From NCBI GenBank assembly GCA_950097015.1, contig CATNEN010000002.1, positions 8,184,001 through 8,248,000 of the forward strand: a stretch of DNA of 64,000 nt. The letters run 5' to 3'. Both the position numbers and the translations under genes were made by a program. Of this stretch, positions 1 through 64,000 are shown piece after piece. The notes under the pieces are model-generated. The model saw only the letters and a program-made list of their open reading frames with translations. It was not told the origin of the DNA and made no database searches. The DNA comes from Macrostomum hystrix. Taxonomy: Eukaryota > Animalia > Platyhelminthes. The number at the start of each line of letters is the position of its first letter. Position 1 is the first letter of the stretch.

Positions 1-1121
1 TTTGTTATAATGTATGGTTATGTTTTTGCTCAATGCAGATTGCATTGATATTTGAAACGCTGCACGTTTTCGTCGCATGACGTGCAGCTGTTTGAGGTCA
101 CTGTGTAAGAATTCAGATTCAAATCCAAGTGCTAGTAGTGTGAGACACTACACCTCCACTCCCATCTACACCAAAGACTACCATTGACTACCTTTGAATA
201 GAATGCTACTAACCTATAAACTTTAGACTCCTAGCATAGTTAAAATCATTCTTTAAGGATTTGGAGCTAAAAGACGTTGCTTTTTTATTTGTAAAATTTG
301 TAACTGGGTCATGGGATATTATAAAAACAACCATTAAAAGATGTGTTTTCCTGTGACAAGGTTGTATCGGTGTTAAGGAAACCTCTTTTATGGTCATTCA
401 CATTAAGATTTTCCTTTCATGCTACTTCTTGGCCTCTTGGAGCCCTACCTGTTAGCCAGAAGGAAAGAGACAATGATTTCTACACAATCTGCAATCGGCC
501 AGGCTGCTTTTGGGGGCATAATTCATGGGCAACAAAATGGGCATTTCTGTTTATATTAAGAACTCCCTATTCTATTTGCTTGTCAGTTGTCACTTGGCAA
601 ATTTTGTCTTGGAAAATTCTAACTTAAAACCTGTCCCTCTATTTTTATGTTTTGTCTATAGACCTGTTGATGACTCTTATCTTGTCAACATTACAAAGTT
701 GTGGCTTTGTAAATTCAGGCTATTGCCTATTAGGTTAACAAATCCATCTAGCCCAATCTATTTAATTGGATACTTTAATGCCCACTTTAATGCCCATATT
801 ACTTTAGCCTAGCCTATGTATCCTAGAAACTGTGATTTCATTTATATATAATAAATTTAATTTGATATTTGGTAAATTTAACAATTGTTATTTTAGTATG
901 CCCAATATCTTGGCTGAAATCAAATGGCACAGATGCCATGGATGCCCATTGTAATATTCTTAAACCAATAGGAAATTCTGATCACTATCTGATCTCTTGT
1001 CATTTACCTAATTTGATGGGTAAATTTCAATTTCAATACCTCTTTGGCCGCATTTGATTAGCAGGTATGGCAATGCTGTCTGCTGCATTTTTTCAGTAAG
1101 TTTAAGATAGCAAGGATTCCA

Positions 1122-1203
1122 GGTGGCTAGGTGGGGAGTTGGGTGGCTAGGTGGGGAGTAGGGTGGCTAGGTGGGGAGTTGGCTAGGTGGGGAGTTGGGT
1201 GGC
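1122..1203. repeat. 20-bp minisatellite (GGGTGGCTAGGTGGGGAGTT), about 4 copies
   Basis: Tandem units read directly; one related unit recurs at 7378-7392. Confidence 0.9.
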
Positions 1204-1212
1204 TCCATTGAC

Positions 1213-1419
1213 TCCATTGACTATGGCCTAACAAACTTTGTCTCGGAAGTTGGCGGCATCATGGGCATCTATCTGGGCATGTCGCTTCTAACCTTGTGCA
1301 AGCTGCTTGAGTTCCTTCACAACTGTGTAGCCTCCAACTGCTGCTCAAAGCCTCGCTGTCTCTCTTCTAAGGTAGAAGAGTGCGCTGTGAAATCCACTAG
1401 TTTAGAGATGGCCGATTAG
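1213..1419 (+). pseudogene. ENaC/degenerin-family channel C-terminal (TM2) coding fragment, orphan exon
   Basis: YGLTNFVSEVGGIMGIYLGMSLLTLCKLLEF matches the DEG/ENaC pre-TM2/TM2 pattern Y-x-(L)-x-x-x-x-(D/E)-(I/V)-GG-x-(M/L)-G-x-x-x-G-x-S-x-x-T. No clean acceptor lies directly upstream, and no other ENaC exons were recognised. Confidence 0.65.
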
Positions 1420-1514
1420 TGAGAGCAAGAAAGCGACCACTAATTTACAGGCATAACTGTATTGCTACTGCAGTTCTGCAAAATATGACTATGGAAAACG
1501 GAAAACAAACCCAT

Positions 1515-1650
1515 TGGCATTGGCATCTGTCTGGCGTCTGTTCGGCATTAGCATGGTGTTTGGCATGTGTCTGGCATCAGTTTGGCATTGGCATAGTGTT
1601 TGGCATCTGTCTGGCATTAGTTTGGCGTCTGGCATTGCCAGCATTGGCAA
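1515..1650. repeat. Degenerate TGGCA-rich tandem repeat
   Basis: Repeated ggcattggcat/ctgtctggc/gtttggc motifs. Confidence 0.7.
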
Positions 1651-1837
1651 ACTTTTGAAATATAGTTTTGAAAACAGTAGCAAAGGTATAAAACTCCTCG
1701 CACGGAGGAGACGATTTCGGAGTTAAGCTTCGTGAAAGTACCTGAGAAAATAGATTCAAATTCAATTCATATAATCCAGCATAAAAGTGGATTCGGTTAA
1801 TTTAGGTTAATAAAGGTTAATTTTAAGTTTAAGTTAA

Positions 1838-2300
1838 ATAGCGGGAGCGATAGCGGGAGCAATAGCGGCAGCGATAGTGGCAGCGATAGCGGCAGCGATA
1901 GCGGCAGCGATAGCGGCAGCGATAGCGGCAGCGATAGCGGCAGCGATAGCGGCAGCGATAGCGGCAGCGATAGCGGCAGCGATAGCGGCAGCGATAGCGG
2001 CAGCGATAGCGGCAGCGATAGCGGCAGCGATAGCGGCAGCGATAGCGGCAGCGATAGCGGCAGCGATAGCGGCAGCGATAGCGGCAGCGATAGCGGCAGC
2101 GATAGCGGCAGCGATAGCGGCAGCGATAGCGGCAGCGATAGCGGCAGCGATAGCGGCAGCGATAGCGGCAGCGATAGCGGCAGCGATAGCGGCAGCGATA
2201 GCGGCAGCGATAGCGGCAGCGATAGCGGCAGCGATAGCGGCAGCGATAGCGGCAGCGATAGCGGAGCGGATTACGGAGCGGATATCGGAGCGGATAGCGG
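1838..2300. repeat. 12-bp minisatellite (ATAGCGGCAGCG)n, about 35 near-perfect copies
   Basis: Direct reading; it explains the AAAI and RYRC ORFs. Confidence 0.97.
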
Positions 2301-2378
2301 AGCACTGCATAATACAGAGATGTTTCACATTTCCCTACAGAAGCGGAACCACTCCCCGGACACTCCTGATGCACACTC

Positions 2379-2409
2379 CTGAATTATGTTATTGGCGATA
2401 TACAAAAAT
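2379..2409 (+). repeat. 31-bp direct repeat, copy 1 (CTGAATTATGTTATTGGCGATATACAAAAAT)
   Basis: Identical to 5667-5697. Confidence 0.9.
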
Positions 2410-2553
2410 TGTTCATTTTTTAGACTGGGAAGTATGTGTAGAAGATGAGCAATGTAGCAGATGATCGATGCAATATATTTTGTCATGCTTCATTTTGCTT
2501 TTTCCTTATAAAGCATAAGCCTTTTCTTTTTTCAGAAATCAGAAAGCTCACAT

Positions 2554-5500
2554 ATGTTGTCACCTACAGATCGCAACAGCATCTTTGCGGCAGCTAGAAT
2601 TCTCAATGAAACGGAGGAATACGCAAACCTTTTGAATTTGAGTGCAGAATTCCGCGAACTCTATAAGTGTATTAGCGAAGCATCCATAAAGGCAGGAACC
2701 ATTGGGTTTAGCTTAGTTTTCGGTCCAAGTGGTACTGGTAAAACAACCCTGCATAGGTATGCTGCAGATGTTTTCAAGAAGGCTAGCTTCCCCACCTTTG
2801 TCCTGCCTTCTGATATCGCCAATGAACAAGCCGTTGTGACTGCTCTTGAAAATAATGGGTACAGTGAAGTTTCTGCTATTCAAGAGTTTGGAATCCAAGT
2901 TGGCGAGTTCATTATTCAGCAACTAAGTCAAAATCGTTACGCTGAGCTTCGATGTTCTAATGATTTATTTGTGGCATCCATGCTGGAACCGCGCAAACCG
3001 TTTAAGAGACTACCAGGATTCGTTCTGTTGCATGATGCCACAAAAGAGGACAATCCAAATCCTGAAAAAAAACGCTGGTCTCGGAACATCTCCCACACTG
3101 CTTGCGAATCCCTTTCATCAAGTGTGAATGAGAGCCCAAAAGCCAAGAAGATGAGACTTGCGTACACATCACCACCACACCGCTACTCTGGGTCACAACC
3201 GAGTGTGAAGAAGTCCCCGTTGCAGGATTATAATGACTGCAAGGAAGCTCCACCAATCTTCAAGTTTGAGGTTGGATCATCTGCCATCAGTTACGTTTCC
3301 ACTTTGTATGTCTGATTCGCACATGGCTGAAATGTACACTGACATTGACGACAACAAATACATCACTTTTATGACAAGCCTCATGAGGGGATTGTCTGGG
3401 ACTGGCACTACTGGAAGCGGTGCCATTGTGTGCTTCAGCAGTCGTCTTTCTCCACCCATGAAAGTGGACTATGAACGTGGAGAAGTCTTTGCTGCTACTG
3501 TAACTTCTTCAGCAAGACCTATTGTATACATGCGCCTAAACCCTGCCGTGTCGCCAGCAGAAACTGACTGCATTCATCGGTGAGTTTCCTTTTAATTAGC
3601 TATTGTGTTATTGAGCGTGTCAAGCCTTGTTATTTCTGATCTTATCAGCACCGATTAATCAGTTCAGTAGGCAGGAGTTCATACTCAGTTGGTTAGAATA
3701 TATGTGAGCACTATCATTATTATGTGACATTAGGGGGTTGACTGGCTGGGTCCGAAATTACCGCTAATGGGGGTGTATGTTATGTATTGACAATGTCTCT
3801 CATTAGGGTCTATTCGAATTCGCCGGGGAGAATGAGCAAATTTCTGAGGGAAAGTGGGGGCCAATACAAGACTGTCCCTGTGGGTTGAAAAATAGGGCTA
3901 AAAATACTGGTTTGGGAGAGTATGGCCGCCTAGCATTAACAGTGTTCTCTGTCAAAACAACTATGATCACGCTTTTCCTCTCACAGGTATGTGCATACCA
4001 AACTCGTCGAGACATTAGAATCAAGTGGATTCCGCATAAACTCCGGTTTCAACCACTCGATTGCACGACTGCTAGGGCTTGCAATTACCGGATTAGAGCA
4101 TTCTATGCTGCGTTTAAAAGATTTTATTATCCAGTTAGAGGCGTGTTACCCTCAAGACGGACAAACTGAGTCCGGCCAGTTTTCCGATTCTTTGGAAAGA
4201 AAAATAGTCGATTTCTGCATGTCTGGCAACTTGACGGAATTAGAGGCAATTCACCTTGAGACAGTGGTCCGCAATGTCCCCGAGGGTTGGGAAGATTCTT
4301 TCTGCGCCAAATTGCTTATCGCAGCCTTCTCTGATGTGCCAGTGTCACTGACCAAACATGCAACTCGGGATGCAGTGCTTCATTCCATTTTCCGTGTAAT
4401 TAGCCAGTCTCCAATGAATAATTCTTCTGATATTTGCGTCCGCGTGGACAGTCGAATTACCAAAGTAATATTGACAAAACTGCAGGAATCGATCAAATGC
4501 AAACTCACTCAGGACATTCTCGGTTACTGCTGTGCTGTTTTGTTGCAGGCCGAAATTCCGAGTCACACAGGCACTGCTGTTCCCGGGGAGGCAATTTTCT
4601 TCGGTACTCGATTTGAGCAAGCATTTTTCTGCAAAACTGTCCTGCTATTTTGTTGCACCCAAATTGCATTTGAGAAGCTTCCTCGCAATTGTTTTGGGCT
4701 GAGACAGCTGTTGCAACTCGGGTCAGATTCACCAACGAGCCAAAAAATGCAGGGGTGCGATAGGAACGAAGATGCTTTGCCCACGGGGCACAAAATCCCG
4801 TTAGTACGCTACTGCAAACGTGCTACCTTGATTAATCTGGAGGCCATAATCAAAGATTTCACCCAAGAGTTGACCAGGGAGGACCAGTCGGTTGTCAAAT
4901 TCCTTGTCGTGAACACGCCAAATGTGACATCAGTGGACGTGGTGCTGGCTTGCGCTACATGTACCAGAAGACCGGACGCGAATGTGGATAGGAAGATGAC
5001 GATTTGGCTGATCGAGTGTAAGTCGCTGTCTTTCATTATAAAATTGTAATTGTAATTGTAATTGTAATTGTAATTGTAATTGTAAAAATGGTATTTAAGT
5101 TGTCGTTGTATTTAGGATTTAGTTGTAAAGTTAAAAGTATTTCAGTCTAATAGATAGTGAGTAATGGACTGTGTTTTCTGTGAAACCGACTATTGGTCAC
5201 AAGTTTCCTTGGACCACTGTGATGTTTAAAGGACAGTTCTCAATTCCTTCACATATAATATGGAGAGGAATATTCACATTAGGTAATTTTTCACTAGCAA
5301 AACACTTAATAATTTCCAGGCAAGTCATCGCTGCTTGCTGGACAGGATTTCAAAATGGCAGACAAGGACAGCCTGCTTGCAAAAGGCCAGCTGACATTTG
5401 AGCGCATTAAGACCGCAGCATCATCTGAAAACTGCTCTCTGAAGCTGAGCTACTCTATTCAGCTACTGAACAGGTCAGTAAGCTTCCAGGCCGCAGATCG

Positions 5501-5558
5501 GGAGCAACCGCCCCGTGCTGCGAAAAAGATTTCGCCATGTAGTAGAGATCTCTTCTAA
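2554..5558 (+). CDS. Spliced P-loop NTPase + PD-(D/E)xK restriction-endonuclease-fold protein, 740 aa; exons 2554-3305, 3379-3579, 3987-5017, 5320-5558 (possible upstream exon 2341-2431)
   Basis: Walker A GPSGTGKTT and Walker-B-like FVLLHD. Introns 3306-3378, 3580-3986 and 5018-5319 all start GT and end AG, and they join four separate ORF-track ORFs in frame (2223 nt). Splicing across intron 3 (t|gtaagt...ttccag|gc) recreates the IECK motif after a VDVVL strand. The first intron could instead be a frameshift. Confidence 0.65.
5044..5083. repeat. (TTGTAA)n microsatellite in predicted intron 3
   Basis: About 6.5 perfect copies. Confidence 0.95.
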
Positions 5559-5666
5559 ATGCCGTTGCACGGACCTGCGCAATCAACTTCAGGAGGCATT
5601 TCGTGGCGGAGATCCTGGCGAAGGGGAACCTTGTGTTGATATAGTGCGTTAATATGCTTGACAGTG

Positions 5667-5697
5667 CTGAATTATGTTATTGGCGATATACAAAAAT
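5667..5697 (+). repeat. 31-bp direct repeat, copy 2
   Basis: Identical to 2379-2409; the pair brackets the NTPase-nuclease gene. Confidence 0.9.
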
Positions 5698-6511
5698 GGT
5701 ACATTTCAAAATGCGGATGGCAAATCGCAGAAGCGTTAACGGAAGTGATAGCGGAAGCTAATAATATGTTATTTTTAGCTGTGCGCAGTGCACTTACTTA
5801 TTCTGTTGTTACTTTTTACACTTTGCATTGCTGCATGAATGACTTTTTCTTTACAAATACTGCAATTCAGAAAGCCCCAATAAGAAATGTACCATTTTTT
5901 ATACTGCCAGTACATACTGCTCCATCTATTTTCTGCTAAATGCACTCGTACATGTCCTTTCTCACAACGCACCACACACAACGTTGCATGCGCACTCAGT
6001 GTCGGTGTCAGCATTATTATTTTAATAATCCTTTCTATACACTTTTTGTATCCAATTTCTTCAAGTCATGCAAACCTAAAATCTATTAATTTTTATTTCC
6101 TCATCTTGGTTGACCTGTAATAATAATACGGTAATAATTCAAGAGTAGGTTGGGTGGAGCGGATGAATTATTATCTCTAGAAGTCTCTGGTTTGACTGTG
6201 GCTGGTTGGGGAGGTTTGGCTATTGGAGAGAGATTGGTGAATGTGCCGAAAAAGCCTGCCTCCCCAGGACTATGAAATACTTTTCAGGACTTTTCAATTT
6301 TTGCTTTTGATTTCAATTTTTCAATTTTATCAGTCTTATTCATTTTTGCTTTATAGGCGAGAAGGGGTAGAATGAGGAGAGAATATTTATTTGCACCTCA
6401 ATGCACCAAAACACGGCCCACAAAATTGAAAACAATATTAAATCGAGCAGAAGACATGCAGCTTTATGCACTCGTGGTGCACAAGATTATGACTTTTGCG
6501 ACTTGCCATCA

Positions 6512-7365
6512 CTTGCAGATGCGACTTGCTCTTCAAAGCGTGCCGAGTTCTCTCCCTGTCCCAATTCTTGCAGATGCGACCTGCTCTTCAAAGCGTGCCG
6601 AATTCTCTCCCTGTCCCAATTCTTGCAGATGCGACCTGCTCTTCAAAGCGTGCCGAGTTCTCTCCCTGTCCCAATTCTTGCAGATGCGACCTGCTCTTCA
6701 AAGCGTGCCGAATTCTCTCCCTGTCCCAATTCTTGCAGATGCGACCTGCTCTTCAAAGCGTGCCGAATTCTCTCCCTGTCCCAATTCTTGCAGATGCGAC
6801 CTGCTCTTCAAAGCGTGCCGAATTCTCTCCCTGTCCCAATTCTTGCAGATGCGACCTGCTCTTCAAAGCGTGCCGAATTCTCTCCCTGTCCCAATTCTTG
6901 CAGATGCGACCTGCTCTTCAAAGCGTGCCGAATTCTCTCCCTGTCCCAATTCTTGCAGATGCGACCTGCTCTTCAAAGCGTGCCGAATTCTCTCCCTGTC
7001 CCAATTCTTGCAGATGCGACCTGCTCTTCAAAGCGTGCCGAATTCTCTCCCTGTCCCAATTCTTGCAGATGCGACCTGCTCTTCAAAGCGTGCCGAATTC
7101 TCTCCCTGTCCCAATTCTTGCAGATGCGACCTGCTCTTCAAAGCGTGCCGAGTTCTCTCCCTGTGCCAATTCTTGCAGATGCGACCTGCTCTTCAAAGCG
7201 TGCCGAATTCTCTCCCTGCCCCAATTCTTGCAGATGCGACCTGCTCTTCAAAGCGTGCCGAATTCTCTCCCTGTCCCAATTCTTGCAGATGCGACCTGCT
7301 CTTCAAAGCGTGCCGAATTCTCTCCCTGTCCCAATTCTTGCAGATGCGACCTGCTCTTCAAAGCG
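6512..7365. repeat. 55-bp tandem repeat, about 15.5 copies
   Basis: Unit CTTGCAGATGCGACCTGCTCTTCAAAGCGTGCCGAATTCTCTCCCTGTCCCAATT; it explains three overlapping 55-aa-periodic ORFs. Confidence 0.97.
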
Positions 7366-8074
7366 AAATGAGATGAGGGGTGGCTAGGTGGGCAGTTTTA
7401 GGTTAATTTTAAGTTTAAGTTAAATATCTTAACTTAACGCCTCGGCGGATTTTCTTCCGCGGGCATCACAGTCTTATCCAGTTTTGGCCATGTTTCATCA
7501 TCACTAAGTTTCTAAATAGCAAATGTGTCACTTTAGGCAGCTTTTTTGTATCTATTAGGCAATAGATATAACAATCACTGCTAACTAAATAGATATAACA
7601 CCCTTTAAAACTGTTTGCCTGTGAATAAATTTACTTAGCTATGAAATATTTAGGATGAAAAACATTATTACAGATATGTTTTTTGACTACTATATAAGTA
7701 GTGCAATTTGCGCATGCAAATGTCCCATCCGTTTTTAAGAAAAATCTAAAAAATTTTTTTTCAAATAACTCTTTTCACCTTTTGAAAGTCTAAATTAATA
7801 ATCCAGGCGAAAAAAGGTATAATTTACTGGTCACAGTAATTTTTATTAGTTTCAGAAACAAAACTTTGCGGTTCTAAAGGTCCAGGGTCTCTTAGGGGGC
7901 CAAAAAGGCTCCAGGAGTGGCCTATCTTTTTTCCTCTTGGAGATATCGTCTTGAAAACATCGAATTCAAAAAATCCCGCGCGAAAATTAATCTAGAGACA
8001 TTCTAGGAGCTAGAGAACTGGTCGAACTCGCATCGCTGGAAAGCGTCAAAACCTCCTCATTGTCGAGATAGGCC

Positions 8075-8362
8075 GGTAGCACGACAATTGCCTGCGCACA
8101 ACTGACTGCGCGACAACTGCCTGCGCGACAACTGCCTGCAGTGACAACTGCCTGCGGCGACGACTGCCTGCGCGACAACTGCCTGCATTTCGTTAATGAC
8201 GTTTACGTGCATAGTAGGTGGCAGTGAATTATACCAATTCTCTATAAGTATTAAATGGTACTATATGGCATTGATTTATTGCTGCTTCCTTTTTAAATGT
8301 TAAAAACGTACAAAGGCACAAAGGACAGGCGATTAGTGAAACAAGTGAATTTTTAGTAGTTA
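8075..8362 (+). repeat. MULE left TIR (about 7 units of a 15-bp repeat plus about 175 bp unique)
   Basis: 8188-8362 is the near-identical reverse complement of 20592-20770. Confidence 0.9.
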
Positions 8363-8737
8363 CTAGCAAGTTTAGCCCCCCTTCGGGGAGCAGAAATATT
8401 TTTAATTCTCGTCCAGTAAATGCTTTTTAGCAGCAGTAAAATTTTCAGCTTTTTTAAAGCTACAATTATTAACTATTATTATTAATTAAATAATTAATTA
8501 AGTTCTAATTTGTCCTTAATTATTATTAAGAACAACTATTATTCAGTGTATATTGGTACATGTATTATAATTTCCATTTTAATACATTACTAACAGCGGG
8601 CGGTTTGTTTTAGTGCTGAGTTTTAGATTGTGCAAATTGCACAAAAGCTAAATGTTTTGAATAATTTACCGCGTCATATACTAATGGAATGATCTTTAAC
8701 TATTTTTATTTGCAGTTGAATTGACTATTAATCGTTT

Positions 8738-9356
8738 TGTTGTAGGGCCCTCTTATCTTTTTGCTTTTCCTCTATTAATCTCTAATTACTTAAGGTTTAG
8801 TTTGTAAATTTTTGGTAGGATTATCTTAACTATGGGTTTATGTATTCATAAATGACTTCTAAGTATCAGCTTTTGAAAGGAAAGACCTCTTGTTGTCTGT
8901 TATATCTATAGGTAGCGATTTACGTGTGTCCGAGCGGCAAGACACTTAATTAATACTGGTCATAACGCACAAACTTTATTGATAAATTTGCTACAATACG
9001 TACTGATTTGAGTTTTCCAGTCCTAATCAGGTTACCAATGGACTAGAGTTGCCCAGTCAATTACACAATTTGAATAACTCCTGGCTTTTAGTTCTATTAC
9101 AGCTTGGCTTTATCTCAATAGGAAGGTATGAAATGAGTAAGACACTTTTAACGATAATATGTAAAACACTGTTTAACTCGCGAGTGAGCGCGGAACTCAG
9201 GTTGTCTTTCTCCTCAAATTCCCTCTATATTTATAGGATCACATTGGGGTGGCGTACCCCACTAAAACACGGAACCATTTAAACAAAAGTTATACGGTAA
9301 CATTATTTCGCGCCAATTTGACTTTAAAATGTTTTGATAATTATTACGCTGCCTCA
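8738..9356 (-). repeat. Gypsy 3' LTR (619 bp)
   Basis: Appears identical to 17109-17727; the same 77-aa ORF occurs in both at offset 8371. Confidence 0.97.
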
Positions 9357-9612
9357 ACTGGCTTCCCTAAGGTAAATTTTTTGAACGCAGAAGTACAAGT
9401 GATAAAAATTACCAAAACGCAACTATAAAAGAATGTAAGTACAATTTAAGCTAAGGTACAATGACATAAAAATAGTACACATAAAGAAGATTTTAGCAAA
9501 AGAAAAACACATACTACCTCGTGCAAAGACATTCCATAAAACATGAAACACATAAAATGACAGAATATGACAGGCATACCTAATAGACTAAAACTTGCCT
9601 ACACACTAAAAT

Positions 9613-11040
9613 TCAGATAAAAAGGCATTCGCTAGGAACTGGCATAACACGTGGCCAACCCACAATGCGGGCTAGCCAGCGAATTTCAATATTAAGAACA
9701 ATGTCATTAAATTGGTACTGATTTGACTCAATCGAATGTTTAGCGTATTGTACGGCCCGACGCCAAGCTGCAACGGCGTATTCGCCATTGAATTCGTCCA
9801 GTATACGGCGAACCACCGGCCGAACGTCCTCCCGCTGAGGGAATTTACGATCGAGACGAGCGTACGCCACGGACATGAGATACTGCTTAAGCAGTTGTAC
9901 GTGGTGCTTGTAATAATCAGCACGGCTCGGGGTCAGATTCCGTAATAGAGCCGGAAAGTCTTCTCCCAGGCGATTGTTCGCCGGCGATTGCTGTTGCTGC
10001 TGCTGTCGACGCTGCTGCTGCCGGTGCTGCTGCTGCTGCCGATGCTGTTGCTGCCGATGCTGTTGCTTGAGCTGCAGGCTCATTAGAGGCTTTGGCTCTG
10101 GCAGCGGCTGACTCGGCTGATGTACTGCAGAGTGTCGATGCAACCGTGGCTGCCTATGCCTGGGCCCTGGAGCCGTCGGCGACTGTGATGGTGATGGCAG
10201 CTCCAATTCTTCTGGTGTATCGCCCTCCGAATCCTGCTGCGACGATGACGGCTGCGACAGCGGTAGCTGCGGCTGCTGCGACGATGATGGCTGCGACAGC
10301 GGTAACTGCGGCTGCTGCGACGATGATGGCTGAGACAGCGATGGCTGCGGCTGCTGCTGCGATGACGGCTGCGACAGCGGTAGCTGCGGCTGCTGCGACG
10401 ATGACGGCTGCGACAGCGATGGCTGTGGCTGCTGCTGCGGTTGCGGCTGTGAGGGCTGCCGCGGCGGCTTCGGCTGGATCCGGGCAAATCTCTTCTTGCC
10501 CTCTTCGACAGCCGGCTGCGGGACTGGTGCTGGTTTCGGCGCTATAGGCCTACAGTACGTACGATTTGGCCATTGATCCTGAGCAGAAGCTCCAGGGATG
10601 GTGATCAGTATTGCGGCTTTAGAGCTCATCGGTTGACGTCTGGCCATTGATTCAGCAATCGGCACCTCCGTCTCCGCCTGGTCCTTCAGGATTCTGCAGC
10701 GTTTGACGGGGTCTACCGGGACGGGCAACCGTGAATTCGGTGCGGACCTCTTGTGAGAACCTCCGGCTTGCGGAACATTACGTCCTGGTGATTTTGACAC
10801 TAGCCGACCACTTACATTGGCTAGCCGAGGAGCAGTTCGCGTCCGGAGTGGGGCTTCATTTTCTTGATCATCCATGATCTCCACAATCTCACTCTCGGCT
10901 GGGACTTCTGCCTGAGTGATAATGACATTTTTCTCTGATGGATTAATCTCAGCATTGGAGCTGAATGGGGATAGGTCTATTGTTACTGCTTCTAGCAGTC
11001 TATCAAATTCGTCGGGGTCCAATATATCTTGTTCGGCCAT
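9613..11040 (-). CDS. Gypsy third ORF, 475 aa from first ATG, Q/P/S-rich, not env-like
   Basis: Open frame between pol and the 3' LTR. No signal peptide or TM segment visible. Basic motifs (KRSAP, VKRCR), (SQPSSSQQPQLPL)-type repeats, poly-Q and an approximately 110-aa non-repetitive C-terminus. Confidence 0.8.
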   Translation of the reverse strand: MAEQDILDPDEFDRLLEAVTIDLSPFSSNAEINPSEKNVIITQAEVPAESEIVEIMDDQENEAPLRTRTAPRLANVSGRLVSKSPGRNVPQAGGSHKRSAPNSRLPVPVDPVKRCRILKDQAETEVPIAESMARRQPMSSKAAILITIPGASAQDQWPNRTYCRPIAPKPAPVPQPAVEEGKKRFARIQPKPPRQPSQPQPQQQPQPSLSQPSSSQQPQLPLSQPSSQQQPQPSLSQPSSSQQPQLPLSQPSSSQQPQLPLSQPSSSQQDSEGDTPEELELPSPSQSPTAPGPRHRQPRLHRHSAVHQPSQPLPEPKPLMSLQLKQQHRQQQHRQQQQHRQQQRRQQQQQQSPANNRLGEDFPALLRNLTPSRADYYKHHVQLLKQYLMSVAYARLDRKFPQREDVRPVVRRILDEFNGEYAVAAWRRAVQYAKHSIESNQYQFNDIVLNIEIRWLARIVGWPRVMPVPSECLFI

Positions 11041-11125
11041 GACGGCAATTGAAATGTAAAACACACAATTAGTGGGGAGGTTCAAGACGAACGGACAGTT
11101 GACATTTGCCCGCCTGCTGTTCTCG

Positions 11126-11272
11126 TTTATATAGGCGACAAAACTAGGGGTTGTCGACTCCCAATTGGTTGACTGGAGTTTTCTTCAAATTTTACTGGCT
11201 CCTTGGAAGACCCTTAATTCTTGAATTCTATTGGCTCGCTTACTATCCCTTGGTTCTCGGTTTCTATTGGCT
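11126..11272 (-). promoter_or_regulatory. Putative internal Pol II promoter for Gypsy ORF3 (TATA + CCAAT boxes)
   Basis: On the minus strand: TATATAAA at 11126-11133, AGCCAATAG twice (near 11230 and 11266) and a third CCAAT near 11164, about 85 bp upstream of the ORF3 ATG. Confidence 0.55.
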
Positions 11273-11350
11273 TGTGAGACTTTCCCATATAGTCATCCCT
11301 TGACATCGTGCGAGCTTGCTTTCACCCCTGTTACGTAATCATCCCCTCTC

Positions 11351-14300
11351 TTAAATCTGTATAGTTCCCAAAAGATTGAATACAGTGATAAGCCTCTGTA
11401 AATAGCCTTGATATCTAGCAGGGGGTCTGACTTGCCTTCTAGTATTGTATGGACGCTCAGATGGCCTCTGTTCATTGTTCTCCTCTTCGCTGTTTTCGTC
11501 TGAGGTGGATGCCTCCTCACTATTGATTGTGGTCTCATTCTCTTCTTCGCTTGCGCCTTCCATGGGCTCTGATTCACTCATTCCAATTTCTACTTCTGCT
11601 CCAATATCGAGTTGCTCACCTTGAATTATACTCTGCTCATGATTATTATTGCAATGCCAATTTATTCTTTCCTCTTCAGATGATGACTCTTCATCGAATG
11701 GTTGTTCCTTATTTCGGGACTGGCTTCCCTTAATTCTTGCTTCTGTCCTAGTCTTTTTCTTGGTGGTCTGCTGGCTTCCCTTATTTTCTATTTCTGCTTT
11801 CTTGTTATTGACAACAGGCTGGCTTCCCTTAACTAATTCCTCTAGTTTTTTTACTGAATTGGGCACGGGTGTCAAATTATCGCGGTGTACTAGCATCAAA
11901 TTTCCTACTAGGATTCCTTCTTCCTCTTTCTGTACCTTGAATACTACTTCAGAAATACATTCTATCACACGATAAGCAGATCTCTGCTTGCGATGGAATT
12001 TATGTGATTCTTCCGTATCTAGCTGTGGATTATTGATTAGAGCTAAACTTCCTAGCAAGATCTCTTTCGGCGGCTTGTTGATTCTGGCCGCTGCTTGTCT
12101 TTGTTCCACGACGGACTCCAATTTCTTCTTCACTATTTTCTGGGCAGTTTCTAATCTTTCTGCGTGTTCAGCGACATAAGATGGATAGCTAGAAAAGGAC
12201 TTAGCTTCTTTGATCTGGGTATCTAATGGCAATACGGCTTCCCTACCGAATAACAGGTAATGAGGGGTGAAGCCTGTTGTTTGATTTACGCTTGTGCGAA
12301 CTGCAACCAATGCAGCTGGAATCATTAAATCCCAATTGTTGTGATCCTTTTCAATTAAACAGGTCACAATGGATTTTATTTGCTTGTTGAACCTCTCTAC
12401 TAAGCCGTTACTTTGGGCATGATATGGGGTGGTGAACGTATGTTTCACATTGTACAAGCTGCAAAACGCCTTAAATTGTCTACTTGCAAACGTTTTCCCA
12501 TTATCAGTGTGAATCCAGTGACATTGACCAAATTCTGTGAATATTCTCTCCTGTAGAATCTTAATGACAGTGTCTGCCTTTTGATTTCTCACGGGGAACG
12601 CAAATGGGTACTTTGTGGTACTATCGATGACCGTAAGTACATAGCGGTGCCCTCTCCGACTTTCCTTTGATATTGGGCCGATCAAATCGCAGTGGAGACG
12701 ATAGAAGGGTTCGCATATAGGGAACGATTGAATTGGGGCCTGGACTCGGTGTCCTCGCTTACTTTCAAGACAATGGATACATTCTGCAATGTACTTTTCG
12801 ATAACTGTGACCAGACCGGGTCTCCAGAATCTCTGCTTGACTTTCTGCACAGTCTTATCTCGTCCTAGATGTCCAGACAATGGGCTCTCATGCAAATCAG
12901 TAAATATTACTTGATCGAGGGCCTTGGGTAAAACAATCTTCCAGTCCTCTTCTTCTTGAATTATCAGCATGCCATTCTCGATCGACATTTTCTCATAGGC
13001 TTTGCTCATCTGCCTGATCTCACTACTGGAATGATCTGTTATCTGGGGATCACTACACTTTTTCTTCCAATCAATGAGGGTACTAATCGTAGGATCTTCC
13101 TGCTGAGCTTTAATTAATTGTTCGTGCTTCAGGGGCATGGGTAGATAATCTGTTAATAACTTTTCACACTTGCCATTGATTTCTTGCAGTGTTTCATTTC
13201 GCTGTGGGGGATTGAATTCTTTGGCGGCCGGATTCAATAGCATTACGCTGACATCCTGAGGTCCTTCCTGAATTCTTTCCTTCTCTAATCCTGAAACTGT
13301 AGACGGGATCCTAATATTGGGATCAATTGTCATTGTCTCTCCTTCGAATGGCAAAACAGTCTGTGGCTTGGTCAAGCTAAGGGAGCTATCATTGGCCATT
13401 TCCTGTTCGGGTTTCTCATTCATACTGCTGTTCTTCAATGACTGCTCTATGACTGGGATACCTTCGGGGACTTCGGCTGGTCTTCGGGATAGGCTGTCGG
13501 CGTTTTGATTTTTCGCACCGCTTCTGTGTTCAATATCGAACTTGAATTCGTTTAGGCGCTCAATCCACCTGCCTAGTATACCTTGTGCTTCAGTCTGCCT
13601 AAGTAACCAGATAATAGCTTGATGATCGGTTCTGGCTAGAAACTTCTTGCCTAATAGATAAAATCTAAAATGTTTCATTGCATCGACTAGTGCTAATAAT
13701 TCCTTCCTAGTGATGGGGTAACGCTTTTCCGATTCTTTCATTGCGCGGCTGAAGTAAGCTAACGGCCGTTCTACACCATCGGACTGAATTTGACTTAAGA
13801 CTGCGCCGATTCTATCATCACTAGCGTCTGTATCCAACACCATTTTCACACTTTCATCATCGATAAATTCGGGATAGGCTAGCACTTCTGTGGACATCAT
13901 ACGGGTTTTAAGTGATTCAAAAGCCTGATCATGGATCTCACTCCATTTCTCCTTAAAGTTCTGAACTCCCTTTCGAGTCAGTTGAAATAATGGGTGGGCT
14001 GCTTCCGCATAATTTTTAATAAAGCGACTATAATAATTGCACAATCCTAAAAAACTTCGTAACTCTTTGGCATCTTTTGGCTTTGGCCATGTCTTGATTG
14101 CTTCGATTTTATCTTCATCGGTGCGAATGCCTTCTATGCCTATAATATGGCCTAGGTATTTTAATTCCTTGTGAAATAAATTGCATTTCTTCGGTCTAAG
14201 TTTCAAACCTGCAGTGATTAACCGTTGAAATACTTCCTTAAGATGGGCCAAATGGTCATTAAAGTTCTTTGAATAAGTAACAATGTCATCAATATACGAC

Positions 14301-16126
14301 ATTGCGAATTTATGTTGGATTCCTAAAAGTACAAGGTTCATTAGTCTTTGGAACGTTCCGGGAGCATTTGATAAGCCTTGGGCCATGACCTCATATTGAA
14401 ATTGGCCTCTTGTCAGGGTGGAAAAAGCTGTCATATGCTTATGCTCTTCTTTTATTGGCACTTGCCAATAACCGGAATTTAGATCTAGACTACTAAAATA
14501 CTGACTTCCTGTAAGATAAGAGAATGTCTGATGAATATTAGGTAATGGGTAGGGTACATAATCGACTTTAGAATTCAATACTCGGAAATCACTAACGATC
14601 CTGATAGAACCATCTTTCTTCGGAACAATCACTAATGGAGTACTATAAGTAGAATAACATGGTCTGATTAGGTTCTTAGCTAACATATCATCTAATTGTA
14701 AGTCGACTTGTTTTTGTAAATGAGGTGGAATTCGTCTGGTCGGAATTCTTACAGGTGTTTCGTCATTCAAAGATATCTCATGGGTAATGAGGTGGGTCAA
14801 TCCCATGTCTAGATCATTCTGTGAAAAGGCATTTCGATGCTCTTTAATCAATTCGATGACCGACTGTTTCTGCTCACTGGAGAGTTCTGACCCGATTCTG
14901 ATCTCCTCAATCCAGGCATCTTCCACAGTTTGGGTTTGGTTGACTTTTCCGGCTGACTCAGGATCGGCTTGACTGACTGATTTAAAATAGGCTAAATCAC
15001 TGGCTTTCACCGGTTTTGCCAATCCTACTAAAGTGGACTTGGTCAGTTTCACGTCTACTGGATGATGATTCACAATTTCCACTACGGCCGTGCCATCTCT
15101 CATAGTGACTAAAGTTGGCATCATTTCCAACATCATTTCTTGAGTCTTCACTCCTTCTCCAATGGTTTCTACTGTCATAGGAGTTCCGTGGTTGCACTCA
15201 GCATTCTTAGCTAGTCTAACTGGGACTCGCAATGCACTATTAGCTGGGATCACGGTTTTCTCCTGGGTGTACACTCGACAGACTTTTACTGGCAAATGGG
15301 TGAATTGCATTGGGATTCGTGATCCTTCTTTCAGAATGAGCATTCCTTGGGCTAAGCTTATGCTATCACAGCATTCAAGGAAAAACTCCATGCCAAGGAT
15401 ATTGTCACACTCATGACTGCATAGCAAAAAGTCAATTTCGGCTTCTATATCACCAAATTTCACAGTGAGACAACTTTCTCCTTCTAGCTGAACTCGGGTT
15501 CCGTCAAAGGTGGAAATTCGCTTATTCGTACTTTTAATTTGGTCGGACTTTACTAATTTGGTCCAGACTGATTTACTTAGGAAACTATTTCTAGCTCCAG
15601 TATCCAAGATAAACTTAACATCTTGCTTTTTAATGGTTCCTATAACGACTGCTTCATAACCTTCTGGCTTTACTAACTCTACTTTAGCATTAGAAGCAAA
15701 AATTTTAGATTGTCTCTCACGTGTCCTTTGACTCTTGATTAGCTTCTTCCTGGCGGACTTCTGTGCTGGCGTGTCGTCTGCTGATTCTCCGGAATCTGAG
15801 TCTGTCTCATCGCTGGGTGCTGACACTGTGGATGCTGACATAACTGTTGGTACACTGGATGCTGACATAACTGATGCTGACGCGAATGGTGCTGATACGA
15901 CTGGTGCTGACGCGAATGGTGCTGACACAACTGGTGCTGACGCAAATGGTGCTGGTAAATAACGAGCGGGTGCTGAAGCGTTCCGTGCATTACGCCATTT
16001 AGATTGGGAATAATAAATTTGAGTTTTGACAACTGGGTGTTGTCCATTCAAGGAGGCCTGGTATTCGAACAAGGTTCTTCTGGAGGGGCGTGGCCTCTGC
16101 TTCCGTCCCTCGAATCTCAGTTTCCC
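11351..16126 (-). CDS. pol: Gypsy Pol polyprotein (protease, RT, RNase H, integrase), probably via -1 frameshift
   Basis: LDTGA protease; YIDD RT; DTDASD RNase H; HHCC zinc finger plus D-D-E integrase (LHCDLIGP, IHTDNG, NGLVERFN). The frame stays open back to the slippery site. Confidence 0.97.
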   Translation of the reverse strand, partial: GKLRFEGRKQRPRPSRRTLFEYQASLNGQHPVVKTQIYYSQSKWRNARNASAPARYLPAPFASAPVVSAPFASAPVVSAPFASASVMSASSVPTVMSASTVSAPSDETDSDSGESADDTPAQKSARKKLIKSQRTRERQSKIFASNAKVELVKPEGYEAVVIGTIKKQDVKFILDTGARNSFLSKSVWTKLVKSDQIKSTNKRISTFDGTRVQLEGESCLTVKFGDIEAEIDFLLCSHECDNILGMEFFLECCDSISLAQGMLILKEGSRIPMQFTHLPVKVCRVYTQEKTVIPANSALRVPVRLAKNAECNHGTPMTVETIGEGVKTQEMMLEMMPTLVTMRDGTAVVEIVNHHPVDVKLTKSTLVGLAKPVKASDLAYFKSVSQADPESAGKVNQTQTVEDAWIEEIRIGSELSSEQKQSVIELIKEHRNAFSQNDLDMGLTHLITHEISLNDETPVRIPTRRIPPHLQKQVDLQLDDMLAKNLIRPCYSTYSTPLVIVPKKDGSIRIVSDFRVLNSKVDYVPYPLPNIHQTFSYLTGSQYFSSLDLNSGYWQVPIKEEHKHMTAFSTLTRGQFQYEVMAQGLSNAPGTFQRLMNLVLLGIQHKFAMSYIDDIVTYSKNFNDHLAHLKEVFQRLITAGLKLRPKKCNLFHKELKYLGHIIGIEGIRTDEDKIEAIKTWPKPKDAKELRSFLGLCNYYSRFIKNYAEAAHPLFQLTRKGVQNFKEKWSEIHDQAFESLKTRMMSTEVLAYPEFIDDESVKMVLDTDASDDRIGAVLSQIQSDGVERPLAYFSRAMKESEKRYPITRKELLALVDAMKHFRFYLLGKKFLARTDHQAIIWLLRQTEAQGILGRWIERLNEFKFDIEHRSGAKNQNADSLSRRPAEVPEGIPVIEQSLKNSSMNEKPEQEMANDSSLSLTKPQTVLPFEGETMTIDPNIRIPSTVSGLEKERIQEGPQDVSVMLLNPAAKEFNPPQRNETLQEINGKCEKLLTDYLPMPLKHEQLIKAQQEDPTISTLIDWKKKCSDPQITDHSSSEIRQMSKAYEKMSIENGMLIIQEEEDWKIVLPKALDQVIFTDLHESPLSGHLGRDKTVQKVKQRFWRPGLVTVIEKYIAECIHCLESKRGHRVQAPIQSFPICEPFYRLHCDLIGPISKESRRGHRYVLTVIDSTTKYPFAFPVRNQKADTVIKILQERIFTEFGQCHWIHTDNGKTFASRQFKAFCSLYNVKHTFTTPYHAQSNGLVERFNKQIKSIVTCLIEKDHNNWDLMIPAALVAVRTSVNQTTGFTPHYLLFGREAVLPLDTQIKEAKSFSSYPSYVAEHAERLETAQKIVKKKLESVVEQRQAAARINKPPKEILLGSLALINNPQLDTEESHKFHRKQRSAYRVIECISEVVFKVQKEEEGILVGNLMLVHRDNLTPVPNSVKKLEELVKGSQPVVNNKKAEIENKGSQQTTKKKTRTEARIKGSQSRNKEQPFDEESSSEEERINWHCNNNHEQSIIQGEQLDIGAEVEIGMSESEPMEGASEEENETTINSEEASTSDENSEEENNEQRPSERPYNTRRQVRPPARYQGYLQRLITVFNLLGTIQI
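16053..16126 (-). promoter_or_regulatory. -1 ribosomal frameshift signal: G GGA AAC heptamer plus predicted H-type pseudoknot
   Basis: Heptamer at 16120-16126 abuts the gag TGA. Stem 1 is GAGGG/CCCTC; stem 2 is loop GAGGCC paired with downstream GGCCTC. Confidence 0.7.
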
Positions 16127-17049
16127 TGCTGATTGAACTGTGGTCTGTATGGGAATCGATTTTGACCGTGTTGGGGCCTGGCAGAGGAATACCTTCCTTG
16201 GTAGTTCTGCTGCGGTCTCTGACCATAGGGGGCCTGTGGTCTATACCGATTTGGTTGGTAGGGCTGCTGAAAGCGCGCTTGCTGCTGCATAAGCGGCTGG
16301 GGCGGCTGATACTGCCTTTGATTTTCTGCTCTCCTTTTCTCCTCAATCAAATTCTGAATTAGTTGCTTCTGCTTACTAATCTCCTGTTTCTGCTGCTGGA
16401 TCACTTCCTCTAACTTGTCCTGCTGACTCTCGCTTTCTTCTCCCTTCACCATTCTGACTCCACTCTTATGGGATAGGTGCCATGCGGCTTCAATCCTACG
16501 CAACATCCGTCTTGCTTCTTGCAGGGTCGCGGGCTGTGCAAATATCAACTTCTCTCTTGTCTCAGATGGGATCCTAGTTCCTTTTAGAAACTGTTCCACA
16601 ACTTCCTCCTCTCTTTGCTCCGCGTTCATGTTAGGGAATGCCCTTGTTGCTAGCTCAATGAGGGCGTCGGCAAACATGTCTGTTGGCTCATTACGTCCTT
16701 GCATTCTTCCGCGAAACTCCTCTCTAAATTCGGATGCGCTTCCTATTCTTCCAAATCGCTCTATCAGTCTCTCCCTAAACTCCTCATAGGTTAGATCGTC
16801 GGGTAGATTTAGTCGTTGGACTGCAGCGAAAGCTGTTGCTAGATCAAGGTTGGCTAAGAGCTCATTCTTTCTGTGCTCGTCCTGATTTAAACCTTCAGTA
16901 TCGCACCTTTGGTCAAATGCAGTTAGCCAAATTCTAATGTCTTGACTTGGAGTGTACTTTTGGATCTTAATATGCCTCATTGGCCCTAGTTCAAGTCTAT
17001 TTCTTAGCTCTTCGGCTAACAATCCGATAGCGTCATTTATTCCTGCCAT
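16117..17049 (-). CDS. gag: Gypsy Gag, 310 aa, no CCHC knuckle
   Basis: First ORF after the PBS; capsid-like motifs (WLTAFD, EFRGRMQG, EQFLKG), a coiled coil and a Q/P/R/Y-rich tail. Confidence 0.9.
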   Translation of the reverse strand: MAGINDAIGLLAEELRNRLELGPMRHIKIQKYTPSQDIRIWLTAFDQRCDTEGLNQDEHRKNELLANLDLATAFAAVQRLNLPDDLTYEEFRERLIERFGRIGSASEFREEFRGRMQGRNEPTDMFADALIELATRAFPNMNAEQREEEVVEQFLKGTRIPSETREKLIFAQPATLQEARRMLRRIEAAWHLSHKSGVRMVKGEESESQQDKLEEVIQQQKQEISKQKQLIQNLIEEKRRAENQRQYQPPQPLMQQQARFQQPYQPNRYRPQAPYGQRPQQNYQGRYSSARPQHGQNRFPYRPQFNQQGN

Positions 17050-17087
17050 TACGGTCGGTCTGTTTGTGTGTTTGACTGAATTCTAAT

Positions 17088-17105
17088 CCTTCACCGCTGC
17101 TACCA
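17088..17105 (-). other. Primer-binding site, tRNA-Leu-like
   Basis: Minus strand TGGTAGCAGCGGTGAAGG lies 3 nt from the 5' LTR and resembles the complement of eukaryotic tRNA-Leu 3' ends. The tRNA identity is from memory. Confidence 0.7.
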
Positions 17106-17108
17106 AGT

Positions 17109-17727
17109 TGTTGTAGGGCCCTCTTATCTTTTTGCTTTTCCTCTATTAATCTCTAATTACTTAAGGTTTAGTTTGTAAATTTTTGGTAGGATTATCTTAA
17201 CTATGGGTTTATGTATTCATAAATGACTTCTAAGTATCAGCTTTTGAAAGGAAAGACCTCTTGTTGTCTGTTATATCTATAGGTAGCGATTTACGTGTGT
17301 CCGAGCGGCAAGACACTTAATTAATACTGGTCATAACGCACAAACTTTATTGATAAATTTGCTACAATACGTACTGATTTGAGTTTTCCAGTCCTAATCA
17401 GGTTACCAATGGACTAGAGTTGCCCAGTCAATTACACAATTTGAATAACTCCTGGCTTTTAGTTCTATTACAGCTTGGCTTTATCTCAATAGGAAGGTAT
17501 GAAATGAGTAAGACACTTTTAACGATAATATGTAAAACACTGTTTAACTCGCGAGTGAGCGCGGAACTCAGGTTGTCTTTCTCCTCAAATTCCCTCTATA
17601 TTTATAGGATCACATTGGGGTGGCGTACCCCACTAAAACACGGAACCATTTAAACAAAAGTTATACGGTAACATTATTTCGCGCCAATTTGACTTTAAAA
17701 TGTTTTGATAATTATTACGCTGCCTCA
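17109..17727 (-). repeat. Gypsy 5' LTR (619 bp)
   Basis: Copy of 8738-9356. Confidence 0.97.
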
Positions 17728-18437
17728 GTTTGATTTATTGTGGTATTTAGTATTTTTGTGCGGTTAATATTAGCAGTGGCAGCTTCAATGTTGCATATTG
17801 AAGTAGTGAACTATTTTGAACATCGTTATACCCTAATTAATATATTGATTATTCTGAGAGTAGTATTGTCTTTTATGCGCACGTACTGTATGTACTGTAT
17901 ATATCATGTTAATTAAAAAATGTCTGTATGTATGCATTTTTTAATACAGACAAATTAATAATAGCTTTGATTATAACTTTTAGAAGTATTATTTTACATG
18001 TACCACTTAAAATTGGTTAATTAATTGCATGTAATTTTTTGTATAATTTATATATCAGAGTGTAATTCTTCACATATTAGAACTAGAACTTTAATGCACA
18101 AATCATTTACATTAGCTTTTATTAATTATATGCATCCAAGAAAATTTTACTCAAATAAATGATATAATATTACTAAAAAATGTTTTCTGAAGCTTAAGGA
18201 AATGTTTATTAAAGATGGTTAGGATACTTGTACATTACTTGTACTTGTACATTATGTGAAGTCTGTTTAAGAAAATGCTACATAAGTACAAAAAATAAGT
18301 GAAAAAATCACTTTTTGTAATTTTCATTCGAAAACTCATGCATACACGTAGTCTTTAATTTAAGTCAACCAGCATTACCAATCAATGCCATCATTTATAG
18401 GTTAATAATATAATATTGCTAACGCATTAAACTCAAT

Positions 18438-19827
18438 TTGCTGATGGAGCTATTAACTCAGAGAGGTCAAACAAAGCTGGAGCACAACGGCCATTACTAT
18501 GTTAAAGAAAGAGATCTGCAGGAGCCTGGGCAGTCATCGTGGACTTGCGATTTCCGGAAGCGATTACATTGTCGTGGTCGGATTCGTGTTACTAATGGTG
18601 AGCCCATTCAGATCATAACGGAACACAACCATGCTCCACAAATCATTCGAAGGGAAACTTTGGAGGCTGTGCAGAGAGTCAGGGACAGAGCAACTGGTAC
18701 TGCAGAATCAACGAGGCAGGTCGTTGCTGCTGCCACTGCTAACATGTCAAATGAATCTGCCGCTCTGTTACCATCTCAAAGGAGTCTGGATCGAACTGTT
18801 CAGCGCCAGAGAAACGCGCACAACAATATACAGCCACAGCCGGCTAATTTAATTGAATTAACATTCCTGCCAAGGAACACCCTGCTTGATAATGGCGAGG
18901 TGTTCCTGATTATAGATACAGGACCCGGAAACGATAGAATTGTCGCCTTTGCAACACAGGCAAACCTACAACTACTTCAACGAGCAGCAGAGCTTTTCGT
19001 TGATGGAACTTTTAAAACGGCGCCTGAACCTTTTACTCAGGTGTACTCAATTCACGGAAAGGTTCTAGGAAAAGTGCTTCCACTTGTTTTTGCTTGATTG
19101 CCAAATAAAAACCGTCGAACATATGACCGCCTATTTGTGGAACTAAAGAGGCTGCTGCCGAACTTGAACCCCCCTAGAATAATGCTGGATTTTGAAGCTG
19201 CTGCCATTGGAGCTTTAAGGGGAGCAGCTCAGTGGCTGTTTCTTTCATGCTTGCCAGTCCGTTTGGCGTAAAGTTCAGAGCTCAGGACTGGCACGATTAT
19301 ACGAGCAGGATACTAACTTCGCCTTGTCAGTTCGCTGCATACCTGCTATCGCACTCGTTAGGGTGAATGATGTCGAAAGAGCTTTCATAGAGCTATGTGG
19401 CAATCCGAACTTTCCTCAGCAAGCTTTAGCAATTGCCGACTATTGGGAAGACAACTATATCGGTCGACCTGGGTTTGCCGGTGGAGCACGTCGAGCGCCA
19501 CTCTTCCCACACGCGTTCTGGAATGTTCATGAAAGAACGATTGGGGATCTGGAAAGGACTAACAATCATGTGGAGGGTTGGCACAGGGCCTTCCAAACGA
19601 TGATTGTAGGTCATTCACCAAATATTTTTAAGTTTCTCGAGGTTCTGAAACAAGAACAATCACGCAACAACAACGCTGTTCAATAATTAGTAGCTGGTCA
19701 AGCACCTCCAGCTCGCCGAAGAGCCTATGTCGATTTAGATCGCCGAATTCACCAAATACTTGATGATTACGACAACAGAACCTTACCCGAGATTCTACGA
19801 GGCATTGCGTACAATTTCAATTTTTAA
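18438..19827 (+). pseudogene. MULE transposase with N-terminal FLYWCH domain, inactivated
   Basis: WTCDFRKRLHCRGRI...HNH (FLYWCH); LFVDGTFK, IMLDFE, GCFFH...QSVWRK and TNNHVEGWH motifs. In-frame stops at 19095-19097 and 19684-19686, and a frameshift near 19225. Confidence 0.92.
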
Positions 19828-20591
19828 GTTAATTAACTTTTAACATATTCCACATGCTAAAGGACTATCTATTGACTTTCTCAATAGACATGCATTCTTA
19901 AAGTGAGTGTAATATGAGCCGTAATAGTGCAGTGTGTGATGTGGGTGATTAATTAATTACATACAATTACTAGTATTATTACATTTTGCTGTATGGCGTG
20001 TGTGTTTTTATGACGTCTTATATTAGTAATAATAAATTCAATACGCTAAGACAATTGTCCTGTTTTGGTATTTTATTGCTATGCATGGTGTTTAAAGTAC
20101 GAGTAATAATAGTTTTTGTGATAATAATGATTTGAATTAATAGTGATTTGTAATAATAAACATACAAATAATATTTTATTCCATGTATGTTAAATGCGTT
20201 AATGCACACTGAACCAACTCTGACTTAGTGAGGAAAATAGAAGCAGTACGTAGTATAAAATGATTGACTGATTGACTTGTAGTGCACTTGTAAATTTGCA
20301 AGTGGTACTTGAAAGTTAATATTGATTTAGATATACTATAGATTTACTATACAGTTATGTTAAATATATATATACATAGAAAAAAAATGCTTTTACGATT
20401 CTACACGTTGTGTTGGTTTACGCATAAATCTAATAAGGATGTATCAAATAGCTTTAAAATTAACAAAATCAATAATAGTCGCGCATTGTAGTAAATGTGT
20501 CTATAAATTTATTTATTGTGCTCTGAGTTTTAATAATAAATAAATAAGGACGCAATCCAATCCTAAGGTTGATGTGTTTCTTACGAGTAAA

Positions 20592-22752
20592 TAACTACTA
20601 AAAATTCACTTGTTTCACTAATCGCCTGTCCTTTGTGCCTTTGTACGTTTTTAACATTAAAAAAGGAAGCAGCAATAAATCAATGCCATAAAGTACCATT
20701 TAATACTTATAGAGAAAAGGTATAATTCACTGCCACCTACTATACATGTAAACGTCATTAACGAAATGCAGGCAATTGTCGCGCAGGCAGTTGTCGCCGC
20801 AGGCAGTTTTCGCTGCAGGCAGTTGTCGCGCAGGCAGTTGTCGCGCAGGCAGTTGTCGCGCAGGCAGTTGTTGTGCAGGCAGTTGTCGCGCAGGCAGTTG
20901 TCGTGCAGGCAGTTGTCGCGCAGGCAGTCGTCGCCGCAGGCAGTTTTCGCTGCAGGCAGTTGTCGTGCAGGCAGTTGTCGCTGCAGGCAGTTGTCGTGCA
21001 GGCAGTTGTCGTGCAGGCAGTTGTGTGTGTGTGTGTTGGTTCAGATCCCTCGCTAGGCATACGGGGGGCGCGCCAGCGCGCCCGACGCCTCGACGAAGGC
21101 CCGCACCCCTTCTGGGTCGTTCTGCAGTGGGGACATAGAGCCGTTGATAGCCTCTGGGATGTGAAGCCGGCGCTCCTCCGCCCACCTGGGGCAGTCTAAC
21201 AGGAAATGCCGGGTGTCTTCTTCGGGGGCATTGCAGTGCGGGCAGGCAGCGGTTGGGTCGCGGCCCCAACGATGCCGGGTGGCCTGCAGGAAGGGCGCCC
21301 GGTTGGCCCGAGGCTGGTACAGCGCCACCTCGGCCGTCCGCGGCCAGCCTGGCCGGTGGATGAACTGCGCTCCGCCGCAGAGCCTGTGGGGGTGGTCCGC
21401 CGGAACCAGCTGATTATACTCAGCCAATTCGGCCGCTCGTCCCTGGCGACGGAGGGCGGCCCTGGCGGCCGACACGGGGACTGGCTGGGGGTCTTGCTGC
21501 ATGGCGGACCCTCTCCGGGCCAGCTCATCGGCGGCCTCGTTAAGCGCATGCATGCAGGCAGTTGTCGCGCAGGCAGTTGTCGTGCAGGCAGTTGTCGCGC
21601 AGGCAGTTGTCGCGCAGGCAGTTGTCGCGCAGGCAGTTGTCGTGCAGGCAGTTGTCGCGCAGGCAGTTGTCGTGCAGGCAGTTGTCGCGCAGGCAGTTGT
21701 CGCGCAGGCAGTTGTCGCGCAGGCAGTTGTCGCGCAGGCAGTTGTCGCGCAGGCAGTTGTCGCGCAGGCAGTTGTCGCGCAGGCAGTTGTCGCGCAGGCA
21801 GTTGTCGCGCAGGCAGTTGTCGCGCAGGCAGTTGTCGCGCAGGCAGTTGTCGCGCAGGCAGTTGTCGCGCAGGCAGTTGTCGCGCAGGCAGTTGTCGCGC
21901 AGGCAGTTGTCGCGCAGGCAGTTGTCGCGCAGTCAGTTGTCGCGCAGGCAGTTGTCGCGCAGGCAGTTGTCGCGCAGGCAGTTGTCGCGCAGGCAGTTGT
22001 CGCGCAGTCAGTTGTCGCGCAGGCAGTTGTCGCGCAGGCAGTTGTCGCGCAGGCAGTTGTCGCGCAGGCAGTTGTGCGCAGGCAGTTGTGCGCAGGCAGT
22101 TGTGCGCAGGCAGTTGTCGCGAAGGCAGTTGTCGCGCAGTCAGTTGTCGCGCAGGCAGTTGTCGCGCAGTCAGTTGTCGCGCAGTCAGTTGTCGCGCAGT
22201 CAGTTGTCGCGCAGTCAGTTGTCGCGCAGTCAGTTGTCGCGCAGGCAGTTGTCGCGCAGTCAGTTGTCGCGCAGTCAGTTGTCGCGCAGTCAGTTGTCGC
22301 GTAGTCAGTTGTCGCGCAGGCAGTCTTCGCGCAGTCAGTTGTCGCGCAGGCAGTTGTGCGCAGGCAGTTGTGCGCAGGCAGTTGTGCGCAGGCAGTTGTC
22401 GCGCAGGCAGTTGTCGCGCAGGCAGTTGTCGTGCAGGCAGTTGTCGCGCAGGCAGTTGTCGCGCAGGCAGTTGTCGCGCAGGCAGTTGTCGTGCAGGCAG
22501 TTGTCGCGCAGGCAGTTGTCGCGCAGGCAGTTGTCGTGCAGGCAGTTGTCGCGCAGGCAGTTGTCGCGCAGGCAGTTGTCGCGCAGGCAGTTGTCGCGCA
22601 GGCAGTTGTCGCGCAGGCAGTTGTCGCGCAGTCAGTTGTCGCGCAGGCAGTTGTCGTGCAGGCAGTTGTCGCGCAGGCAGTTGTCGCGCAGGCAGTTGTC
22701 GCGCAGGCAGTTGTCGCGCAGTCAGTTGTGCGCAGGCAATTGTCGTGCTACC
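20592..22752 (-). repeat. MULE right TIR with a large expansion of the 15-bp unit (GCAGGCAGTTGTCGC)n
   Basis: Reverse complement of the left TIR, with about 80 units at 21553-22745 and a further block at 20765-21024. Confidence 0.9.
21025..21552 (-). mobile_element. 5'-truncated non-LTR retrotransposon 3' end with (CA)n tail
   Basis: CPHC...EEDTRHFLLDCP zinc knuckle typical of LINE ORF2 C-termini; stop followed by an AC-repeat tail; candidate TSD TGCAGGCAGTTGT (ambiguous inside the repeat). Confidence 0.8.
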
Positions 22753-24564
22753 ATATAGTTGTGCCCAGTTAATTAGACCCTGCTAACCTCGTCTGCCCAC
22801 CCGTTACGAGACTATCTATCTTATTGCAAATAAAACCGACCGGCTACTAACGGTTGCATCAGCCGAGATACCGTGAGTTCTTTTTCTGCCATTCCTTGGG
22901 AGACGGAACGGGTGGCACCCGACTGGGACCTGGGGCTGTCGCAGCTTCCCCAAAGGCTGTAGGACCGTGAGTCACAACACTAGTTAAAGCTGTTATTTTT
23001 GGTAAGACAATGTTGGGTTGGGGATTGGTGGGGTGGGTGGTGGTGGAATTGGTTTTGTATTGCATGCTTCAAATAAAGAATTAGGAAGACTGCTGAAAGA
23101 GCTGGGGGTTGAGAGAGCAGAATGATTCAAGCAAAAAAAAAGTCTGCCAAAAAGTCTGCCAGCTGGCACAAAAAGCGCCGCCGAGACTTTTTTGGCAGAA
23201 AGCGCGCCGATTGGAGGGCATTTGTCTGATCATAGGAACAGACTAAAAAATCGATTTGCTGACTACATGAGCATTGAGCTTTTAAATACTGAGAGAAGAT
23301 AAGGAGCAAAGAGCATTTCGCTCGCATCGCTGTGCTCCTTGTCAGCTTACTATTTTATACCTAGCGATCATGCCTTCAAAGGGTGAGCTCGTGCTTCGCT
23401 ACAAGGAATCAACGAAGAAAGTAGAGCACTTTTGCGACGAAATCGTTGCTATTTGGCCTGAAACTGTATTGAAAACCTTACCAATAACAACTTTGGAGTC
23501 GATACCTATCGACCACAAGTTTACAAAGGAACGGGACCTTTTCGAGCTTCTAGACAAGTGGAACGCAGCAAGAAGAAGCCAGGAAGCCGCGGCTGCTGCA
23601 ACTAAGCAACAGCCTCCAAGCCAATCGAAAAAGAAAATTGGAGAAGAAGAGCGAAATATTTTCTGGCGTGGTTACCCGCTCAAAATCGCAAGAGTTGCCT
23701 TTTTGACTACTAGCTTATTTGTTAAAGTTTTGAGCGCGTAGTTTTGACGCTATAAGCCGCCTGTTCGATTATTCATACATTGGTGAAGGGCTGTCATTAT
23801 CAAAAATATACCAATGAAGTCATATTACGAGTATGTTTAATGTCCATGAGTTACAAGTGAGAAAAAATTGACAATTGCTTCATGATTTCAGCAAAGTTAT
23901 AGTAGCTGTCGTAATCTTATAATTACTCCATACTTGTGGAGAACTAGAGTTTGCATCGGTGTACTTACTCTTGTAACTAGGCTCATGACTTTTGTAATAA
24001 GATCCTGGAGAGACGATTGGGAGCATTTTTATTAAGAAAAAAATTTTTTTCGGAGGATGAGCACCCTAGGTTTGGGGTCTTGAGTTTTGGGATTGTGAAT
24101 CTAGGTGTTAGTTTGATTGTCTTGGCACGCTTTTTGCAGCTTCGCTATTTTGGGCATGATCTCTTAGGGAGTGGCTGCGATAATTTTTTTTTCCAAGTTC
24201 ACAAACTGTAGAGACAGATTTTTTATTGGCGGGGGTTCTTCGGGAAGAATAAAGGTAATGGTTTGTTTATTAAGGAGGCTGCGATAATGTTTGTCCTAGA
24301 TATGCAACTCACAAACTAATGTGGAATATTAAAAGTAGAGAATTTAGAATATGGAGACAGAGCTTTTTAGAGAGAGGCGGGGACCCTTTTTTCCTGATCT
24401 CTTCGGGAATAATAAAAGTAATGGTTTGTGGATAATGGAGGCTGCGATAATTTTTGCACCAGAAGGCCCCTCTTGCATACTACTATATAGGCGACTTATA
24501 TGTGAGGTAGACAGGCATTGACCAGTCGAAAGTCAATGCATGCTTATGTACAGTGCGGCCACAG

Positions 24565-25898
24565 GAATGTGCTGATCAGTGTCGGAGTCTTCACCCTGCT
24601 TGTGGGCTTCTGCGGCTGCTGTGGTGCCATCAAGGAGTCCAACTGCCTGCTTTACACCTTGAGTGGCTGGATGGCTGTGTTCGTGAGATTATTTGGATTT
24701 ATATCGAAGCACTAGCCGATGCGGATAAGCTCTGGTGCTGGTGAACAAAAATGTTTGTGTCTTCAGCCAATAGCATTCCGCCAAGTCATCCTGTCAACAG
24801 TAGTATAAAATGGCGTTAAAAGTGTTTCGTTATAACTGACAGCCAATAGCATCCAGCCACGTCATCAAGTGAATGAATATATATTTAGAAACGGTATAGC
24901 GATCCTGCGATCCTCATTCCAGTACGCCGGTCTGATCTGTGTGGTCCTGACCATCGAGATCGCGGCCGCCATTCTGGCCGGCGTCTTCCAGAACCGTGTC
25001 CGCAGCGAGGCTGAGATCGCCCTTTTCGACCTGGTGAATAACTACTTCGTCTCGATCCCAACCTACGAGGCCACACGGACCCAAACCACTGGCAATGCTG
25101 CAGCCAAGGCTGCTGTGACTTACCTGGTTAATCTGGTGCAAATCAGCTTTGACTGCTGCGGCGCCATCAACGTTAACGATATCAGCAACAGCACCAGCTG
25201 GCGGGGATCGAACCTCATACTCAATGGAAGGACCCTCGTGAATGCCATGACGTGCTGCTCGCTGAAGACTTCGAGAGCGAAGACTGGAATCAAGTTGCCG
25301 ACCTTCAACTGGACCATCTTTGACGAATACCTGGACAAGCCCGATTGTCCATTCACAGCTGCTAGCCCCAGCAGTGGCATTCACTCGAAGGTAGGTGCAC
25401 AACTTAACAGCGACATTGGTGCATTGAAGTTTGGCACTCATTGTCTAGCTCTACATGAAATACTGCAATGCTGCAATTGTAATCCCTCAGACCTGCTACC
25501 AGGGCTTAATGGACTACATCACCAAGTACTCCTTGCCCCTCATCGGTATCTGCGTTGCAATCGGCCTGATTGAGGTGAGAAATTGAGCAGATCCTACCAG
25601 CTAGCAGGTCCCAGCCACATGTGACATTTCTTAGCTTAACAAAATCACATCCCTTCCATAGCACTCGCAACTCCCTGAACCTCGCAACTCCCTGAACCTC
25701 GCAACTCCCTGAACCTCGCAACTCCCTGAACCTCGCAACTCCCTGAACCTCGCAACTCCCTGAACCTCGCACCTTCCTGAACCTCGCACCTTCCTGAAAC
25801 TCGCACCTTCCTCAACCTTGCACCCGCAGTTACTGGGCATTGTGCTGGCCTGTTGCCTGGTCAGCGCGCTGAAGAACGACAATGCCTACAAGAACTGA
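24565..25898 (+). CDS. Tetraspanin, partial: exons 24565-24658, 24923-25390, 25491-25574, 25830-25898
   Basis: GFCGCCGAIKES-CLL (TM2), TM3 with EIAA, EC2 CCG motif plus TCC and CY, TM4, short tail. The donor at 24659 reads TT instead of GT, and no TM1 exon was found. Confidence 0.85.
24767..24864 (+). promoter_or_regulatory. Tandem ERSE-like elements plus UPRE-like core in the tetraspanin intron
   Basis: CCAAT-N9-CCACG exact at 24843-24861; CCAAT-N9-CCAAG at 24767-24785; CCACGTCA at 24857-24864. Confidence 0.3.
25664..25810. repeat. 17-bp intronic minisatellite (CTCCCTGAACCTCGCAA)n
   Basis: Direct reading. Confidence 0.9.
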
Positions 25899-26399
25899 GC
25901 AGTCGGAGGCTGTTGGCATAAATAGCTTCCATAGCAACAGACTCACGCAAACGTTTTGCTGACAATATCTTATCACAATGATACTGTAGCTGTTAGCATA
26001 TTCTGTGCGCAATCTGAACTGACTGCCCCTATCCAGAGAGGTGCAATGAGACTGCAGCCGCTATTCTGTTTGCTTTTTTGCAGCCAAGCAATTCCCAACC
26101 ACCAGGTCCTCAACTGTTACGGGTCTTCTAAATGTATTAGAAAAAATTCATTTACCAAGTCCAACTTCTGATCAGTTTTGTTATATTTGCACTTTGAAAA
26201 GTACGGGAAAAAATTGTTTAACTTTGCTGCGCCATGTTCTGAGCAGCATTGCTCGGAGCAGAGAATAAATCGATTGAGACTAGGGCGCAAAAATATAAAA
26301 AACAAAAAAAAATCAATACATTTTGCAGAAAAAAGTCTCATTTGTCTACGATCTTACTTATCGATTCTTAATGTGGTTGCATCTGTTTATCCTCGGGTT

Positions 26400-26885
26400 C
26401 ATCCACCTATTTCTCAGGTGTATCCACTTATTCCTCAGGTGTATCCACTTATTCCTCAGGTGTATCCACTTATTCCTCAGCTGTATCCAGCTATTCCTCA
26501 GCTGTATGCAGCTATTCCTCAGCTGTATCCAGCTATTCCTCAGCTGTATCCAGCTATTCCTCAGCTGTATCCAGCTATTCCTCGGGTGTATCCACTTATT
26601 CCTCAGGTGTATCCACTTATTCCTCAGCTGTATCCAGCTATTCCTCAGCTGTATCCAGCTATTCCTCAGCTGTATGCAGCTATTCCTCAGCTGTATCCAG
26701 CTATTCCTCAGCTGTATCCAGCTATTCCTCAGCTGTATCCAGCTATTCCTCAGCTGTATGCAGCTATTCCTCGGGTGTATCCACTTATTCCTCAGGTGTA
26801 TCCACTCATTCCTCAGGTGTATCCCCTTATTCCTCAGGTGTATCCCCTTATTCCTCAGGTGTATCCACCTATTCCTCAGGTGTGC
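26400..26885. repeat. 21-bp minisatellite (TATTCCTCAGCTGTATCCAGC and variants)
   Basis: Direct reading; it explains the IPQLYPA ORFs. Confidence 0.95.
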
Positions 26886-28085
26886 AAGGGTAACCTGGGC
26901 TGATGGCGGCATTAGTTTACTTTTTCGTTCCAAACATCTCAGCGTGAACTTCGATAATACCTGTAAAAATCATGCTTTGGCTAAGAAAAAACAATCGAAA
27001 GCAATATACTCGAGCAACTGCTTAAAGTATAAAGAAACGATAAAATAACTGCTTTAAATCACGCTTACAAAAGATCGTCACAGTGTGCGTGAGATAGTCG
27101 AGCCAAGGACAAGAATATGCAACATAAAATAACAAAAGGATGTCATAAACATCTGCTCACGAATATTCTCGGCATTTCGTGCACTTTCATGTAAGTGACG
27201 ATGCTGTCTAAAAATAACTGGCCCAGCAGCAGACCCTCAAAGCCCAGGTAAAAACGTCATTCGAGTCTTTAATAAGGCACCTCCAGAAATGTCACACTTG
27301 CGTCAGAAGTGGAAAATTCCTTGGCTTGCCCTGGAGAATTGAGCAGGATGGCTTTTGTGAGAACAGCAGACCCCAGCCAGAGCACAAGCTGGCAGAGTGC
27401 TCAGGACTGACGCTTGCCAGTTGGAAACGACAAGGGTGGTTGGGATGCTAGGTGGCTGGGGTGCAGAGGTTGCTGTCACTGCGCATTGTCTACCTTCACT
27501 CCGTGTCATCTCACAATGCTCACCTACTTTCGGAGAAACAGTAAAGACTCATTCAGACAATGGCTATTTGAACTGTAGTGGGTTTCCAGTGAGAATAAAT
27601 GCTATTGAGCACTGCTTAGGAGTTTGAGCAGTCACAATAGAAGGGCCTGAGCCATTGCCTTTGCAGGCAGGCTCAGCTATGCGACTCAGAAGATCGCCGC
27701 AGGCCCCGCTCTGAAAATGACAATGGGCACAATAGGCACAATGGATATCAGTCTCAGCCAAAAACTCAAAGCCAGCAGTCACTGTCCAGCACTCTCAAAA
27801 TCTTGGCCTCATAAACTGTATTTTTGTTTTTTTCGGTTTGCATTTTCTGGTACGAAAGACGGATACTTCGTCAGGTCTATTTTTGCTCGCAATGACCGCT
27901 GTTGTACTTGATTAAAGTGAAGGATTAGTGCGAATGGCGTCATTCTCACCTGGTTGCCAAGGAGACAGGATGCTGTGGCACACAGCTCAGCGCGAGCATT
28001 TAAAGAGAGCCTCGAGAGGTGCTGTGAGATTTCTTAAGCCAGCTGCTCAACTCACCTCACTGACTGCTCCACAGCTCGAATCTGC

Positions 28086-31000
28086 ATGGCCAGGCCTCCG
28101 CTGCTGCTGCTGCTTCTCATCCTGACTGCCGTCAGCTTTGGTAAGTGTTGCACCTGTGCTCACTGCCCTCACATGCACCTGTGCTCACTGCCCTCACATG
28201 CACCTGTGCTCACTGCCCTCACATGCACCTGTGCTCACTGCCCTCACATGCACCTGTGCTCACTGCCCTCACATGCACCTGTGCTCACTGCCCTCACATG
28301 CACCTGTGCTCACTGTCCTCACATGCACCTGTGCTCACTGCCCTCACATGCTCTGCTGATTGCAGACAGCTGTCAGGCAATCAACTGTTTTATTCGGAGC
28401 GGGCCATCAACAACAGACAATGGGACGACTCAGTCCTGTGGGTCAGCCACAGGGTGCTACTCAGTCACAACCAATGGGGTAAGATTAAATTGTCTGCTGA
28501 TTTGTTTTCTGTTTTCCCTTGAAGTTACCTTTTCAAAGCGCCCGCCATCAATAGGTGCTAAATTTTCTATTCATTTACAGCATTGAAGGCAAAGTCTTTA
28601 AAAGTGTCCTTGAATTATTGCGAGTCTCATATTTAACGCAGAGGAAGTTAAAAAAATAAGAAAAAATATTTCATTGATGCATGGCTACCTAAGCCTCAGG
28701 GCAGCTGTCCTTAAGAATAGATATCTCTGAAATACTCGTACTTTCTTTGGGCTTCCGTGGTATCCCACTTGCGTCACCAAGCAGTTTATTTTGCAGTGTG
28801 AAACGCAAAATAAACCATTTTTCTAAAATTATTTTTTTGAAATTTGAAGGGGCAGTGCAATACCTGTAGAACAGATAAAATGTAGACCACGTTTTCAACT
28901 TCTATTTGGCACCTGCTGTAAAATATTTTCTCATAGGAATTCTCGGTTCCACATTTCACAATATTTCTCAAGCTAACTAATGTTTTCCTGGTCAAAAAGA
29001 GAAAAGAGTGTCTCAACTCAGGCTTGCAGCTTTCTTGCTCATATTTTTCGGCTGCAGAAATCATTAAAATGATAATAAAAATAGTTATAATAGAAATAGC
29101 CAAATGAGTGCATGACTCATCATTCCAGCAAAGATTTGCAGGCTGCACCAGCAATGGCCAGTGCCTCAGTTCAGGCGAGGACTGCTACGTGTGCAGCACG
29201 GACTACTGCAACAGCATGACCCCCTCCTCCATCAGCTGCTTCTACCGCTCAGGATCTCACAGCAGCACCGACAATGGCATTGTGGTCGCCTGCCACTCCG
29301 GGATCTCAGCCTGTTACTCCTACATGGGATCGGTGAGTTGAGCTGAGAAGATAAACTAAATTAGCTCCACTTGAAAAGGTGTGCGCGTTTCTGCAGTGCA
29401 GTTCACTTTTTAAGAACTTTTTAAAACTTTTCTTTGAATGTAACGTGTTTAAATTCCATTTTTCTATATGTCAATATGAAGAAAGTTTGTTTTCATTGGG
29501 AGCAAAGTCTTTGTTTGTCAGCTGATTTGATTGCTAATGCTGCTGTGTACTTCAAGCGGGTGTTGATTTTGGGCTGACAGTCAATGACTTGCTGAACTCG
29601 CTCCTCGGGACCTTACTGAAGGATTGATTGAACAGCTGGGAGCGGCTGACGAAGCGGAGGTGGTTGGTGAGGAATGAGCCCAGCGCTCAAGGTGAAGAAT
29701 GGGATGTGGGAATTTCGGTATTTAGAACGCTTTTGAAACCAAGACTACAATCAGGACTGCAGTCTGAGTTTTATCTTTTTACAAGACTAGTTGTCTCTGG
29801 CATTGGCAGAACTGGCCTTCAAAATAGAACTTTCTTGACAGTAGATCGACCCTTGCCTTTTGTAGGGATCACCTGGCGGCTATGCCGGCTGTGGCAACAT
29901 CAGCACCAATGACAATGTTCAGCTGTTCACCTGCAACTCCAGCCTGTGCAACTCCCGAACACCGTCAGCCATCAGCTGCTATGCGGCATTAAGATCTTCT
30001 GGTTCCACCTACAACGGATCTGCGGTGCCCTGCCCTACTGGATTTAGGACTTGCCATATCTATGACTACTACTTCACTATTTCGGTAATTCAATCACCGG
30101 GGTGATTAAAATAATCAACATGACTTCTATCATTTACAATTAGAAAAAAGTAAGCAAGACACCTCATAAGCCTGGAAGAGGCAAGAAGAATGAGCATAGC
30201 AGAGGCAAGAAGAATGAGCATGGAAGAGGCAAGAAGAATGAGCATGGCAGAGGCAAGAAGAATGAGCATGGCAGAGGCAAGAAGAATGAGCATGGAAGAG
30301 GCAAGAAGATTGAGCATGGCAGAGGCAAGAAGAATGAGCATGGCAGAGGCAAGAAGAATGAGCATGGCAGAGGCAAGAAGAATGAGCATGGCAGGGGCAA
30401 GAAGAATGAGCATGGCAGAGGCAAGAAGAATGAGCATGGCAGAGGCAAGAAGAATGAGCATGGCTTCGAGTTAAGAAGAATGAGCATGGCAGAGGCAAGA
30501 AGAATGAGCATAGCAGAGGCAAGAAGAATGAGCATGGCAGAGGCAAGAAGAATGAGCATGGCAGAGGCAAGAAGAATGAGCATGGCAGAGGCAAGAAGAA
30601 TGAGCATGGCAAAGGCAAGAAGAATGAGCATAGCAGAGGCAAGAAGAATGAGCATGGCAGAGGCAAGAAGAATGAGCATGGCAGAGGCAAGAAGAATGAG
30701 CATGGCAGAGGCAAGAAGAATGAGCATGGCAGAGGCAAGAAGAATGAGCATGGCAAAGGCAAGAAGAATGAGCATAGCAGAGGCAAGAAGAATGAGCATG
30801 GCAGAGGCAAGAAGAATGAGCATGGCAGAGGCAAGAAGAATGAGCATGGCAGAGGCAAGAAGAATGAGCATGGCAGAGGCAAGAAGAATGAGCATGGCAA
30901 AGGCAAGAAGAATGAGCATAGCAGAGGCAAGAAGAATGAGCATGGCAGAGGCAAGAAGAATGAGCATGGCAGAGGCAAGAAGAATGAGCATGGCAGAGGC

Positions 31001-32469
31001 AAGAAGAATGAGCATGGCTTCGAGTTAAGAAGAATGAGCATGGAAGAGGCAAGAAGAATGAGCATGGCAGAGGCAAGAAGAATGAGCATGGCAGAGGCAA
31101 GAAGAATGAGCATGGCAGAGGCAAGAAGAATGAGCATGGCAGAGGCAAGAAGAATGAGCATGGCAGAGGCAAGAAGAATGAGCATGGCAGAGGCAAGAAG
31201 AATGAGCATGGCAGAGGCAAGAAGAATGAGCATGGCAGAGGCAAGAAGAATGAGCATGGCTTCGAGTTAAGAAATAAATTCTGCTTGGGGTAACTAATCG
31301 GGTTCAACTGGGAATCATGAAAACCGAATAATAAAGCAGACAGCACCTGAGATCAGTGGCAGAACTCGGTGTGACAGAGCTCAGATAAAACCAAAATGCA
31401 AAGCAAATGAGCCGTGGATTGCCCCACCCTGTACTTCAGATTAGCTACAGCTGGTATTATGCTGGCTGCGGCTCCTGCAACTCCACCGCAAATCCATCAT
31501 GCGTGACCTGCAGCTCTGACCTGTGCAACTCAGCGACTCCTTCAGCCATCGGCTGCTATAAACGACAACTACGTATTGGGGATTCGATCAGCAATGGACA
31601 GCCCGAAACTTGTCAGCCAGGAATTAGCACCTGCTATTCGTTTGTTGCTATCTATTATGTAAGTTCCGATTATGAATGAGCTTTTCTGCCTACAGATTCT
31701 ACATATAAAAATTCTGTATTAATACTACTCAATATTAGCTCATTTTCATTGTCAATACATTGACAATTTCAGGGTTGGTACTACAACTACTTTGGCGGTT
31801 GCGGCGCCTGCAGCCCAGACACGATTCCGTCATGTCAGACATGCACCAGTAACTACTGCAACACCATGGATGCAGGAACTCTCACCTGCGCTACAAGAAA
31901 CAGCCTTAACTATAAAACTAACCCTGTCTCCTGTGCCAGAGGAATAAACAGCTGCTACTCACTCACCAAACCCATAGTGAGTAGCAGCTTTTACCTGTGA
32001 ATATCAGCCAGTGTGGTCCGCTGTGATCTGCTCTGACATTTGCCTCTGCAAACACCAATTATTCCAGGGATGGCTGATGTCAAATGTCGACAACCTCCTC
32101 GGTGGCTGCGGTGTCTGCACGCCGAAAACGAGCGCCCTCTACGGCTGCACAATGTGCAACACCAGCAACTGCACCTCCGTGGCCCCAGCAACAACTGGCA
32201 GCGCAGCCAATCCGAGCGGAAACCCGACCAACTCGCCAAGCACAGGTACCGCAGCAGGTGGCTTCAGCGCAACTGGCAGCCCAGCCAATCCGAGCGGAAA
32301 CCCGACCAACTCGCCAAGCACAGGTACCGTAGCAGGTGGCTTCAGCGCAACTGGCAGCCCAGCCAATCCGAGCGGAAACCCGACCAAATCTGCTTCACCG
32401 ACCTCACTGCTTCACGCAACTCGGGCTCCGCACTGGGCTGCTCCGCTGCTGCTGCTGCTGCTGTGGTAG
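28086..32469 (+). CDS. Multi-Ly6/uPAR (three-finger-like) secreted protein, copy A; exons 28086-28140, 28366-28478, 29129-29332, 29866-30084, 31440-31658, 31773-31976, 32068-32469
   Basis: Signal peptide MARPPLLLLLLILTAVSFG; repeated Cys domains ending GC-x-x-C...C-x-TC-x-x-x-x-CN; all introns GT-AG and in phase; 3' part deleted relative to copy B. Confidence 0.8.
28151..28350. repeat. 25-bp minisatellite in intron 1 of copy A (8 copies)
   Basis: CACCTGTGCTCACTGCCCTCACATG. Confidence 0.95.
30174..31259. repeat. 24-bp minisatellite in intron 4 of copy A
   Basis: GCAAGAAGAATGAGCATGGCAGAG, punctuated by CTTCGAGTTAA. Confidence 0.95.
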
Positions 32470-34044
32470 TTGCAATGAACCTCATGAAGCTGTTTTGAAG
32501 CTTCATTTTCTGAGAAACTAAATTCTCCCGTGAATTTTTGCCTCAGTTTGTCTGCAAACTCGCTTCTGCTTTCGGTTCACTTCTGAGCCACTGACAGGTC
32601 GCACTTTCAGGATTGCTGTCTGCCAGTTGGGAGTGTCTGATGACACACTTTTAATTTAAACTGAATTATTCAAGGTTTCACGTTGCTGATTCGTTCCTCC
32701 TACAAATTATTTTATTCTTGCTTTTCACATCGCATGAATATTCAATACGTTTTCAATCCAGTATTTATTGATCCAGTTCAATCCTGCTCAAATCACATGC
32801 ATCAACGGCTCTGAACAATGTCCAACACGAATAATCAGGATTAAGCTTTTGATGTTGAGGTGAGGTGAGATGAATTTCCACTAAAAAAATTTATATATAT
32901 TTTCATTTCTTGAAGTATTACCGCCCAAAATACGAGCTGGAGATTCTGTTTGAAGATATTTTTCTGTTTGGGTGTAGCGAGTGAATAACTCACAAACATT
33001 TTGATTTTTATACGTATAATTAACAGAGACTTGTGTCCTGGAAATATTTTTGATGTCTCTCAGAGTATGGTAGAGGAGAAAAAAATTGCACAACACACTA
33101 CTCATGAGAGTTCATAGTAGCATACTCTGCGCGTAAAAGCAATAATAATCCGTAGCGCAACAGAAAACAAGTTATTACCAGTTTATCTGTCATTATTCTG
33201 CCAATTTTGAAACAATCGTCCGTCAATAACTCATGTTAAGATCAAAGCAAGCTGCCGACAGTGACAGTAACGAGTACAATTACGGACGCATCACACATAA
33301 GTCACATTAAGGAATTTCCTTCCCATGCGAAAGAAACCTTGAAATACACAGGCGGTACCCTGAAAAATTCCTGAAATATTTCAAAAGAGGCATCGACTCT
33401 TCACGGGCACCTCTAAAATGGGTAGTCGAATAAGAAACGACTCCAGAGGACCAACTGCTCATCCGTACTCATTTATTCCAGTCAGGCGTGTTTGCCTGCT
33501 CTCGCGCTAGTCATTGAGGCTGTTGAGAAGACCCTGCGCGGTCTCATGATATCCAACGCGTGCCCTCTAGGGTTCGGGTTCGAAGGTCCCATGTTCGTCT
33601 GCAGCAACACGTAGACATTGAAACAGGGTGACCTGTGCCGATTCAGCGAACAGATGGCCGCCAAGCTGTCCCTATAAACAGCGATTTCAGCGCCCTGGAA
33701 ATTTTGATTGCTGAGTATCTGCTATTAGGCAGCTACGAGTATTATCAATTTATGCTTTTATTAGTGGAGTAAGTCAAGCAATGAGTCATGCCTCTGATAT
33801 ATAGCTTGCTCATTCATGACTGGCTGACCTGAGCACAAAAAAACACAATTCCTAAACTGCTGATCCAAAGGGGGTCTCTGCGGACAGAAATCCAAAGATC
33901 TAACCGATGGCTTCAGGCTCCCCTTAACAAGATGATTATTTAGCATCCACTAGGAGCCTGAGGACGCTCTCATGGGCACTTTAGCATTTGTTTTAACTCC
34001 GGCAAAAGACAACTCAGATACACTTTGGAACGGACTAAGTTATC

Positions 34045-35052
34045 TGAAATAGAACATTAGAATTAGGAAAAGGAAAACAACTGTGAAAAAATGGTGTGAG
34101 CAGCTCAGCGAGTCGAGGCCAAGCGCGACTGCGCCTCGATAATGCGGCGCGCATTTCCGGCATGGATGGCGGCTCCAAGAGTCTGGAAGATCTGCGCCTG
34201 GATGCGGCTGACCAGCGGATTTGATGAGGTCCAGAGCCTCAGTCACGAAGGCTCCAAGCGTCGCATAAGTCAGCGTGTACTTTGCAGCTTGGGGTGTCTC
34301 AGCTGCGGGGCGAAAGCCCGGATGGCGACGGCAGAGGCGTGTAGGTGGCTTGTGGCGCAGCTGTTAATGACTGTCGCGTCCCAGGCCGTCAGCCGCCCCC
34401 GGTCGAAAGTCGCAACTGTGATCCCGTCGAATTGTCGCGAGTGGCGCGCCGCCAGACCTTCCGGCTCGAGCACCGGAGGCCTCGCCAAGCAGGTTGCGGA
34501 TGGGTGCGTTCAGCTCGTCATGCCGGCAGTGGCGTTCGAAGCCGCGGTTGCAGCTCCGCATGTGGTTGCTAAACTCGTTGAGTGCCTCGCGGCACTCGCA
34601 GACTCCAGGAGCCGCAACCGGCAGGCCGAGGCGCAGACTGAGTGAAGTGGACAGTTCGATGTCCGTCAGGCGTGTCCCATCCCGGCTGCTCGGCAGGTCG
34701 AGGAGCAGCGCCGTGGACTCGGGAGTGGGTGCAGCGTGAAGCCGTGCGATGTCACGCTCGTACATATTCTTCAGTTTTTGCTGTCGCATGATCGGACTCG
34801 GTGGAAGCGTGTGAATTTTACGACTTTTTTCCTCCTCATAACGCGAAAAGATAAGACACTTTGCTCAACGCCTTGTCTGAAGCCCATGAGTGTTGTTTTA
34901 GCAGTTTTTTGTGCCATTACTAGTTTTGAGTTCTCTCCGCGACAATCGTAGCTTCATCTCCAACGTCCACACACTCTAAACCTATTTCCATATAGTGTTT
35001 AACCTGGCTCTTCCGTCGGGCGTTCTTCTCACAATGCCTGATACCCTCTTGA
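34045..35052 (-). mobile_element. CRE/NeSL-like RLE-type non-LTR retrotransposon 3' fragment, degenerate
   Basis: CEC...H...C...RHD zinc knuckle; EPEGL...DGIT...AWD restriction-like endonuclease motifs; AIHAGNA C-terminus; frameshifts. Confidence 0.75.
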
Positions 35053-35572
35053 ATAAGCCACTCAATAGCATTTTACAGTTGTATCTACATGGGCCATTCT
35101 ATCGTAAGATGCTAAATGTGTTTTGGATCCCAGGCACACATTAAAAGCGTTCATTGTGCCGATTCTAGGAAACGAAAGACTTCTCAGTCTGCAATCATTA
35201 ATTGTTTCTAAACCATCATTAAACCTATTTTCGAACCACTTATTGTCATCACAACAGTGGCTGCTTCCCACACTGAGCCAGTAGAAAGGGTCGAATGGGT
35301 AGAAGGGTAGAAGGGTAGAAAAACCGTGAATCACTTGTACGAAAGAATGATACTTCGTCAGGTCTATTTTTGCTCGCAATGACAGCTCTTGTACTTGATT
35401 AAAGTGAAGTATTAGTGCGAATGGCGTCATTCTCACCTGGTTGCCAAGGAGACAGGATTCTGTGGCGCACAGCTCAGCGCGAGCATTTGAAGAGAGCCTC
35501 GAGAGGTGCTGTGAGATTTCTCAAGCCAGCTGCTCAACTCTCCTCACTGACTGCTCCACAGCTCGAATCTGC

Positions 35573-38500
35573 ATGGCCAGGCCTCCGCTGGTGCTGCTGC
35601 TGCTTCTCATCCTGACTGCCGTCAGCTTTGGTAAGTGTTGCACCTGTGCTCACTGTCCTCACATGCACCTGTGCTCACTGCCCTCACATGCACCTGTGCT
35701 CACTGTCCTCACATGCACCTGTGCTCACTGCCCTCACATGCACCTGTGCTCACTGCCCTCACATGCACCTGTGCTCACTGTCCTCACATGCACCTGTGCT
35801 CACTGCCCTCACATGCACCTGTGCTCACTGCCCTCTCATGCACCTGTGCTCACTGCCCTCACATGCACCTGTGCTCACTGCACTCACATGCACCTGTGCT
35901 CACTGCCCTCACATGCACCTGTGCTCACTGCCCTCACATGCACCTGTGCTCACTGCCCTCACATGCACCTGTGCTCACTGCCCTCACATGCACCTGTGCT
36001 CACTGCCCTCACATGCACCTGTGCTCACTGCCCTCACATGCTCTTCTGATTGCAGACAGCTTTCAGGCAATCAACTGTTTTATTCGGAGCGGGACATCAA
36101 CAACAGACAATGGGACGACTCAGTCCTGTGGGTCAGCCACTGGGTGCTACTCAGTCACAACCAATGGGGTAAGATTGAATTGTCTGCTGATTTGTTTTTT
36201 GTTTTCTGTTTTCCCTTGAAGTTACCTTTTCAAAGCGCCCGCCATCAATGACTCATCATTCCAGCTAAGATTTGCAGGCTGCACCAGCAATGGCCTGTGC
36301 CTCAGTTCAGGCCAGGACTGCTACGTGTGCAGCACGGACTACTGCAACAGCGTGACCCCCTCCTCCATCAGCTGCTTCTACCGCTCAGGATCTTCCAGCA
36401 GCACCGACAATGGCATTGTGGTCGCCTGCCACTCCGGGGTCTCAGCCTGTTACTCCTACATGGGATCGGTGAGTTGAGCTGAGAAGCTAAACTAAATTAG
36501 CTCCACTTGAAAAGGTGTGCGCGTTTCTCCAGTGCAGTTCACTTTTTTCTATATGTCAATATGAAGAATGTTTGTTTTCATTGGTAGCAAAGTCTTTGTT
36601 AGCTGATTTGATTGCTAATGTTGCTGTGTACTTCAAGCGGGTGTCGATTTTGAGCTGACAGTCAATGACTTGCTGAACTCGCTCCTCGGGACCTTACTGA
36701 AGGATTGATTCAACAGCTGGGAGCGGCTGGCGAAGCGGAGGTGGTGGGTGAGGAATGAGCCCAGCGCTCAAGGTGAAGAATGGGATGTGGGAATTTCGGT
36801 ATTTAGAGCGCTTTTGAATAGAACTTTCTTGACAGTAGATCGACCTGTGCCTTTGAAATTGTAGGGATCATCTGGCGGCGGCAGCTATGCCGGCTGTGGC
36901 AACATCAGCACCAATGACTATGTTCAGCTGTTCACCTGCAACTCCAGCTTGTGCAACTCCCGAACACCGTCAGCCATCAGCTGCTATGCGGCATCAAGAT
37001 CTCCTGGTTCAACCAACATCGGATCTGCGGTGACCTGTCCTACTGGATTTAGGACATGCCATATCTATGACTACTTCTTATCGGTAATTCTCCCACCGGG
37101 ATTCTACAACATTTAGAACATTTATCATTTAGAACAAGAAAAAAAGTAAGCGAGACACCACATAAGCCTGGAAAAGGCAAGAAGAATGAGCATGGCAGAG
37201 GCAAGAAGAATGAGCATAGCAGAGGCAAGAAGAATGAGCATGGCAGAGGCAAGAAGAATGAGCATGGCAGAGGCAAGAAGAATGAGCATGGCAGAGGCAA
37301 GAAGAATGAGCATGGCAGAGGCAAGAAGAATGAGCATGGCAGAGGCAAGAAGAATGAGCATGGCAGGGGCAAGAAGAATGAGCATGGCAGAGGCAAGAAG
37401 AATGAGCATGGCAGAGGCAAGAAGAATGAGCATGGCTTCGAGTTAAGAAGAATGAGCATGGCAGAGGCAAGAAGAATGAGCATAGCAGAGGCAAGAAGAA
37501 TGAGCATGGCAGAGGCAAGAAGAATGAGCATGGCAGAGGCAAGAAGAATGAGCATGGCAGTGGCAAGAAGAATGAGCATGGCAGAGGCAAGAAGAATGAG
37601 CATGGCAGAGGCAAGAAGAATGAGCATGGCAGAGGCAAGAAGAATGAGCATGGCAGAGGCAAGAAGAATGAGCAGGGCTTCGAGTTAAGAAATAAATTCT
37701 GCTTGGGGTAACTAATCGGGTTCAACTGGGAATCAGGAAAACCGAATGAAAAAGCAGACAGCAGCTGAGATCAGTGGCAGAACTCGGTGTGACAGAGCTC
37801 AGATAAAACCAAAATGCAGGCAAATGAGCCGTGGATTGCCCCACCCTGTACTTCAGATTAGCTACAGCTACTATTATGGTGGCTGCGGCTCCTGCAACTC
37901 CACCGCAAATCCATCATGCGTGACCTGCAGCTCTGACCTGTGCAACTCAGCGACTCCTGCAGCCATCGGCTGCTATAAACGAGTACTACGTATTGGGGAT
38001 TCGATCAGCTATGGACAGCCCGAAACTTGTCAGCCAGGAATTAGCACCTGCTATTCGTTTGTTGCCTCCTATGTAGTAAGTTCCTATTATGAATGAGCTT
38101 TTCTGCCTACAGATTCTACATATAAAAATTCTGTATTAATACTACTCAATATTAGCTCATTTTCATTGTCAATATATATGGACAATTTCAGGGTTCGGCC
38201 CACTACTACGGTGGTTGCGGCGCCTGCAGCCCAGACACGATTCCGTCTTGTCAGACATGCACCAGTAACTACTGCAACACCATGGATACAGCCTCTCTCA
38301 CCTGCGCTATAATTAGAAACGGCTATAACTATAACAATAACCCTGTCTCCTGTCCCAGAGGAATAAACAGCTGCTACTCACTCACCAAACCCATTGTGAG
38401 CCCCTGAATATCAGCCAGTGTGCTCCGCTGTGATCTGCTCTGACATTTGCCTCTGCAAACACCAATTATTCCAGGGATGGCTGACGTCTAATGTCGACAA

Positions 38501-39960
38501 CCTCCTCGGTGGTTGCGGTGTCTGCACGCCGAAAACGAGCGCCCTCTACGGCTGCACAATGAGCAACACCAGCAACGGCACCTCCGTGGCCCCAGCAACA
38601 ACTGGCAGCGCAGCCAATCCGAGCGGAAACCCGACCAACTCGCCAAGCACAGGTACCGTAGCAGGTGGCTTCAGCACAACTGGCAGCCCAGCCAATCCGA
38701 GCGGAAACCCGACCAACTCGCCAAGCACAGGTACCGTAGCAGGTGGCTTCAGCACAACTGGCAGCCCAGCCAATCCGAGCGGAAACCCGACCAACTCGCC
38801 AAGCACAGGTACCGTAGCAGGTGGCTTCAGCACAACTGGCAGCCCAGCCAATCCGAGCGGAAACCCGACCAACTCGCCAAGCACAGGTACCGCAGCAGGT
38901 GGCTTCAGCGCAACTGGCAGCCCAGCCAATCCGAGCGGAAACCCGACCAACTCGCCAAGCACAGGTACCGTAGCAGGTGGCTTCAGCACAACTGGCAGCC
39001 CAGCCAATCCGAGCGGAAACCCGACCAACTCGCCAAGCACAGGTACCGCAGCAGGTGTCTTCAGCACAACTGGCAGCCCAGCCAATCCGAGCGGAAACCC
39101 GACCAACTCGCCAAGCACAGGTACCGCAGCAGGTGGCTTCAGCTGCTACAATGGCTTCGGTGAGACTGGCGTCAACAGCCCACAGACTGTCAGCTGTCCG
39201 TCATCGAGCACATGCTTCGACTACATCATTAGCTACGGAGTGAAGAATGTGAGGCTGAAAAATGTTTTGTTATAAAAAAACTGAAGCTTTGGAGGGCTAT
39301 TAAACGATCAGTTTGAACTTAAGAATAAATAACACGACACACCAAACAAAAATTAGTTTAACGAATCAGCTGTTTCAATTGGTTTAATTTTACATTGAAA
39401 ATAATATAATGAGCCTGCTCAATCACATTGCCTGCATCGTCTCACCTGCAGTTCTACTTCTCAGCCTGCTCAATCACATCAGCTCCATCCTCTCACCTGC
39501 AGTTCTACTTCTCAGGCTGTGGCAGCTGCCAGTTCAGCAGCGGCGCCGACTGTCGCACCTGCAGCTCGAGCTTGTGCAACTCACCTCGGAGAAAGTCCGG
39601 CACGAGATGCTACTTCAGCTTCGGTGACAGTGCGCAGAGCAAATCCGTGGTCGACTGTCCGTCATCCAGCAGCTGCTTCAACTACACCTACAATTACGGA
39701 CTGGCCAAGGTGAGTTCTTGTGCTCAGCCTCATTCTGCTGTGAGTTCACATGAGTTTGAGCATTGCTGGTGATCTGCGAACCCGCGCATTTTCAGCTCGT
39801 CCTTGCCGGCTGCGGCAACTGCACATTCAACAGCGGCACGACGAACTGCCGCACCTGCTTCACCGACCTCTGCAACTCGGGCTCCGCACTGGGCTGCTCC
39901 GCTGCTGCTGCTGCTGCTGCTGCTGTGGTCTTTGGACTGAACTTCTTGAAGCTCTTCTGA
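35573..39960 (+). CDS. Multi-Ly6/uPAR protein, copy B, apparently complete (7 domains, mucin-like stalk, GPI-type tail); exons 35573-35630, 36056-36168, 36265-36468, 36865-37083, 37857-38075, 38192-38395, 38475-39248, 39503-39709, 39796-39960
   Basis: Nine GT-AG exons in phase; signal peptide; seven Cys domains; seven 26-aa S/T/P/G/N repeats; CNSGSALGCS followed by poly-Ala and VVFGLNFLKLF as a hydrophobic C-terminus. Confidence 0.85.
35641..36040. repeat. 25-bp minisatellite in intron 1 of copy B (16 copies)
   Basis: Same unit as 28151-28350. Confidence 0.95.
37176..37678. repeat. 24-bp minisatellite in intron 4 of copy B
   Basis: Same unit as 30174-31259. Confidence 0.95.
38612..39145 (+). 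repeat. 78-bp coding tandem repeat (NPSGNPTNSPSTGTVAGGFSTTGSPA), 7 copies
   Basis: In-frame within exon 7 of copy B. Confidence 0.95.
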
Positions 39961-40819
39961 AGCTTCATTTTCTGAGAAACTGTGAATTACGAGCTCGTAT
40001 CACGTGACTTTTTGCCTCAGTTTGACTGCAAACTCGCTTCTGCTTTCGGTTCACTTCTGAGCCACTGACAGGTCGCACTTTCAGGATTGCTGTCTGCCAG
40101 TTGGGAGTGTCTGATGACACAATTTTATTTTAAACTGAATTATTCAAGGTTTCACGTTGCTGATTCGTTCCTCCTACAAATTATTTTATTCTTGCGTTTC
40201 ACATTACATGAATATTCAAAACGTTTTCAATCCAGTATTTATTGATCCAGTTCAATCCTGCTCAAATCACATGCATCAACGGCTCTGAACAATGTCCAAC
40301 ACGAACAATCAGAATTGAGCTTTTCATTTCTTGAAGTATTACCACCCAAAATACACTGAATTCAGGCGAAAGTTAATTCGTATCTAATCCACGAGCTCAA
40401 GAAACGACTCCAGAGGACCAACTGCTCATCGTACTCATTTATTCCAGTCAGGCGTGTTTGCCTGCTCTCGCGCTAGTCATTGTGGCTGTTGAGAAGACCC
40501 TGCGCGGTCTCATGATATCCAACGCGTGCCCTCTAGGGTTCGGGTTCGAAGGTCCCATGTGCGTCTGCAGCAACACGTAGACATTGACACAGGGTGACCT
40601 GTGCCGATTCAGCGAACAGATGGCCGCCAAGCTGTCCCTATAAACAGCGATTTCAGCGCCCTGGAAATTTTGATTGCTGAGTATCTGCTATTAGGCAGCT
40701 ATTATCAATTTATGCTTTTATTAGTGGAGTAAGTCAAGCAATGAGTCATGCCTCTGATATATAGCTTGCTCATTCATGACTGGCTGACCTGAGCACAAAG
40801 GAACACAATTCCTAAACTG

Positions 40820-42765
40820 TTGATCCAAAGGGGGTCTCTGCGGACAGAAATCAAAGATCTAACCAATCCGACGGGACACAAGGCAGCGTCGGACCAGGGC
40901 GTCCAGGCGGAGATCGAAGCCGCAGAGAGGTGCATTCGACTGCTGGAGCTTCAAGCGAAAGAGTGGCAACTCAGAAGGAGAAGGGAAATATTCCTAGGGC
41001 AACTCAGAAGATGCCCAAGCAGCGGATGACCTCGAACCTCGTTCGGTGCCCGAGAGCCATGAGAACTTCGGTGAGTTTCTGACTGCAGTCTGCAATAATG
41101 CTACCCCGGGTCATATTCCAAAGTCCTAAGTAGACGGAATTAGACAACAGAAGCAGGCGCTGCTCATCACTGACTTCCTGGGAGACGCGTCTCGACCGGC
41201 CGACGCGGTGCTGGCCCAGGGTGCAGATGGCCAACTTGTGCTGCGCGGAGCCAAGGGAAAAAACCTGAAACCTAAACTAGTGTCCATTGGGCAGTGGATC
41301 ATGGCGAACGCTCGAATCCTCGAATGCCTCCTAAAGTCAGGGCAGCTCAGCGAGCAGTCAGTCTCGGAATACCTACAATACAACATACCTACAGTCGGCG
41401 AGCTCCTTGACTGTGGTTACGAGATAGCTCGGGTGATGCGATTTGATGACAGCTTTCGATGCACTCAAGCCTCAATGGGATGCTCCTGGGCTCAGCAGAA
41501 CTTATCGCTCATCGCCCGGCATCTGGCGGCCCCACAATCGACTGGGACAAAACAGCGCCCGTCAAAGCCACAGGCTATGGCCAGAACAGCGCAAGGCATC
41601 CCAGTCTGCCGAGCCTTCAACCTTCCAGCTGGTTGCCGCTTTCCCAACTGCAAGTACGCGCATGTGTGCCGCATCTGCCTGCAGCCGGACCATACTGAGT
41701 CCCGTCACGGAACTGGCGGGATGTCAGCGGCAAAAAACTAGGGCACGGCGGGGCCACGTACTCCGCCGAATGCGCCCCGACGGGGCCTCCTGATTTTAAG
41801 CCAGCTTTTATTTCCGACACGCAGCGCAGCAGCAGCGCCAATATGAATTTAGCTGCGTGGTCCAAAATGCTCGAGGGCGACATCGACCGCGAATTCTAAT
41901 GCAAGGCCTCCGCGACGGATTCCGCCTGACGACGGATAACGCGTTTCGTCAAACCGAAGTCGAAAATTACGGCTCATGCAGGCTGAACGTGAATCAGGTC
42001 GAGAAGCAGATTCAATGTGAGATTGAGATGGGTCGCTACCTTCGCGTCACGGTTAAACCCACGAAAGCCTCAGCCCATTGAGAAGACGGATGGAAATGTT
42101 CGGCTCATCCATGACTGCAGCGCACCGGAGGGCGATAGCGTGAATTCCCACTTCACCGCTCCTTACAAGATAAAGTTTGACACGATCAGCGACCTCGTTT
42201 CAAAGCTGCAGCCGGGAGCTTTCATGGCCAATATCGACTTGAAGGAAGCGTACCGAGCCGTGCCAGTTCACCCGTCTAACTGGGACGTGCTCGTTCTCAA
42301 ATGGAAGTTCGGCAACAGAACTCGGCCTACCTACCTGGTGGACACCCGCCTGCCGTTTGGGGCAGCAGCGTCCGTGTACCACTTCAACCGGCTATCGCAG
42401 GCCATCACCCGCGCCATGCAGCGCAGTGGCGTCAGCGGCATTTGTGGTTACATAGACGACTGGGCCGTCACGGCCCCGACCCATAGCGAGCGTTCAGAGA
42501 CCTATGAGCGCCTGCTAAATCTGGTCCAGGAGCTCGGCTTCGAAGTCAACTGGCAGAAGGTCATCCCACCCAGCCAGCGGCTTGTCTTCCTGGGCGTCGA
42601 GCTCGACACGCTTACAGGTCAGTTGAACCTGCCTGATGACAAGCGCCTGGCCCTGACTGAGTTGATCCGAGACTGCGGCGCAAGCAGCATCATCAGAAGC
42701 AAAAAACTTCAACGTCTATGCGGTAAACTGAGCTGGTTCTGCACCGTAGCCAACCAGCCTCGGGG
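40820..42765 (+). mobile_element. Tyrosine-recombinase retrotransposon (DIRS/Ngaro group) gag + RT, 3'-truncated and frameshifted
   Basis: Gag with CCCH and CCHC fingers (CRAFNLPAGCRFPNCKYAHVCRICLQPDH). RT motifs RLIHDCS.P.G.SVN, IDLKEAYR, RLPFG, YIDD and LVFLGVELDT. RNase H and recombinase are absent. Confidence 0.85.
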
Positions 42766-43110
42766 GCTGCGGATGGGGGCGTTCAGCTCGTCATGCCAGA
42801 AGTGGCGTTCGAAGCCGCGGTTGCAGCTCAGCATGTGGTCGCTAAACTCGTCGAGTGCCTCGCGGCACTCGCAGACTCCAGGAGCCGCAACCGGCAGGCC
42901 GAGGCGCAGACCGAGTGAAGTGGACAGTTCAATGTCCGTCAGGCGTGTCCCAACCCGGCTCCTCGGCAGGTCGATTATTAATTTTGAGTTCTCTCCGCGA
43001 CACCTCGTAGCTTCATCTCCAACGTCCACACACTCTAAACCTCTTTCCATATATTGTTTAACCTGGCTCTTAAGTCGAGCATTCTTCTCACAATGCCTGA
43101 TACCCTCTTG
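42766..43110 (-). mobile_element. Second copy of the CRE-like fragment (internally deleted)
   Basis: High similarity to 34497-34710 and 34915-35052; ends at the same ATACCCTCTTGAA. Confidence 0.8.
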
Positions 43111-44040
43111 AACAACAACAACAACAAAATACGCGGTCAACAACAAAAAAGCAGCGTCACAGTGCACGCTTCAGAGCCTGGGCGCGAACGAAGGCCGCAC
43201 CGCCGGCAGTGTCCGGGGCGCCAGCATCGGCAAGCAGGCAGTCGACGAAACGCCGAGTTCGGGCCTGGCCGCGCCGGTAGGGTGCCTGCAGCGTTAGCAG
43301 CAGCACCTCCTGCACCGGCTGCGGGCAGTAGGACTCGGCGCGGATGATATGGCCTGCCAGCTGGAGTCACCGAAGTCGCAGCAATTCACTTGGACGGGCC
43401 AGGCCGGCGCGGCGATAGAGTGCCGCGTTAGTGATCCGCTCGTCGCTGATCTTAAAGGCGGCGCGCAGCAGGCCAGCGTGCGCCGCGTTGACTTGCTGTT
43501 CGAGCGAATCTGTCAGCGTCCAGGTAGGTCTCGGCGTTGTACAACAGGACGGTCTCGACCACCGCCTGGAACAGCGCCGCCCACTGGCGATCAGGTAGCG
43601 CCTCGGACTGCAGGACTGCCCTCACAGAACGAAAGGCAGCTCAAGCGTACCTGCGGCGACGCCGCAGATCTTCGCGGACATCAGGTACCAGACCGCCGAG
43701 GTAGACGAACTGCTGATAGCGCGGAAGCTCCGTTATCTGCCCGTCAGCGCCTCGGCAGAAAATTACGGCCACGATGTCGCCCGGCACGCAGAGCACAACG
43801 GTCTTCTTCGTGTTGACCAACAGGCCGACACTCGCTGCAGTGCTAACCAACTTGTCCAGCTGGCGCTGGGCGCCCTCTACGGTCGAGGACAGCAGGGCGA
43901 GGTCAACGGCGTAGCCAAGCACGCTGAGCCGTTTCTCCGTTTGACGTCGACCCACGCGTCGCCGCAGTAGGAAGCCGTCTTCGTCGGTAGGAAGAGCAGT
44001 TCGTAGCACCCAGTCAAGCACCAGGACGAACAGGAACGGT
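43111..44040 (-). mobile_element. 5'-truncated LINE (RTE-like) with (TTG)n tail
   Basis: GYAVDLALLS...VGLLVNTKKT...FVYLG RT C-terminal motifs (YADD decayed); (AAC)n on the + strand at 43111-43127. Clade assignment is tentative. Confidence 0.75.
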
Positions 44041-44071
44041 GATCAGCGATCGCTTTTGCTGCCATTCTCAG

Positions 44072-46491
44072 GTAAGCTATGCCGGCTGTGCTAATAGAAG
44101 CCAATGTCCGACAGCAGCTAACAATTGCTACCTGTGCTTGACTGACTACTGCAACACCATGACGCTTTCATCTATCAGCTGCTTCTACCGCTCCGCATCA
44201 CCTAGCAGCAGCAACGATGGAACAATGGTCACATGCCACACAGGGGTCTCGACCTGCTTCTCCTGCATGGAAGCTGTAGGCATGACGATACCAATATGTA
44301 GTGCCTGTGTTCCTGAGTCTGCTGGGCAGTGTCGGCTGCCCGCCAGGCCCTTGTTTCAGGCCGGTTTGGTTGGCTCGAATTTGGCCTCGCCATCTCACAC
44401 CCTCTTCCCCCGTCTCTGCTCTGTGTACCCTGACTTAAGTACCCTGTGTCGCCACCTGATTGGCTGAGTGCAGGCATTGTCTGTCAACCCTTACCCCAGC
44501 ACTGCGTGGCATTGCCCGTCCACTTGGCCGGCGCGTACAACCCTACCCCTCCCTGCGCGCTGGTGGCTTGACTTTGGTAGTTGGTGCACCGCCTCGCCTG
44601 TCCGCTCCCCTCCCCCAGGTAGCTGCCCGATTTTTGCCATGTGCGCGTGCCGGGGCACCACTCTCGCCCTGGCGATCGCGTTGAAATTTAAGATTCGAAC
44701 CGAAAAGACGGTCGCTTACTGCGAAGACTCAAATTATTGCATGCAAATGCACCGAACTCGTCAAAGAACTGCGTCAACCTGCGTTCCGACCGGTAAAGCG
44801 CTGCATTTGTGTCTGTCTTTTCGGAGTGCCAGGTCAGTACTGTACGATCTTAATCTTACTGTAATCTAGAAAATGATTTTTAGACAGTTTTCGAAGCGTG
44901 TAAAATTTTCTAGCCTCACGAAACGCTGGTAAAATTCAAAACACAGCCTTCTGGTGGCTGCGGCCTGTGCAACGCTACGGCGAATCCTTCGTGTGTGACT
45001 TGCAGCTCCGACCTATGCAACACTGTGACACCTTCTGCCATCAGCTGCAATATGAGAGGACTCGATTCCCACTACTACCACATGACCAGCTATGGATCAG
45101 CAGTCAAGTGCCCAACAGGGATCACCACCTGCTTCACATTTACGGCTGTATATGTAAAGTTTTTTTCGGTTGAACAGCGCTTAATTAATACGAAGAATCT
45201 GCTTTCGAAGTGAAGTTTCCTAAACGTTTTTTGCAGTCCATAAACAGTGTGATGTACTTCAGTGGATCTGCAGAACAGACACAATTCCGTCATGTGTGAC
45301 GTGCAGCAGCAACAACTGCAATACACTGGACTATGAACCACTCACCTGCGCCCATATTTATCGAACGTGGAACCAAGACACTTTGAATGTGACCTATGCT
45401 CCGTGCGTCATGGGAATTCGTAGCTGCTACAATCTCTTAAGGCCAATAGTAAGGCTCTTTTATGCATATTACTATACCTTCGAGCTCAAACTAGATTTTT
45501 AGTTAAAGTGCAATCAATCAATTCAGGGTACTCTAGCACAGCCTTATGGCAACTCAATTGTGGACAGTCTTTTTGGCGGATGCGGTGTCTGCACGCCGAC
45601 AACAAGCGCCCTCTACGGCTGCAGAATGCACAACACCAGCAACTGCAACTCCGTGGCCCCAGCAACAACTGGCAGCCCAGCCAATCCGAGCGGAAACCCG
45701 ACCAACTCGCCAAGCACAGGTACCGCAGCAGGTGGCTTCAGCTGCTACAAGGGCTTTGGTGAGACTGGCGTCAGCAGCCCACAGACTGTCAGCTGTCCGT
45801 CATCAAGCACATGCTTCGACTACATCATTAGCTACGGAATGAAGAATGTGAGAGGAGCAACAACTGAAAAACAGTTTTTGCTGTGAAATCGGGAGCTTTG
45901 GCAGTCCAAATGAAATCAGTTTGGACGCACTAACTACTCGTAAAAGAATAATCAAACTAGTAAAAGCCTACCAAACAACTCTAAAAAATTCTACTCATCC
46001 TGCTCAATCAAAGCCGCTAAATATATCTTTCACCTGCAGTTCTACTTCTCAGGCTGTGGCAGCTGTCCCTTCAGCAGCGGCACCGACTGCCGCACGTGCA
46101 GCTCGAGCTTGTGCAACTCACCTCGGAGAAAGTCCGGCACGAGGTGCTACTTCGGTGACAGTGCGCAGAGCAAATCCGTGGTCGACTGTCCGTCATCCAG
46201 CAGCTGCTTCAACTACACCTACGATTCCGGAGTGACCAAGGTGAGTTCTTGTGCTCAGCCTCATTCTGCTGCGAGTTCACATGAGTTTGAGCATTGCTGG
46301 CGATCTGCGAACCGGCGAATTTTCAGCTCGTCCTTGCCGGCTGCGGCAACTGCACATTCGACAGCGGCACGACTAACTGCCGCACCTGCTTCACCGACCT
46401 CTGCAACTCGGGCTCCGCACTGGGCTGCTCCGCTGCTGCTGCTGCTGCTGTTGCTGTGGTCTTTGGACTGAACTTCTTGAAGCTCTTCTGA
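44072..46491 (+). pseudogene. Multi-Ly6/uPAR gene, copy C, lacking 5' exons; exons 44072-44275, 44947-45153, 45237-45448, 45527-45847, 46040-46240, 46327-46491
   Basis: Homologous GT-AG exons. No signal-peptide exon; exon 45237-45448 is 212 bp and frameshifted; a single 78-bp unit; the last two exons are nearly identical to copy B. Confidence 0.75.
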
Positions 46492-47126
46492 AGCTCCATT
46501 TTCTGAGAAACTGTGAAATTAATCATGACTTTTTGCCACAGTTTGACTGCAAGCTCTTATTTTGTTTTTGGTTCACTTCTGGGCAACTCCCTGGTCTCCC
46601 TTCAGAATTGATTTTAAGCCAGTTGTTTGTGTAATGTGGGAAATTTGAAATTTAACTGAAATATTCTAAATTACTCGCTATTGATTCCGTCCCCACCTAA
46701 AAGTATTTTTTCGTACTGCTTCTCCGTAATAACAGAACACTTGTTATTAATCAACTAGACATCGCTCAATATTGGCAAATAAGCTTCTTGCCAGAGCCAA
46801 ATCTAATACAAAATACTAATCTACTATGTAAGCGTTTGAAAAGCGCTTACATCGATGCTCCTTTCAATCAGCGACCTTCACCTGCATTTCGACCCACCCA
46901 GCGCTCAAAATAGACCTGAGCGGGCCAGACCAGCTGACCTGACGGCCTGGGAAGCAATGTCGCAGAGACCAAGAGCCTGTACACCCTATCAGCCTGCGAA
47001 CTCGTGCCAAGAATGCTCGCGGCTGGTGTGTTGGATGGGGGACCATGGCAACGCGGGGCAGAGAGATAACTGCTTGTGTGTAAAGCACTCCGACCCCCCC
47101 TACTGCTAAACACTGTGCGTTATTGC

Positions 47127-47503
47127 TTGAATATAATAATAATAATAATAATAACTGCCGGAGAGCTGCGGGCAATGGCACATCATTTAGTGACACTAGA
47201 CCCGCAGCCAGCGAGGAGGCGATTCTGCCCATTTCGCTGACTCCTGAGCACACACGCACACAGATGCTTTACGCAGGTACACGCTCACAAACGTGTGTAC
47301 ATCTGCCCTGACTTTCTCATCCTCAGGCAGTGTACACTCTCACTGTGTCTTGGAGAATGGCCCTCAAGGGCTTAAATTGCACGACCAGCCCCCAAGCCTT
47401 CTCTCCGCGGCTGCGCCCCAAATGAATGTGGCCTCATCTTGGATTCGAACTCATGGAACTTAGTGCTAGGGTTGGGCGTGTTTAACCGCTCTGCTAATTA
47501 ACC
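47127..47503 (-). mobile_element. tRNA-derived SINE, about 375 bp, with (TTA)n tail
   Basis: A box TAGCAGAGCGG and B box GAGTTCGAATCC on the minus strand; the 3' half is shared with 54001-54165. Confidence 0.8.
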
Positions 47504-47599
47504 TCCCAGAAAAAAATAGGTTTAAATTCCCTTGTCCCTAGGATCCCACCAAAAAGCAATCAAATGTAAGTCTTCATTTTTCGATATCAACTATCTAAG

Positions 47600-49275
47600 G
47601 ATAAAATCTCCCAATCTAAGTATCTTATTTCCCATCAAAGTATCTAAAATCCCATCTAGTATCTTAAATCCCATCAAAGTATCTTAAATCCCATCAAAGT
47701 ATCTTAAATCCCAACTAGTATCTTAAATCCCATCAAAGTATCTTAAATCTCATTTAAGTGTCTAAAATCCCATCTAAGTTGTCTGATATCCCAATTAAGT
47801 ATCTAAAAAGGCATTGAGGGTCGATAATCCCATCAATAAGACGTGACAGCAGATTCGCAAATCCCATCTAAGTATATAAAATCCCATCTTGTTATCTTAA
47901 ATCCCATCTAAAGTATCTTTAATCCCATATTAAGTATCTTAAATCCCATCTAGTATCTTCAATCCCATCTAGTATCTTAAATCCCATCTAAAGTATCTTT
48001 AATCCCATCTAAAGTATCTTTAATCCCATATTAAGTATCTTAATTCCCATCTAGTATCTTAAATCCCATCTAGTATCTTAAATCCCATCTAAGTGTCTTA
48101 AATCCCATTTAAGTATCTAAAATCCCATCTAAGTTGTCTAAAATCCCTATTAAGTATCTTAAAAGGCATTGAGGGTCGATAATCCCATCAATAAGACGTG
48201 ACAGCAGATGCGCAAATCCCATCTAAGTATATAAAATCCCATCTTGTTATCTTAAATCCCATCGAAAGTATCTTTAATTCTGACGTGCCGGGGTTTGAGC
48301 CGTGAATGAACCGCGACAGCCGCAGTCAGCCACGAAGTTGCTCCGAGACCCGCCGACTTGCCTGAAGCGCGACATGAAAACATGCCTGCGTCCTTGACCC
48401 AGGCAAGCGCGCCAGGGGAGACCGCAGATCCGCCGCCAGCGGCCAGTGGCAGAGTGCCGTCACCGGCCGCGACTCCCCAGAGACCGAGCTACAACCTCCG
48501 TGCGAATCGGGGCGTGCCGCCCGAGCGGTTCGAAGGGGGGAGATGACGTGCCGGGGTTTGAGCCGTGAATGAACCGTGAACTGTGTTAAGCAAGTGAACT
48601 GTGGTAGATCTGCAGGCCTGCGCGCCAACCGCACTCTGACCCAATGTACGCAGCCTGAATATTGATTATTGATGTACTCAACACCTGTTGACTTTTAAGC
48701 CTTGTTGACTCGTCTACTTATATATATATGCAAGTGTATCGTGAAACATCGTGACTAATAAACTAAATTCGCTACTAACCCAAACCAAGCCTACGGGCAG
48801 TCTTGCCTTATACTCCTGAGCACGGCTTGACAAATTCCATACTACGTATCTTAATTCCCATCTAGTATCTTCAATCCCATCTAGTATCTTAAATCCCATC
48901 TAAGTATCTTCAATCCCATCTAGTATCTTAAATCCCATCAAAGTATCTAAAATCCCATCTAAGTATCTTAAATCCCATCTAGTATCTTAAATCCCATCTA
49001 GTATCTTAAATCCCATCTAAGTATCTTAAATCCCATCTAAGTATCTAAAATCCTATCTAGTATCTTAAATCCCATCTAAGTATCTTAAATCCCATCTAAG
49101 TATCTAAAATCCCATCTAGTATCTTAAATCCCATCTAAGTATCTTAAATCCCATCAAAGTATCTTAAATCCCATCTAGTATCTTAAATCCCATCTAGTAT
49201 CTTAAATCCCATCTAAGTATCTTAAATCCCATCTAAGTATCTAAAATCCTATCTAAGTTGTCTAAAATCCCAATT
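47600..49275. repeat. 19-20-bp satellite (AAATCCCATCTAAGTATCTT) with higher-order blocks
   Basis: Direct reading; a 60-bp non-satellite piece recurs near 47806, 48161 and 49286. Confidence 0.95.
48281..48832 (+). mobile_element. Internally deleted LTR retrotransposon: 33-nt LTR stub + pol tail + PPT + 289-bp LTR
   Basis: TSD AATTC (48276-48280 and 48833-48837); YNLRANRGVPPERF integrase-tail motif; PPT GAAGGGGGGAGA at 48532-48543; LTR TG...CA at 48544-48832. Confidence 0.8.
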
Positions 49276-49356
49276 AAGTATCTAAAAAGGCATTGAGGGT
49301 CGATAATCCCATCAATAAGACGTGACAGCAGATGCGCAAATCCTATCCCTTGTCAG

Positions 49357-49553
49357 CAACACCTACGAGCGCATCCAGAGCTCCTCCCTGCAGTACTGGA
49401 CCCTGCAGCGCTACCTCATCACTCGCGACTTCACCGAGCGCAGCGTCGCCCCGCCTCCGCTGTCGATCTTCTGGAACCTCGCCATCCTGCTGTACACTGT
49501 CTGCAAGGGTCGGCGGATGGCTTTCGAGACTGATCCTGTCATGTCCAAGATCA
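49357..49553 (+). CDS. TRPM-family channel TRP-domain exon (isolated)
   Basis: SNTYERIQSSSLQYWTLQRYLITRDFTERSVAPPPLSIF matches the TRPM W-x-x-QRY...PPP TRP box; bounded by AG and GTGAGA. Confidence 0.75.
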
Positions 49554-49759
49554 GTGAGACTCGATTGAGCATTGGCAACTGTCGCAGCCTTTCACAAAAT
49601 CCTAGCTAATAGTTCAAATTTCTCCCCTTGCCTTTCAATCCCGTTTCAGCCTTCCGAGGATTTTTGCGTAAGAGATTTTGCTCTAATCTATTTTTTATAA
49701 ATAATAACACTCGCGCATCAAAGTTGAGACTCATTTAGTTTTCCCTTATCTGCATGTCA

Positions 49760-50186
49760 ATCATCCAACTGTCATTATTATACCTGTCACTTATCTACCT
49801 GTCACTCATCTACCTGTCACTCATCTACCTGTCACTTATCTACCTGTCACTCATCTACCTGTCACTCATCTACCTGTCACTCATCTATCTGTCACTTATC
49901 TACCTGTCACTTATCTACCTGTCACTCATCTACATGTCTACCTGTCACTCATCTACATGTCTACCTGTCACTTATCTACCTGTCACTTATCTACCTGTCA
50001 CTCATCTACCTGTCACTTATCTACCTGTCACTCATCTACCTGTCACTCATCTACCTGTCACTCATCTATCTGTCACTTATCTACCTGTCACTTATCTACC
50101 TGTCACTCATCTACATGTCTACCTGTCACTCATCTACATGTCTACCTGTCACTCATCTACATGTCTACCTGTCACTTATCTACCTG
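49760..50186. repeat. 15-bp minisatellite (TCATCTACCTGTCAC)n
   Basis: Direct reading. Confidence 0.95.
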
Positions 50187-50803
50187 TGATTCCAGGCGGA
50201 ATATCCCGCGACGGCGCGCGAACTGGCCGACGGAGGGAGATAGGATTGGGTCCACCGCCCGAGACACCCAGGTCCCAGCCCAACCCTGCCTAGGCCTAAC
50301 AAGTCTGGTTGGTTCCGCGAGAGTTCGCAGAACCAACCACCCTGGGACTAGCGAAAGTTCACTCAGTCTTCCCACCGGCCCAACGCAGCACTCCCGGAAG
50401 AAAGAAGACACGAACTCACCTATGCTTTCTCACTCAAGCTGATAGCGGAACGGCGTGCATTGGCGGTGCGTGAATATTAAACAAGACCCGGACTGGCAGA
50501 TAGATAACACAAGCGCGCGGATTTGCAGATAGAAAAACAAGCTTATATACTTACGGTACAGGGGTAGAGAAGGGAGACAGAGAAACGATCCGCAAAGCCT
50601 GGGGCCACAGGACTTACCGGCCCCCAGCCAATGCGAATGGTCCAGGCGGGGGAGGGGTGGAGAGGTGGGGTGGCGGGGCTTGCGCAACGCTTTGGCATGG
50701 GCAGGTGGGCGCAGAGCACAGAGAGGGGCTCGGCCAGGGTTGAGGCGTAAGCCTCTTACAAACCCTGACCTAGGCAGGCACGGGCGCAGGAAGGGGTGGG
50801 GCA

Positions 50804-51040
50804 GACTGGGCTGTGACTGGATTGTGACTGGGCTGTGACTGGGCTGTGACTGGGCTGTGACTGGGCTGTGACTGGGCTGTGACTGGGCTGTGACTGGGCT
50901 GTGACTGGGCTGTGACTGGGCTGTGACTGGGCTGTGACTGGGCTGTGACTGGGCTGTGACTGGGCTGTGACTGGGCTGTGACTGGATTGTGACTGGGCTG
51001 TGACTGGGCTGTGACTGGGCTGTGACTGGGCTGTGACTTG
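50804..51040. repeat. 11-bp minisatellite (CTGGGCTGTGA)n
   Basis: Direct reading. Confidence 0.95.
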
Positions 51041-51779
51041 GTTATAGCTCGTAGATTTAAATCGCTAAAACCATAATATAAGAAAGCATATTATTTTTCG
51101 TGAATAATTTTAAGCATTCGAAAACAACTTATAAGCCAGAATATCACTTCTAAATATTTGGCAAACTAATAACGCAGCATCTGCTTGTTTTATTCGTCAC
51201 AAAATGTTTATTGAAGTAAATGTTGTCCAGTCAGTTTCTTGAGAATTACGAGTTATAGCTGTATTTCCTCGCTAGTTTTAGTGTTAACAAAATACTTGTT
51301 CTTTTTTGCCTCTAACGATCCCTACTTATTGCATGAGTGAACTGATGAAAAAAAGCATGCTAATTTATTTGATAAAATAATTTTTTATCTCCATTTAACA
51401 TTCTTGGTGTCACTGACGTACCGCATCGGAATATTATTGTGTCGAAAAATCCGAAATATATTGCAAAAGTTTTCATTTTCCGCATTTTTATACTCATGAG
51501 TAGTCGGTAGTGCATTTTTTTCAATACAAAAACGCAAGTTAAAATTATAAAAAAAATAGCAGATATTACATACAAAGAGATGCCGAAATTCTTAATACGA
51601 GACTTAGCGCAATCAATTAAATAACTTGAGAAATGGTGACTTCAGAGTGTCGAAAATTATGTCAAAATGTCATAAAATATGTCAATGTCTCAAAACATAT
51701 GCCAAAGTGTCAAACAATGATGTCAATGTGTCAAAAAAAATCAGAGTGTAAAAAAGTGTATGAACTGTCCAAAACATCA

Positions 51780-52860
51780 TGTCTCAAAATGGATGTCAGA
51801 GTGTCAAAAAGTATTTCAGAGTATCAAATGGGTGTCAGAGTGTCAACTGATGTCAGAGTGTTAAAATGGGTGTCAGAGTATCAAATGGGTGTCAGAGTGT
51901 CAAAATGGGTGTCAGTGTCACAATGGGTGTCAGAGTGTCACAATGGGTGTCAGAGTGTCAAAATGGGTGTCAGTGTCAAAATGGGTGTCAGAGTGTCACA
52001 ATGGGTGTCAGTGTCACAATGGGTGTCAGAGTGTCACAATGGGTGTCAGAGTGTCACAATGGGTGTCAGAGTGTTAAAATGGGGTGTCAGAGTGTCACAA
52101 TTTGTGTCAGTGTTAAAATGGGTGTCAGAGTGTCACAATTGGTGTCAGAGTGTCACAATTGGTGTCAGAGTGTCAAAAAGGATTTCAGAGTATCAAATGG
52201 GTGTCAGAGTGTCACAATTGGTGTCAGAGTGTCACAATGGGTGTCAGAGTGTCACAATGGGTGTCAGAGTGTCACAATTGGTATCAGAGTGTTAAAATGG
52301 ATGTCAGAGTGTCACAATGGGTGTCAGAGTGTCAAAAAGGATTTCAGAGTATCAAATGGGTGTCAGAGTGTCACAATTGGTGTCAGAGTGTTAAAATGGG
52401 TGTCAGAGTGTCACAATTGGTGTCAGAGTGTCACAATGGGTGTCAGAGTGTCACAATGGGTGTCAGAGTATCAAATGGGTGTCAGAGTGTCACAATTGGT
52501 GTCAGAGTGTCACAATGGGTGTCAGAGTGTCACAATTGGTGTCAGAGTGTCACAATGGGTGTCAGAGTATCACAATGGGTGTCAGAGTGTCAAAATGGGT
52601 GTCAGAGTGTCAAAATGGGTGTCAGAGTGTCAAAATGGGTGTCAGAGTGTCACAATGGGTGTCCGAGTGTCACAATGGGTGTCAGAGTGTCACAATGGGT
52701 GTCAGAGTGTCACAATGGGTGTCAGAGTGTCAAAATGGGTGTCAGAGTGTCAAAATGGGTGTCCAAGTGTCACAATGGGTGTCAGAGTGTCAAAATGGGT
52801 GTCAGAGTGTCACAATGGGTGTCAGAGTGTCAAAATGGGTGTCAAAGTGTCAAAAAGGCT
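51780..52860. repeat. 20-bp minisatellite (GTGTCACAATGGGTGTCAGA)n
   Basis: Direct reading. Confidence 0.95.
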
Positions 52861-53519
52861 TATTTTAAGAGTGTCAAAATAATGTCAAAGTGTCAAACAA
52901 GATATCGAAAAGGTGTCAAAGGGGCAATACCAGATAAGGCAAGATTGGCCGAAATATGTTATCAGTTGTGTCAAAGCTGGCAGTGTTTAGCGATGAGTAA
53001 GCGATGGCACACGCGAGTCTATTTTGAGATCGTGCTGAGCAGTGAGTCGCCATTGACCCGAGTCAATCGATATCGAATTGTCAGCCAATTGAATGCAGAG
53101 AAACTGAGATTGACTTTCAAGACGGTTTGAAAGCAAAAGTGGAAAGTCTGAGCGCATTGTCGCTGAAGTGAAGCGCAGCGAGATCACGGAGGGTCACGTG
53201 CTCGAGACTTCACTCGCCACGTGGCCAACCAGGTCTGCCGCCTTCGCCGCCGCAGCTTCCTCATCTTTGCCGAGGCCTGTCAAGCGAACCTTCTGGGCTG
53301 TCGAGCAGCGGACTTAAATTGCGGCAATATGTCTATGAAATACTGATTATTGGCACCCCATCGCTTTGATTCTGAGATAATATGTCTTGACTTATTCGCG
53401 ATAAGAAAGTCAATTAAAAATTCTTATCTTTCATTCGTCTTCGACAAAACTTTGCCGGCAAAATCTTGTTTGCACAATTAGCGTTTTGTTTCATCAGTTC
53501 GCCGAATTTTAATCGAATT

Positions 53520-53965
53520 TCTAAAGATCGTCGTAAACTTTCTTTAGATCGTAGACTTTCTTTAGATTGTTAAATTTCCTTAGATCGTTAACTTTCTTTA
53601 GATCGCTACCTTTCTTTAGATCGTTAAGTTTCTTTAGATTGTAGACTTTCTTTAGATCGTTAAATTTCCTCAGATCGTTAACTTTCTTAAGATCGCTAAC
53701 TTTCTTTAGATCGTTAACTTTCTTTAGATCGTTAAGTTTCTTTAGATCGTTAACTTTCTTTAGATCGCTAACTTTCCTTAGATCGTTAACTTTCTTTAGA
53801 TCGTTAAGTTTCTTTAGATCGTTAACTTTCTTTAGATCGCTAACTTTCCTTAGATCGTTAACTTTCTTTAGATCGTTAACTTTCCTTAGATCGTTAACTT
53901 TCTTTTGATCGTTAACTTTCTTTAGATCGTTTATTTTCCTTAGATCACAAACTTTCCTTAGACCG
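53520..53965. repeat. 18-bp minisatellite (TTTCTTTAGATCGTTAAC)n
   Basis: Direct reading. Confidence 0.93.
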
Positions 53966-54000
53966 TTAATTTTTTGTTCGCCGAATTACTTTAAATCGTT

Positions 54001-54165
54001 AATAATAATAATAATAACAATTGCAAGAGGGCTCCAGGCAGTGGCACATCATTTGGTGACACCAGACCTGCAGCCAGCGAGGAGGCAATTCTGCCCATTT
54101 CGCTGACTCCTGAGCACACACGCACACAGATACTGTACGCAAGCATACGCTCACGCAGGTATGTA
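54001..54165 (-). mobile_element. 5'-truncated copy of the 47.1-47.5 kb SINE
   Basis: Shared GGCACATCATTT...GCAGCCAGCGAGGAGGC...CTGAGCACACACGCACACAGAT and (AAT)n. Confidence 0.8.
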
Positions 54166-54824
54166 CTTTAAATCGTTACTTTTTTATATTCTTAGACTTT
54201 TTGTTAGCTCTAATAGCTCTAATAGTTTCATCCCTAAATCAATTTATCGATTTGCCTATCTTGTCCGCCTGCTTTTCCAGCCGCTCTGACTCATGAAATT
54301 CGCATTCTTTGGAAAAAGATTTTTCCCCATTCAGTGAAGGAGTCTTGGCTGCGCTTCTGTCACTGTATGCGATTCCCAGCTTACTGGGGTCAGAGCCTCA
54401 CCCGCGGGCGGGTGAAACACCAAGTGTTTAATCTTACAATTGATGCGGCCATTGCTGGGATTCAAATCGAATCCTGAGCTCCACCCCCCCCCCCAGTTTA
54501 GCGGGCCGCTTTGGTCGAGGCCAGTCGAATCGCCATAAAAATTTACAACTCGGTAAACAAGACAAGATGGATGGCCCGCCAACCCGGCCTTGCCTGAGCC
54601 CCACCAACTCGTAATTCAAGTCAAATTGGCGATTATGCAAATCCTCATCAACTCTTTGAGCTGCTGCTGCTGCTGCTGCTAGTTCCAGCCGCTTTCTCCC
54701 TGCTGGTCAGTTTTTCCGATTCCCTGTCAGTTCAGGCGTTAAACTGCTTAATGAGACGAGTGCAGGCCAGGAATCTAATTGACACTGACAAACTTGCCAG
54801 CATGACAATGCCAAGATCCCATAC

Positions 54825-56289
54825 CCTGTGTGCATTGCGGGCGTTCAGGTCCCGCCATAATCGACATTGACAGTCCAGTTCTGACACTCGCTCATGTCGC
54901 TTTGGACAACTGTTTTGAGCAGTAGATTAGGCTGGTATAATTACCCCGCTGTAAGAATGTGCAACACCTGCTGCCTTATGTTTCTCTGAAGCAGTTCGCT
55001 AGCTGAGGGTGAAAGTATAACATCAGAAAGTCGCGAAGTATTTTATTTGATGGTCGGAGCGGCACAAGCTTTTATGCCCTCTGGTTTTGGCACAGCGCAG
55101 GCTCGCTATCATAAAACTGAGCTGTCTGCTAGCCCAATTCCTGCTCAAACTGACTGTGGTCAGCTGGCTGCTGTACGCTTGACTTCACCCTGACGGGTGG
55201 CTGCTGTTCTGAGCGCTTGGGGCTGGCCACTCACTCCCCTTATGTTAATTTAAATAGAGAGATCTCGGTCTCATAATATACTGGCTGCTTCACTCGTAGG
55301 AATGCCTTTAATTAGCAATTATTGCAGTCCATATTTTTATGATGCACTCACTTAGTTTTGAAACCTGCAACACGGCACATTCTCCAGCTCACGTGTTATT
55401 GTTGGCGGAGTTGTTGAGACAATCAGCGGCAAGTTCTTCGTTCAGGAAGTCTGGCTGAACTCTCACCGGAGCTCGCAAGGCTCGAAGAATTCTGACTGCG
55501 CAATCGACACGGGCGGAAGTGGCGGCCTGGGTGAAGGGACAGTGGGAGAGGAAGGGGGAGTGGGAGAGGAAGGGGGAGTGGGAGAGGAAGGGAGAGTGGG
55601 AGAGGAAGGGAGAGTGGTAGAGGAAGGGAGAGTGGTAGAGGAAGGGAGAGTGGGAGAGGAAGGGGGAGTGGGAGAGGAAGGGGGAGTGGGAGAGGAAGGG
55701 GGAGTGGGAGAGGAAGGGGGAGTGGGAGAGGAAGGAAGAGTGGGAGAGGAAGGGACAGTGGGAGAGGAAGGGGGAGTGGGAGAGGAAGGGGGAGTGGGAG
55801 AGGAAGGGAGAGTGGGAGAGGAAGGGAGAGTGGGAGAGGAAGGGAGAGTGGGAGAGGAAGGGGGAGTGGGAGAGGAAGGGAGAGTGGGAGAGGAAGGGAG
55901 AGTGGGAGAGGAAGGCAGAGATGAATGGAGAGTGGAAGAGGAACACGGTAGATGAGAACGGAATGGGAGAGGAAGGAGACAGGCATATAGGAAAGCGGCA
56001 CCATTGATCTAAATCCAAGCAGATTCTCAGCAGATTCAGAAAGCAATTTGCATTGATTGTGCTCATAATTGTAGCCAGTAAATTATGCCATAGCGCGGGT
56101 ATGAATTGGAGAAGTTGCAAGCGTTCTGTAATAAAACTGCGCAGAGAATTTGAGAAGATGTGAGCAGAGCCGGCAGTTCGGTAGACTTCTCACACCATCA
56201 GCAGTTGCGTGTGTGTTGGGGAGCCTCAGAACTCACCCACACTGCGGTGCCAAGGTGTAGGAAGTGCAGCGCACGGAAATGAGTCCCGC
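54825..56289 (-). CDS. Unknown protein, three candidate internal exons: 56237-56289, 55393-55526, 54825-54909
   Basis: Each is bounded by CAG and GT (GTGAGT, GTGAGC, GTATGG), and the phases chain 1-0, 0-2, 2-0 without stops. No family was recognised. Confidence 0.4.
55540..55915. repeat. 18-bp purine-rich minisatellite (GTGGGAGAGGAAGGGGGA)n
   Basis: Direct reading. Confidence 0.95.
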
Positions 56290-56861
56290 CTGTAGATCCT
56301 AACTGTAGCGATGCGAACATGAAAAAATGAGCAATTTAATTTTTGCATTCAGCTGGTTGAGGGAACTCTGCCGCGATGAGTTCATTGGACTGGGGGTGGA
56401 GCACCTGATAATAAAACAACTTGTTTTACTCGCTCAGACATAAGTTACTCGAGCAAGAGGGCGGACCCTGGTGTGTCACGGTGACTTAATTAGGCCAAAC
56501 GAGAGATGAGCAGGGGGTGAGAATGTAGCGGATCGTGTCTGCAGCCTGCAGCCTGAGGACACTTCGCCCGCCTTGTTGCGAGACACCGTCGAAGCGTTGA
56601 GAATTTCAATGGAAGTCCGTTGATCTGATGTTTTGTGCTGTTCATCCGTTGTCCAGGTGATTTTTACAATCCGACTGCGACTTCTCGGCTCGAGACATTT
56701 CCGGTGTTGGGCTTTGTTAATTTGCATTGGGACGAGAGAATAACAAATAGTTACATGCGCGATTTTCAACATTAATTTCTGCTTGTTGGCTGGAATAACG
56801 CAATCATAAAAAACACGGAAAACTATTTAAACTAACGGTGAAATAAACTCATCCCCACGGC

Positions 56862-57510
56862 TGATCTCAAATCCCATATTCTGATCTCAAATCCCATATT
56901 CTGATCTCAAATCCCATATTCTGATCTCAAATCCCATATTCTGATCTCAAATCCCATATTCTGATCTCAAATCCCATATTCTGATCTCAAATCCCATATT
57001 CTGATCTCAAATCCTAGTTTCTGAGCTCAAATCCCATATTTTGATCTCAAATCCCATATTTCGCACTCAAATCCCATATTTTGATCTCAAATCCCATATT
57101 TTGATCTCAAATCCTAGTTTCTAAACTCAAATCCCATATTTTGATCTCAAATCCCATATTTCGCACTCAAATCCCATATTTTGATCTCAAATCCCATATT
57201 TTGATCTCAAATCCTGGTTTCTAAACTCAAATCCCATATTTTTATCTCAAATCCCATATTTCGCACTCAAATCCCATATTTTGATCCCAAATCCCATATT
57301 ATGATCTCAAATCCCATATTTTGATCTCAAATCCCATATTTTTATCTCAAATCCCATATTTTGATCTCAAATCCGATATTTTGATATCAAATCCCATATT
57401 TTGATCTCAAATCCCATATTTTGATCTCAAATCCCATATTCTGATCTCAAATCCCATATTCTGATCTCAAATCCCAGTTTCTGATCTCAAATCCCATATT
57501 CTGCTCTTAA
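56862..57510. repeat. 20-bp minisatellite (ATCTCAAATCCCATATTYTG)n
   Basis: Direct reading. Confidence 0.95.
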
Positions 57511-58304
57511 ATCCTGCTAGAAGCTATTTTAGTCGGGCAGTTGCTCCAACTGACAAATTTGAGCATGTTTAGCATGTTTATGCTTAGCCTAAGTGAGCAG
57601 CCCTGGCTTCATCCATCATCTCAGCCGAGAGTTGGGCCACCTTAATTTCTTGTATCGAAACTTTCTCGGCTTGGCGGCTAAACACCACCGCGTCTAATCC
57701 CTGATCCGGTTCAACTGGCTCTGGCTGACATGCTGTGAGTGAATGAGGGATTTCGGCTGCTGCTGCTGCTGAACAATCCACGGATTGCGTGTGTGAGGGA
57801 GCAGAGCGCAGTGTTTGTATGATTCCTGCCGATAAAAAAGACAGCGAGATAAGAAGAGGAGTAGGCCGCTGTCAGTAGGCCGCCGCGGCTCCATAATAGA
57901 CCGACTTGTGTTCGGGAAGAAATCCTTTATCGCCTATCGACTGGCGCGGCTGTTGTTGCTAGGGCCGAAATTTGGCGCCCTTTCGGTTTTCCAGCCGATA
58001 ATGCGCCAGTCACAAATCACGAACTGTTTAGCACCAGCGGGCAGATTTGGCCTTGCGACCTGTTGGCAATATTTATATTCTGGGAATCGAGACACCCAAT
58101 AAATCCCATGAACAAACTGCGTGGGATTAAACATATAGGACAAGTTTATAGGATCTGATGAGACTATTGCTAATAAAATCCCATTTTCTGATCCCGAATC
58201 CCATGTTCAGATCTGAAATCCCATCTTATGATTTCATAAATTCTTATTAATCCCACCAGTTGACAGAAGCATCCCTTCGTATAGAAAGTACAATTTGAGC
58301 ATGT

Positions 58305-58370
58305 ACATTGTAGGTTAGTGTCTAGAGCTTCGGAACTTCGAACGAGAGGTCGGGAGTTCTAACCTCAGGC
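58305..58370 (+). mobile_element. Degenerate tRNA-like SINE head
   Basis: Decayed A box (TAGGTTAGTGTCTAGAGC) and B box (GGGAGTTCTAACCT) at tRNA-like spacing. Confidence 0.35.
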
Positions 58371-58910
58371 GAAGATAAAAAACTTTTTTAATTCAGCATG
58401 ATTCTGATCTCCCTAGAAGTTCAGCTTTAGAAATTTTAGCCCCCCCCTCCGGAGGGAGCACAAGGAGAATTTCCCCAGTTCCCAGTCCGCAGACTCAACA
58501 GCTAAACAGCTGCAGTTTGAGAGCCTAGTAGAGAACAGCTAATTGAACACATTCAGGTTGGTAGGCTAACAATGCGGGCACACTCGAGCTTTCCTGGATT
58601 CCGTCCCCAGTTCGGATCTGAAATCCACCCTGGCTATTTCCCAAACTGTCTGCAATTCGAGGATGTGCGTAGAACTCTGGTTATTCCGCTACGGCTTGGA
58701 AGCCCTCTCATTGGCTGGCTGGAGCGCCCACCCCGCCTCCCCCGGAGATGCCGCAGCGCGAGCCCCCCCTGCCCCGCCCCCAGGGCGCCCCCGGTGGGCG
58801 CCTCCTCTTCGCGCAGTTTTTAAACATCCGCCGGCCCGTTTAAGAGGCGAAAATTTCGGGTGAAACGCAAAGCCGCTCTTGAGCTTTTCCTGAGAACTCA
58901 ATCTGAGCAA

Positions 58911-60394
58911 ATGAAATCTGAGGACATCGACTCGCCCGTGTCGGCGCCAGAGGCCAAGAAGCAGCTGTCAGCCAGGGCTTCAGCGTTCTCCATCGACTCG
59001 CTGATGACAAGCCGAGCGCTGCCGCTGCCGCCGCTCGCCCAGCTTCAAGTCGGCTCGCTTCTGCCGCTGTTTCCTCCGCCGCTTCCTCAGCAGCTGCAGC
59101 GGCGCAAAGCCCTGCAGCCCAAGCGGAAGCGGAGATGCTCGTCAGACTCGCTGGCCGACGAGGAGTTCGTCGAGGAGGAGCGCTGCAACGACGAGATAGA
59201 CGTTGATGACGACGAGACCACCTTGGGCGAGGTGGCCGAATCCGATGCCGACATTGGCTGCGACCAGGAGGACACGGATAGCGGAGAGTTCGGTGAGCTT
59301 TGGGATTCCGCCAGAGAGGGGCGGAAAGGGAGCGGAAAGGGAGCGGAAAGGAGGAGTAGATAGTACGAAGGTGGCGGATAGGGTGCGGATGTGGCCGAAA
59401 GGTGGCGGATAAGGGCGGATAGGGGCGGATAGAGGGAATTAAAAAATGGCGAGAAGTTGGAGTTGCCATGCTGCTGTCTAAGTGGGCAGGGTCCATCTCT
59501 GACACTGTCTGCTTCAGACTCGTCATCGGGCTCAGTTCTGCCCATTCCGCTGGCCGCTGGCACGCCAACGAAGCCGCAGATCGGCCGTCCAGTGGGGCCG
59601 AGGGTTGTCTCGGCTGCCGCGGTCAAGCGCCAACGCATCGGCAGCCCCGAGCGCCAGCATCAGCTGCAGCAGTCAGGACGGCGCAGACAGCAGCCGCAGC
59701 AGAATCAGCAGGTCCAGCAGCAGCAGCAGCAGCAGCCTGGAGACAGTGAAAGACTGGCCGGAGTTCAGTGCCGACTAGACAACAAGGAGTTGTGGGACCA
59801 GTTCAACGATCTCGGCACCGAGATGATCATTACAAAGTCTGGCAGGTGAGACTTCGGCAAGGTGTAATGCCTGCAGTGTTTTCAATCATTCCGAGGAAAT
59901 TGCCTTAAGTGTCTCAAGGGCTGTTATGCAAATATTGTTTAGTTTTTAGTGAAGCACTATTTACACCAGTCTCCCTCAAGTGCTCATAAAAATTCTGGCT
60001 TGGGTGTGTGTTGCCACAGATCCATGCAGGCATGAAAAATAAAACAAATCTTTCCTAACAATGGGTGATTATTCTACTGTTTTCAAGGTAGTGTAGCGAA
60101 CAACTTTAATCGATTCTCTCCTGCCTGGAAACAAAACTGTAATTTGATTTTTAAAAACTCCTCAGCAACATGGGGCGAGTGCGCACGGTTCGTGAGGGTG
60201 GGGGGAAGATTTTCCCTGAATGCAGTGTGGGATCATGGCTACAGCGGCAGATCGCAAAAGCGGGGCCGATTTCGAATCCGCAGTTGCAGCTGCCGGCTGA
60301 GTTTCCATGGGCCAAGTGTGTCGCGAAGTTTACTGTGATTTGGGATTTCAAGAACAAATAAGAGATGTTGGGCAGGTATAGACACCGCTACCTG

Positions 60395-60427
<33 letters not shown>

Positions 60428-63378
60428 GCATGTGTGGCCAGCTGCAGTGAGGCTGAAATGTTGCAAGACCCGCAACCCGGAGCTGGGGTGGGGAGCTATT
60501 TAGCGCCGAAGTTCTTGTTGCCATGCGAAACCTTGGATTGGGCTTGGCAAAAAAACTGCCGCAAAAATTGGTTTGCGCGTAGGAAAATTTTGGTTTGACT
60601 TCCCCTCGCCGGGTTGAACAATTTGCTTCGCTACTTTGACCGCAAATCCTGAATGGCTTGAAATGCATGCGTGTAAAAATGAAGTTTTGTTTTACTGAAG
60701 TGGATTGGAATTTTCATTTTTCTCGGAAACTCCAACGAGCTCCGCGGTTTCAGAATTGTCTACGCAAAGCCGTAAAATAACTTGAAATTTAACGACCATT
60801 ATCTTCGTAATAAAGACAAGAAAGAATATATTAAGCAGGTGCCTCTACCCCACAATATACTTGTAATTGCGTCGGATAATCCGAAAATCGCAAAATTACG
60901 AGTATCCCGCTGCTTTACAAACCGTCGAAAAAATACCACCATTTCATCCAAAATATAAAAACAACCGAATATATCCCGAACTTTCAATGCATCCAAAAAC
61001 TTTCCCCATATTCACAATGTCAGAGCTGTACGGGCCGGTCACGCGTAGCGTTTTTTCCCCAGCGTATTGAGCTGCGTCATTAATAAAATCAGAAAAAAAT
61101 TGTCATTTGTGCCATGCAGTTATTACTTTTCATTATAATTATTTATTGAACAAGTTAGTTCGGTAATTAAAATAGGGAGCAGTGTGGAATTCTTGTAAAG
61201 TGAAACCAGAAGTGAATAGGGGAGAAAAGAGTGGAGTTGTGGAGAGAAGATAAGTGTGGAGAGCTGAAGAATTATGTTGAATTTTAGTGCAATATTTTTT
61301 ACTAAATATTGCTTAAACAATAAGCAACTCACAAACAGCCTCGAACCCCGCCATCCGCAGGCGAATGTTCCCAGTAGTTCGAGTGTCCTTCGCCGGCCTT
61401 GACCCTGACGAGCGCTACCACGTGGTGATGGACATTGTGTCGGTGGACAAGAACAGGTATCGATACGCTTACCACCGCAGCGCCTGGATGGTGGCCGGCA
61501 AGGGTGACCCGGAGCTGCCACAGCGGCTCTACATCCATCCGGACAGCCCGTTCACCGGCGACCAGTTGATGAAGCAGACGGTCAGCTTTGAGAAGCTGAA
61601 GCTCACGAACAATGTACTGGATAAGCACTATGTGAGTGGCGCGCTCTGCTGGTTAGAATGCGATTCAAATCCAGTAGCACAAGCACTAAACCACGAAAGA
61701 CCATCGACTCGATTAACCCAAGTACTAGATCAATCAAGCCTTATTAACTCTGAAGCCTTCAATGGACATTGGGGCTGCAAAAATCTTAATACAAACACTC
61801 ACTAATAAATGTACATAGCGTAGACTATTCTAACCCCCGCTCACTCCTAACCTCTCCAAATGTACATAGCGTAGACTATTCTAACCCCCGCTCACTCCTA
61901 ACCTCTCCAAATGTACATAGCGTAGACTATTCTAACCCCCGCTCACTCCTAACCTCTCCAAATGTACATAGCGTAGACTATTCTAACCCCCGCTCACTCC
62001 TAACCTCTCCAAATGTACATAGCCTAAACTATTCTAACCCCCGCTCACTCCTTAACCTCTCTAAATGTGCATAGCCTAAACTATTCTAACCCCCTCTCAC
62101 TCCTAACCTCTCCAAATGTACATAGCCTAAACTATTCTAACCCCCTCTCACTCCTAACCTCTCCAAATGTACATAGCCTAAACTATTCTAACCCCCGCTC
62201 ACTCCTAACCTCTCCAAATGTACATAGCCTAAACTATTCTAACCCCCGCTCACTCCTAACCTCTCCAAATGTACATAGCCTAAACTATTCTAACCCCCGC
62301 TCACTCCTAACCTCTCCAAATGTAACATAGCCGATACTATTCTAACCCTTCGCTCACTCCTGACCCCTGAATATACTTAAAAACCCTTCTGACCATTTAA
62401 GGCTCATTAAAGATCTAATTTTATTCCAAATCCTTTGCAAATGGCTCCTGCCATTCCGCAGATAGTGCTGAACTCCATGCACAAGTACCAGCCGCGCATC
62501 CACCTGCTGCGAGTCGGCCAGGCCACCGGCGCCGGCCTGAATCCGGGCTCCGGGCACGTCAGCAACTTTGCCGCGCTGCAGAGTCTAGATCAGAAGAAGT
62601 TCCTGTTTCCTGAGACAGTGTTCATTGCAGTCACGGCCTACCAGAATCAGCTGGTGAGTTAGCAATGAGTGCGCGGAGGCCACGAGAGTTCTCGGGAACT
62701 AGAGGCCACTAATTGAATATCGCCTTATCGAGTCAATGAGTCGATGCGAGGAATTGAAGGCTGAGCTGCACCCTCCCATAATCTCTGTTCGCATCTCCGC
62801 GGGCCGGCCCTCTAAACTCCGCATTTCCTATCAATCACGCGAGAACTATGCAGAAAATGGCAGGGGGAGTCGAGACAGCCTCGACCAGCGCCTTTCACGA
62901 ATCGGTAGCGGCAACTTGTTGCGGGAGGCGGGGCAGAGGGGGCCATCAGTTAGCGCGCGCTCTTAATTGGGCTAATCAAGTGAGGATTAATTTGATTCCG
63001 CACGTCTCTTCTATAGAAATCTCACGCCGTGGCACCCGCTGGGGCAACTCCCGTGACGGGATATCGCAGAAAAAATCCCCGAGACGGGATAAATGGGAGG
63101 CTGGGGCGGGTGGCGAGAAACTTTCTTTCCCAAGTCCTCACTTTGACGGGGGGGCCGGCGGTGCTAATCTACTGGGGCACGGACTGGGGGCAATGGCAGA
63201 TCCTGGAGGATTAGCTAGGATTTGTTGAGCATTTCTCAGAATCTCAAATTTCTTTCCGCTGTCCGAGGCGAGATTAACAATGCTCTGCCGCCCCGTTGCA
63301 GATCACCAAGCTGAAAATCGACAGGAACCCGTTCGCCAAAGGGTTCAGGGACTCGTCTAGACTAACCGACTACGAGAG
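58911..63378 (+). CDS. Tbx20: T-box transcription factor Tbx20 (H15/midline class), 5' part; exons 58911-59292, 59518-59845, 61361-61631, 62462-62653, 63302-63378; continues past the window
   Basis: eh1 motif FSIDSLM. T-box [23 protein letters not shown]...[18 protein letters not shown]...[10 protein letters not shown]...[14 protein letters not shown]...[25 protein letters not shown], whose RDSSRLTD ending is Tbx20-typical. All introns are GT-AG and in phase. Confidence 0.92.
61806..62360. repeat. 51-bp minisatellite in Tbx20 intron 3
   Basis: AATGTACATAGCCTAAACTATTCTAACCCCCGCTCACTCCTAACCTCTCCA, about 11 copies. Confidence 0.95.
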
Positions 63379-63502
63379 GTGAGCTGAGCACACTTTTTAG
63401 AGGCGGTGCGCGCATTCCCGCTTTTTCAATCATTAAAGAAGAACCGGCAGTCCGCGTTCTAATTAGGACTAAAAAGAGCGATAAAAAACTGATATGTCTC
63501 AT

Positions 63503-63912
63503 TCCCGCTCTACCTGTCTTCATTCCCGCTCTACCTGTCTTCATTCCCGCTATACCTGTCTTCATTTCCGCTCTACCTGTCTTCATTCCCGCTCTACCTG
63601 TCTTCATTCCCACTCTACCTGTCTTCATTCCCGCTCTACCTGTCTTCATTCCCACTCTACCTGTCTTCATTCCCGCTCTACCTGTCTTCATTCCCGCTCT
63701 ACCTGTCTTCATTCCCACTCTACCTGTCTTCATTCCCGCTCTACCTGTCTTCATTCCCGCTCTACCTGTCTTCATTCCCGCTCTACCTGTCTTCATTCCC
63801 GCTCTACCTGTCTTCATTCCCGCTCTACCTGTCTTCATTCCCACTCTACCTGTCTTCATTCCCGCTCTACCTGTCTTCATTCCCACTCTACCTGTCTTCA
63901 TTCCCGCTCTCT
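63503..63912. repeat. 21-bp minisatellite in Tbx20 intron 5
   Basis: CATTCCCGCTCTACCTGTCTT, about 19 copies. Confidence 0.95.
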
Positions 63913-64000
63913 CCAGATTAAGATAATTTGGATTCATGTGAAGAAGTGAGGCAGCAGGTGGTTCGATTATTTACTTCAGAAATTCTGCGATCCGCAGACA

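What the first reader, a model, noticed from the sequence alone, without database searches (positions are those of the whole stretch)
2554..5558. Hidden four-exon P-loop NTPase + PD-(D/E)xK nuclease gene resembling the Crinkler/RHS effector-transposon core
Seen: four separate ORFs join into one 740-aa frame through three GT-AG introns. The third splice regenerates the catalytic-looking I-E-C-K exactly, which is unlikely by chance. The N-terminus has Walker A GPSGTGKTT, a Walker-B-like FVLLHD and a later AIVCFSS strand; the C-terminus has P-N-x-x-x-x-D...IECK. Established: NTPase + restriction-endonuclease-fold fusions are the core architecture of Crinkler/RHS proteins of oomycetes, fungi and trypanosomes, proposed to derive from transposons, and of some bacterial defence proteins. 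Inference: an intron-bearing version in an animal could be a new mobile-element class, a horizontally acquired toxin/defence nuclease, or a domesticated copy. I cannot say whether animal homologues are already described.
Basis: partly seen in the sequence, partly recalled or inferred. Interest (0 to 1): 0.85.

Follow-up and report, generated by a model that had tools for sequence, protein, structure and literature searches.

The report
Flatworm NTPase-nuclease gene, damaged copy

Summary
The gene is real; the four-exon model is not. One 2.7-kb contig in each of 4 of 4 runs (one study) removes introns 3580-3986 and 5018-5319 and starts with the Macrostomum spliced leader. It reads straight through 'intron 1' and has two more bases behind 3281, so the window copy is frameshifted there. 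The window also lacks about 80 nt near the 3' end and leaves the transcript after 5659. The expressed frame could reach 830 aa. Differences from it are 10 synonymous to 5 non-synonymous (dN/dS 0.15); no second expressed copy shows at 80% identity. IECK is read with or without the third splice, so it did not test that splice. Walker A is clear. The nuclease rests on motifs (GxxFE, D, ExK) kept in two unnamed homologues (75%, 31%); folding and profile tests were inconclusive. No Crinkler, RHS or Medea/DUF1703 family matched, and no header domain is seen. An animal NTPase+nuclease is already in print (Tribolium Medea1). Best reading: a host-kept, likely nuclear NTP-switched nuclease of a family that no library searched holds.

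The parts
2515..2535 (+). Trans-splice acceptor (pyrimidine tract + TTCAG); spliced leader is joined here
   Evidence: 21-22 loose letters before 2535 in 4 of 4 runs equal the 3' end of the 35-nt M. lignano SL in PMC8629364; the SL's ATG is in frame
2536..3579 (+).
   Evidence: one contig covers 2535-3578 without a joint in 4 of 4 runs (table 8)
2722..2748 (+). Walker A GPSGTGKTT
   Evidence: sequence; weak P-loop hits AAA_16 E=0.0013, ATPase_2 E=0.0032, all under cut-off
3016..3039 (+). Walker-B-like strand GFVLLHDA (no E after the D)
   Evidence: sequence; assignment inferred
3058..3165 (+). Two basic clusters (KKRW/RSR, PKAKKMR) in a low-complexity insert; predicted nuclear localisation signals
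   Evidence: the transcript has R for W in the first; function inferred
3281..3282 (+). Frameshift: the window has two bases fewer than the transcripts; frame stops at 3313-3315
   Evidence: table 4
3422..3445 (+). Strand AIVCFSSR, sensor-1-like
   Evidence: sequence; assignment from recalled STAND/CR motifs
3580..3986 (+). Intron A, GT-AG, 407 nt
   Evidence: skipped in 4 of 4 runs (table 5)
3987..5017 (+). Exon 2: helical region, then predicted nuclease core (G-x-x-F-E at about 4603-4617, S-x-D at 4930-4938, I-E at 5011-5016)
5018..5319 (+). Intron B, GT-AG, 302 nt, splits the E-C-K motif
   Evidence: skipped in 4 of 4 runs; both homologues end in read-through at the same point
5320..5538 (+). 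Exon 3: K of ExK, then a predicted helix and strands
   Evidence: secondary structure by eye only
5539..5547 (+). 9 nt (GT..AG) where the transcript has 89 other letters; coding sequence lost from this copy
   Evidence: table 5
5548..5659 (+). Last transcribed piece held in the window; in the transcript's frame open to TAA 5650-5652
2373..2418 (+). 46-nt direct repeat, copy 1 (in the outron)
   Evidence: 91% to 5661-5706; only 2 copies in the window
5661..5706 (+). 46-nt direct repeat, copy 2, starting at the point where window and transcript part
   Evidence: table 7, 83

Best explanation
This is an expressed, trans-spliced Macrostomum gene with two confirmed introns, encoding a P-loop protein with a predicted PD-(D/E)xK nuclease at its C-terminus, which likely works as a host-kept, NTP-switched nuclease in the nucleus; the window holds a damaged copy. 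Shown: transcription, leader addition, two introns, an open frame to 5538 in the transcript, excess of synonymous differences, three lesions in the window copy. Inferred: the middle is a helical/winged-helix linker; the NTPase holds the nuclease off until a ligand or nucleic acid triggers exchange or oligomerisation, as proposed for Crinkler-RHS-type NTPase+REase cores (PMC5289972); the target is foreign or selfish DNA, or the cell's own DNA in a defensive death. The family would descend from a mobile or microbial NTPase+REase module and have gained introns and a leader acceptor long ago.
For: Splicing and leader. Frame. 10 synonymous of 15 coding differences, p=3.7e-4, dN/dS 0.15. No second expressed copy at 80% in 4 of 4 runs; no second copy in the window. 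E of GxxFE, D and E kept in 3 of 3 sequences, against 10 of 45 other D/E/K kept in the 31% homologue, about 0.011 for three; identity peaks (10 of 20) lie on these motifs. Core motif pattern in 34 of 77 known nuclease ORFs and 8 of 309 background ORFs. The model shows helix-strand-strand-strand in that order. Both homologues stop just after E-C-K, as expected for a shared intron.
Confidence: 0.5

Rival explanations
1. A selfish element: a Medea-like parentally supplied nuclease toxin, or a self-mobilising NTPase+REase element that carries introns.
For: Medea1 has this architecture (PMC11342252); a 46-nt direct repeat flanks the gene; very patchy database presence; intact and damaged copies coexist.
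Against: No match to the Medea-type DUF1703 domains (Pfam; hhalign 0.2-0.3%); one expressed copy; no terminal inverted repeats or short target duplication around the gene; copy 2 of the repeat starts exactly at a rearrangement point and has another 5' flank in the RNA runs.
Confidence: 0.2
2. A lineage-specific P-loop protein whose C-terminus is not a nuclease (chance D...ExK) or is a dead one; it acts as an NTP-dependent scaffold or sensor.
For: All fold and profile tests inconclusive; 8 of 309 background ORFs hold the motif.
Against: Three exonic acidic motif residues invariant at 31% identity; strand order fits; position at the C-terminus of a P-loop protein is a common architecture (PMC5289972).
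Confidence: 0.22
3. On the lesions only: the window copy is not decaying; the frameshift and the losses are assembly errors, or differences between lines or species.
For: M. lignano assemblies are complicated by genome duplication (PMC10468722); no DNA run was listed to check.
Against: Three lesions of different kinds plus 15 substitutions; at one non-synonymous site both homologues side with the transcript; the 2-base loss is not in a homopolymer.
Confidence: 0.25
4. One reading: the window copy makes an intact 740-aa protein by splicing out 3306-3378.
For: GTATGT donor and an open 740-aa frame; contigs drop rare forms.
Against: 0 of 4 runs skip it; the stretch is coding in the transcript's frame; weak acceptor.
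Confidence: 0.03

Closest known systems
Crinkler-RHS-type (CR) NTPase + HTH + REase cores (Zhang et al. 2016, seen only through PMC5289972, PMC11342252, PMC6131194)
   Same: Order P-loop NTPase, helical region, predicted REase; eukaryotic; basic clusters that could be NLSs.
   Different: No N-terminal Ubl/LFLAK or other header (62 residues before Walker A); no Pfam Crinkler or RHS match; one expressed copy rather than an expansion; a free-living animal; trans-spliced.
Tribolium Medea1-associated gene / DUF1703 (PF09820 + PF08011; CR-NTPase8 + CR-REase7)
   Same: An NTPase + PD-(D/E)xK gene in an animal genome (PMC11342252, PMC6387759).
   Different: No sequence or profile match; has E-x-K, not the H three residues after E of CR-REase7; Medea's gene is of bacterial origin in a composite Tc1 element, whereas this gene has no bacterial relative found and has introns.
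Prokaryotic ATPase + DUF4143 / DUF234 proteins (AAA_14, ATPase_2, AAA_16 type)
   Same: Weak best Pfam hits of the N-terminus (E about 1e-3); same domain order.
   Different: Similarity limited to Walker A (hhalign 28% there, at most 1.4% at the nuclease); about twice as long.
AACRNL (PMC12957317)
   Same: Crinkler-like gene in free-living animals with a degenerate header.
   Different: ADP-ribosyltransferase, not NTPase + nuclease; amplified with neighbouring transposons.

Membership tests
P-loop NTPase | Walker A GxxxxGK[ST] after a hydrophobic strand | tested here: met
   GPSGTGKTT; weak P-loop hits, all under cut-off, in Pfam, NCBIfam, PADLOC and PHROGs
P-loop NTPase | Walker B and sensor strand in a folded domain | tested here: inconclusive
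   FVLLHD and AIVCFSSR present; no homologue or model of this half
PD-(D/E)xK nuclease | Conserved E...D...(D/E)xK catalytic residues | tested here: met
   E, D, E invariant in 3 of 3; K confirmed in the spliced transcript, not independently in the homologues
PD-(D/E)xK nuclease | alpha-beta-beta-beta-alpha-beta fold | tested here: inconclusive
   low-confidence model lacking the last exon; no clear match
PD-(D/E)xK nuclease | Metal-dependent nucleic acid cleavage | not testable with these tools
   needs an assay
Crinkler (CRN) effectors | N-terminal Ubl header with LxLFLAK | tested here: not met
   5' end fixed by the leader; 62 residues before Walker A, no such motif; no Pfam Crinkler hit
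CR (Crinkler-RHS-type) proteins | Match to a CR-NTPase or CR-REase clade profile | not testable with these tools
   Zhang 2016 and its supplements not held; Pfam gave no Crinkler/RHS hit
CR (Crinkler-RHS-type) proteins | NTPase + helical/HTH + REase order | tested here: inconclusive
   order fits by motif; HTH and REase folds unconfirmed
Medea1 / DUF1703 | PF09820 + PF08011 domains | tested here: not met
   no Pfam hit; hhalign 0.2-0.3% against 13 bacterial members
Autonomous DNA transposon | Terminal inverted repeats and target-site duplication | tested here: not met
   none around the gene; only a 46-nt direct repeat
Autonomous DNA transposon | Many dispersed near-identical copies | tested here: inconclusive
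   one expressed copy at 80%, one in the window; no genome held

The most novel reading that the evidence does not exclude
An undescribed animal family of STAND-like NTPase-nucleases, old enough to share an intron at 31% identity, that gives flatworms a bacterial-style sense-and-cut immune or toxin-antidote system; intact and damaged copies within Macrostomum would make it testable by RNAi and crosses.
Probability: 0.3. Interest if true: 0.8.

Novelty: new variant of a known kind. Interest (0 to 1): 0.5.

Why it matters
NTPase + restriction-fold fusions are well known from prokaryotes and from oomycetes, fungi and trypanosomes; the animal case I found in print is the bacterial-derived Medea1 gene. 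A fully host-style version (leader, introns, purifying selection) with no named relative would extend this architecture to a domesticated animal family in a tractable laboratory model. The weight hangs on the nuclease call, which is motif-level only. The case also shows how a frameshift can be mistaken for an intron.

Tried and rejected
No genome held. No run is on record as RNA; I infer RNA from removed introns and the leader. Word-index protein searches: exon 2 among 602-2000 aa, none of 3608; N-terminal piece among 133-424 aa, none of 299; profile A1, only its own two members of 6832. P0003 is a repetitive protein matched by composition; rejected. Scans with A1 of metagenome, viral and genome contigs: no relative. 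The 15 bacterial loci from the N-terminal piece (24-27% identity) are chance: the one checked is Peptidase S46. PDB sequences: none for A1, P-loop only for the N-terminus. Plasmids: nothing significant. NCBIfam, PADLOC, PHROGs: Walker A only. Single-sequence fold pLDDT 37.6, not used. Fold searches gave no nuclease in the lists, which does not exclude one. hhalign put the best C-terminal alignment on IECK in 3 of 4 groups but at 1.4% or less. The transcript's 3' continuation is not in the window. Earlier findings of the scan: nothing. Papers with Macrostomum + restriction endonuclease + NTPase: 0; CR-NTPase/CR-REase/Crinkler-RHS: 6 papers, none on flatworms by listing; searches added none. Most subscription papers and Zhang 2016 are not searched.

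Full report
Observation. No genome is held. A search of sequencing runs listed four holders from one study, library not on record. Laid on 2290-6480 and again at 80% likeness on 2300-5800, each run gave one contig of 2668-2690 nt covering 2535-3578, 3986-5017, 5320-5538 and 5548-5659. Introns 3580-3986 and 5018-5319 are removed in 4 of 4 runs. The proposed intron 3306-3378 is removed in 0 of 4: the contigs run through it and carry two more bases behind 3281. The window copy is therefore frameshifted there and stops at 3313-3315. Contigs drop rare forms, so a minor spliced form is not excluded. The IECK argument is void: the unspliced frame also reads IECK.

Organism and transcript. The 21-22 loose letters before 2535 equal the 3' end of the 35-nt Macrostomum lignano spliced leader printed in PMC8629364 (passages and Results part 1 seen). 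That leader is highly conserved in other Macrostomum species (PMC10468722, passages), so the genus is established and the species is not. Removed introns plus the leader show that these contigs are RNA-derived (inference). The leader ends in ATG, which can serve as start codon in flatworms (PMC12582326, passages); here it is in frame, and the frame holds at 5538 and 5548. If the 89 unseen letters hold no stop, the protein is 830 aa, ending at TAA 5650-5652.

State of the window copy. It has three lesions against the transcript: the frameshift, 9 nt in place of 89 at 5539-5547, and a different sequence after 5659; the transcript's continuation is not in the window. Of 18 substitutions, 15 lie in the coding part up to 5538 (two in the outron and one at 5604 were left out): 10 synonymous and 5 not, against 525 and 1767 sites; dN/dS 0.15, binomial p=3.7e-4. 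At 4650 both homologues side with the transcript; 4525 cannot be polarised. So the gene has been under purifying selection, and this copy is a recently damaged allele or duplicate (M. lignano has a recent genome duplication), or partly mis-assembled. No second expressed copy appeared at 80%, nor a second copy in the window.

Relatives. phmmer of exon 2 (3988-5016) over 1.84 billion representatives gave 3 hits: P0001 (75%, JGI contig, 'hypothetical protein'), P0002 (31%, Logan contig, unnamed) and a repetitive protein that I reject. Both real hits end a few residues after I-E-C-K, as expected if gene callers read into an intron at the same place; this is inferred from protein only, and their organisms are unknown. 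No full-length or N-terminal relative was found, nor any prokaryotic or viral one; these searches have limited reach. It is thus not an ordinary conserved animal gene, and horizontal transfer is neither shown nor excluded.

Domains. The N-terminus has a clear Walker A; the best Pfam hits are AAA_16 and ATPase_2 at about 1e-3, under cut-off. FVLLHD and AIVCFSSR resemble Walker B and sensor-1 strands of STAND- and RHS-type NTPases (motifs recalled, not tested). A low-complexity insert holds two basic clusters. In exon 2, G-x-R-F-E, P-x-x-x-S-x-D and L-I-E-C-K are invariant in 3 of 3. The C-K in the homologues may come from the splice donor, so only E, D and E count: other D/E/K are kept in 10 of 45, giving about 0.011 for three. 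A core pattern matched 34 of 77 known nuclease ORFs and 8 of 309 background ORFs; I wrote the pattern after seeing the sequence, and the 77 include three ORFs probably mis-picked. Against this, the three-sequence model of 200 residues reached pLDDT 52.5 and lacks the last exon; it shows a helix at GxxFE and three later strands, but gave no clear match in PDB or viral libraries. hhalign against four bacterial groups (13 of 15 PDDEXK_9 loci, 30 of 30 DUF4143, 4 of 5 DUF234, 27 of 30 Mrr) reached at most 1.4% for the C-terminus, though in 3 of 4 groups the best alignment fell on IECK. I put the nuclease fold at about 0.75.

Mobility. No terminal inverted repeats or short target duplication bracket the gene. 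A 46-nt direct repeat lies at 2373-2418 and 5661-5706; copy 2 begins where window and transcript part, and in the RNA runs has another 5' flank. It remains unexplained, but fits a small repeat or a deletion better than an element end.

Mechanism. Most likely the protein is a nuclear NTP-switched nuclease kept by the host. Shown: expression, processing, selection. Inferred: nuclease fold, regulation by the NTPase (as proposed for CR cores in PMC5289972, section 11 and passages seen), nuclear location and a defensive role. Rivals: a selfish Medea-like or mobile element (0.2); a P-loop protein without nuclease (0.22).

Comparison with what is known. It may work like a CR NTPase+REase core but is not shown to be one: no header, no Pfam Crinkler or RHS match, and the clade profiles in Zhang 2016 and its supplements could not be read; they bear directly on membership. 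Animal cases are in print: Tribolium Medea1 as CR-NTPase8 + CR-REase7 (PMC11342252, section 19 and passages), a DUF1703 gene of bacterial origin in a Tc1 element (PMC6387759 and PMC3144190, passages; Lorenzen 2008 not held), and AACRNL, an ADP-ribosyltransferase type (PMC12957317, abstract and section 6). PMC6131194 (passages) added only clade names. This gene matches none of these by sequence. I found no paper on it, in a library that lacks most subscription journals.

Verdict. A real, expressed gene that no library searched names, misread in one junction; a new variant of a known architecture if the nuclease call holds. Interest 0.5; most novel reading 0.3 probable, 0.8 if true.

Noticed in passing
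window 1171-1419 (+): C-terminal piece of a DEG/ENaC channel (Pfam ASC E=9e-7), 1115 nt (530 after removing tandem repeats) upstream of the leader acceptor on the same strand; within the 1-kb operon threshold of PMC8629364.
   Followed up: partly
window 11351-17082 (-), 8737-9356 and 17108-17727: Ty3/gypsy-type element with open gag-like and pol frames and two 620-nt repeats that are 100% identical, so likely a recent insertion; an extra 523-aa Q/P-rich ORF at 9613-11184 has no Pfam match.
   Followed up: partly
window 5673-5707 and 5884-5916: Imperfect inverted repeat that overlaps copy 2 of the 46-nt direct repeat; may be a small non-autonomous element.
   Followed up: no
window 5539-5547: The 9 nt that replace 89 transcript letters begin GT and end AG; they may be the remains of two introns around a lost exon.
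   Followed up: no
window 18423-19686 (+): FLYWCH domain followed by a transposase-like frame in pieces; MULE-like by recall.
   Followed up: no
window 41130-43111 (+): Reverse transcriptase with an upstream zinc-finger-like frame; DIRS-like by recall.
   Followed up: no
window 24836-25573 and 58824-61805 (+): Tetraspanin exon and T-box gene exons.
   Followed up: no
window 28038-46471: Repeated blocks encoding short cysteine-rich secreted-type proteins with GPI-like tails, apparently a tandem gene family.
   Followed up: no
window 1814-1840 and 7400-7426: Identical 27-nt AGGTTA-type motif beside two different tandem arrays; possibly ends of one repeat family.
   Followed up: no

What the first reader, a model, noticed from the sequence alone, without database searches (positions are those of the whole stretch)
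9613..11272. Gypsy carries a non-env third gene with its own CCAAT/TATA promoter
Seen: a sense-strand 475-aa ORF after pol has no signal peptide or TM helix. It has basic patches, I(A/Q)PKP motifs, S/Q/P repeats, poly-Q and a compact helical-looking C-terminal domain. The 265-bp gap from pol contains two full AGCCAATAG boxes 36 bp apart, another CCAAT and TATATAAA. Established: Gypsy third ORFs are usually env, expressed by splicing from the LTR. Inference: an independently transcribed nuclear accessory protein, for example a transactivator or anti-silencing factor.
Basis: partly seen in the sequence, partly recalled or inferred. Interest (0 to 1): 0.7.

Follow-up and report, generated by a model that had tools for sequence, protein, structure and literature searches.

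The report
Foamy-like accessory gene in flatworm retrotransposon
A young, intact jumping gene, likely from a Macrostomum-type flatworm, carries a third gene for a non-envelope protein of an unnamed family behind DNA that looks like a second promoter, so it likely makes a nuclear regulator of its own expression, as foamy viruses do.

Summary
The 475-aa ORF lies inside an intact Ty3/Gypsy element with identical 619-bp LTRs; the closest pol relatives are from Macrostomum lignano. ORF3 is not env. Its 120-aa C-terminal domain aligns without internal gaps (23-26% identity) to one M. lignano protein and one unnamed protein, is predicted to be a five-helix bundle, and has no Pfam or clear fold match. 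All share an acidic N-terminal helix, an EAPLR motif and NLS-like patches. New support for an internal promoter: this is the only one of 64 TATA-like sites in the window with three CCAAT words upstream, and it shares an 11-mer with the LTR promoter at nearly the same distance from TATA (2 of 5000 shuffles). Against: no start site was mapped, paired AGCCAATAG also occurs in a host intron, and the homologues' genomic context is unknown. Best reading: an internally promoted nuclear regulator, laid out like foamy-virus Tas; the function is inferred. Precedents exist (maize Grande gene23, Cer1 CERV, rotifer ORF3s), and this scan noted non-env third ORFs on other DNA. Verdict: new variant of a known kind.

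The parts
17109..17727 (-). 5' LTR, 619 bp, TG...CA, identical to the 3' LTR; TATA-like site at 17606
8738..9356 (-). 3' LTR, 619 bp; the only AATAAA/ATTAAA between the ORF3 stop and the element end is at 8980
8734..8737 (.). 4-bp target-site duplication GTTT (other copy 17728-17731)
17088..17105 (-). PBS-like site starting TGG, 3 nt after the 5' LTR; primer tRNA not identified
   Evidence: identity as PBS inferred from position
16117..17049 (-). gag-position ORF, 310 aa from ATG; no Pfam family at curated cut-off
16120..16126 (-). GGGAAAC heptamer directly before the gag stop; pol is in the -1 frame; frameshift inferred
11351..16240 (-). pol, open for 1629 codons: protease, RT, RNase H, integrase in Ty3/Gypsy order
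11041..11350 (-). 310-bp gap between pol and ORF3: candidate internal promoter and 5' leader
11228..11272 (-). two AGCCAATAG boxes (11272, 11236) within a 26-bp direct repeat; with CCAGT (11199), CCAAT (11168) and TATA (11133) they form a ladder spaced 31-36 bp
11126..11133 (-). TATATAAA, 93 nt before the ORF3 ATG; start site predicted near 11100
   Evidence: start site inferred
11054..11064 (-). 11-mer GTGTTTTACAT, 69 nt after the internal TATA; the only other copies in the window are in the two LTRs, 66 nt after their TATA (17540, 9169)
9613..11040 (-). ORF3, 475 aa: acidic N-terminus, EAPLR motif, basic/NLS-like region, S/Q/P and Q tracts, C-terminal domain
9613..9975 (-). conserved 120-aa C-terminal domain of ORF3, predicted five-helix bundle (pLDDT 84.8, pTM 0.81 for the best of five models)
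10234..10435 (-). 39-bp in-frame tandem repeat, 5.2 copies, encoding the S/Q/P tract
9357..9368 (-). polypurine tract adjoining the 3' LTR

Best explanation
ORF3 is an intact non-envelope third gene inside a young Ty3/Gypsy element, likely transcribed from an internal TATA/CCAAT promoter in the 310-bp gap after pol and likely encoding a nuclear regulator that boosts the element's own transcription. Proposed steps: (1) host CCAAT-binding and TATA-binding factors start a ~2.1-kb unspliced RNA near 11100 that ends in the 3' LTR (inferred); (2) the protein enters the nucleus through its basic patches (inferred); (3) the conserved helical C-terminal domain docks on the element, directly or through a host factor, perhaps at the 11-mer shared by the internal and LTR promoters (speculative); (4) the conserved acidic helix with a hydrophobic-x-x-hydrophobic-hydrophobic core recruits co-activators (inferred from the recalled pattern of acidic activation domains). 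Shown: the element's anatomy, the ORF, its homologues, the motifs and their spacing. Approximate odds by step: real accessory gene, not env 0.9; internal promoter 0.7; activator of transcription given both, about 0.6.
For: ORF lies between pol and the PPT of an element with identical LTRs and a TSD. C-terminal domain aligns over 120 columns, with no internal gap and 19 invariant positions, to P0005 and P0006 (BLASTP to P0006 E 6e-12). All three full proteins checked begin with an acidic segment (7-8 D/E and 1 K/R in 25 residues) holding such a hydrophobic motif, carry EAPLR and an NLS-like patch; the segment is helical in the P0007 model (residues 6-17). Of 64 TATAWAW sites in the window only this one has three CCAAT words 25-150 nt upstream, and apart from the two LTRs it has the longest word shared with the LTR's post-TATA segment (11 nt; next best 7; 2 of 5000 shuffles reach 11). 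The M. lignano homologue's annotated N-terminal extension has Tyr-Ile exactly 31 codons before its likely start Met, the same offset at which the TATA box reads Tyr-Ile here (Tyr-Ile frequency per position 0.0015-0.002). No AG in the gap has a good pyrimidine tract (best 10 of 17; two host acceptors 13 and 11 of 17). No stop or frameshift in ORF3 among the differences listed for four runs.
Against: No start site or transcript structure was observed. The other two AGCCAATAG of the window (24765, 24841) lie in what looks like an intron of a tetraspanin gene, also near TATA-like words, so such boxes occur outside promoters. The 11-mer and Tyr-Ile tests were devised after seeing the data, and the homologue's codons are unknown. 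One deep contig lacks 4 nt within the second box. The C-terminal domain matches no DNA-binding fold; best structural matches are generic helical bundles (Z 8.2 and 7.4), and only two of five models exceed pLDDT 70. It is not shown that P0005-P0007 lie in retrotransposons: the listed longest contig and accession numbers of P0006 match none of the 12 M. lignano pol records listed. Selection among close copies is weak evidence: 7 silent and 6 replacement differences (pN/pS 0.27, p 0.02-0.08), but the 4 seen in the deepest run all change the amino acid.
Confidence: 0.42

Rival explanations
1. ORF3 is an accessory protein that acts on RNA, not on transcription: a Rev/CERV-like factor for export or translation of the genomic RNA; the shared 11-mer would then be read in the 5' ends of both RNAs.
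For: The 11-mer lies downstream of both predicted starts. Weak fold matches include Gle1 CTD (Z 8.2, rmsd 3.5, 113 aligned; Z 7.1, rmsd 3.9, 117 aligned in the second model), Pdcd4 MA3 and NOT1 MIF4G. CERV shows that a Gypsy-type element can encode an export factor (PMC10309623 abstract).
Against: These Z-scores are within the range the tool calls uninformative for helical bundles. Neither leader folds better than shuffles (z -0.58 and -1.33). No splice donor near the 5' end passed the consensus scan, so there is no obvious intron-retention problem to solve. The conserved acidic helix fits activation better.
Confidence: 0.14
2. ORF3 is a counter-defence protein: it blocks host silencing or decoys a host complex, for example as a mimic of a cullin N-terminal repeat or another helical adaptor.
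For: Both models give weak matches to the first repeat of CUL3 (Z 6.7, rmsd 3.8, 102 aligned; Z 7.4, rmsd 3.5, 101 aligned). Fast divergence (23-27% identity against 53-69% for pol) suits an arms race. A separate promoter would allow early expression.
Against: Matches are weak and shared with many unrelated bundles. Nothing links the domain to a silencing pathway. The pol and ORF3 homologues are not shown to come from the same elements, so the rate contrast is loose.
Confidence: 0.14
3. ORF3 is a real accessory gene but is read from an LTR-started RNA, by cis-splicing or by spliced-leader trans-splicing; the CCAAT/TATA words are by-products of local duplication.
For: Rotifer ORF3s are said to be typically expressed from spliced messages (PMC5408684 passage). 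In M. lignano 38.8% of genes are trans-spliced and about 7% of units are polycistronic (PMC5730564 passages). The boxes lie in a direct repeat, and share a 13-mer with PPT-like repeats in the pol tail. A branch-point-like word precedes the ATG (output; consensus recalled). The M. lignano gene model starts upstream of its putative TATA position.
Against: No AG lies between 11114 and the ATG; the first AG after the pyrimidine-rich stretch is at 11028, past the ATG. TATA, CCAAT ladder and the LTR-shared 11-mer are not explained.
Confidence: 0.17
4. ORF3 is a host gene captured together with its promoter and carried as a passenger; the homologues are host genes.
For: P0006 is an annotated M. lignano gene at two loci with no pol shown nearby. 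ORF3 is GC-richer than pol (56% against 42%; 50-53% outside the repeats).
Against: No intron remnants; frame intact; family absent from Pfam and found in only two other clusters among 1.84 billion representatives, unusual for a conserved host gene; two loci are also expected from the duplicated M. lignano assembly or from a low-copy element; the promoter resembles the LTR's own.
Confidence: 0.1
5. ORF3 is a degenerate env.
For: It sits in the env position, and the open frame upstream of the ATG has one hydrophobic stretch (mean 1.65).
Against: No TM segment in 475 aa, mostly low-complexity, no Pfam match, soluble helical C-terminus; the homologue's upstream extension is not hydrophobic at that place.
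Confidence: 0.03

Closest known systems
Foamy-virus internal promoter and Tas/Bel1 (PMC3185757, passages)
   Same: Sense-strand accessory gene near the 3' end, behind a second promoter inside the element; in foamy viruses Tas activates both that promoter and the LTR. Here both promoter-like regions share an 11-mer at a matched position.
   Different: Host element is an env-less Ty3/Gypsy retrotransposon; the promoter-like region is in a non-coding gap, not inside env; no sequence similarity to any Pfam family; activity untested.
Maize Grande gene23 and other plant aORFs (PMC7264820 and PMC11963269, passages; the primary paper was not read)
   Same: Gypsy element with an accessory gene between pol and the 3' LTR, own upstream promoter, nuclear product of unknown function.
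   Different: gene23 is antisense and in a plant lineage; this ORF is sense, in an animal element; no similarity test against gene23 itself was run.
Cer1 CERV of C. elegans (PMC10309623, abstract and outline)
   Same: Non-env nuclear accessory protein of an animal LTR retrotransposon.
   Different: CERV comes from a spliced mRNA and exports genomic RNA; here the gap looks like a promoter and lacks a good acceptor.
Non-env ORF3s of bdelloid rotifer LTR retrotransposons (PMC5408684, passages)
   Same: Family-specific third ORF after pol that is not env.
   Different: Those are recognisable GDSL, DEDDy, coiled-coil or TM proteins; this one is an unnamed family with a regulator-like layout.
M. lignano hypothetical proteins BOX15_Mlig016073g1 / Mlig008906g2 (P0006) and unnamed P0005/P0007
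   Same: Same C-terminal domain, acidic N-terminal helix, EAPLR motif, NLS-like patch.
   Different: Shorter (251-294 aa from the likely start), no poly-Q, no S/Q/P repeat, no I-x-P-K-P; genomic context unknown.

Membership tests
Ty3/Gypsy LTR retrotransposon | Paired LTRs with TG...CA ends and a target-site duplication | tested here: met
   619-bp identical LTRs, 4-bp TSD
Ty3/Gypsy LTR retrotransposon | pol order protease-RT-RNase H-integrase | tested here: met
   Pfam hits in that order; best PDB sequence match Ty3 Gag-Pol, E 3e-94
Ty3/Gypsy LTR retrotransposon | PBS and PPT next to the LTRs | tested here: inconclusive
   PPT adjoins the 3' LTR; a TGG-starting site follows the 5' LTR, but no host tRNA set was available to match it
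Gmr1/Osvaldo, Mag or CsRN1 cluster of M. lignano elements | Placement in an RT tree with named references | not tested
   No labelled reference set was at hand; cluster names from PMC12801592
Env glycoprotein (errantivirus/retrovirus type) | C-terminal transmembrane anchor | tested here: not met
   Highest 19-residue hydropathy mean 0.83
Env glycoprotein (errantivirus/retrovirus type) | N-terminal signal peptide | tested here: inconclusive
   Acidic, non-hydrophobic start from the ATG; a hydrophobic stretch lies in frame just upstream; no predictor run
Env glycoprotein (errantivirus/retrovirus type) | Sequence match to a fusion-protein family | tested here: not met
   No Pfam family at E<=1 for the whole ORF
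Foamy-virus Tas/internal-promoter system | Functional internal promoter driving the accessory gene | tested here: inconclusive
   Motif and shuffle tests favour it; counter-example in a host intron; no start site mapped
Foamy-virus Tas/internal-promoter system | Product binds DNA and activates internal promoter and LTR | not testable with these tools
   Needs reporter and binding assays
Foamy-virus Tas/internal-promoter system | Retroviral host genome with env; sequence homology to Tas | tested here: not met
   Element has no env-like ORF; ORF3 and homologues have no Pfam match
Plant antisense aORF (Grande gene23 type) | Antisense orientation to gag-pol | tested here: not met
   ORF3 is on the gag-pol strand
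CERV-type export factor | Made from a spliced mRNA; needed for genomic RNA export | not testable with these tools
   Only acceptor and donor scans were possible
MIF4G/MA3/HEAT or cullin-repeat fold | Structural match clearly above unrelated bundles | tested here: inconclusive
   Best Z 8.2 (rmsd 3.5, 113 aligned) and 7.4 (rmsd 3.5, 101 aligned); Foldseek E>=0.83

The most novel reading that the evidence does not exclude
An env-less animal Ty3/Gypsy lineage has independently evolved the foamy-virus switch: an internal promoter, perhaps copied from its own LTR, makes a transactivator of a new protein family that acts through one short element present at the same place in both promoters, giving early/late control of the element.
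Probability: 0.22. Interest if true: 0.75.

Novelty: new variant of a known kind. Interest (0 to 1): 0.5.

Why it matters
Self-encoded transcriptional regulators with their own promoter are textbook for complex retroviruses and have one studied, antisense parallel in a plant Gypsy. A sense-strand case in an animal Ty3/Gypsy would show that this two-promoter design arises before or without env. It is directly testable: M. lignano has transgenesis, 5'-end data and a working LTR-reporter assay (PMC5730564, PMC12801592). It also gives a lead on an unnamed flatworm protein family now annotated only as hypothetical.

Tried and rejected
Expression: no RNA holder listed among 6 runs; 5 of them were laid, all contigs, so no start, strand or level could be read; none of the 15 joints shown (of 18) or the 2 has splice-type ends, which is no evidence either way. 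No whole genome is held, so copies could not be counted; contig depth over ORF3 (173-228) against 68-100 for unrelated single contigs in X1 is not a copy number. Homologue searches: ORF3 residues 350-475, 0 of 80 candidates; profile search 2 of 7994; exact ORF3 and gag not in the collection. P0004 (E 4e-6) dropped: a 1161-aa repeat protein matched over 36 residues and not hit by the family profile. P0053, a pol on a contig of the same length (5426) as P0005's, was considered as proof of linkage and rejected as probable coincidence: it is only 46% identical over RT/RNase H and one of 120 listed rows. Genomic context: no relative of the domain in metagenome or viral contigs (0 of 287, 0 of 192); 80 distant integrase loci (22-36% identity) gave no profile hit below E 0.03 among 3573 frames. 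No significant match in Pfam, PDB sequences, Foldseek PDB or BFVD, or the Atlas; this does not show the fold is new. RNA hairpins in the two leaders and after the frameshift site were not better than shuffles. One listed difference (10063, in the Q tract where unrelated contigs pile up) was dropped before the silent/replacement count. Literature: searches listed no paper on this protein family or on an internal promoter in a flatworm Gypsy; the gene names were absent from the supplements held for PMC12801592 (5 files) and PMC5730564 (3 files). The earlier M. lignano LTR classification (ref. 16 of PMC12801592) was not read and may mention extra ORFs. No complex prediction was run.

Full report
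1. The element. The finding lies inside a complete LTR retrotransposon on the minus strand. Two 619-bp LTRs (8738-9356, 17109-17727) are identical, end in TG...CA and are flanked by a 4-bp duplication GTTT, so the insertion is recent. A 310-aa gag-position ORF ends at GGGAAAC-TGA, and pol follows in the -1 frame for 1629 open codons. Pfam finds protease, RT, RNase H and integrase in Ty3/Gypsy order. The two best of 457 pol hits are M. lignano proteins at 69% and 53% identity over the full query; the other 118 listed are 32-51%. The host is therefore likely a Macrostomum-type flatworm (inference). The cluster within Ty3/Gypsy was not determined.

2. The observation. ORF3 runs from ATG 11040 to 9613, 475 aa, on the gag-pol strand. 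It has an acidic start (residues 1-65, net -16), a basic region (66-190, net +15), an S/Q/P tract made by a 39-bp repeat, a Q-rich tract and a 120-aa C-terminal domain. No 19-residue window exceeds hydropathy 0.83. The gap is 310 bp, not 265; the frame is open 48 codons further upstream and is hydrophobic there (1.65); and the two full boxes belong to one 26-bp direct repeat. The non-repetitive parts of the frame are not open by chance (0 of 2000 and 0.4% of shuffles).

3. ORF3 belongs to a small family. phmmer of the C-terminal domain against 1.84 billion representatives gave 3 hits at E<=0.001. One, P0004, is a repeat protein and was dropped. P0005 (with cluster mate P0007, unnamed source) and P0006 (M. 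lignano Mlig016073g1 / Mlig008906g2) align over all 120 columns with 19 invariant positions at 26% and 23% identity. A profile search found no further member among 7994 candidates. Outside that domain, ORF3, P0006 and P0007 share an acidic first 25 residues with a hydrophobic-x-x-hydrophobic-hydrophobic core, an EAPLR motif and NLS-like patches. Poly-Q, the S/Q/P repeat and I-x-P-K-P are not shared. AlphaFold2 gives five helices (best model pLDDT 84.8, pTM 0.81; other models 73, 65, 48, 46), and the P0007 model has the same helices plus a helix in the acidic start. Foldseek finds nothing at E<=0.001 in PDB or BFVD. The wide structural search gives generic bundles: Gle1 CTD Z 8.2 (rmsd 3.5, 113 aligned), CUL3 repeat Z 6.7-7.4. 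The Atlas gives no usable hit for the homologue. ORF3 is thus not env, and its fold tells nothing about function. Whether the homologues sit in retrotransposons is not shown.

4. Variation among copies. Contigs of four runs show 14 differences in ORF3; one in the Q tract was dropped. Of 13, 7 are silent and 6 are replacements, with no stop or frameshift; the listed indels lie in the 3' UTR and the gap. pN/pS is 0.27 (p 0.02-0.08). But 9 of the 13 come only from contigs of depth under 6, and the 4 seen in the deep run are all replacements. This is weak evidence; conservation across the family is the better argument for selection.

5. The promoter. CCAAT-type words and TATA form a ladder at 137, 101, 66 (degenerate), 35 and 0 nt, with the ATG 93 nt after TATA. 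A TATA with a full box 30-150 nt upstream arises in 0.13% of shuffles. Among 64 TATAWAW sites in the window only this one has three CCAAT words upstream; 7 sites, at 3 places, have at least one full box. The LTR provides an internal control. Aligned at TATA, both regions show CAAC at offset 31-32 and GTGTTTTACAT at 66 (LTR) and 69 (gap). That 11-mer occurs only three times in 64 kb, and 2 of 5000 shuffles reach such a run; the whole downstream segment aligns better than 99% of 2000 shuffles. In the M. lignano homologue, the annotated extension before the acidic segment has Tyr-Ile 31 codons before the second Met, the offset at which the TATA box reads Tyr-Ile here; this suggests a conserved TATA, but its codons were not seen. 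No AG in the gap has a pyrimidine tract as good as two host acceptors (10 against 13 and 11 of 17), and none lies between 11114 and the ATG. Against: these tests were post hoc; the other AGCCAATAG pair in the window is in an apparent host intron; one deep contig has a deletion in the second box; Macrostomum trans-splices 38.8% of genes (PMC5730564 passages), so a leader-added RNA is possible; no start site was observed.

6. How it most likely works. Host factors likely start a short unspliced RNA near 11100 that ends at the poly(A) word in the 3' LTR (8980). The product is built like a nuclear regulator: acidic helix, basic patches, long disordered linker, one folded domain. I commit to activation of the element's own transcription (0.42 overall), with RNA export (0.14), counter-defence (0.14), LTR-driven spliced expression (0.17), captured passenger (0.10) and env remnant (0.03) as rivals. 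Anatomy, homology and motif spacing are shown; transcription from the gap, nuclear location and activation are inferred; the role of the 11-mer is speculative. It may mark a common control element or the origin of the internal promoter from LTR sequence.

7. Comparison. It works most like the foamy-virus internal promoter and Tas, where the accessory product activates both promoters (PMC3185757 passages), but it is not a member: no env and no sequence match. Maize Grande gene23 is a Gypsy accessory gene with its own promoter and a nuclear product, but antisense (PMC7264820 and PMC11963269 passages; primary paper not read). Cer1 CERV is a nuclear accessory protein from a spliced RNA (PMC10309623 abstract). 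Rotifer elements carry varied non-env ORF3s (PMC5408684 passages). The 2025 survey of M. lignano elements (PMC12801592, parts 1-2 of 6 and supplementary table 1) does not mention third ORFs in the parts read. Passages of PMC13524379 and PMC8220671 added nothing on this family. Nine searches listed no paper on it. This scan has no note on a look-alike sequence but five notes by words, four on non-env third ORFs of LTR elements in other genomes, one of which also names Tas; these are unchecked and show only that the theme recurs.

8. Verdict. Real, intact, non-env accessory gene of a new small family, with better-than-chance signs of a sense internal promoter that mirrors the LTR promoter. The kind is known; the combination in an animal Ty3/Gypsy was not found in the searches made. 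New variant of a known kind, interest 0.5; 0.75 if the two-promoter switch is shown.

Noticed in passing
window 11720-11829 (-): Three copies of the PPT word AGGGAAGCCAG (11829, 11781, 11730) lie in the pol tail, 48-51 bp apart, each read as KGSQ; the fourth copy is the true PPT (9368). They could act as internal plus-strand primers. One 13-mer links this array to the CCAAT repeat (11739, 11223). The M. lignano pol tails fetched lack KGSQ.
   Followed up: partly
window 24500-25576 (+): Tetraspanin-like host gene (Pfam E 2e-7); an apparent intron holds two AGCCAATAG 76 bp apart with similar flanks and TATA-like words, possibly a small mobile insert.
   Followed up: partly
window 11229-11232: One contig of run X1 (depth 84 of 270) lacks 4 nt within the second CCAAT box.
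   Followed up: no
window 17677-17685 (-): The LTR U3 holds GGCGCGAAA, an E2F-type site (consensus recalled), suggesting expression in dividing cells (output).
   Followed up: no
window 11082-11105 (-): A 7-codon upstream ORF starts at 11105, just before the predicted start site; it would be left out of an RNA starting near 11100.
   Followed up: no
window 8098-8362 and 20592-20856: 265-nt inverted repeat (96%) ending in a 15-bp minisatellite, on both sides of the element; the same unit forms a long array at about 21400-22780.
   Followed up: no
window 18426-19094 (+): ORF with a FLYWCH zinc finger (E 4e-11), probably a DNA-transposon remnant.
   Followed up: no
window 41996-43108 (+) and 2515-3312 (+): A second RT fragment (E 8e-12), not hit by tblastn with this pol, and a weak P-loop ATPase-like ORF.
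   Followed up: no
P0053: An unrelated Gypsy pol has a long extra C-terminal segment after integrase that by eye resembles a macro-type domain; not tested.
   Followed up: no
whole window: Very many minisatellite arrays with units of 11-78 bp; they account for many of the long open frames.
   Followed up: no

What the first reader, a model, noticed from the sequence alone, without database searches (positions are those of the whole stretch)
28086..46491. Tandem array of rapidly diversifying multi-domain Ly6/uPAR-like surface proteins
Seen: three copies of a secreted gene with up to seven Cys domains and a GPI-type tail. The copies differ in domain number and stalk length. Differences between A and B cluster in exposed, aromatic-rich segments near exon ends (YYFTIS vs YFLS; SWYYA vs YYYG; AIYY vs ASYV; WYYNYFG vs FGPHYYG), while cysteines are fixed. 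Established: Ly6/uPAR proteins act in immunity, complement evasion and channel modulation, and most have one to three domains. Inference: a variable recognition system (immunity, self/non-self, mating or adhesion). The fold is assigned from the Cys pattern only.
Basis: partly seen in the sequence, partly recalled or inferred. Interest (0 to 1): 0.7.

Follow-up and report, generated by a model that had tools for sequence, protein, structure and literature searches.

The report
Seven-domain three-finger flatworm surface proteins
A tandem cluster in what is likely a Macrostomum flatworm holds two intact genes and one broken copy for predicted membrane-anchored proteins of five to seven predicted three-finger (Ly6/uPAR-type) domains, whose finger loops differ widely between copies, likely forming a variable binding surface for changing outside partners such as microbes.

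Summary
The array is real, but it is two intact genes and one broken copy. A has five cysteine domains and B seven, each with a signal peptide, a 26-residue-repeat stalk and a hydrophobic GPI-type tail. C lacks exons 1, 2 and 4 and carries a frameshift that an independent DNA run also shows. Closest relatives are unannotated Macrostomum lignano proteins. A two-domain relative folds as three-finger domains (39 of 46 structural matches are Ly6/uPAR-type), although Pfam misses the family. Each domain has one phase-0 intron in loop II, so 'exon ends' are finger tips. A/B differences concentrate in loops I and II (29/126 vs 11/204 columns), and spliced contigs show eight in-frame forms of one tip. 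Domains 6-7 are homogenised within species (B vs C dS 0.07, against 0.79 in the head). Positive selection is suggested, not shown: overall dN/dS is 1.0 and the loop ratio 1.66 is not significant. Cysteines are not fully fixed. The orthogroup is expressed more in hatchlings than adults, which argues against a gamete role. Verdict: a new multi-domain variant of the Ly6/uPAR kind, likely a variable surface-binding family; the ligand is unknown.

The parts
28086..32470 (+). Gene A, 471 aa: signal peptide, 5 three-finger-type domains, 2.5 stalk repeats, Leu-rich tail. Exons 28086-28140, 28366-28478, 29129-29332, 29866-30084, 31440-31658, 31773-31976, 32068-32469
   Evidence: GT-AG model with open frame; an A-type exon 5/6 junction stands in spliced contigs of X1 and X5
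32192..32387 (+). A stalk: 78-bp (26-aa) Ser/Thr/Pro/Gly/Asn repeat, 2.5 copies
32385..32469 (+). A deletion junction: stalk joined to the last exon with a short locally templated insertion; domains 6-7 lost; the GCT run is read as a Leu run, giving a new hydrophobic tail
   Evidence: sequence comparison with B
35573..39960 (+). Gene B, 720 aa: signal peptide, domains 1-5, stalk, domains 6-7, GPI-type tail. Exons 35573-35630, 36056-36168, 36265-36468, 36865-37083, 37857-38075, 38192-38395, 38475-39248, 39503-39709, 39796-39960
   Evidence: joints 38075>38192 and 38395>38475 (GT..AG); introns 7 and 8 seen as joints at the matching C coordinates; same 5+stalk+2 layout in M. lignano P0030
38586..39143 (+). 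B stalk: 78-bp repeat, 7.1 copies, between domains 5 and 6
38049..38218 (+). Loop II of B domain 4, split by intron 5: the most variable site examined
   Evidence: eight distinct forms in contigs of X1, X5, X9 (tables 5 and 5c)
44072..46491 (+). Copy C, a likely pseudogene: exons 44072-44275, 44947-45153, 45237-45448 (frameshifted), 45527-45847, 46040-46240, 46327-46491; lacks exons 1, 2 and 4; old divergent head, B-like base
   Evidence: DNA run X3 holds contigs identical over 44010-44430 and 44553-45610
33432..35056 (.). Spacer after A, repeated in pieces after B (40399-40867, 42765-43115): marks the tandem duplication unit
   Evidence: self-BLAST, 92-97% identity
40870..42760 (+). Retroelement fragment inserted in the B-C spacer (gag-like ORF with a Cys/His cluster, then reverse transcriptase)
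   Evidence: RVT_1 E 8e-12; ORFs
43130..44060 (-). Second reverse-transcriptase fragment abutting the truncated 5' end of C
   Evidence: RVT_1 E 2e-5, below the curated cut-off

Best explanation
This is a tandem, birth-and-death family of predicted GPI-anchored surface proteins built from five to seven predicted three-finger (LU) domains, whose loop I and loop II tips in domains 3-5 vary between copies and likely act as a diversifying binding surface for changing outside ligands, most likely microbes or parasites at a somatic surface. Shown: gene structure, splicing, loop-centred variation, in-frame junction variants, a mosaic of variable head and homogenised base, one broken copy. Predicted: fold (from a relative), disulfide pairs, GPI anchor, an extended glycosylated stalk that lifts domains 1-5 above a constant two-domain base. 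Inferred: variety is germline-made, by tandem duplication, in-frame indels beside the loop-II intron, stalk-repeat crossing-over, patchy gene conversion of the base, and in-frame loss of whole phase-0 exons. Each such exon carries the back half of one domain and the front half of the next, so its loss makes a hybrid domain. The ligand class is inferred only from the pattern of variation and from expression.
For: Fold: the model of M. lignano P0012 (mean pLDDT 73.6) matches LU/three-finger proteins in 39 of 46 VIA rows (top Z 8.3, rmsd 2.2, 61 aligned; CD59 Z 7.4; first non-LU row Z 3.0) and uPAR by Foldseek (E 8e-4). A profile of the window's own 12 domains hits both P0012 domains (E 6e-11 at library scale) and all 7 of P0030. 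All 16 PDB sequence hits at E<=10 to the exon profile are three-finger toxins, though none is significant alone (best E 0.13). Cys are lost in the pairs the fold predicts: C5+C6 in domain 2, C7+C8 in B domain 5. All 12 domains have an intron in loop II, as in LU genes (PMC6600238). Variation: loops I+II 29/126 vs 11/204 columns in A/B (p=3e-6), and 46/181 vs 21/283 in the M. lignano pair P0030/P0022, where domains 6-7 differ at 1 of 131 columns. Eight forms of the domain-4 loop-II tip occur in three runs (4 in X1, 3 in X5, 3 in X9); all four length changes are multiples of three (read by hand). Loop pN 0.120 vs non-coding 69/1933, p=7e-8; non-loop pN/pS 0.56. B vs C dS is 0.79 in the head and 0.067 in the base. 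The orthogroup is up in hatchlings over adults, with no germline or social annotation (PMC7336406 supplement rows).
Against: Overall A/B dN/dS is 1.01 and loop pN/pS 1.66 is not significant (p=0.25). In the 40 listed variant sites, 27 of 35 exonic changes are non-synonymous against 0.76 expected under neutrality (only 40 of 127 rows were shown). The non-coding baseline uses BLAST-alignable segments and may itself be homogenised. Loops are also the most diverged parts between species (121/184 vs 116/291), as expected for any three-finger scaffold. The seven-domain orthologue folded poorly (pLDDT 34), and no domain of the window itself was folded. No GPI or signal-peptide predictor was available. 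Two of four M. lignano orthogroup members are 'Tail' class, a region with prostate and adhesive glands, and a four-domain sister family is 'Testis' class. No tissue, infection or ligand data were found.
Confidence: 0.5

Rival explanations
1. A structural surface-coat (glycocalyx or mucus) protein family under relaxed constraint: the loops drift neutrally and copies turn over without a specific ligand race.
For: dN/dS about 1 overall; variant N fraction equals neutral expectation; one of three copies is broken and A has lost two domains with a frame change in its tail; B domain 5 lost a disulfide pair; the repeat-rich genome favours duplication.
Against: Non-loop sites are constrained (pN/pS 0.56) while loop non-synonymous sites diverge about three times faster than flanking non-coding DNA; all junction indels keep frame; the same domains 3-5 vary in a second species while 6-7 stay fixed.
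Confidence: 0.22
2. A reproductive protein (prostate secretion, sperm or egg surface) diversifying under sexual selection, like Bouncer/SPACA4, TEX101 or salamander PMF.
For: Two orthogroup members are 'Tail' class. Mlig007435.g4 and Mlig031483.g2, gene-cluster mates of the four-domain relatives P0003 and P0023, are 'Testis' class and up in octets. LU proteins have fertilization roles (Bouncer abstract start).
Against: The orthogroup is up in hatchlings, which lack sexual organs; the closest gene Mlig014447.g1 is 'Non-Specific' with no social or germline flag.
Confidence: 0.13
3. A self/non-self or cell-adhesion code: matching variants bind homophilically between cells, or in the adhesive organ or regenerating epidermis.
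For: Variable head on a constant base with a long stalk; 'Tail' class and a 'down' adult-vs-regenerant signal (the legend was read only for adult vs hatchling).
Against: No fusion or rejection biology is known to me for this genus (recall); no binding data; a GPI-type tail gives no signalling domain.
Confidence: 0.1
4. A shed, toxin-like or repellent array whose domains act on predator or prey receptors, as snake three-finger toxins do.
For: The 8-Cys pattern lacking the 2-3 bond and the top structural and sequence matches are short three-finger toxins.
Against: Fold similarity shows no function; the chain is membrane-tethered by pattern, and the linkers are short with no repeated dibasic sites except one before domain 7 (translation).
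Confidence: 0.05

Closest known systems
Multi-LU GPI-anchored proteins uPAR (PLAUR), CD177, C4.4A/LYPD3, TEX101
   Same: Tandem three-finger domains only, signal peptide, GPI-type tail, intron at the loop-2 tip, clustered genes (PMC6600238 passages; structural matches).
   Different: 5-7 domains rather than 2-3 for the members named in that review; 8 Cys per domain with C-x2-C-x4-CN; no introns between domains and phase-0 loop-II introns instead of phase-1-flanked exon pairs; a repeat stalk inside the domain array; many variant copies.
Snake short-chain three-finger toxins and plethodontid modulating factor
   Same: 8-Cys domain without the 2-3 bond; exon boundary mid-domain; variable exons in a multigene family (PMC12390062 passages).
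   Different: Those are single secreted domains; here a tethered multi-domain chain with two residues between C6 and C7; no toxin activity is shown or implied.
Schistosoma mansoni SmLy6A-K, including two-domain SmLy6D/Sm29
   Same: Flatworm surface LU proteins with signal peptide and GPI site, partly clustered (PMC4492491 passages).
   Different: SmLy6 have ten Cys with a C1-x-x-C2 motif, C8-C9 spacing 0-1 and one or two domains; none was hit by the profile search.
Macrostomum lignano hypothetical proteins Mlig014447 (P0030), A0A1I8I8H6 (P0022), Mlig007435 (P0003), Mlig005947 (P0012)
   Same: Same family: P0030 has the 5+stalk+2 layout of B; others have 1, 2 or 4 domains.
   Different: Unannotated or auto-named 'TNFR-Cys' or 'Pacifastin'; the stalk is not a 26-aa tandem repeat; domain 1 has extra Cys.
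Variable surface receptor families (lamprey VLR-B, Hydractinia Alr, mollusc FREPs) - recalled, not from a call
   Same: Works-like analogy: variable distal part, constant base or stalk, clustered copies, sequence exchange.
   Different: Other folds (LRR, Ig, fibrinogen); no somatic rearrangement, ligand or signalling is shown here.

Membership tests
Ly6/uPAR (LU, three-finger) superfamily | Domain of 60-90 residues | tested here: met
   61-69 aa for 12 of 12 domains of A and B; criterion from PMC6600238
Ly6/uPAR (LU, three-finger) superfamily | Three-finger fold | tested here: met
   Met for the relative P0012, linked to the window's domains at E 6e-11 and by BLASTP E 7e-9; the window's own spliced domains were not folded; the P0030 model is low-confidence yet hits LU proteins in 43 of 44 listed rows
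Ly6/uPAR (LU, three-finger) superfamily | Eight or ten conserved Cys in the three-finger pattern | tested here: met
   8 Cys in 9 of 12 domains, 6 in three (A D2, B D2, B D5), lost in pairs; criterion from PMC4492491; disulfide bonds themselves not tested
Ly6/uPAR (LU, three-finger) superfamily | Asn after the last Cys (CN motif) | tested here: met
   10 of 12 domains; A D5 ends CT, B D5 has lost the Cys
Ly6/uPAR (LU, three-finger) superfamily | Intron at the tip of loop 2 | tested here: met
   12 of 12 domains have one intron between C3 and C4; four confirmed as GT..AG joints
Classical 10-Cys Ly6 / SmLy6 subfamily | Ten Cys with N-terminal C1-x-x-C2 motif and C8-C9 spacing 0-1 | tested here: not met
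   No C-x-x-C at domain start; spacing is 2
Vertebrate multi-LU genes (uPAR cluster) | Each domain's exon pair flanked by phase-1 introns | tested here: not met
   Only intron 1 is phase 1; no inter-domain introns; loop-II introns are phase 0
Ly6/uPAR (LU, three-finger) superfamily | Match to a Pfam model of clan CL0117 | tested here: inconclusive
   No such family for 17 exon translations at E<=5 (exons hold permuted half-domains) or for 21 relatives at E<=0.1
GPI-anchored LU proteins | Signal peptide and GPI attachment signal | tested here: inconclusive
   Pattern and hydropathy only: small residues after the last domain, hydrophobic C-terminus (max KD 2.1 in A, 2.3 in B), no cytoplasmic tail; no predictor available
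Variable immune or recognition receptor families | Positive selection at ligand-contact sites | tested here: inconclusive
   Loop pN/pS 1.66, p=0.25; above non-coding rate, p=7e-8
Variable immune or recognition receptor families | Variant-specific ligand binding and a defence or recognition phenotype | not testable with these tools
   needs experiments

The most novel reading that the evidence does not exclude
A flatworm variable-receptor system built on the three-finger scaffold: interchangeable heads with hypervariable finger tips on a constant two-domain GPI base, diversified at a CDR3-like exon junction and by in-frame loss or skipping of half-domain/half-domain exons that create hybrid fingers, and used to recognise microbes or non-self.
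Probability: 0.2. Interest if true: 0.8.

Novelty: new variant of a known kind. Interest (0 to 1): 0.52.

Why it matters
Free-living flatworms have few described recognition molecules (my knowledge). A Pfam-invisible family of tethered three-finger arrays with variable finger tips and a constant base gives concrete RNAi and in situ targets in a tractable genus. It extends the LU architecture beyond the one to three domains that the papers read here describe, shows an exon layout in which exon loss makes hybrid domains, and suggests that HMM surveys of invertebrate LU proteins (PMC13719153) undercount them. If the loops only drift, it remains a modest annotation gain.

Tried and rejected
No whole genome is held, so genome-wide copy number is open. 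Word-based protein searches: single exon, no hit; exon profile at near lengths, none; at longer lengths, 3 M. lignano proteins. Pfam on exons gave only sub-threshold zinc-finger-type hits, rejected as Cys composition. P0010, a 2563-aa TIG-repeat protein, was rejected as a false hit. PDB sequence search with the seven-domain alignment gave 1 three-finger hit of 4, all non-significant; with the two-domain alignment 18 of 19, non-significant. The AlphaFold model of P0030 is unreliable. ESM Atlas did not complete. Exon skipping: no joint from exon 5 to exon 7 in four runs; the long skips 38057>38347 and 45296>45575 have unknown letters between, and the first stands in DNA run X3 too, so they are read as divergent paralogues. 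No contigs of X1, X5 or X9 lay on C's exons at 44088-44275 and 44934-45215 at 85% likeness while X3 did: a weak hint only, since contigs show presence, not absence. Depth was not used as copy number. An alternative acceptor at 45248 would keep C in frame but drops the GCxxC motif; not supported. No further copies in the window flanks (tblastn). Rfam found nothing in 40000-47000. Earlier scan findings: none. Literature: Macrostomum+Ly6 gave 3 unrelated papers; gene ids absent from main texts and from supplements of PMC10786194 and PMC8662610; searches found no description of this family. bioRxiv supplements and the sequence list of PMC13719153 were not seen. No complex prediction was run.
Full report
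Setting. The window is repeat-rich animal DNA with GT-AG introns. No genome is held. The genus is inferred as Macrostomum: the three best of 21 profile hits (E down to 6e-67), and 9 of the 21, are M. lignano proteins; 11 are Meloidogyne proteins and 1 is a false hit. In addition, 44709-44743 matches the 35-nt M. lignano spliced leader at all but two letters.

Gene models. A has 7 exons and 471 aa, B 9 exons and 720 aa, both open from ATG to stop. Contigs of runs X1, X5 and X9 cover exons, skip introns 5 and 6 at GT..AG joints and introns 7 and 8 (at C's coordinates), so the family is spliced as modelled. X1 is labelled 'DNA?' and X5 '?'; I treat them as RNA because of these joints. B is signal peptide, domains 1-5, a stalk of 7.1 26-aa repeats, domains 6-7, then small residues and a hydrophobic end. 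M. lignano P0030 (604 aa) has the same layout, so seven domains is likely the older state. A lost domains 6-7 by a deletion from the stalk into the last exon; the GCT run is now read as leucines, again giving a hydrophobic end. Whether this A form is expressed was not tested. C starts at exon 3 directly after a reverse-transcriptase fragment, lacks exons 1, 2 and 4, and has a 212-nt exon with a short deletion at the GCxxC motif. DNA run X3 holds contigs identical to C across both the 5' junction and the frameshift, so these are not read errors, though X3 may be the same strain.

Fold. Each domain is 61-69 aa with the spacing C-x14-18-C-x5-6-C-x12-20-C-x2-C-x7-9-C-x2-C-x4-CN (domain 1 has x5 and x6 in place of x2 and x7-9). 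Pfam finds no LU family. Because every domain is split by an intron, I folded database relatives. The two-domain M. lignano protein P0012 (11-row alignment, mean pLDDT 73.6, pTM 0.47) matches LU/three-finger proteins in the first 39 of 46 VIA rows: short neurotoxin Z 8.3 (rmsd 2.2, 61 aligned), CD59 7.4, Prod1 7.4, GPIHBP1 7.3, with the first unrelated row at 3.0. Z of 7-8 is middling alone, but both domains are covered and the list is homogeneous. Foldseek ranks uPAR first (E 8e-4). A profile of the window's 12 domains hits both P0012 domains and all seven of P0030. The P0030 model is poor (pLDDT 34), though its hits are again LU proteins (43 of 44 listed). Cysteines are lost in the pairs the fold predicts (C5+C6 in domain 2; C7+C8 in B domain 5).

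Exon layout. LU genes carry an intron at the tip of loop 2, with each domain's exon pair generally flanked by phase-1 introns (PMC6600238, passages). Here all 12 domains have the loop-II intron, but it is phase 0 and there are no introns between domains. Each inner exon therefore encodes the back half of one domain and the front half of the next. Losing one keeps the frame and joins unlike halves; C, lacking exon 4, shows this in DNA. Skipping in RNA was not seen.

Variation. A and B differ at 29 of 126 loop I/II columns and 11 of 204 other domain columns (p=3e-6); the M. lignano pair P0030/P0022 differs at 46 of 181 and 21 of 283, with 40 of the 46 in domains 3-5 and only 1 of 131 columns in domains 6-7 (domain 1 of that pair was parsed short). 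At the domain-4 loop-II tip, one search shows eight forms: B's own, A's, and six more, read by hand as about AYQFFVYSLNY, YGGWYNY, YMGQNNY, SLSALYNGWHHY, YSGWYYNY and YAGSAHY. Four change the length, by +3, +15, -3 and +3 nt. Runs carry 4, 3 and 3 forms and bear three organism codes, so alleles, paralogues and species differences cannot be separated. Many variant letters stand in DNA run X3 too, which points to germline copies. Loop II of A domains 3 and 4 is 8/19 and 9/17 aromatic.

Selection. A vs B: Nd 47 of 790 sites, Sd 16 of 272, dN/dS 1.01; alignable non-coding DNA 69 of 1933. Loops: pN 0.120, pS 0.072, ratio 1.66, p=0.25; other sites 0.56; loop pN exceeds the non-coding rate at p=7e-8. 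The 35 exonic variant sites shown are 27 non-synonymous and 8 synonymous, as neutrality expects. Positive selection is therefore suggested, not shown.

Mosaic. B vs C has dS 0.79 over the head exons and 0.067 over exons 7b-9; intron 8 is 95% identical but intron 7 and the 3' flank are about 75-80%. Between species, domains 6-7 are no more conserved than other cores. Patchy gene conversion of the base within species is the simplest reading (inference).

Expression of relatives (PMC7336406; supplement rows, passages and section 9 seen). Mlig014447.g1 is 'Non-Specific'. Its orthogroup has 4 M. lignano and 6 M. hystrix transcripts, is found in 2 of 4 species, has two 'Tail' members, mean divergence 0.756, and is up in hatchlings over adults in one species. 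Gene-cluster mates of the four-domain relatives are 'Testis' class and up in octets, so the wider family includes likely reproductive members.

How it likely works. A GPI-tethered chain presents five small disulfide-locked domains on a flexible stalk above a constant base; aromatic finger tips of domains 3-5 would bind outside partners, and copy turnover, junction indels and conversion renew those tips. Microbes or parasites are the likeliest partners, given somatic, juvenile-biased expression and within-run diversity, but this step is inference (confidence 0.5 for the whole statement, about 0.9 for the family assignment). With no signalling tail it would trap, shield or hand ligands to a co-receptor.

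Novelty. Multi-LU GPI proteins are known, and a 2026 survey found LU proteins in all 22 phyla examined (PMC13719153; parts 1-2 of 4 and passages seen; the main text does not name Macrostomum). My searches found no description of this family. Other papers seen as passages: PMC12390062, PMC4492491, PMC8629364; PMC10786194 and PMC8662610 as supplement searches only; the rest as search listings. It is a new variant of a known kind: interest 0.52.

Noticed in passing
window 44709-44743, inside an intron of copy C: A copy of the 35-nt Macrostomum spliced-leader sequence with two mismatches and no GTAAG donor behind it; very deep contig cover in RNA-like runs with diverse downstream ends. Likely a retro-inserted trans-spliced 5' end.
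   Followed up: partly
proteins P0005, P0007, P0008, P0011, P0013-P0019: Eleven of 21 profile hits are uncharacterised tandem Cys-repeat proteins of root-knot nematodes (Meloidogyne) with a similar GCxxC...CxxCxxxxCN unit and no Pfam family: possibly another unrecognised multi-three-finger family. Not folded.
   Followed up: partly
window 32385-32500: One GCT/CTG run gives a hydrophobic tail in two frames (Ala-rich in B and C, Leu-rich in A); A's downstream letters in the old frame match a tail type common in RNA-like contigs (46474 and 46477 rows).
   Followed up: partly
window 24836-25573 (+): Tetraspanin exon (Pfam E 2e-7) about 2.5 kb upstream of gene A.
   Followed up: no
window 58800-61805 (+): T-box transcription factor exons (Pfam T-box E 9e-31).
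   Followed up: no
window 11351-17082 (-), with a 620-bp exact direct repeat at 8737-9356 and 17108-17727: An LTR retrotransposon with open gag and pol ORFs (protease, RT, RNase H, integrase) and identical LTRs, so a recent insertion.
   Followed up: no
window 18423-19686 (+): FLYWCH-domain ORF followed by a transposase-like ORF (Pfam FLYWCH E 4e-11); likely a MULE-type DNA transposon (recalled).
   Followed up: no
window 2512-5049 (+): ORFs with a P-loop motif (weak AAA hits) and a 360-aa ORF without Pfam match.
   Followed up: no
window 39412-39519: A 51-bp duplication spans B's exon-8 acceptor; the upstream AG would add 17 in-frame residues with one extra Cys to loop II of domain 6. One X9 contig retains letters of this intron end.
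   Followed up: partly
window 28149-28351, 35639-36041, 30169-31260, 37175-37678: Intronic minisatellites (25 bp and 24 bp) shared by A and B with different copy numbers.
   Followed up: no
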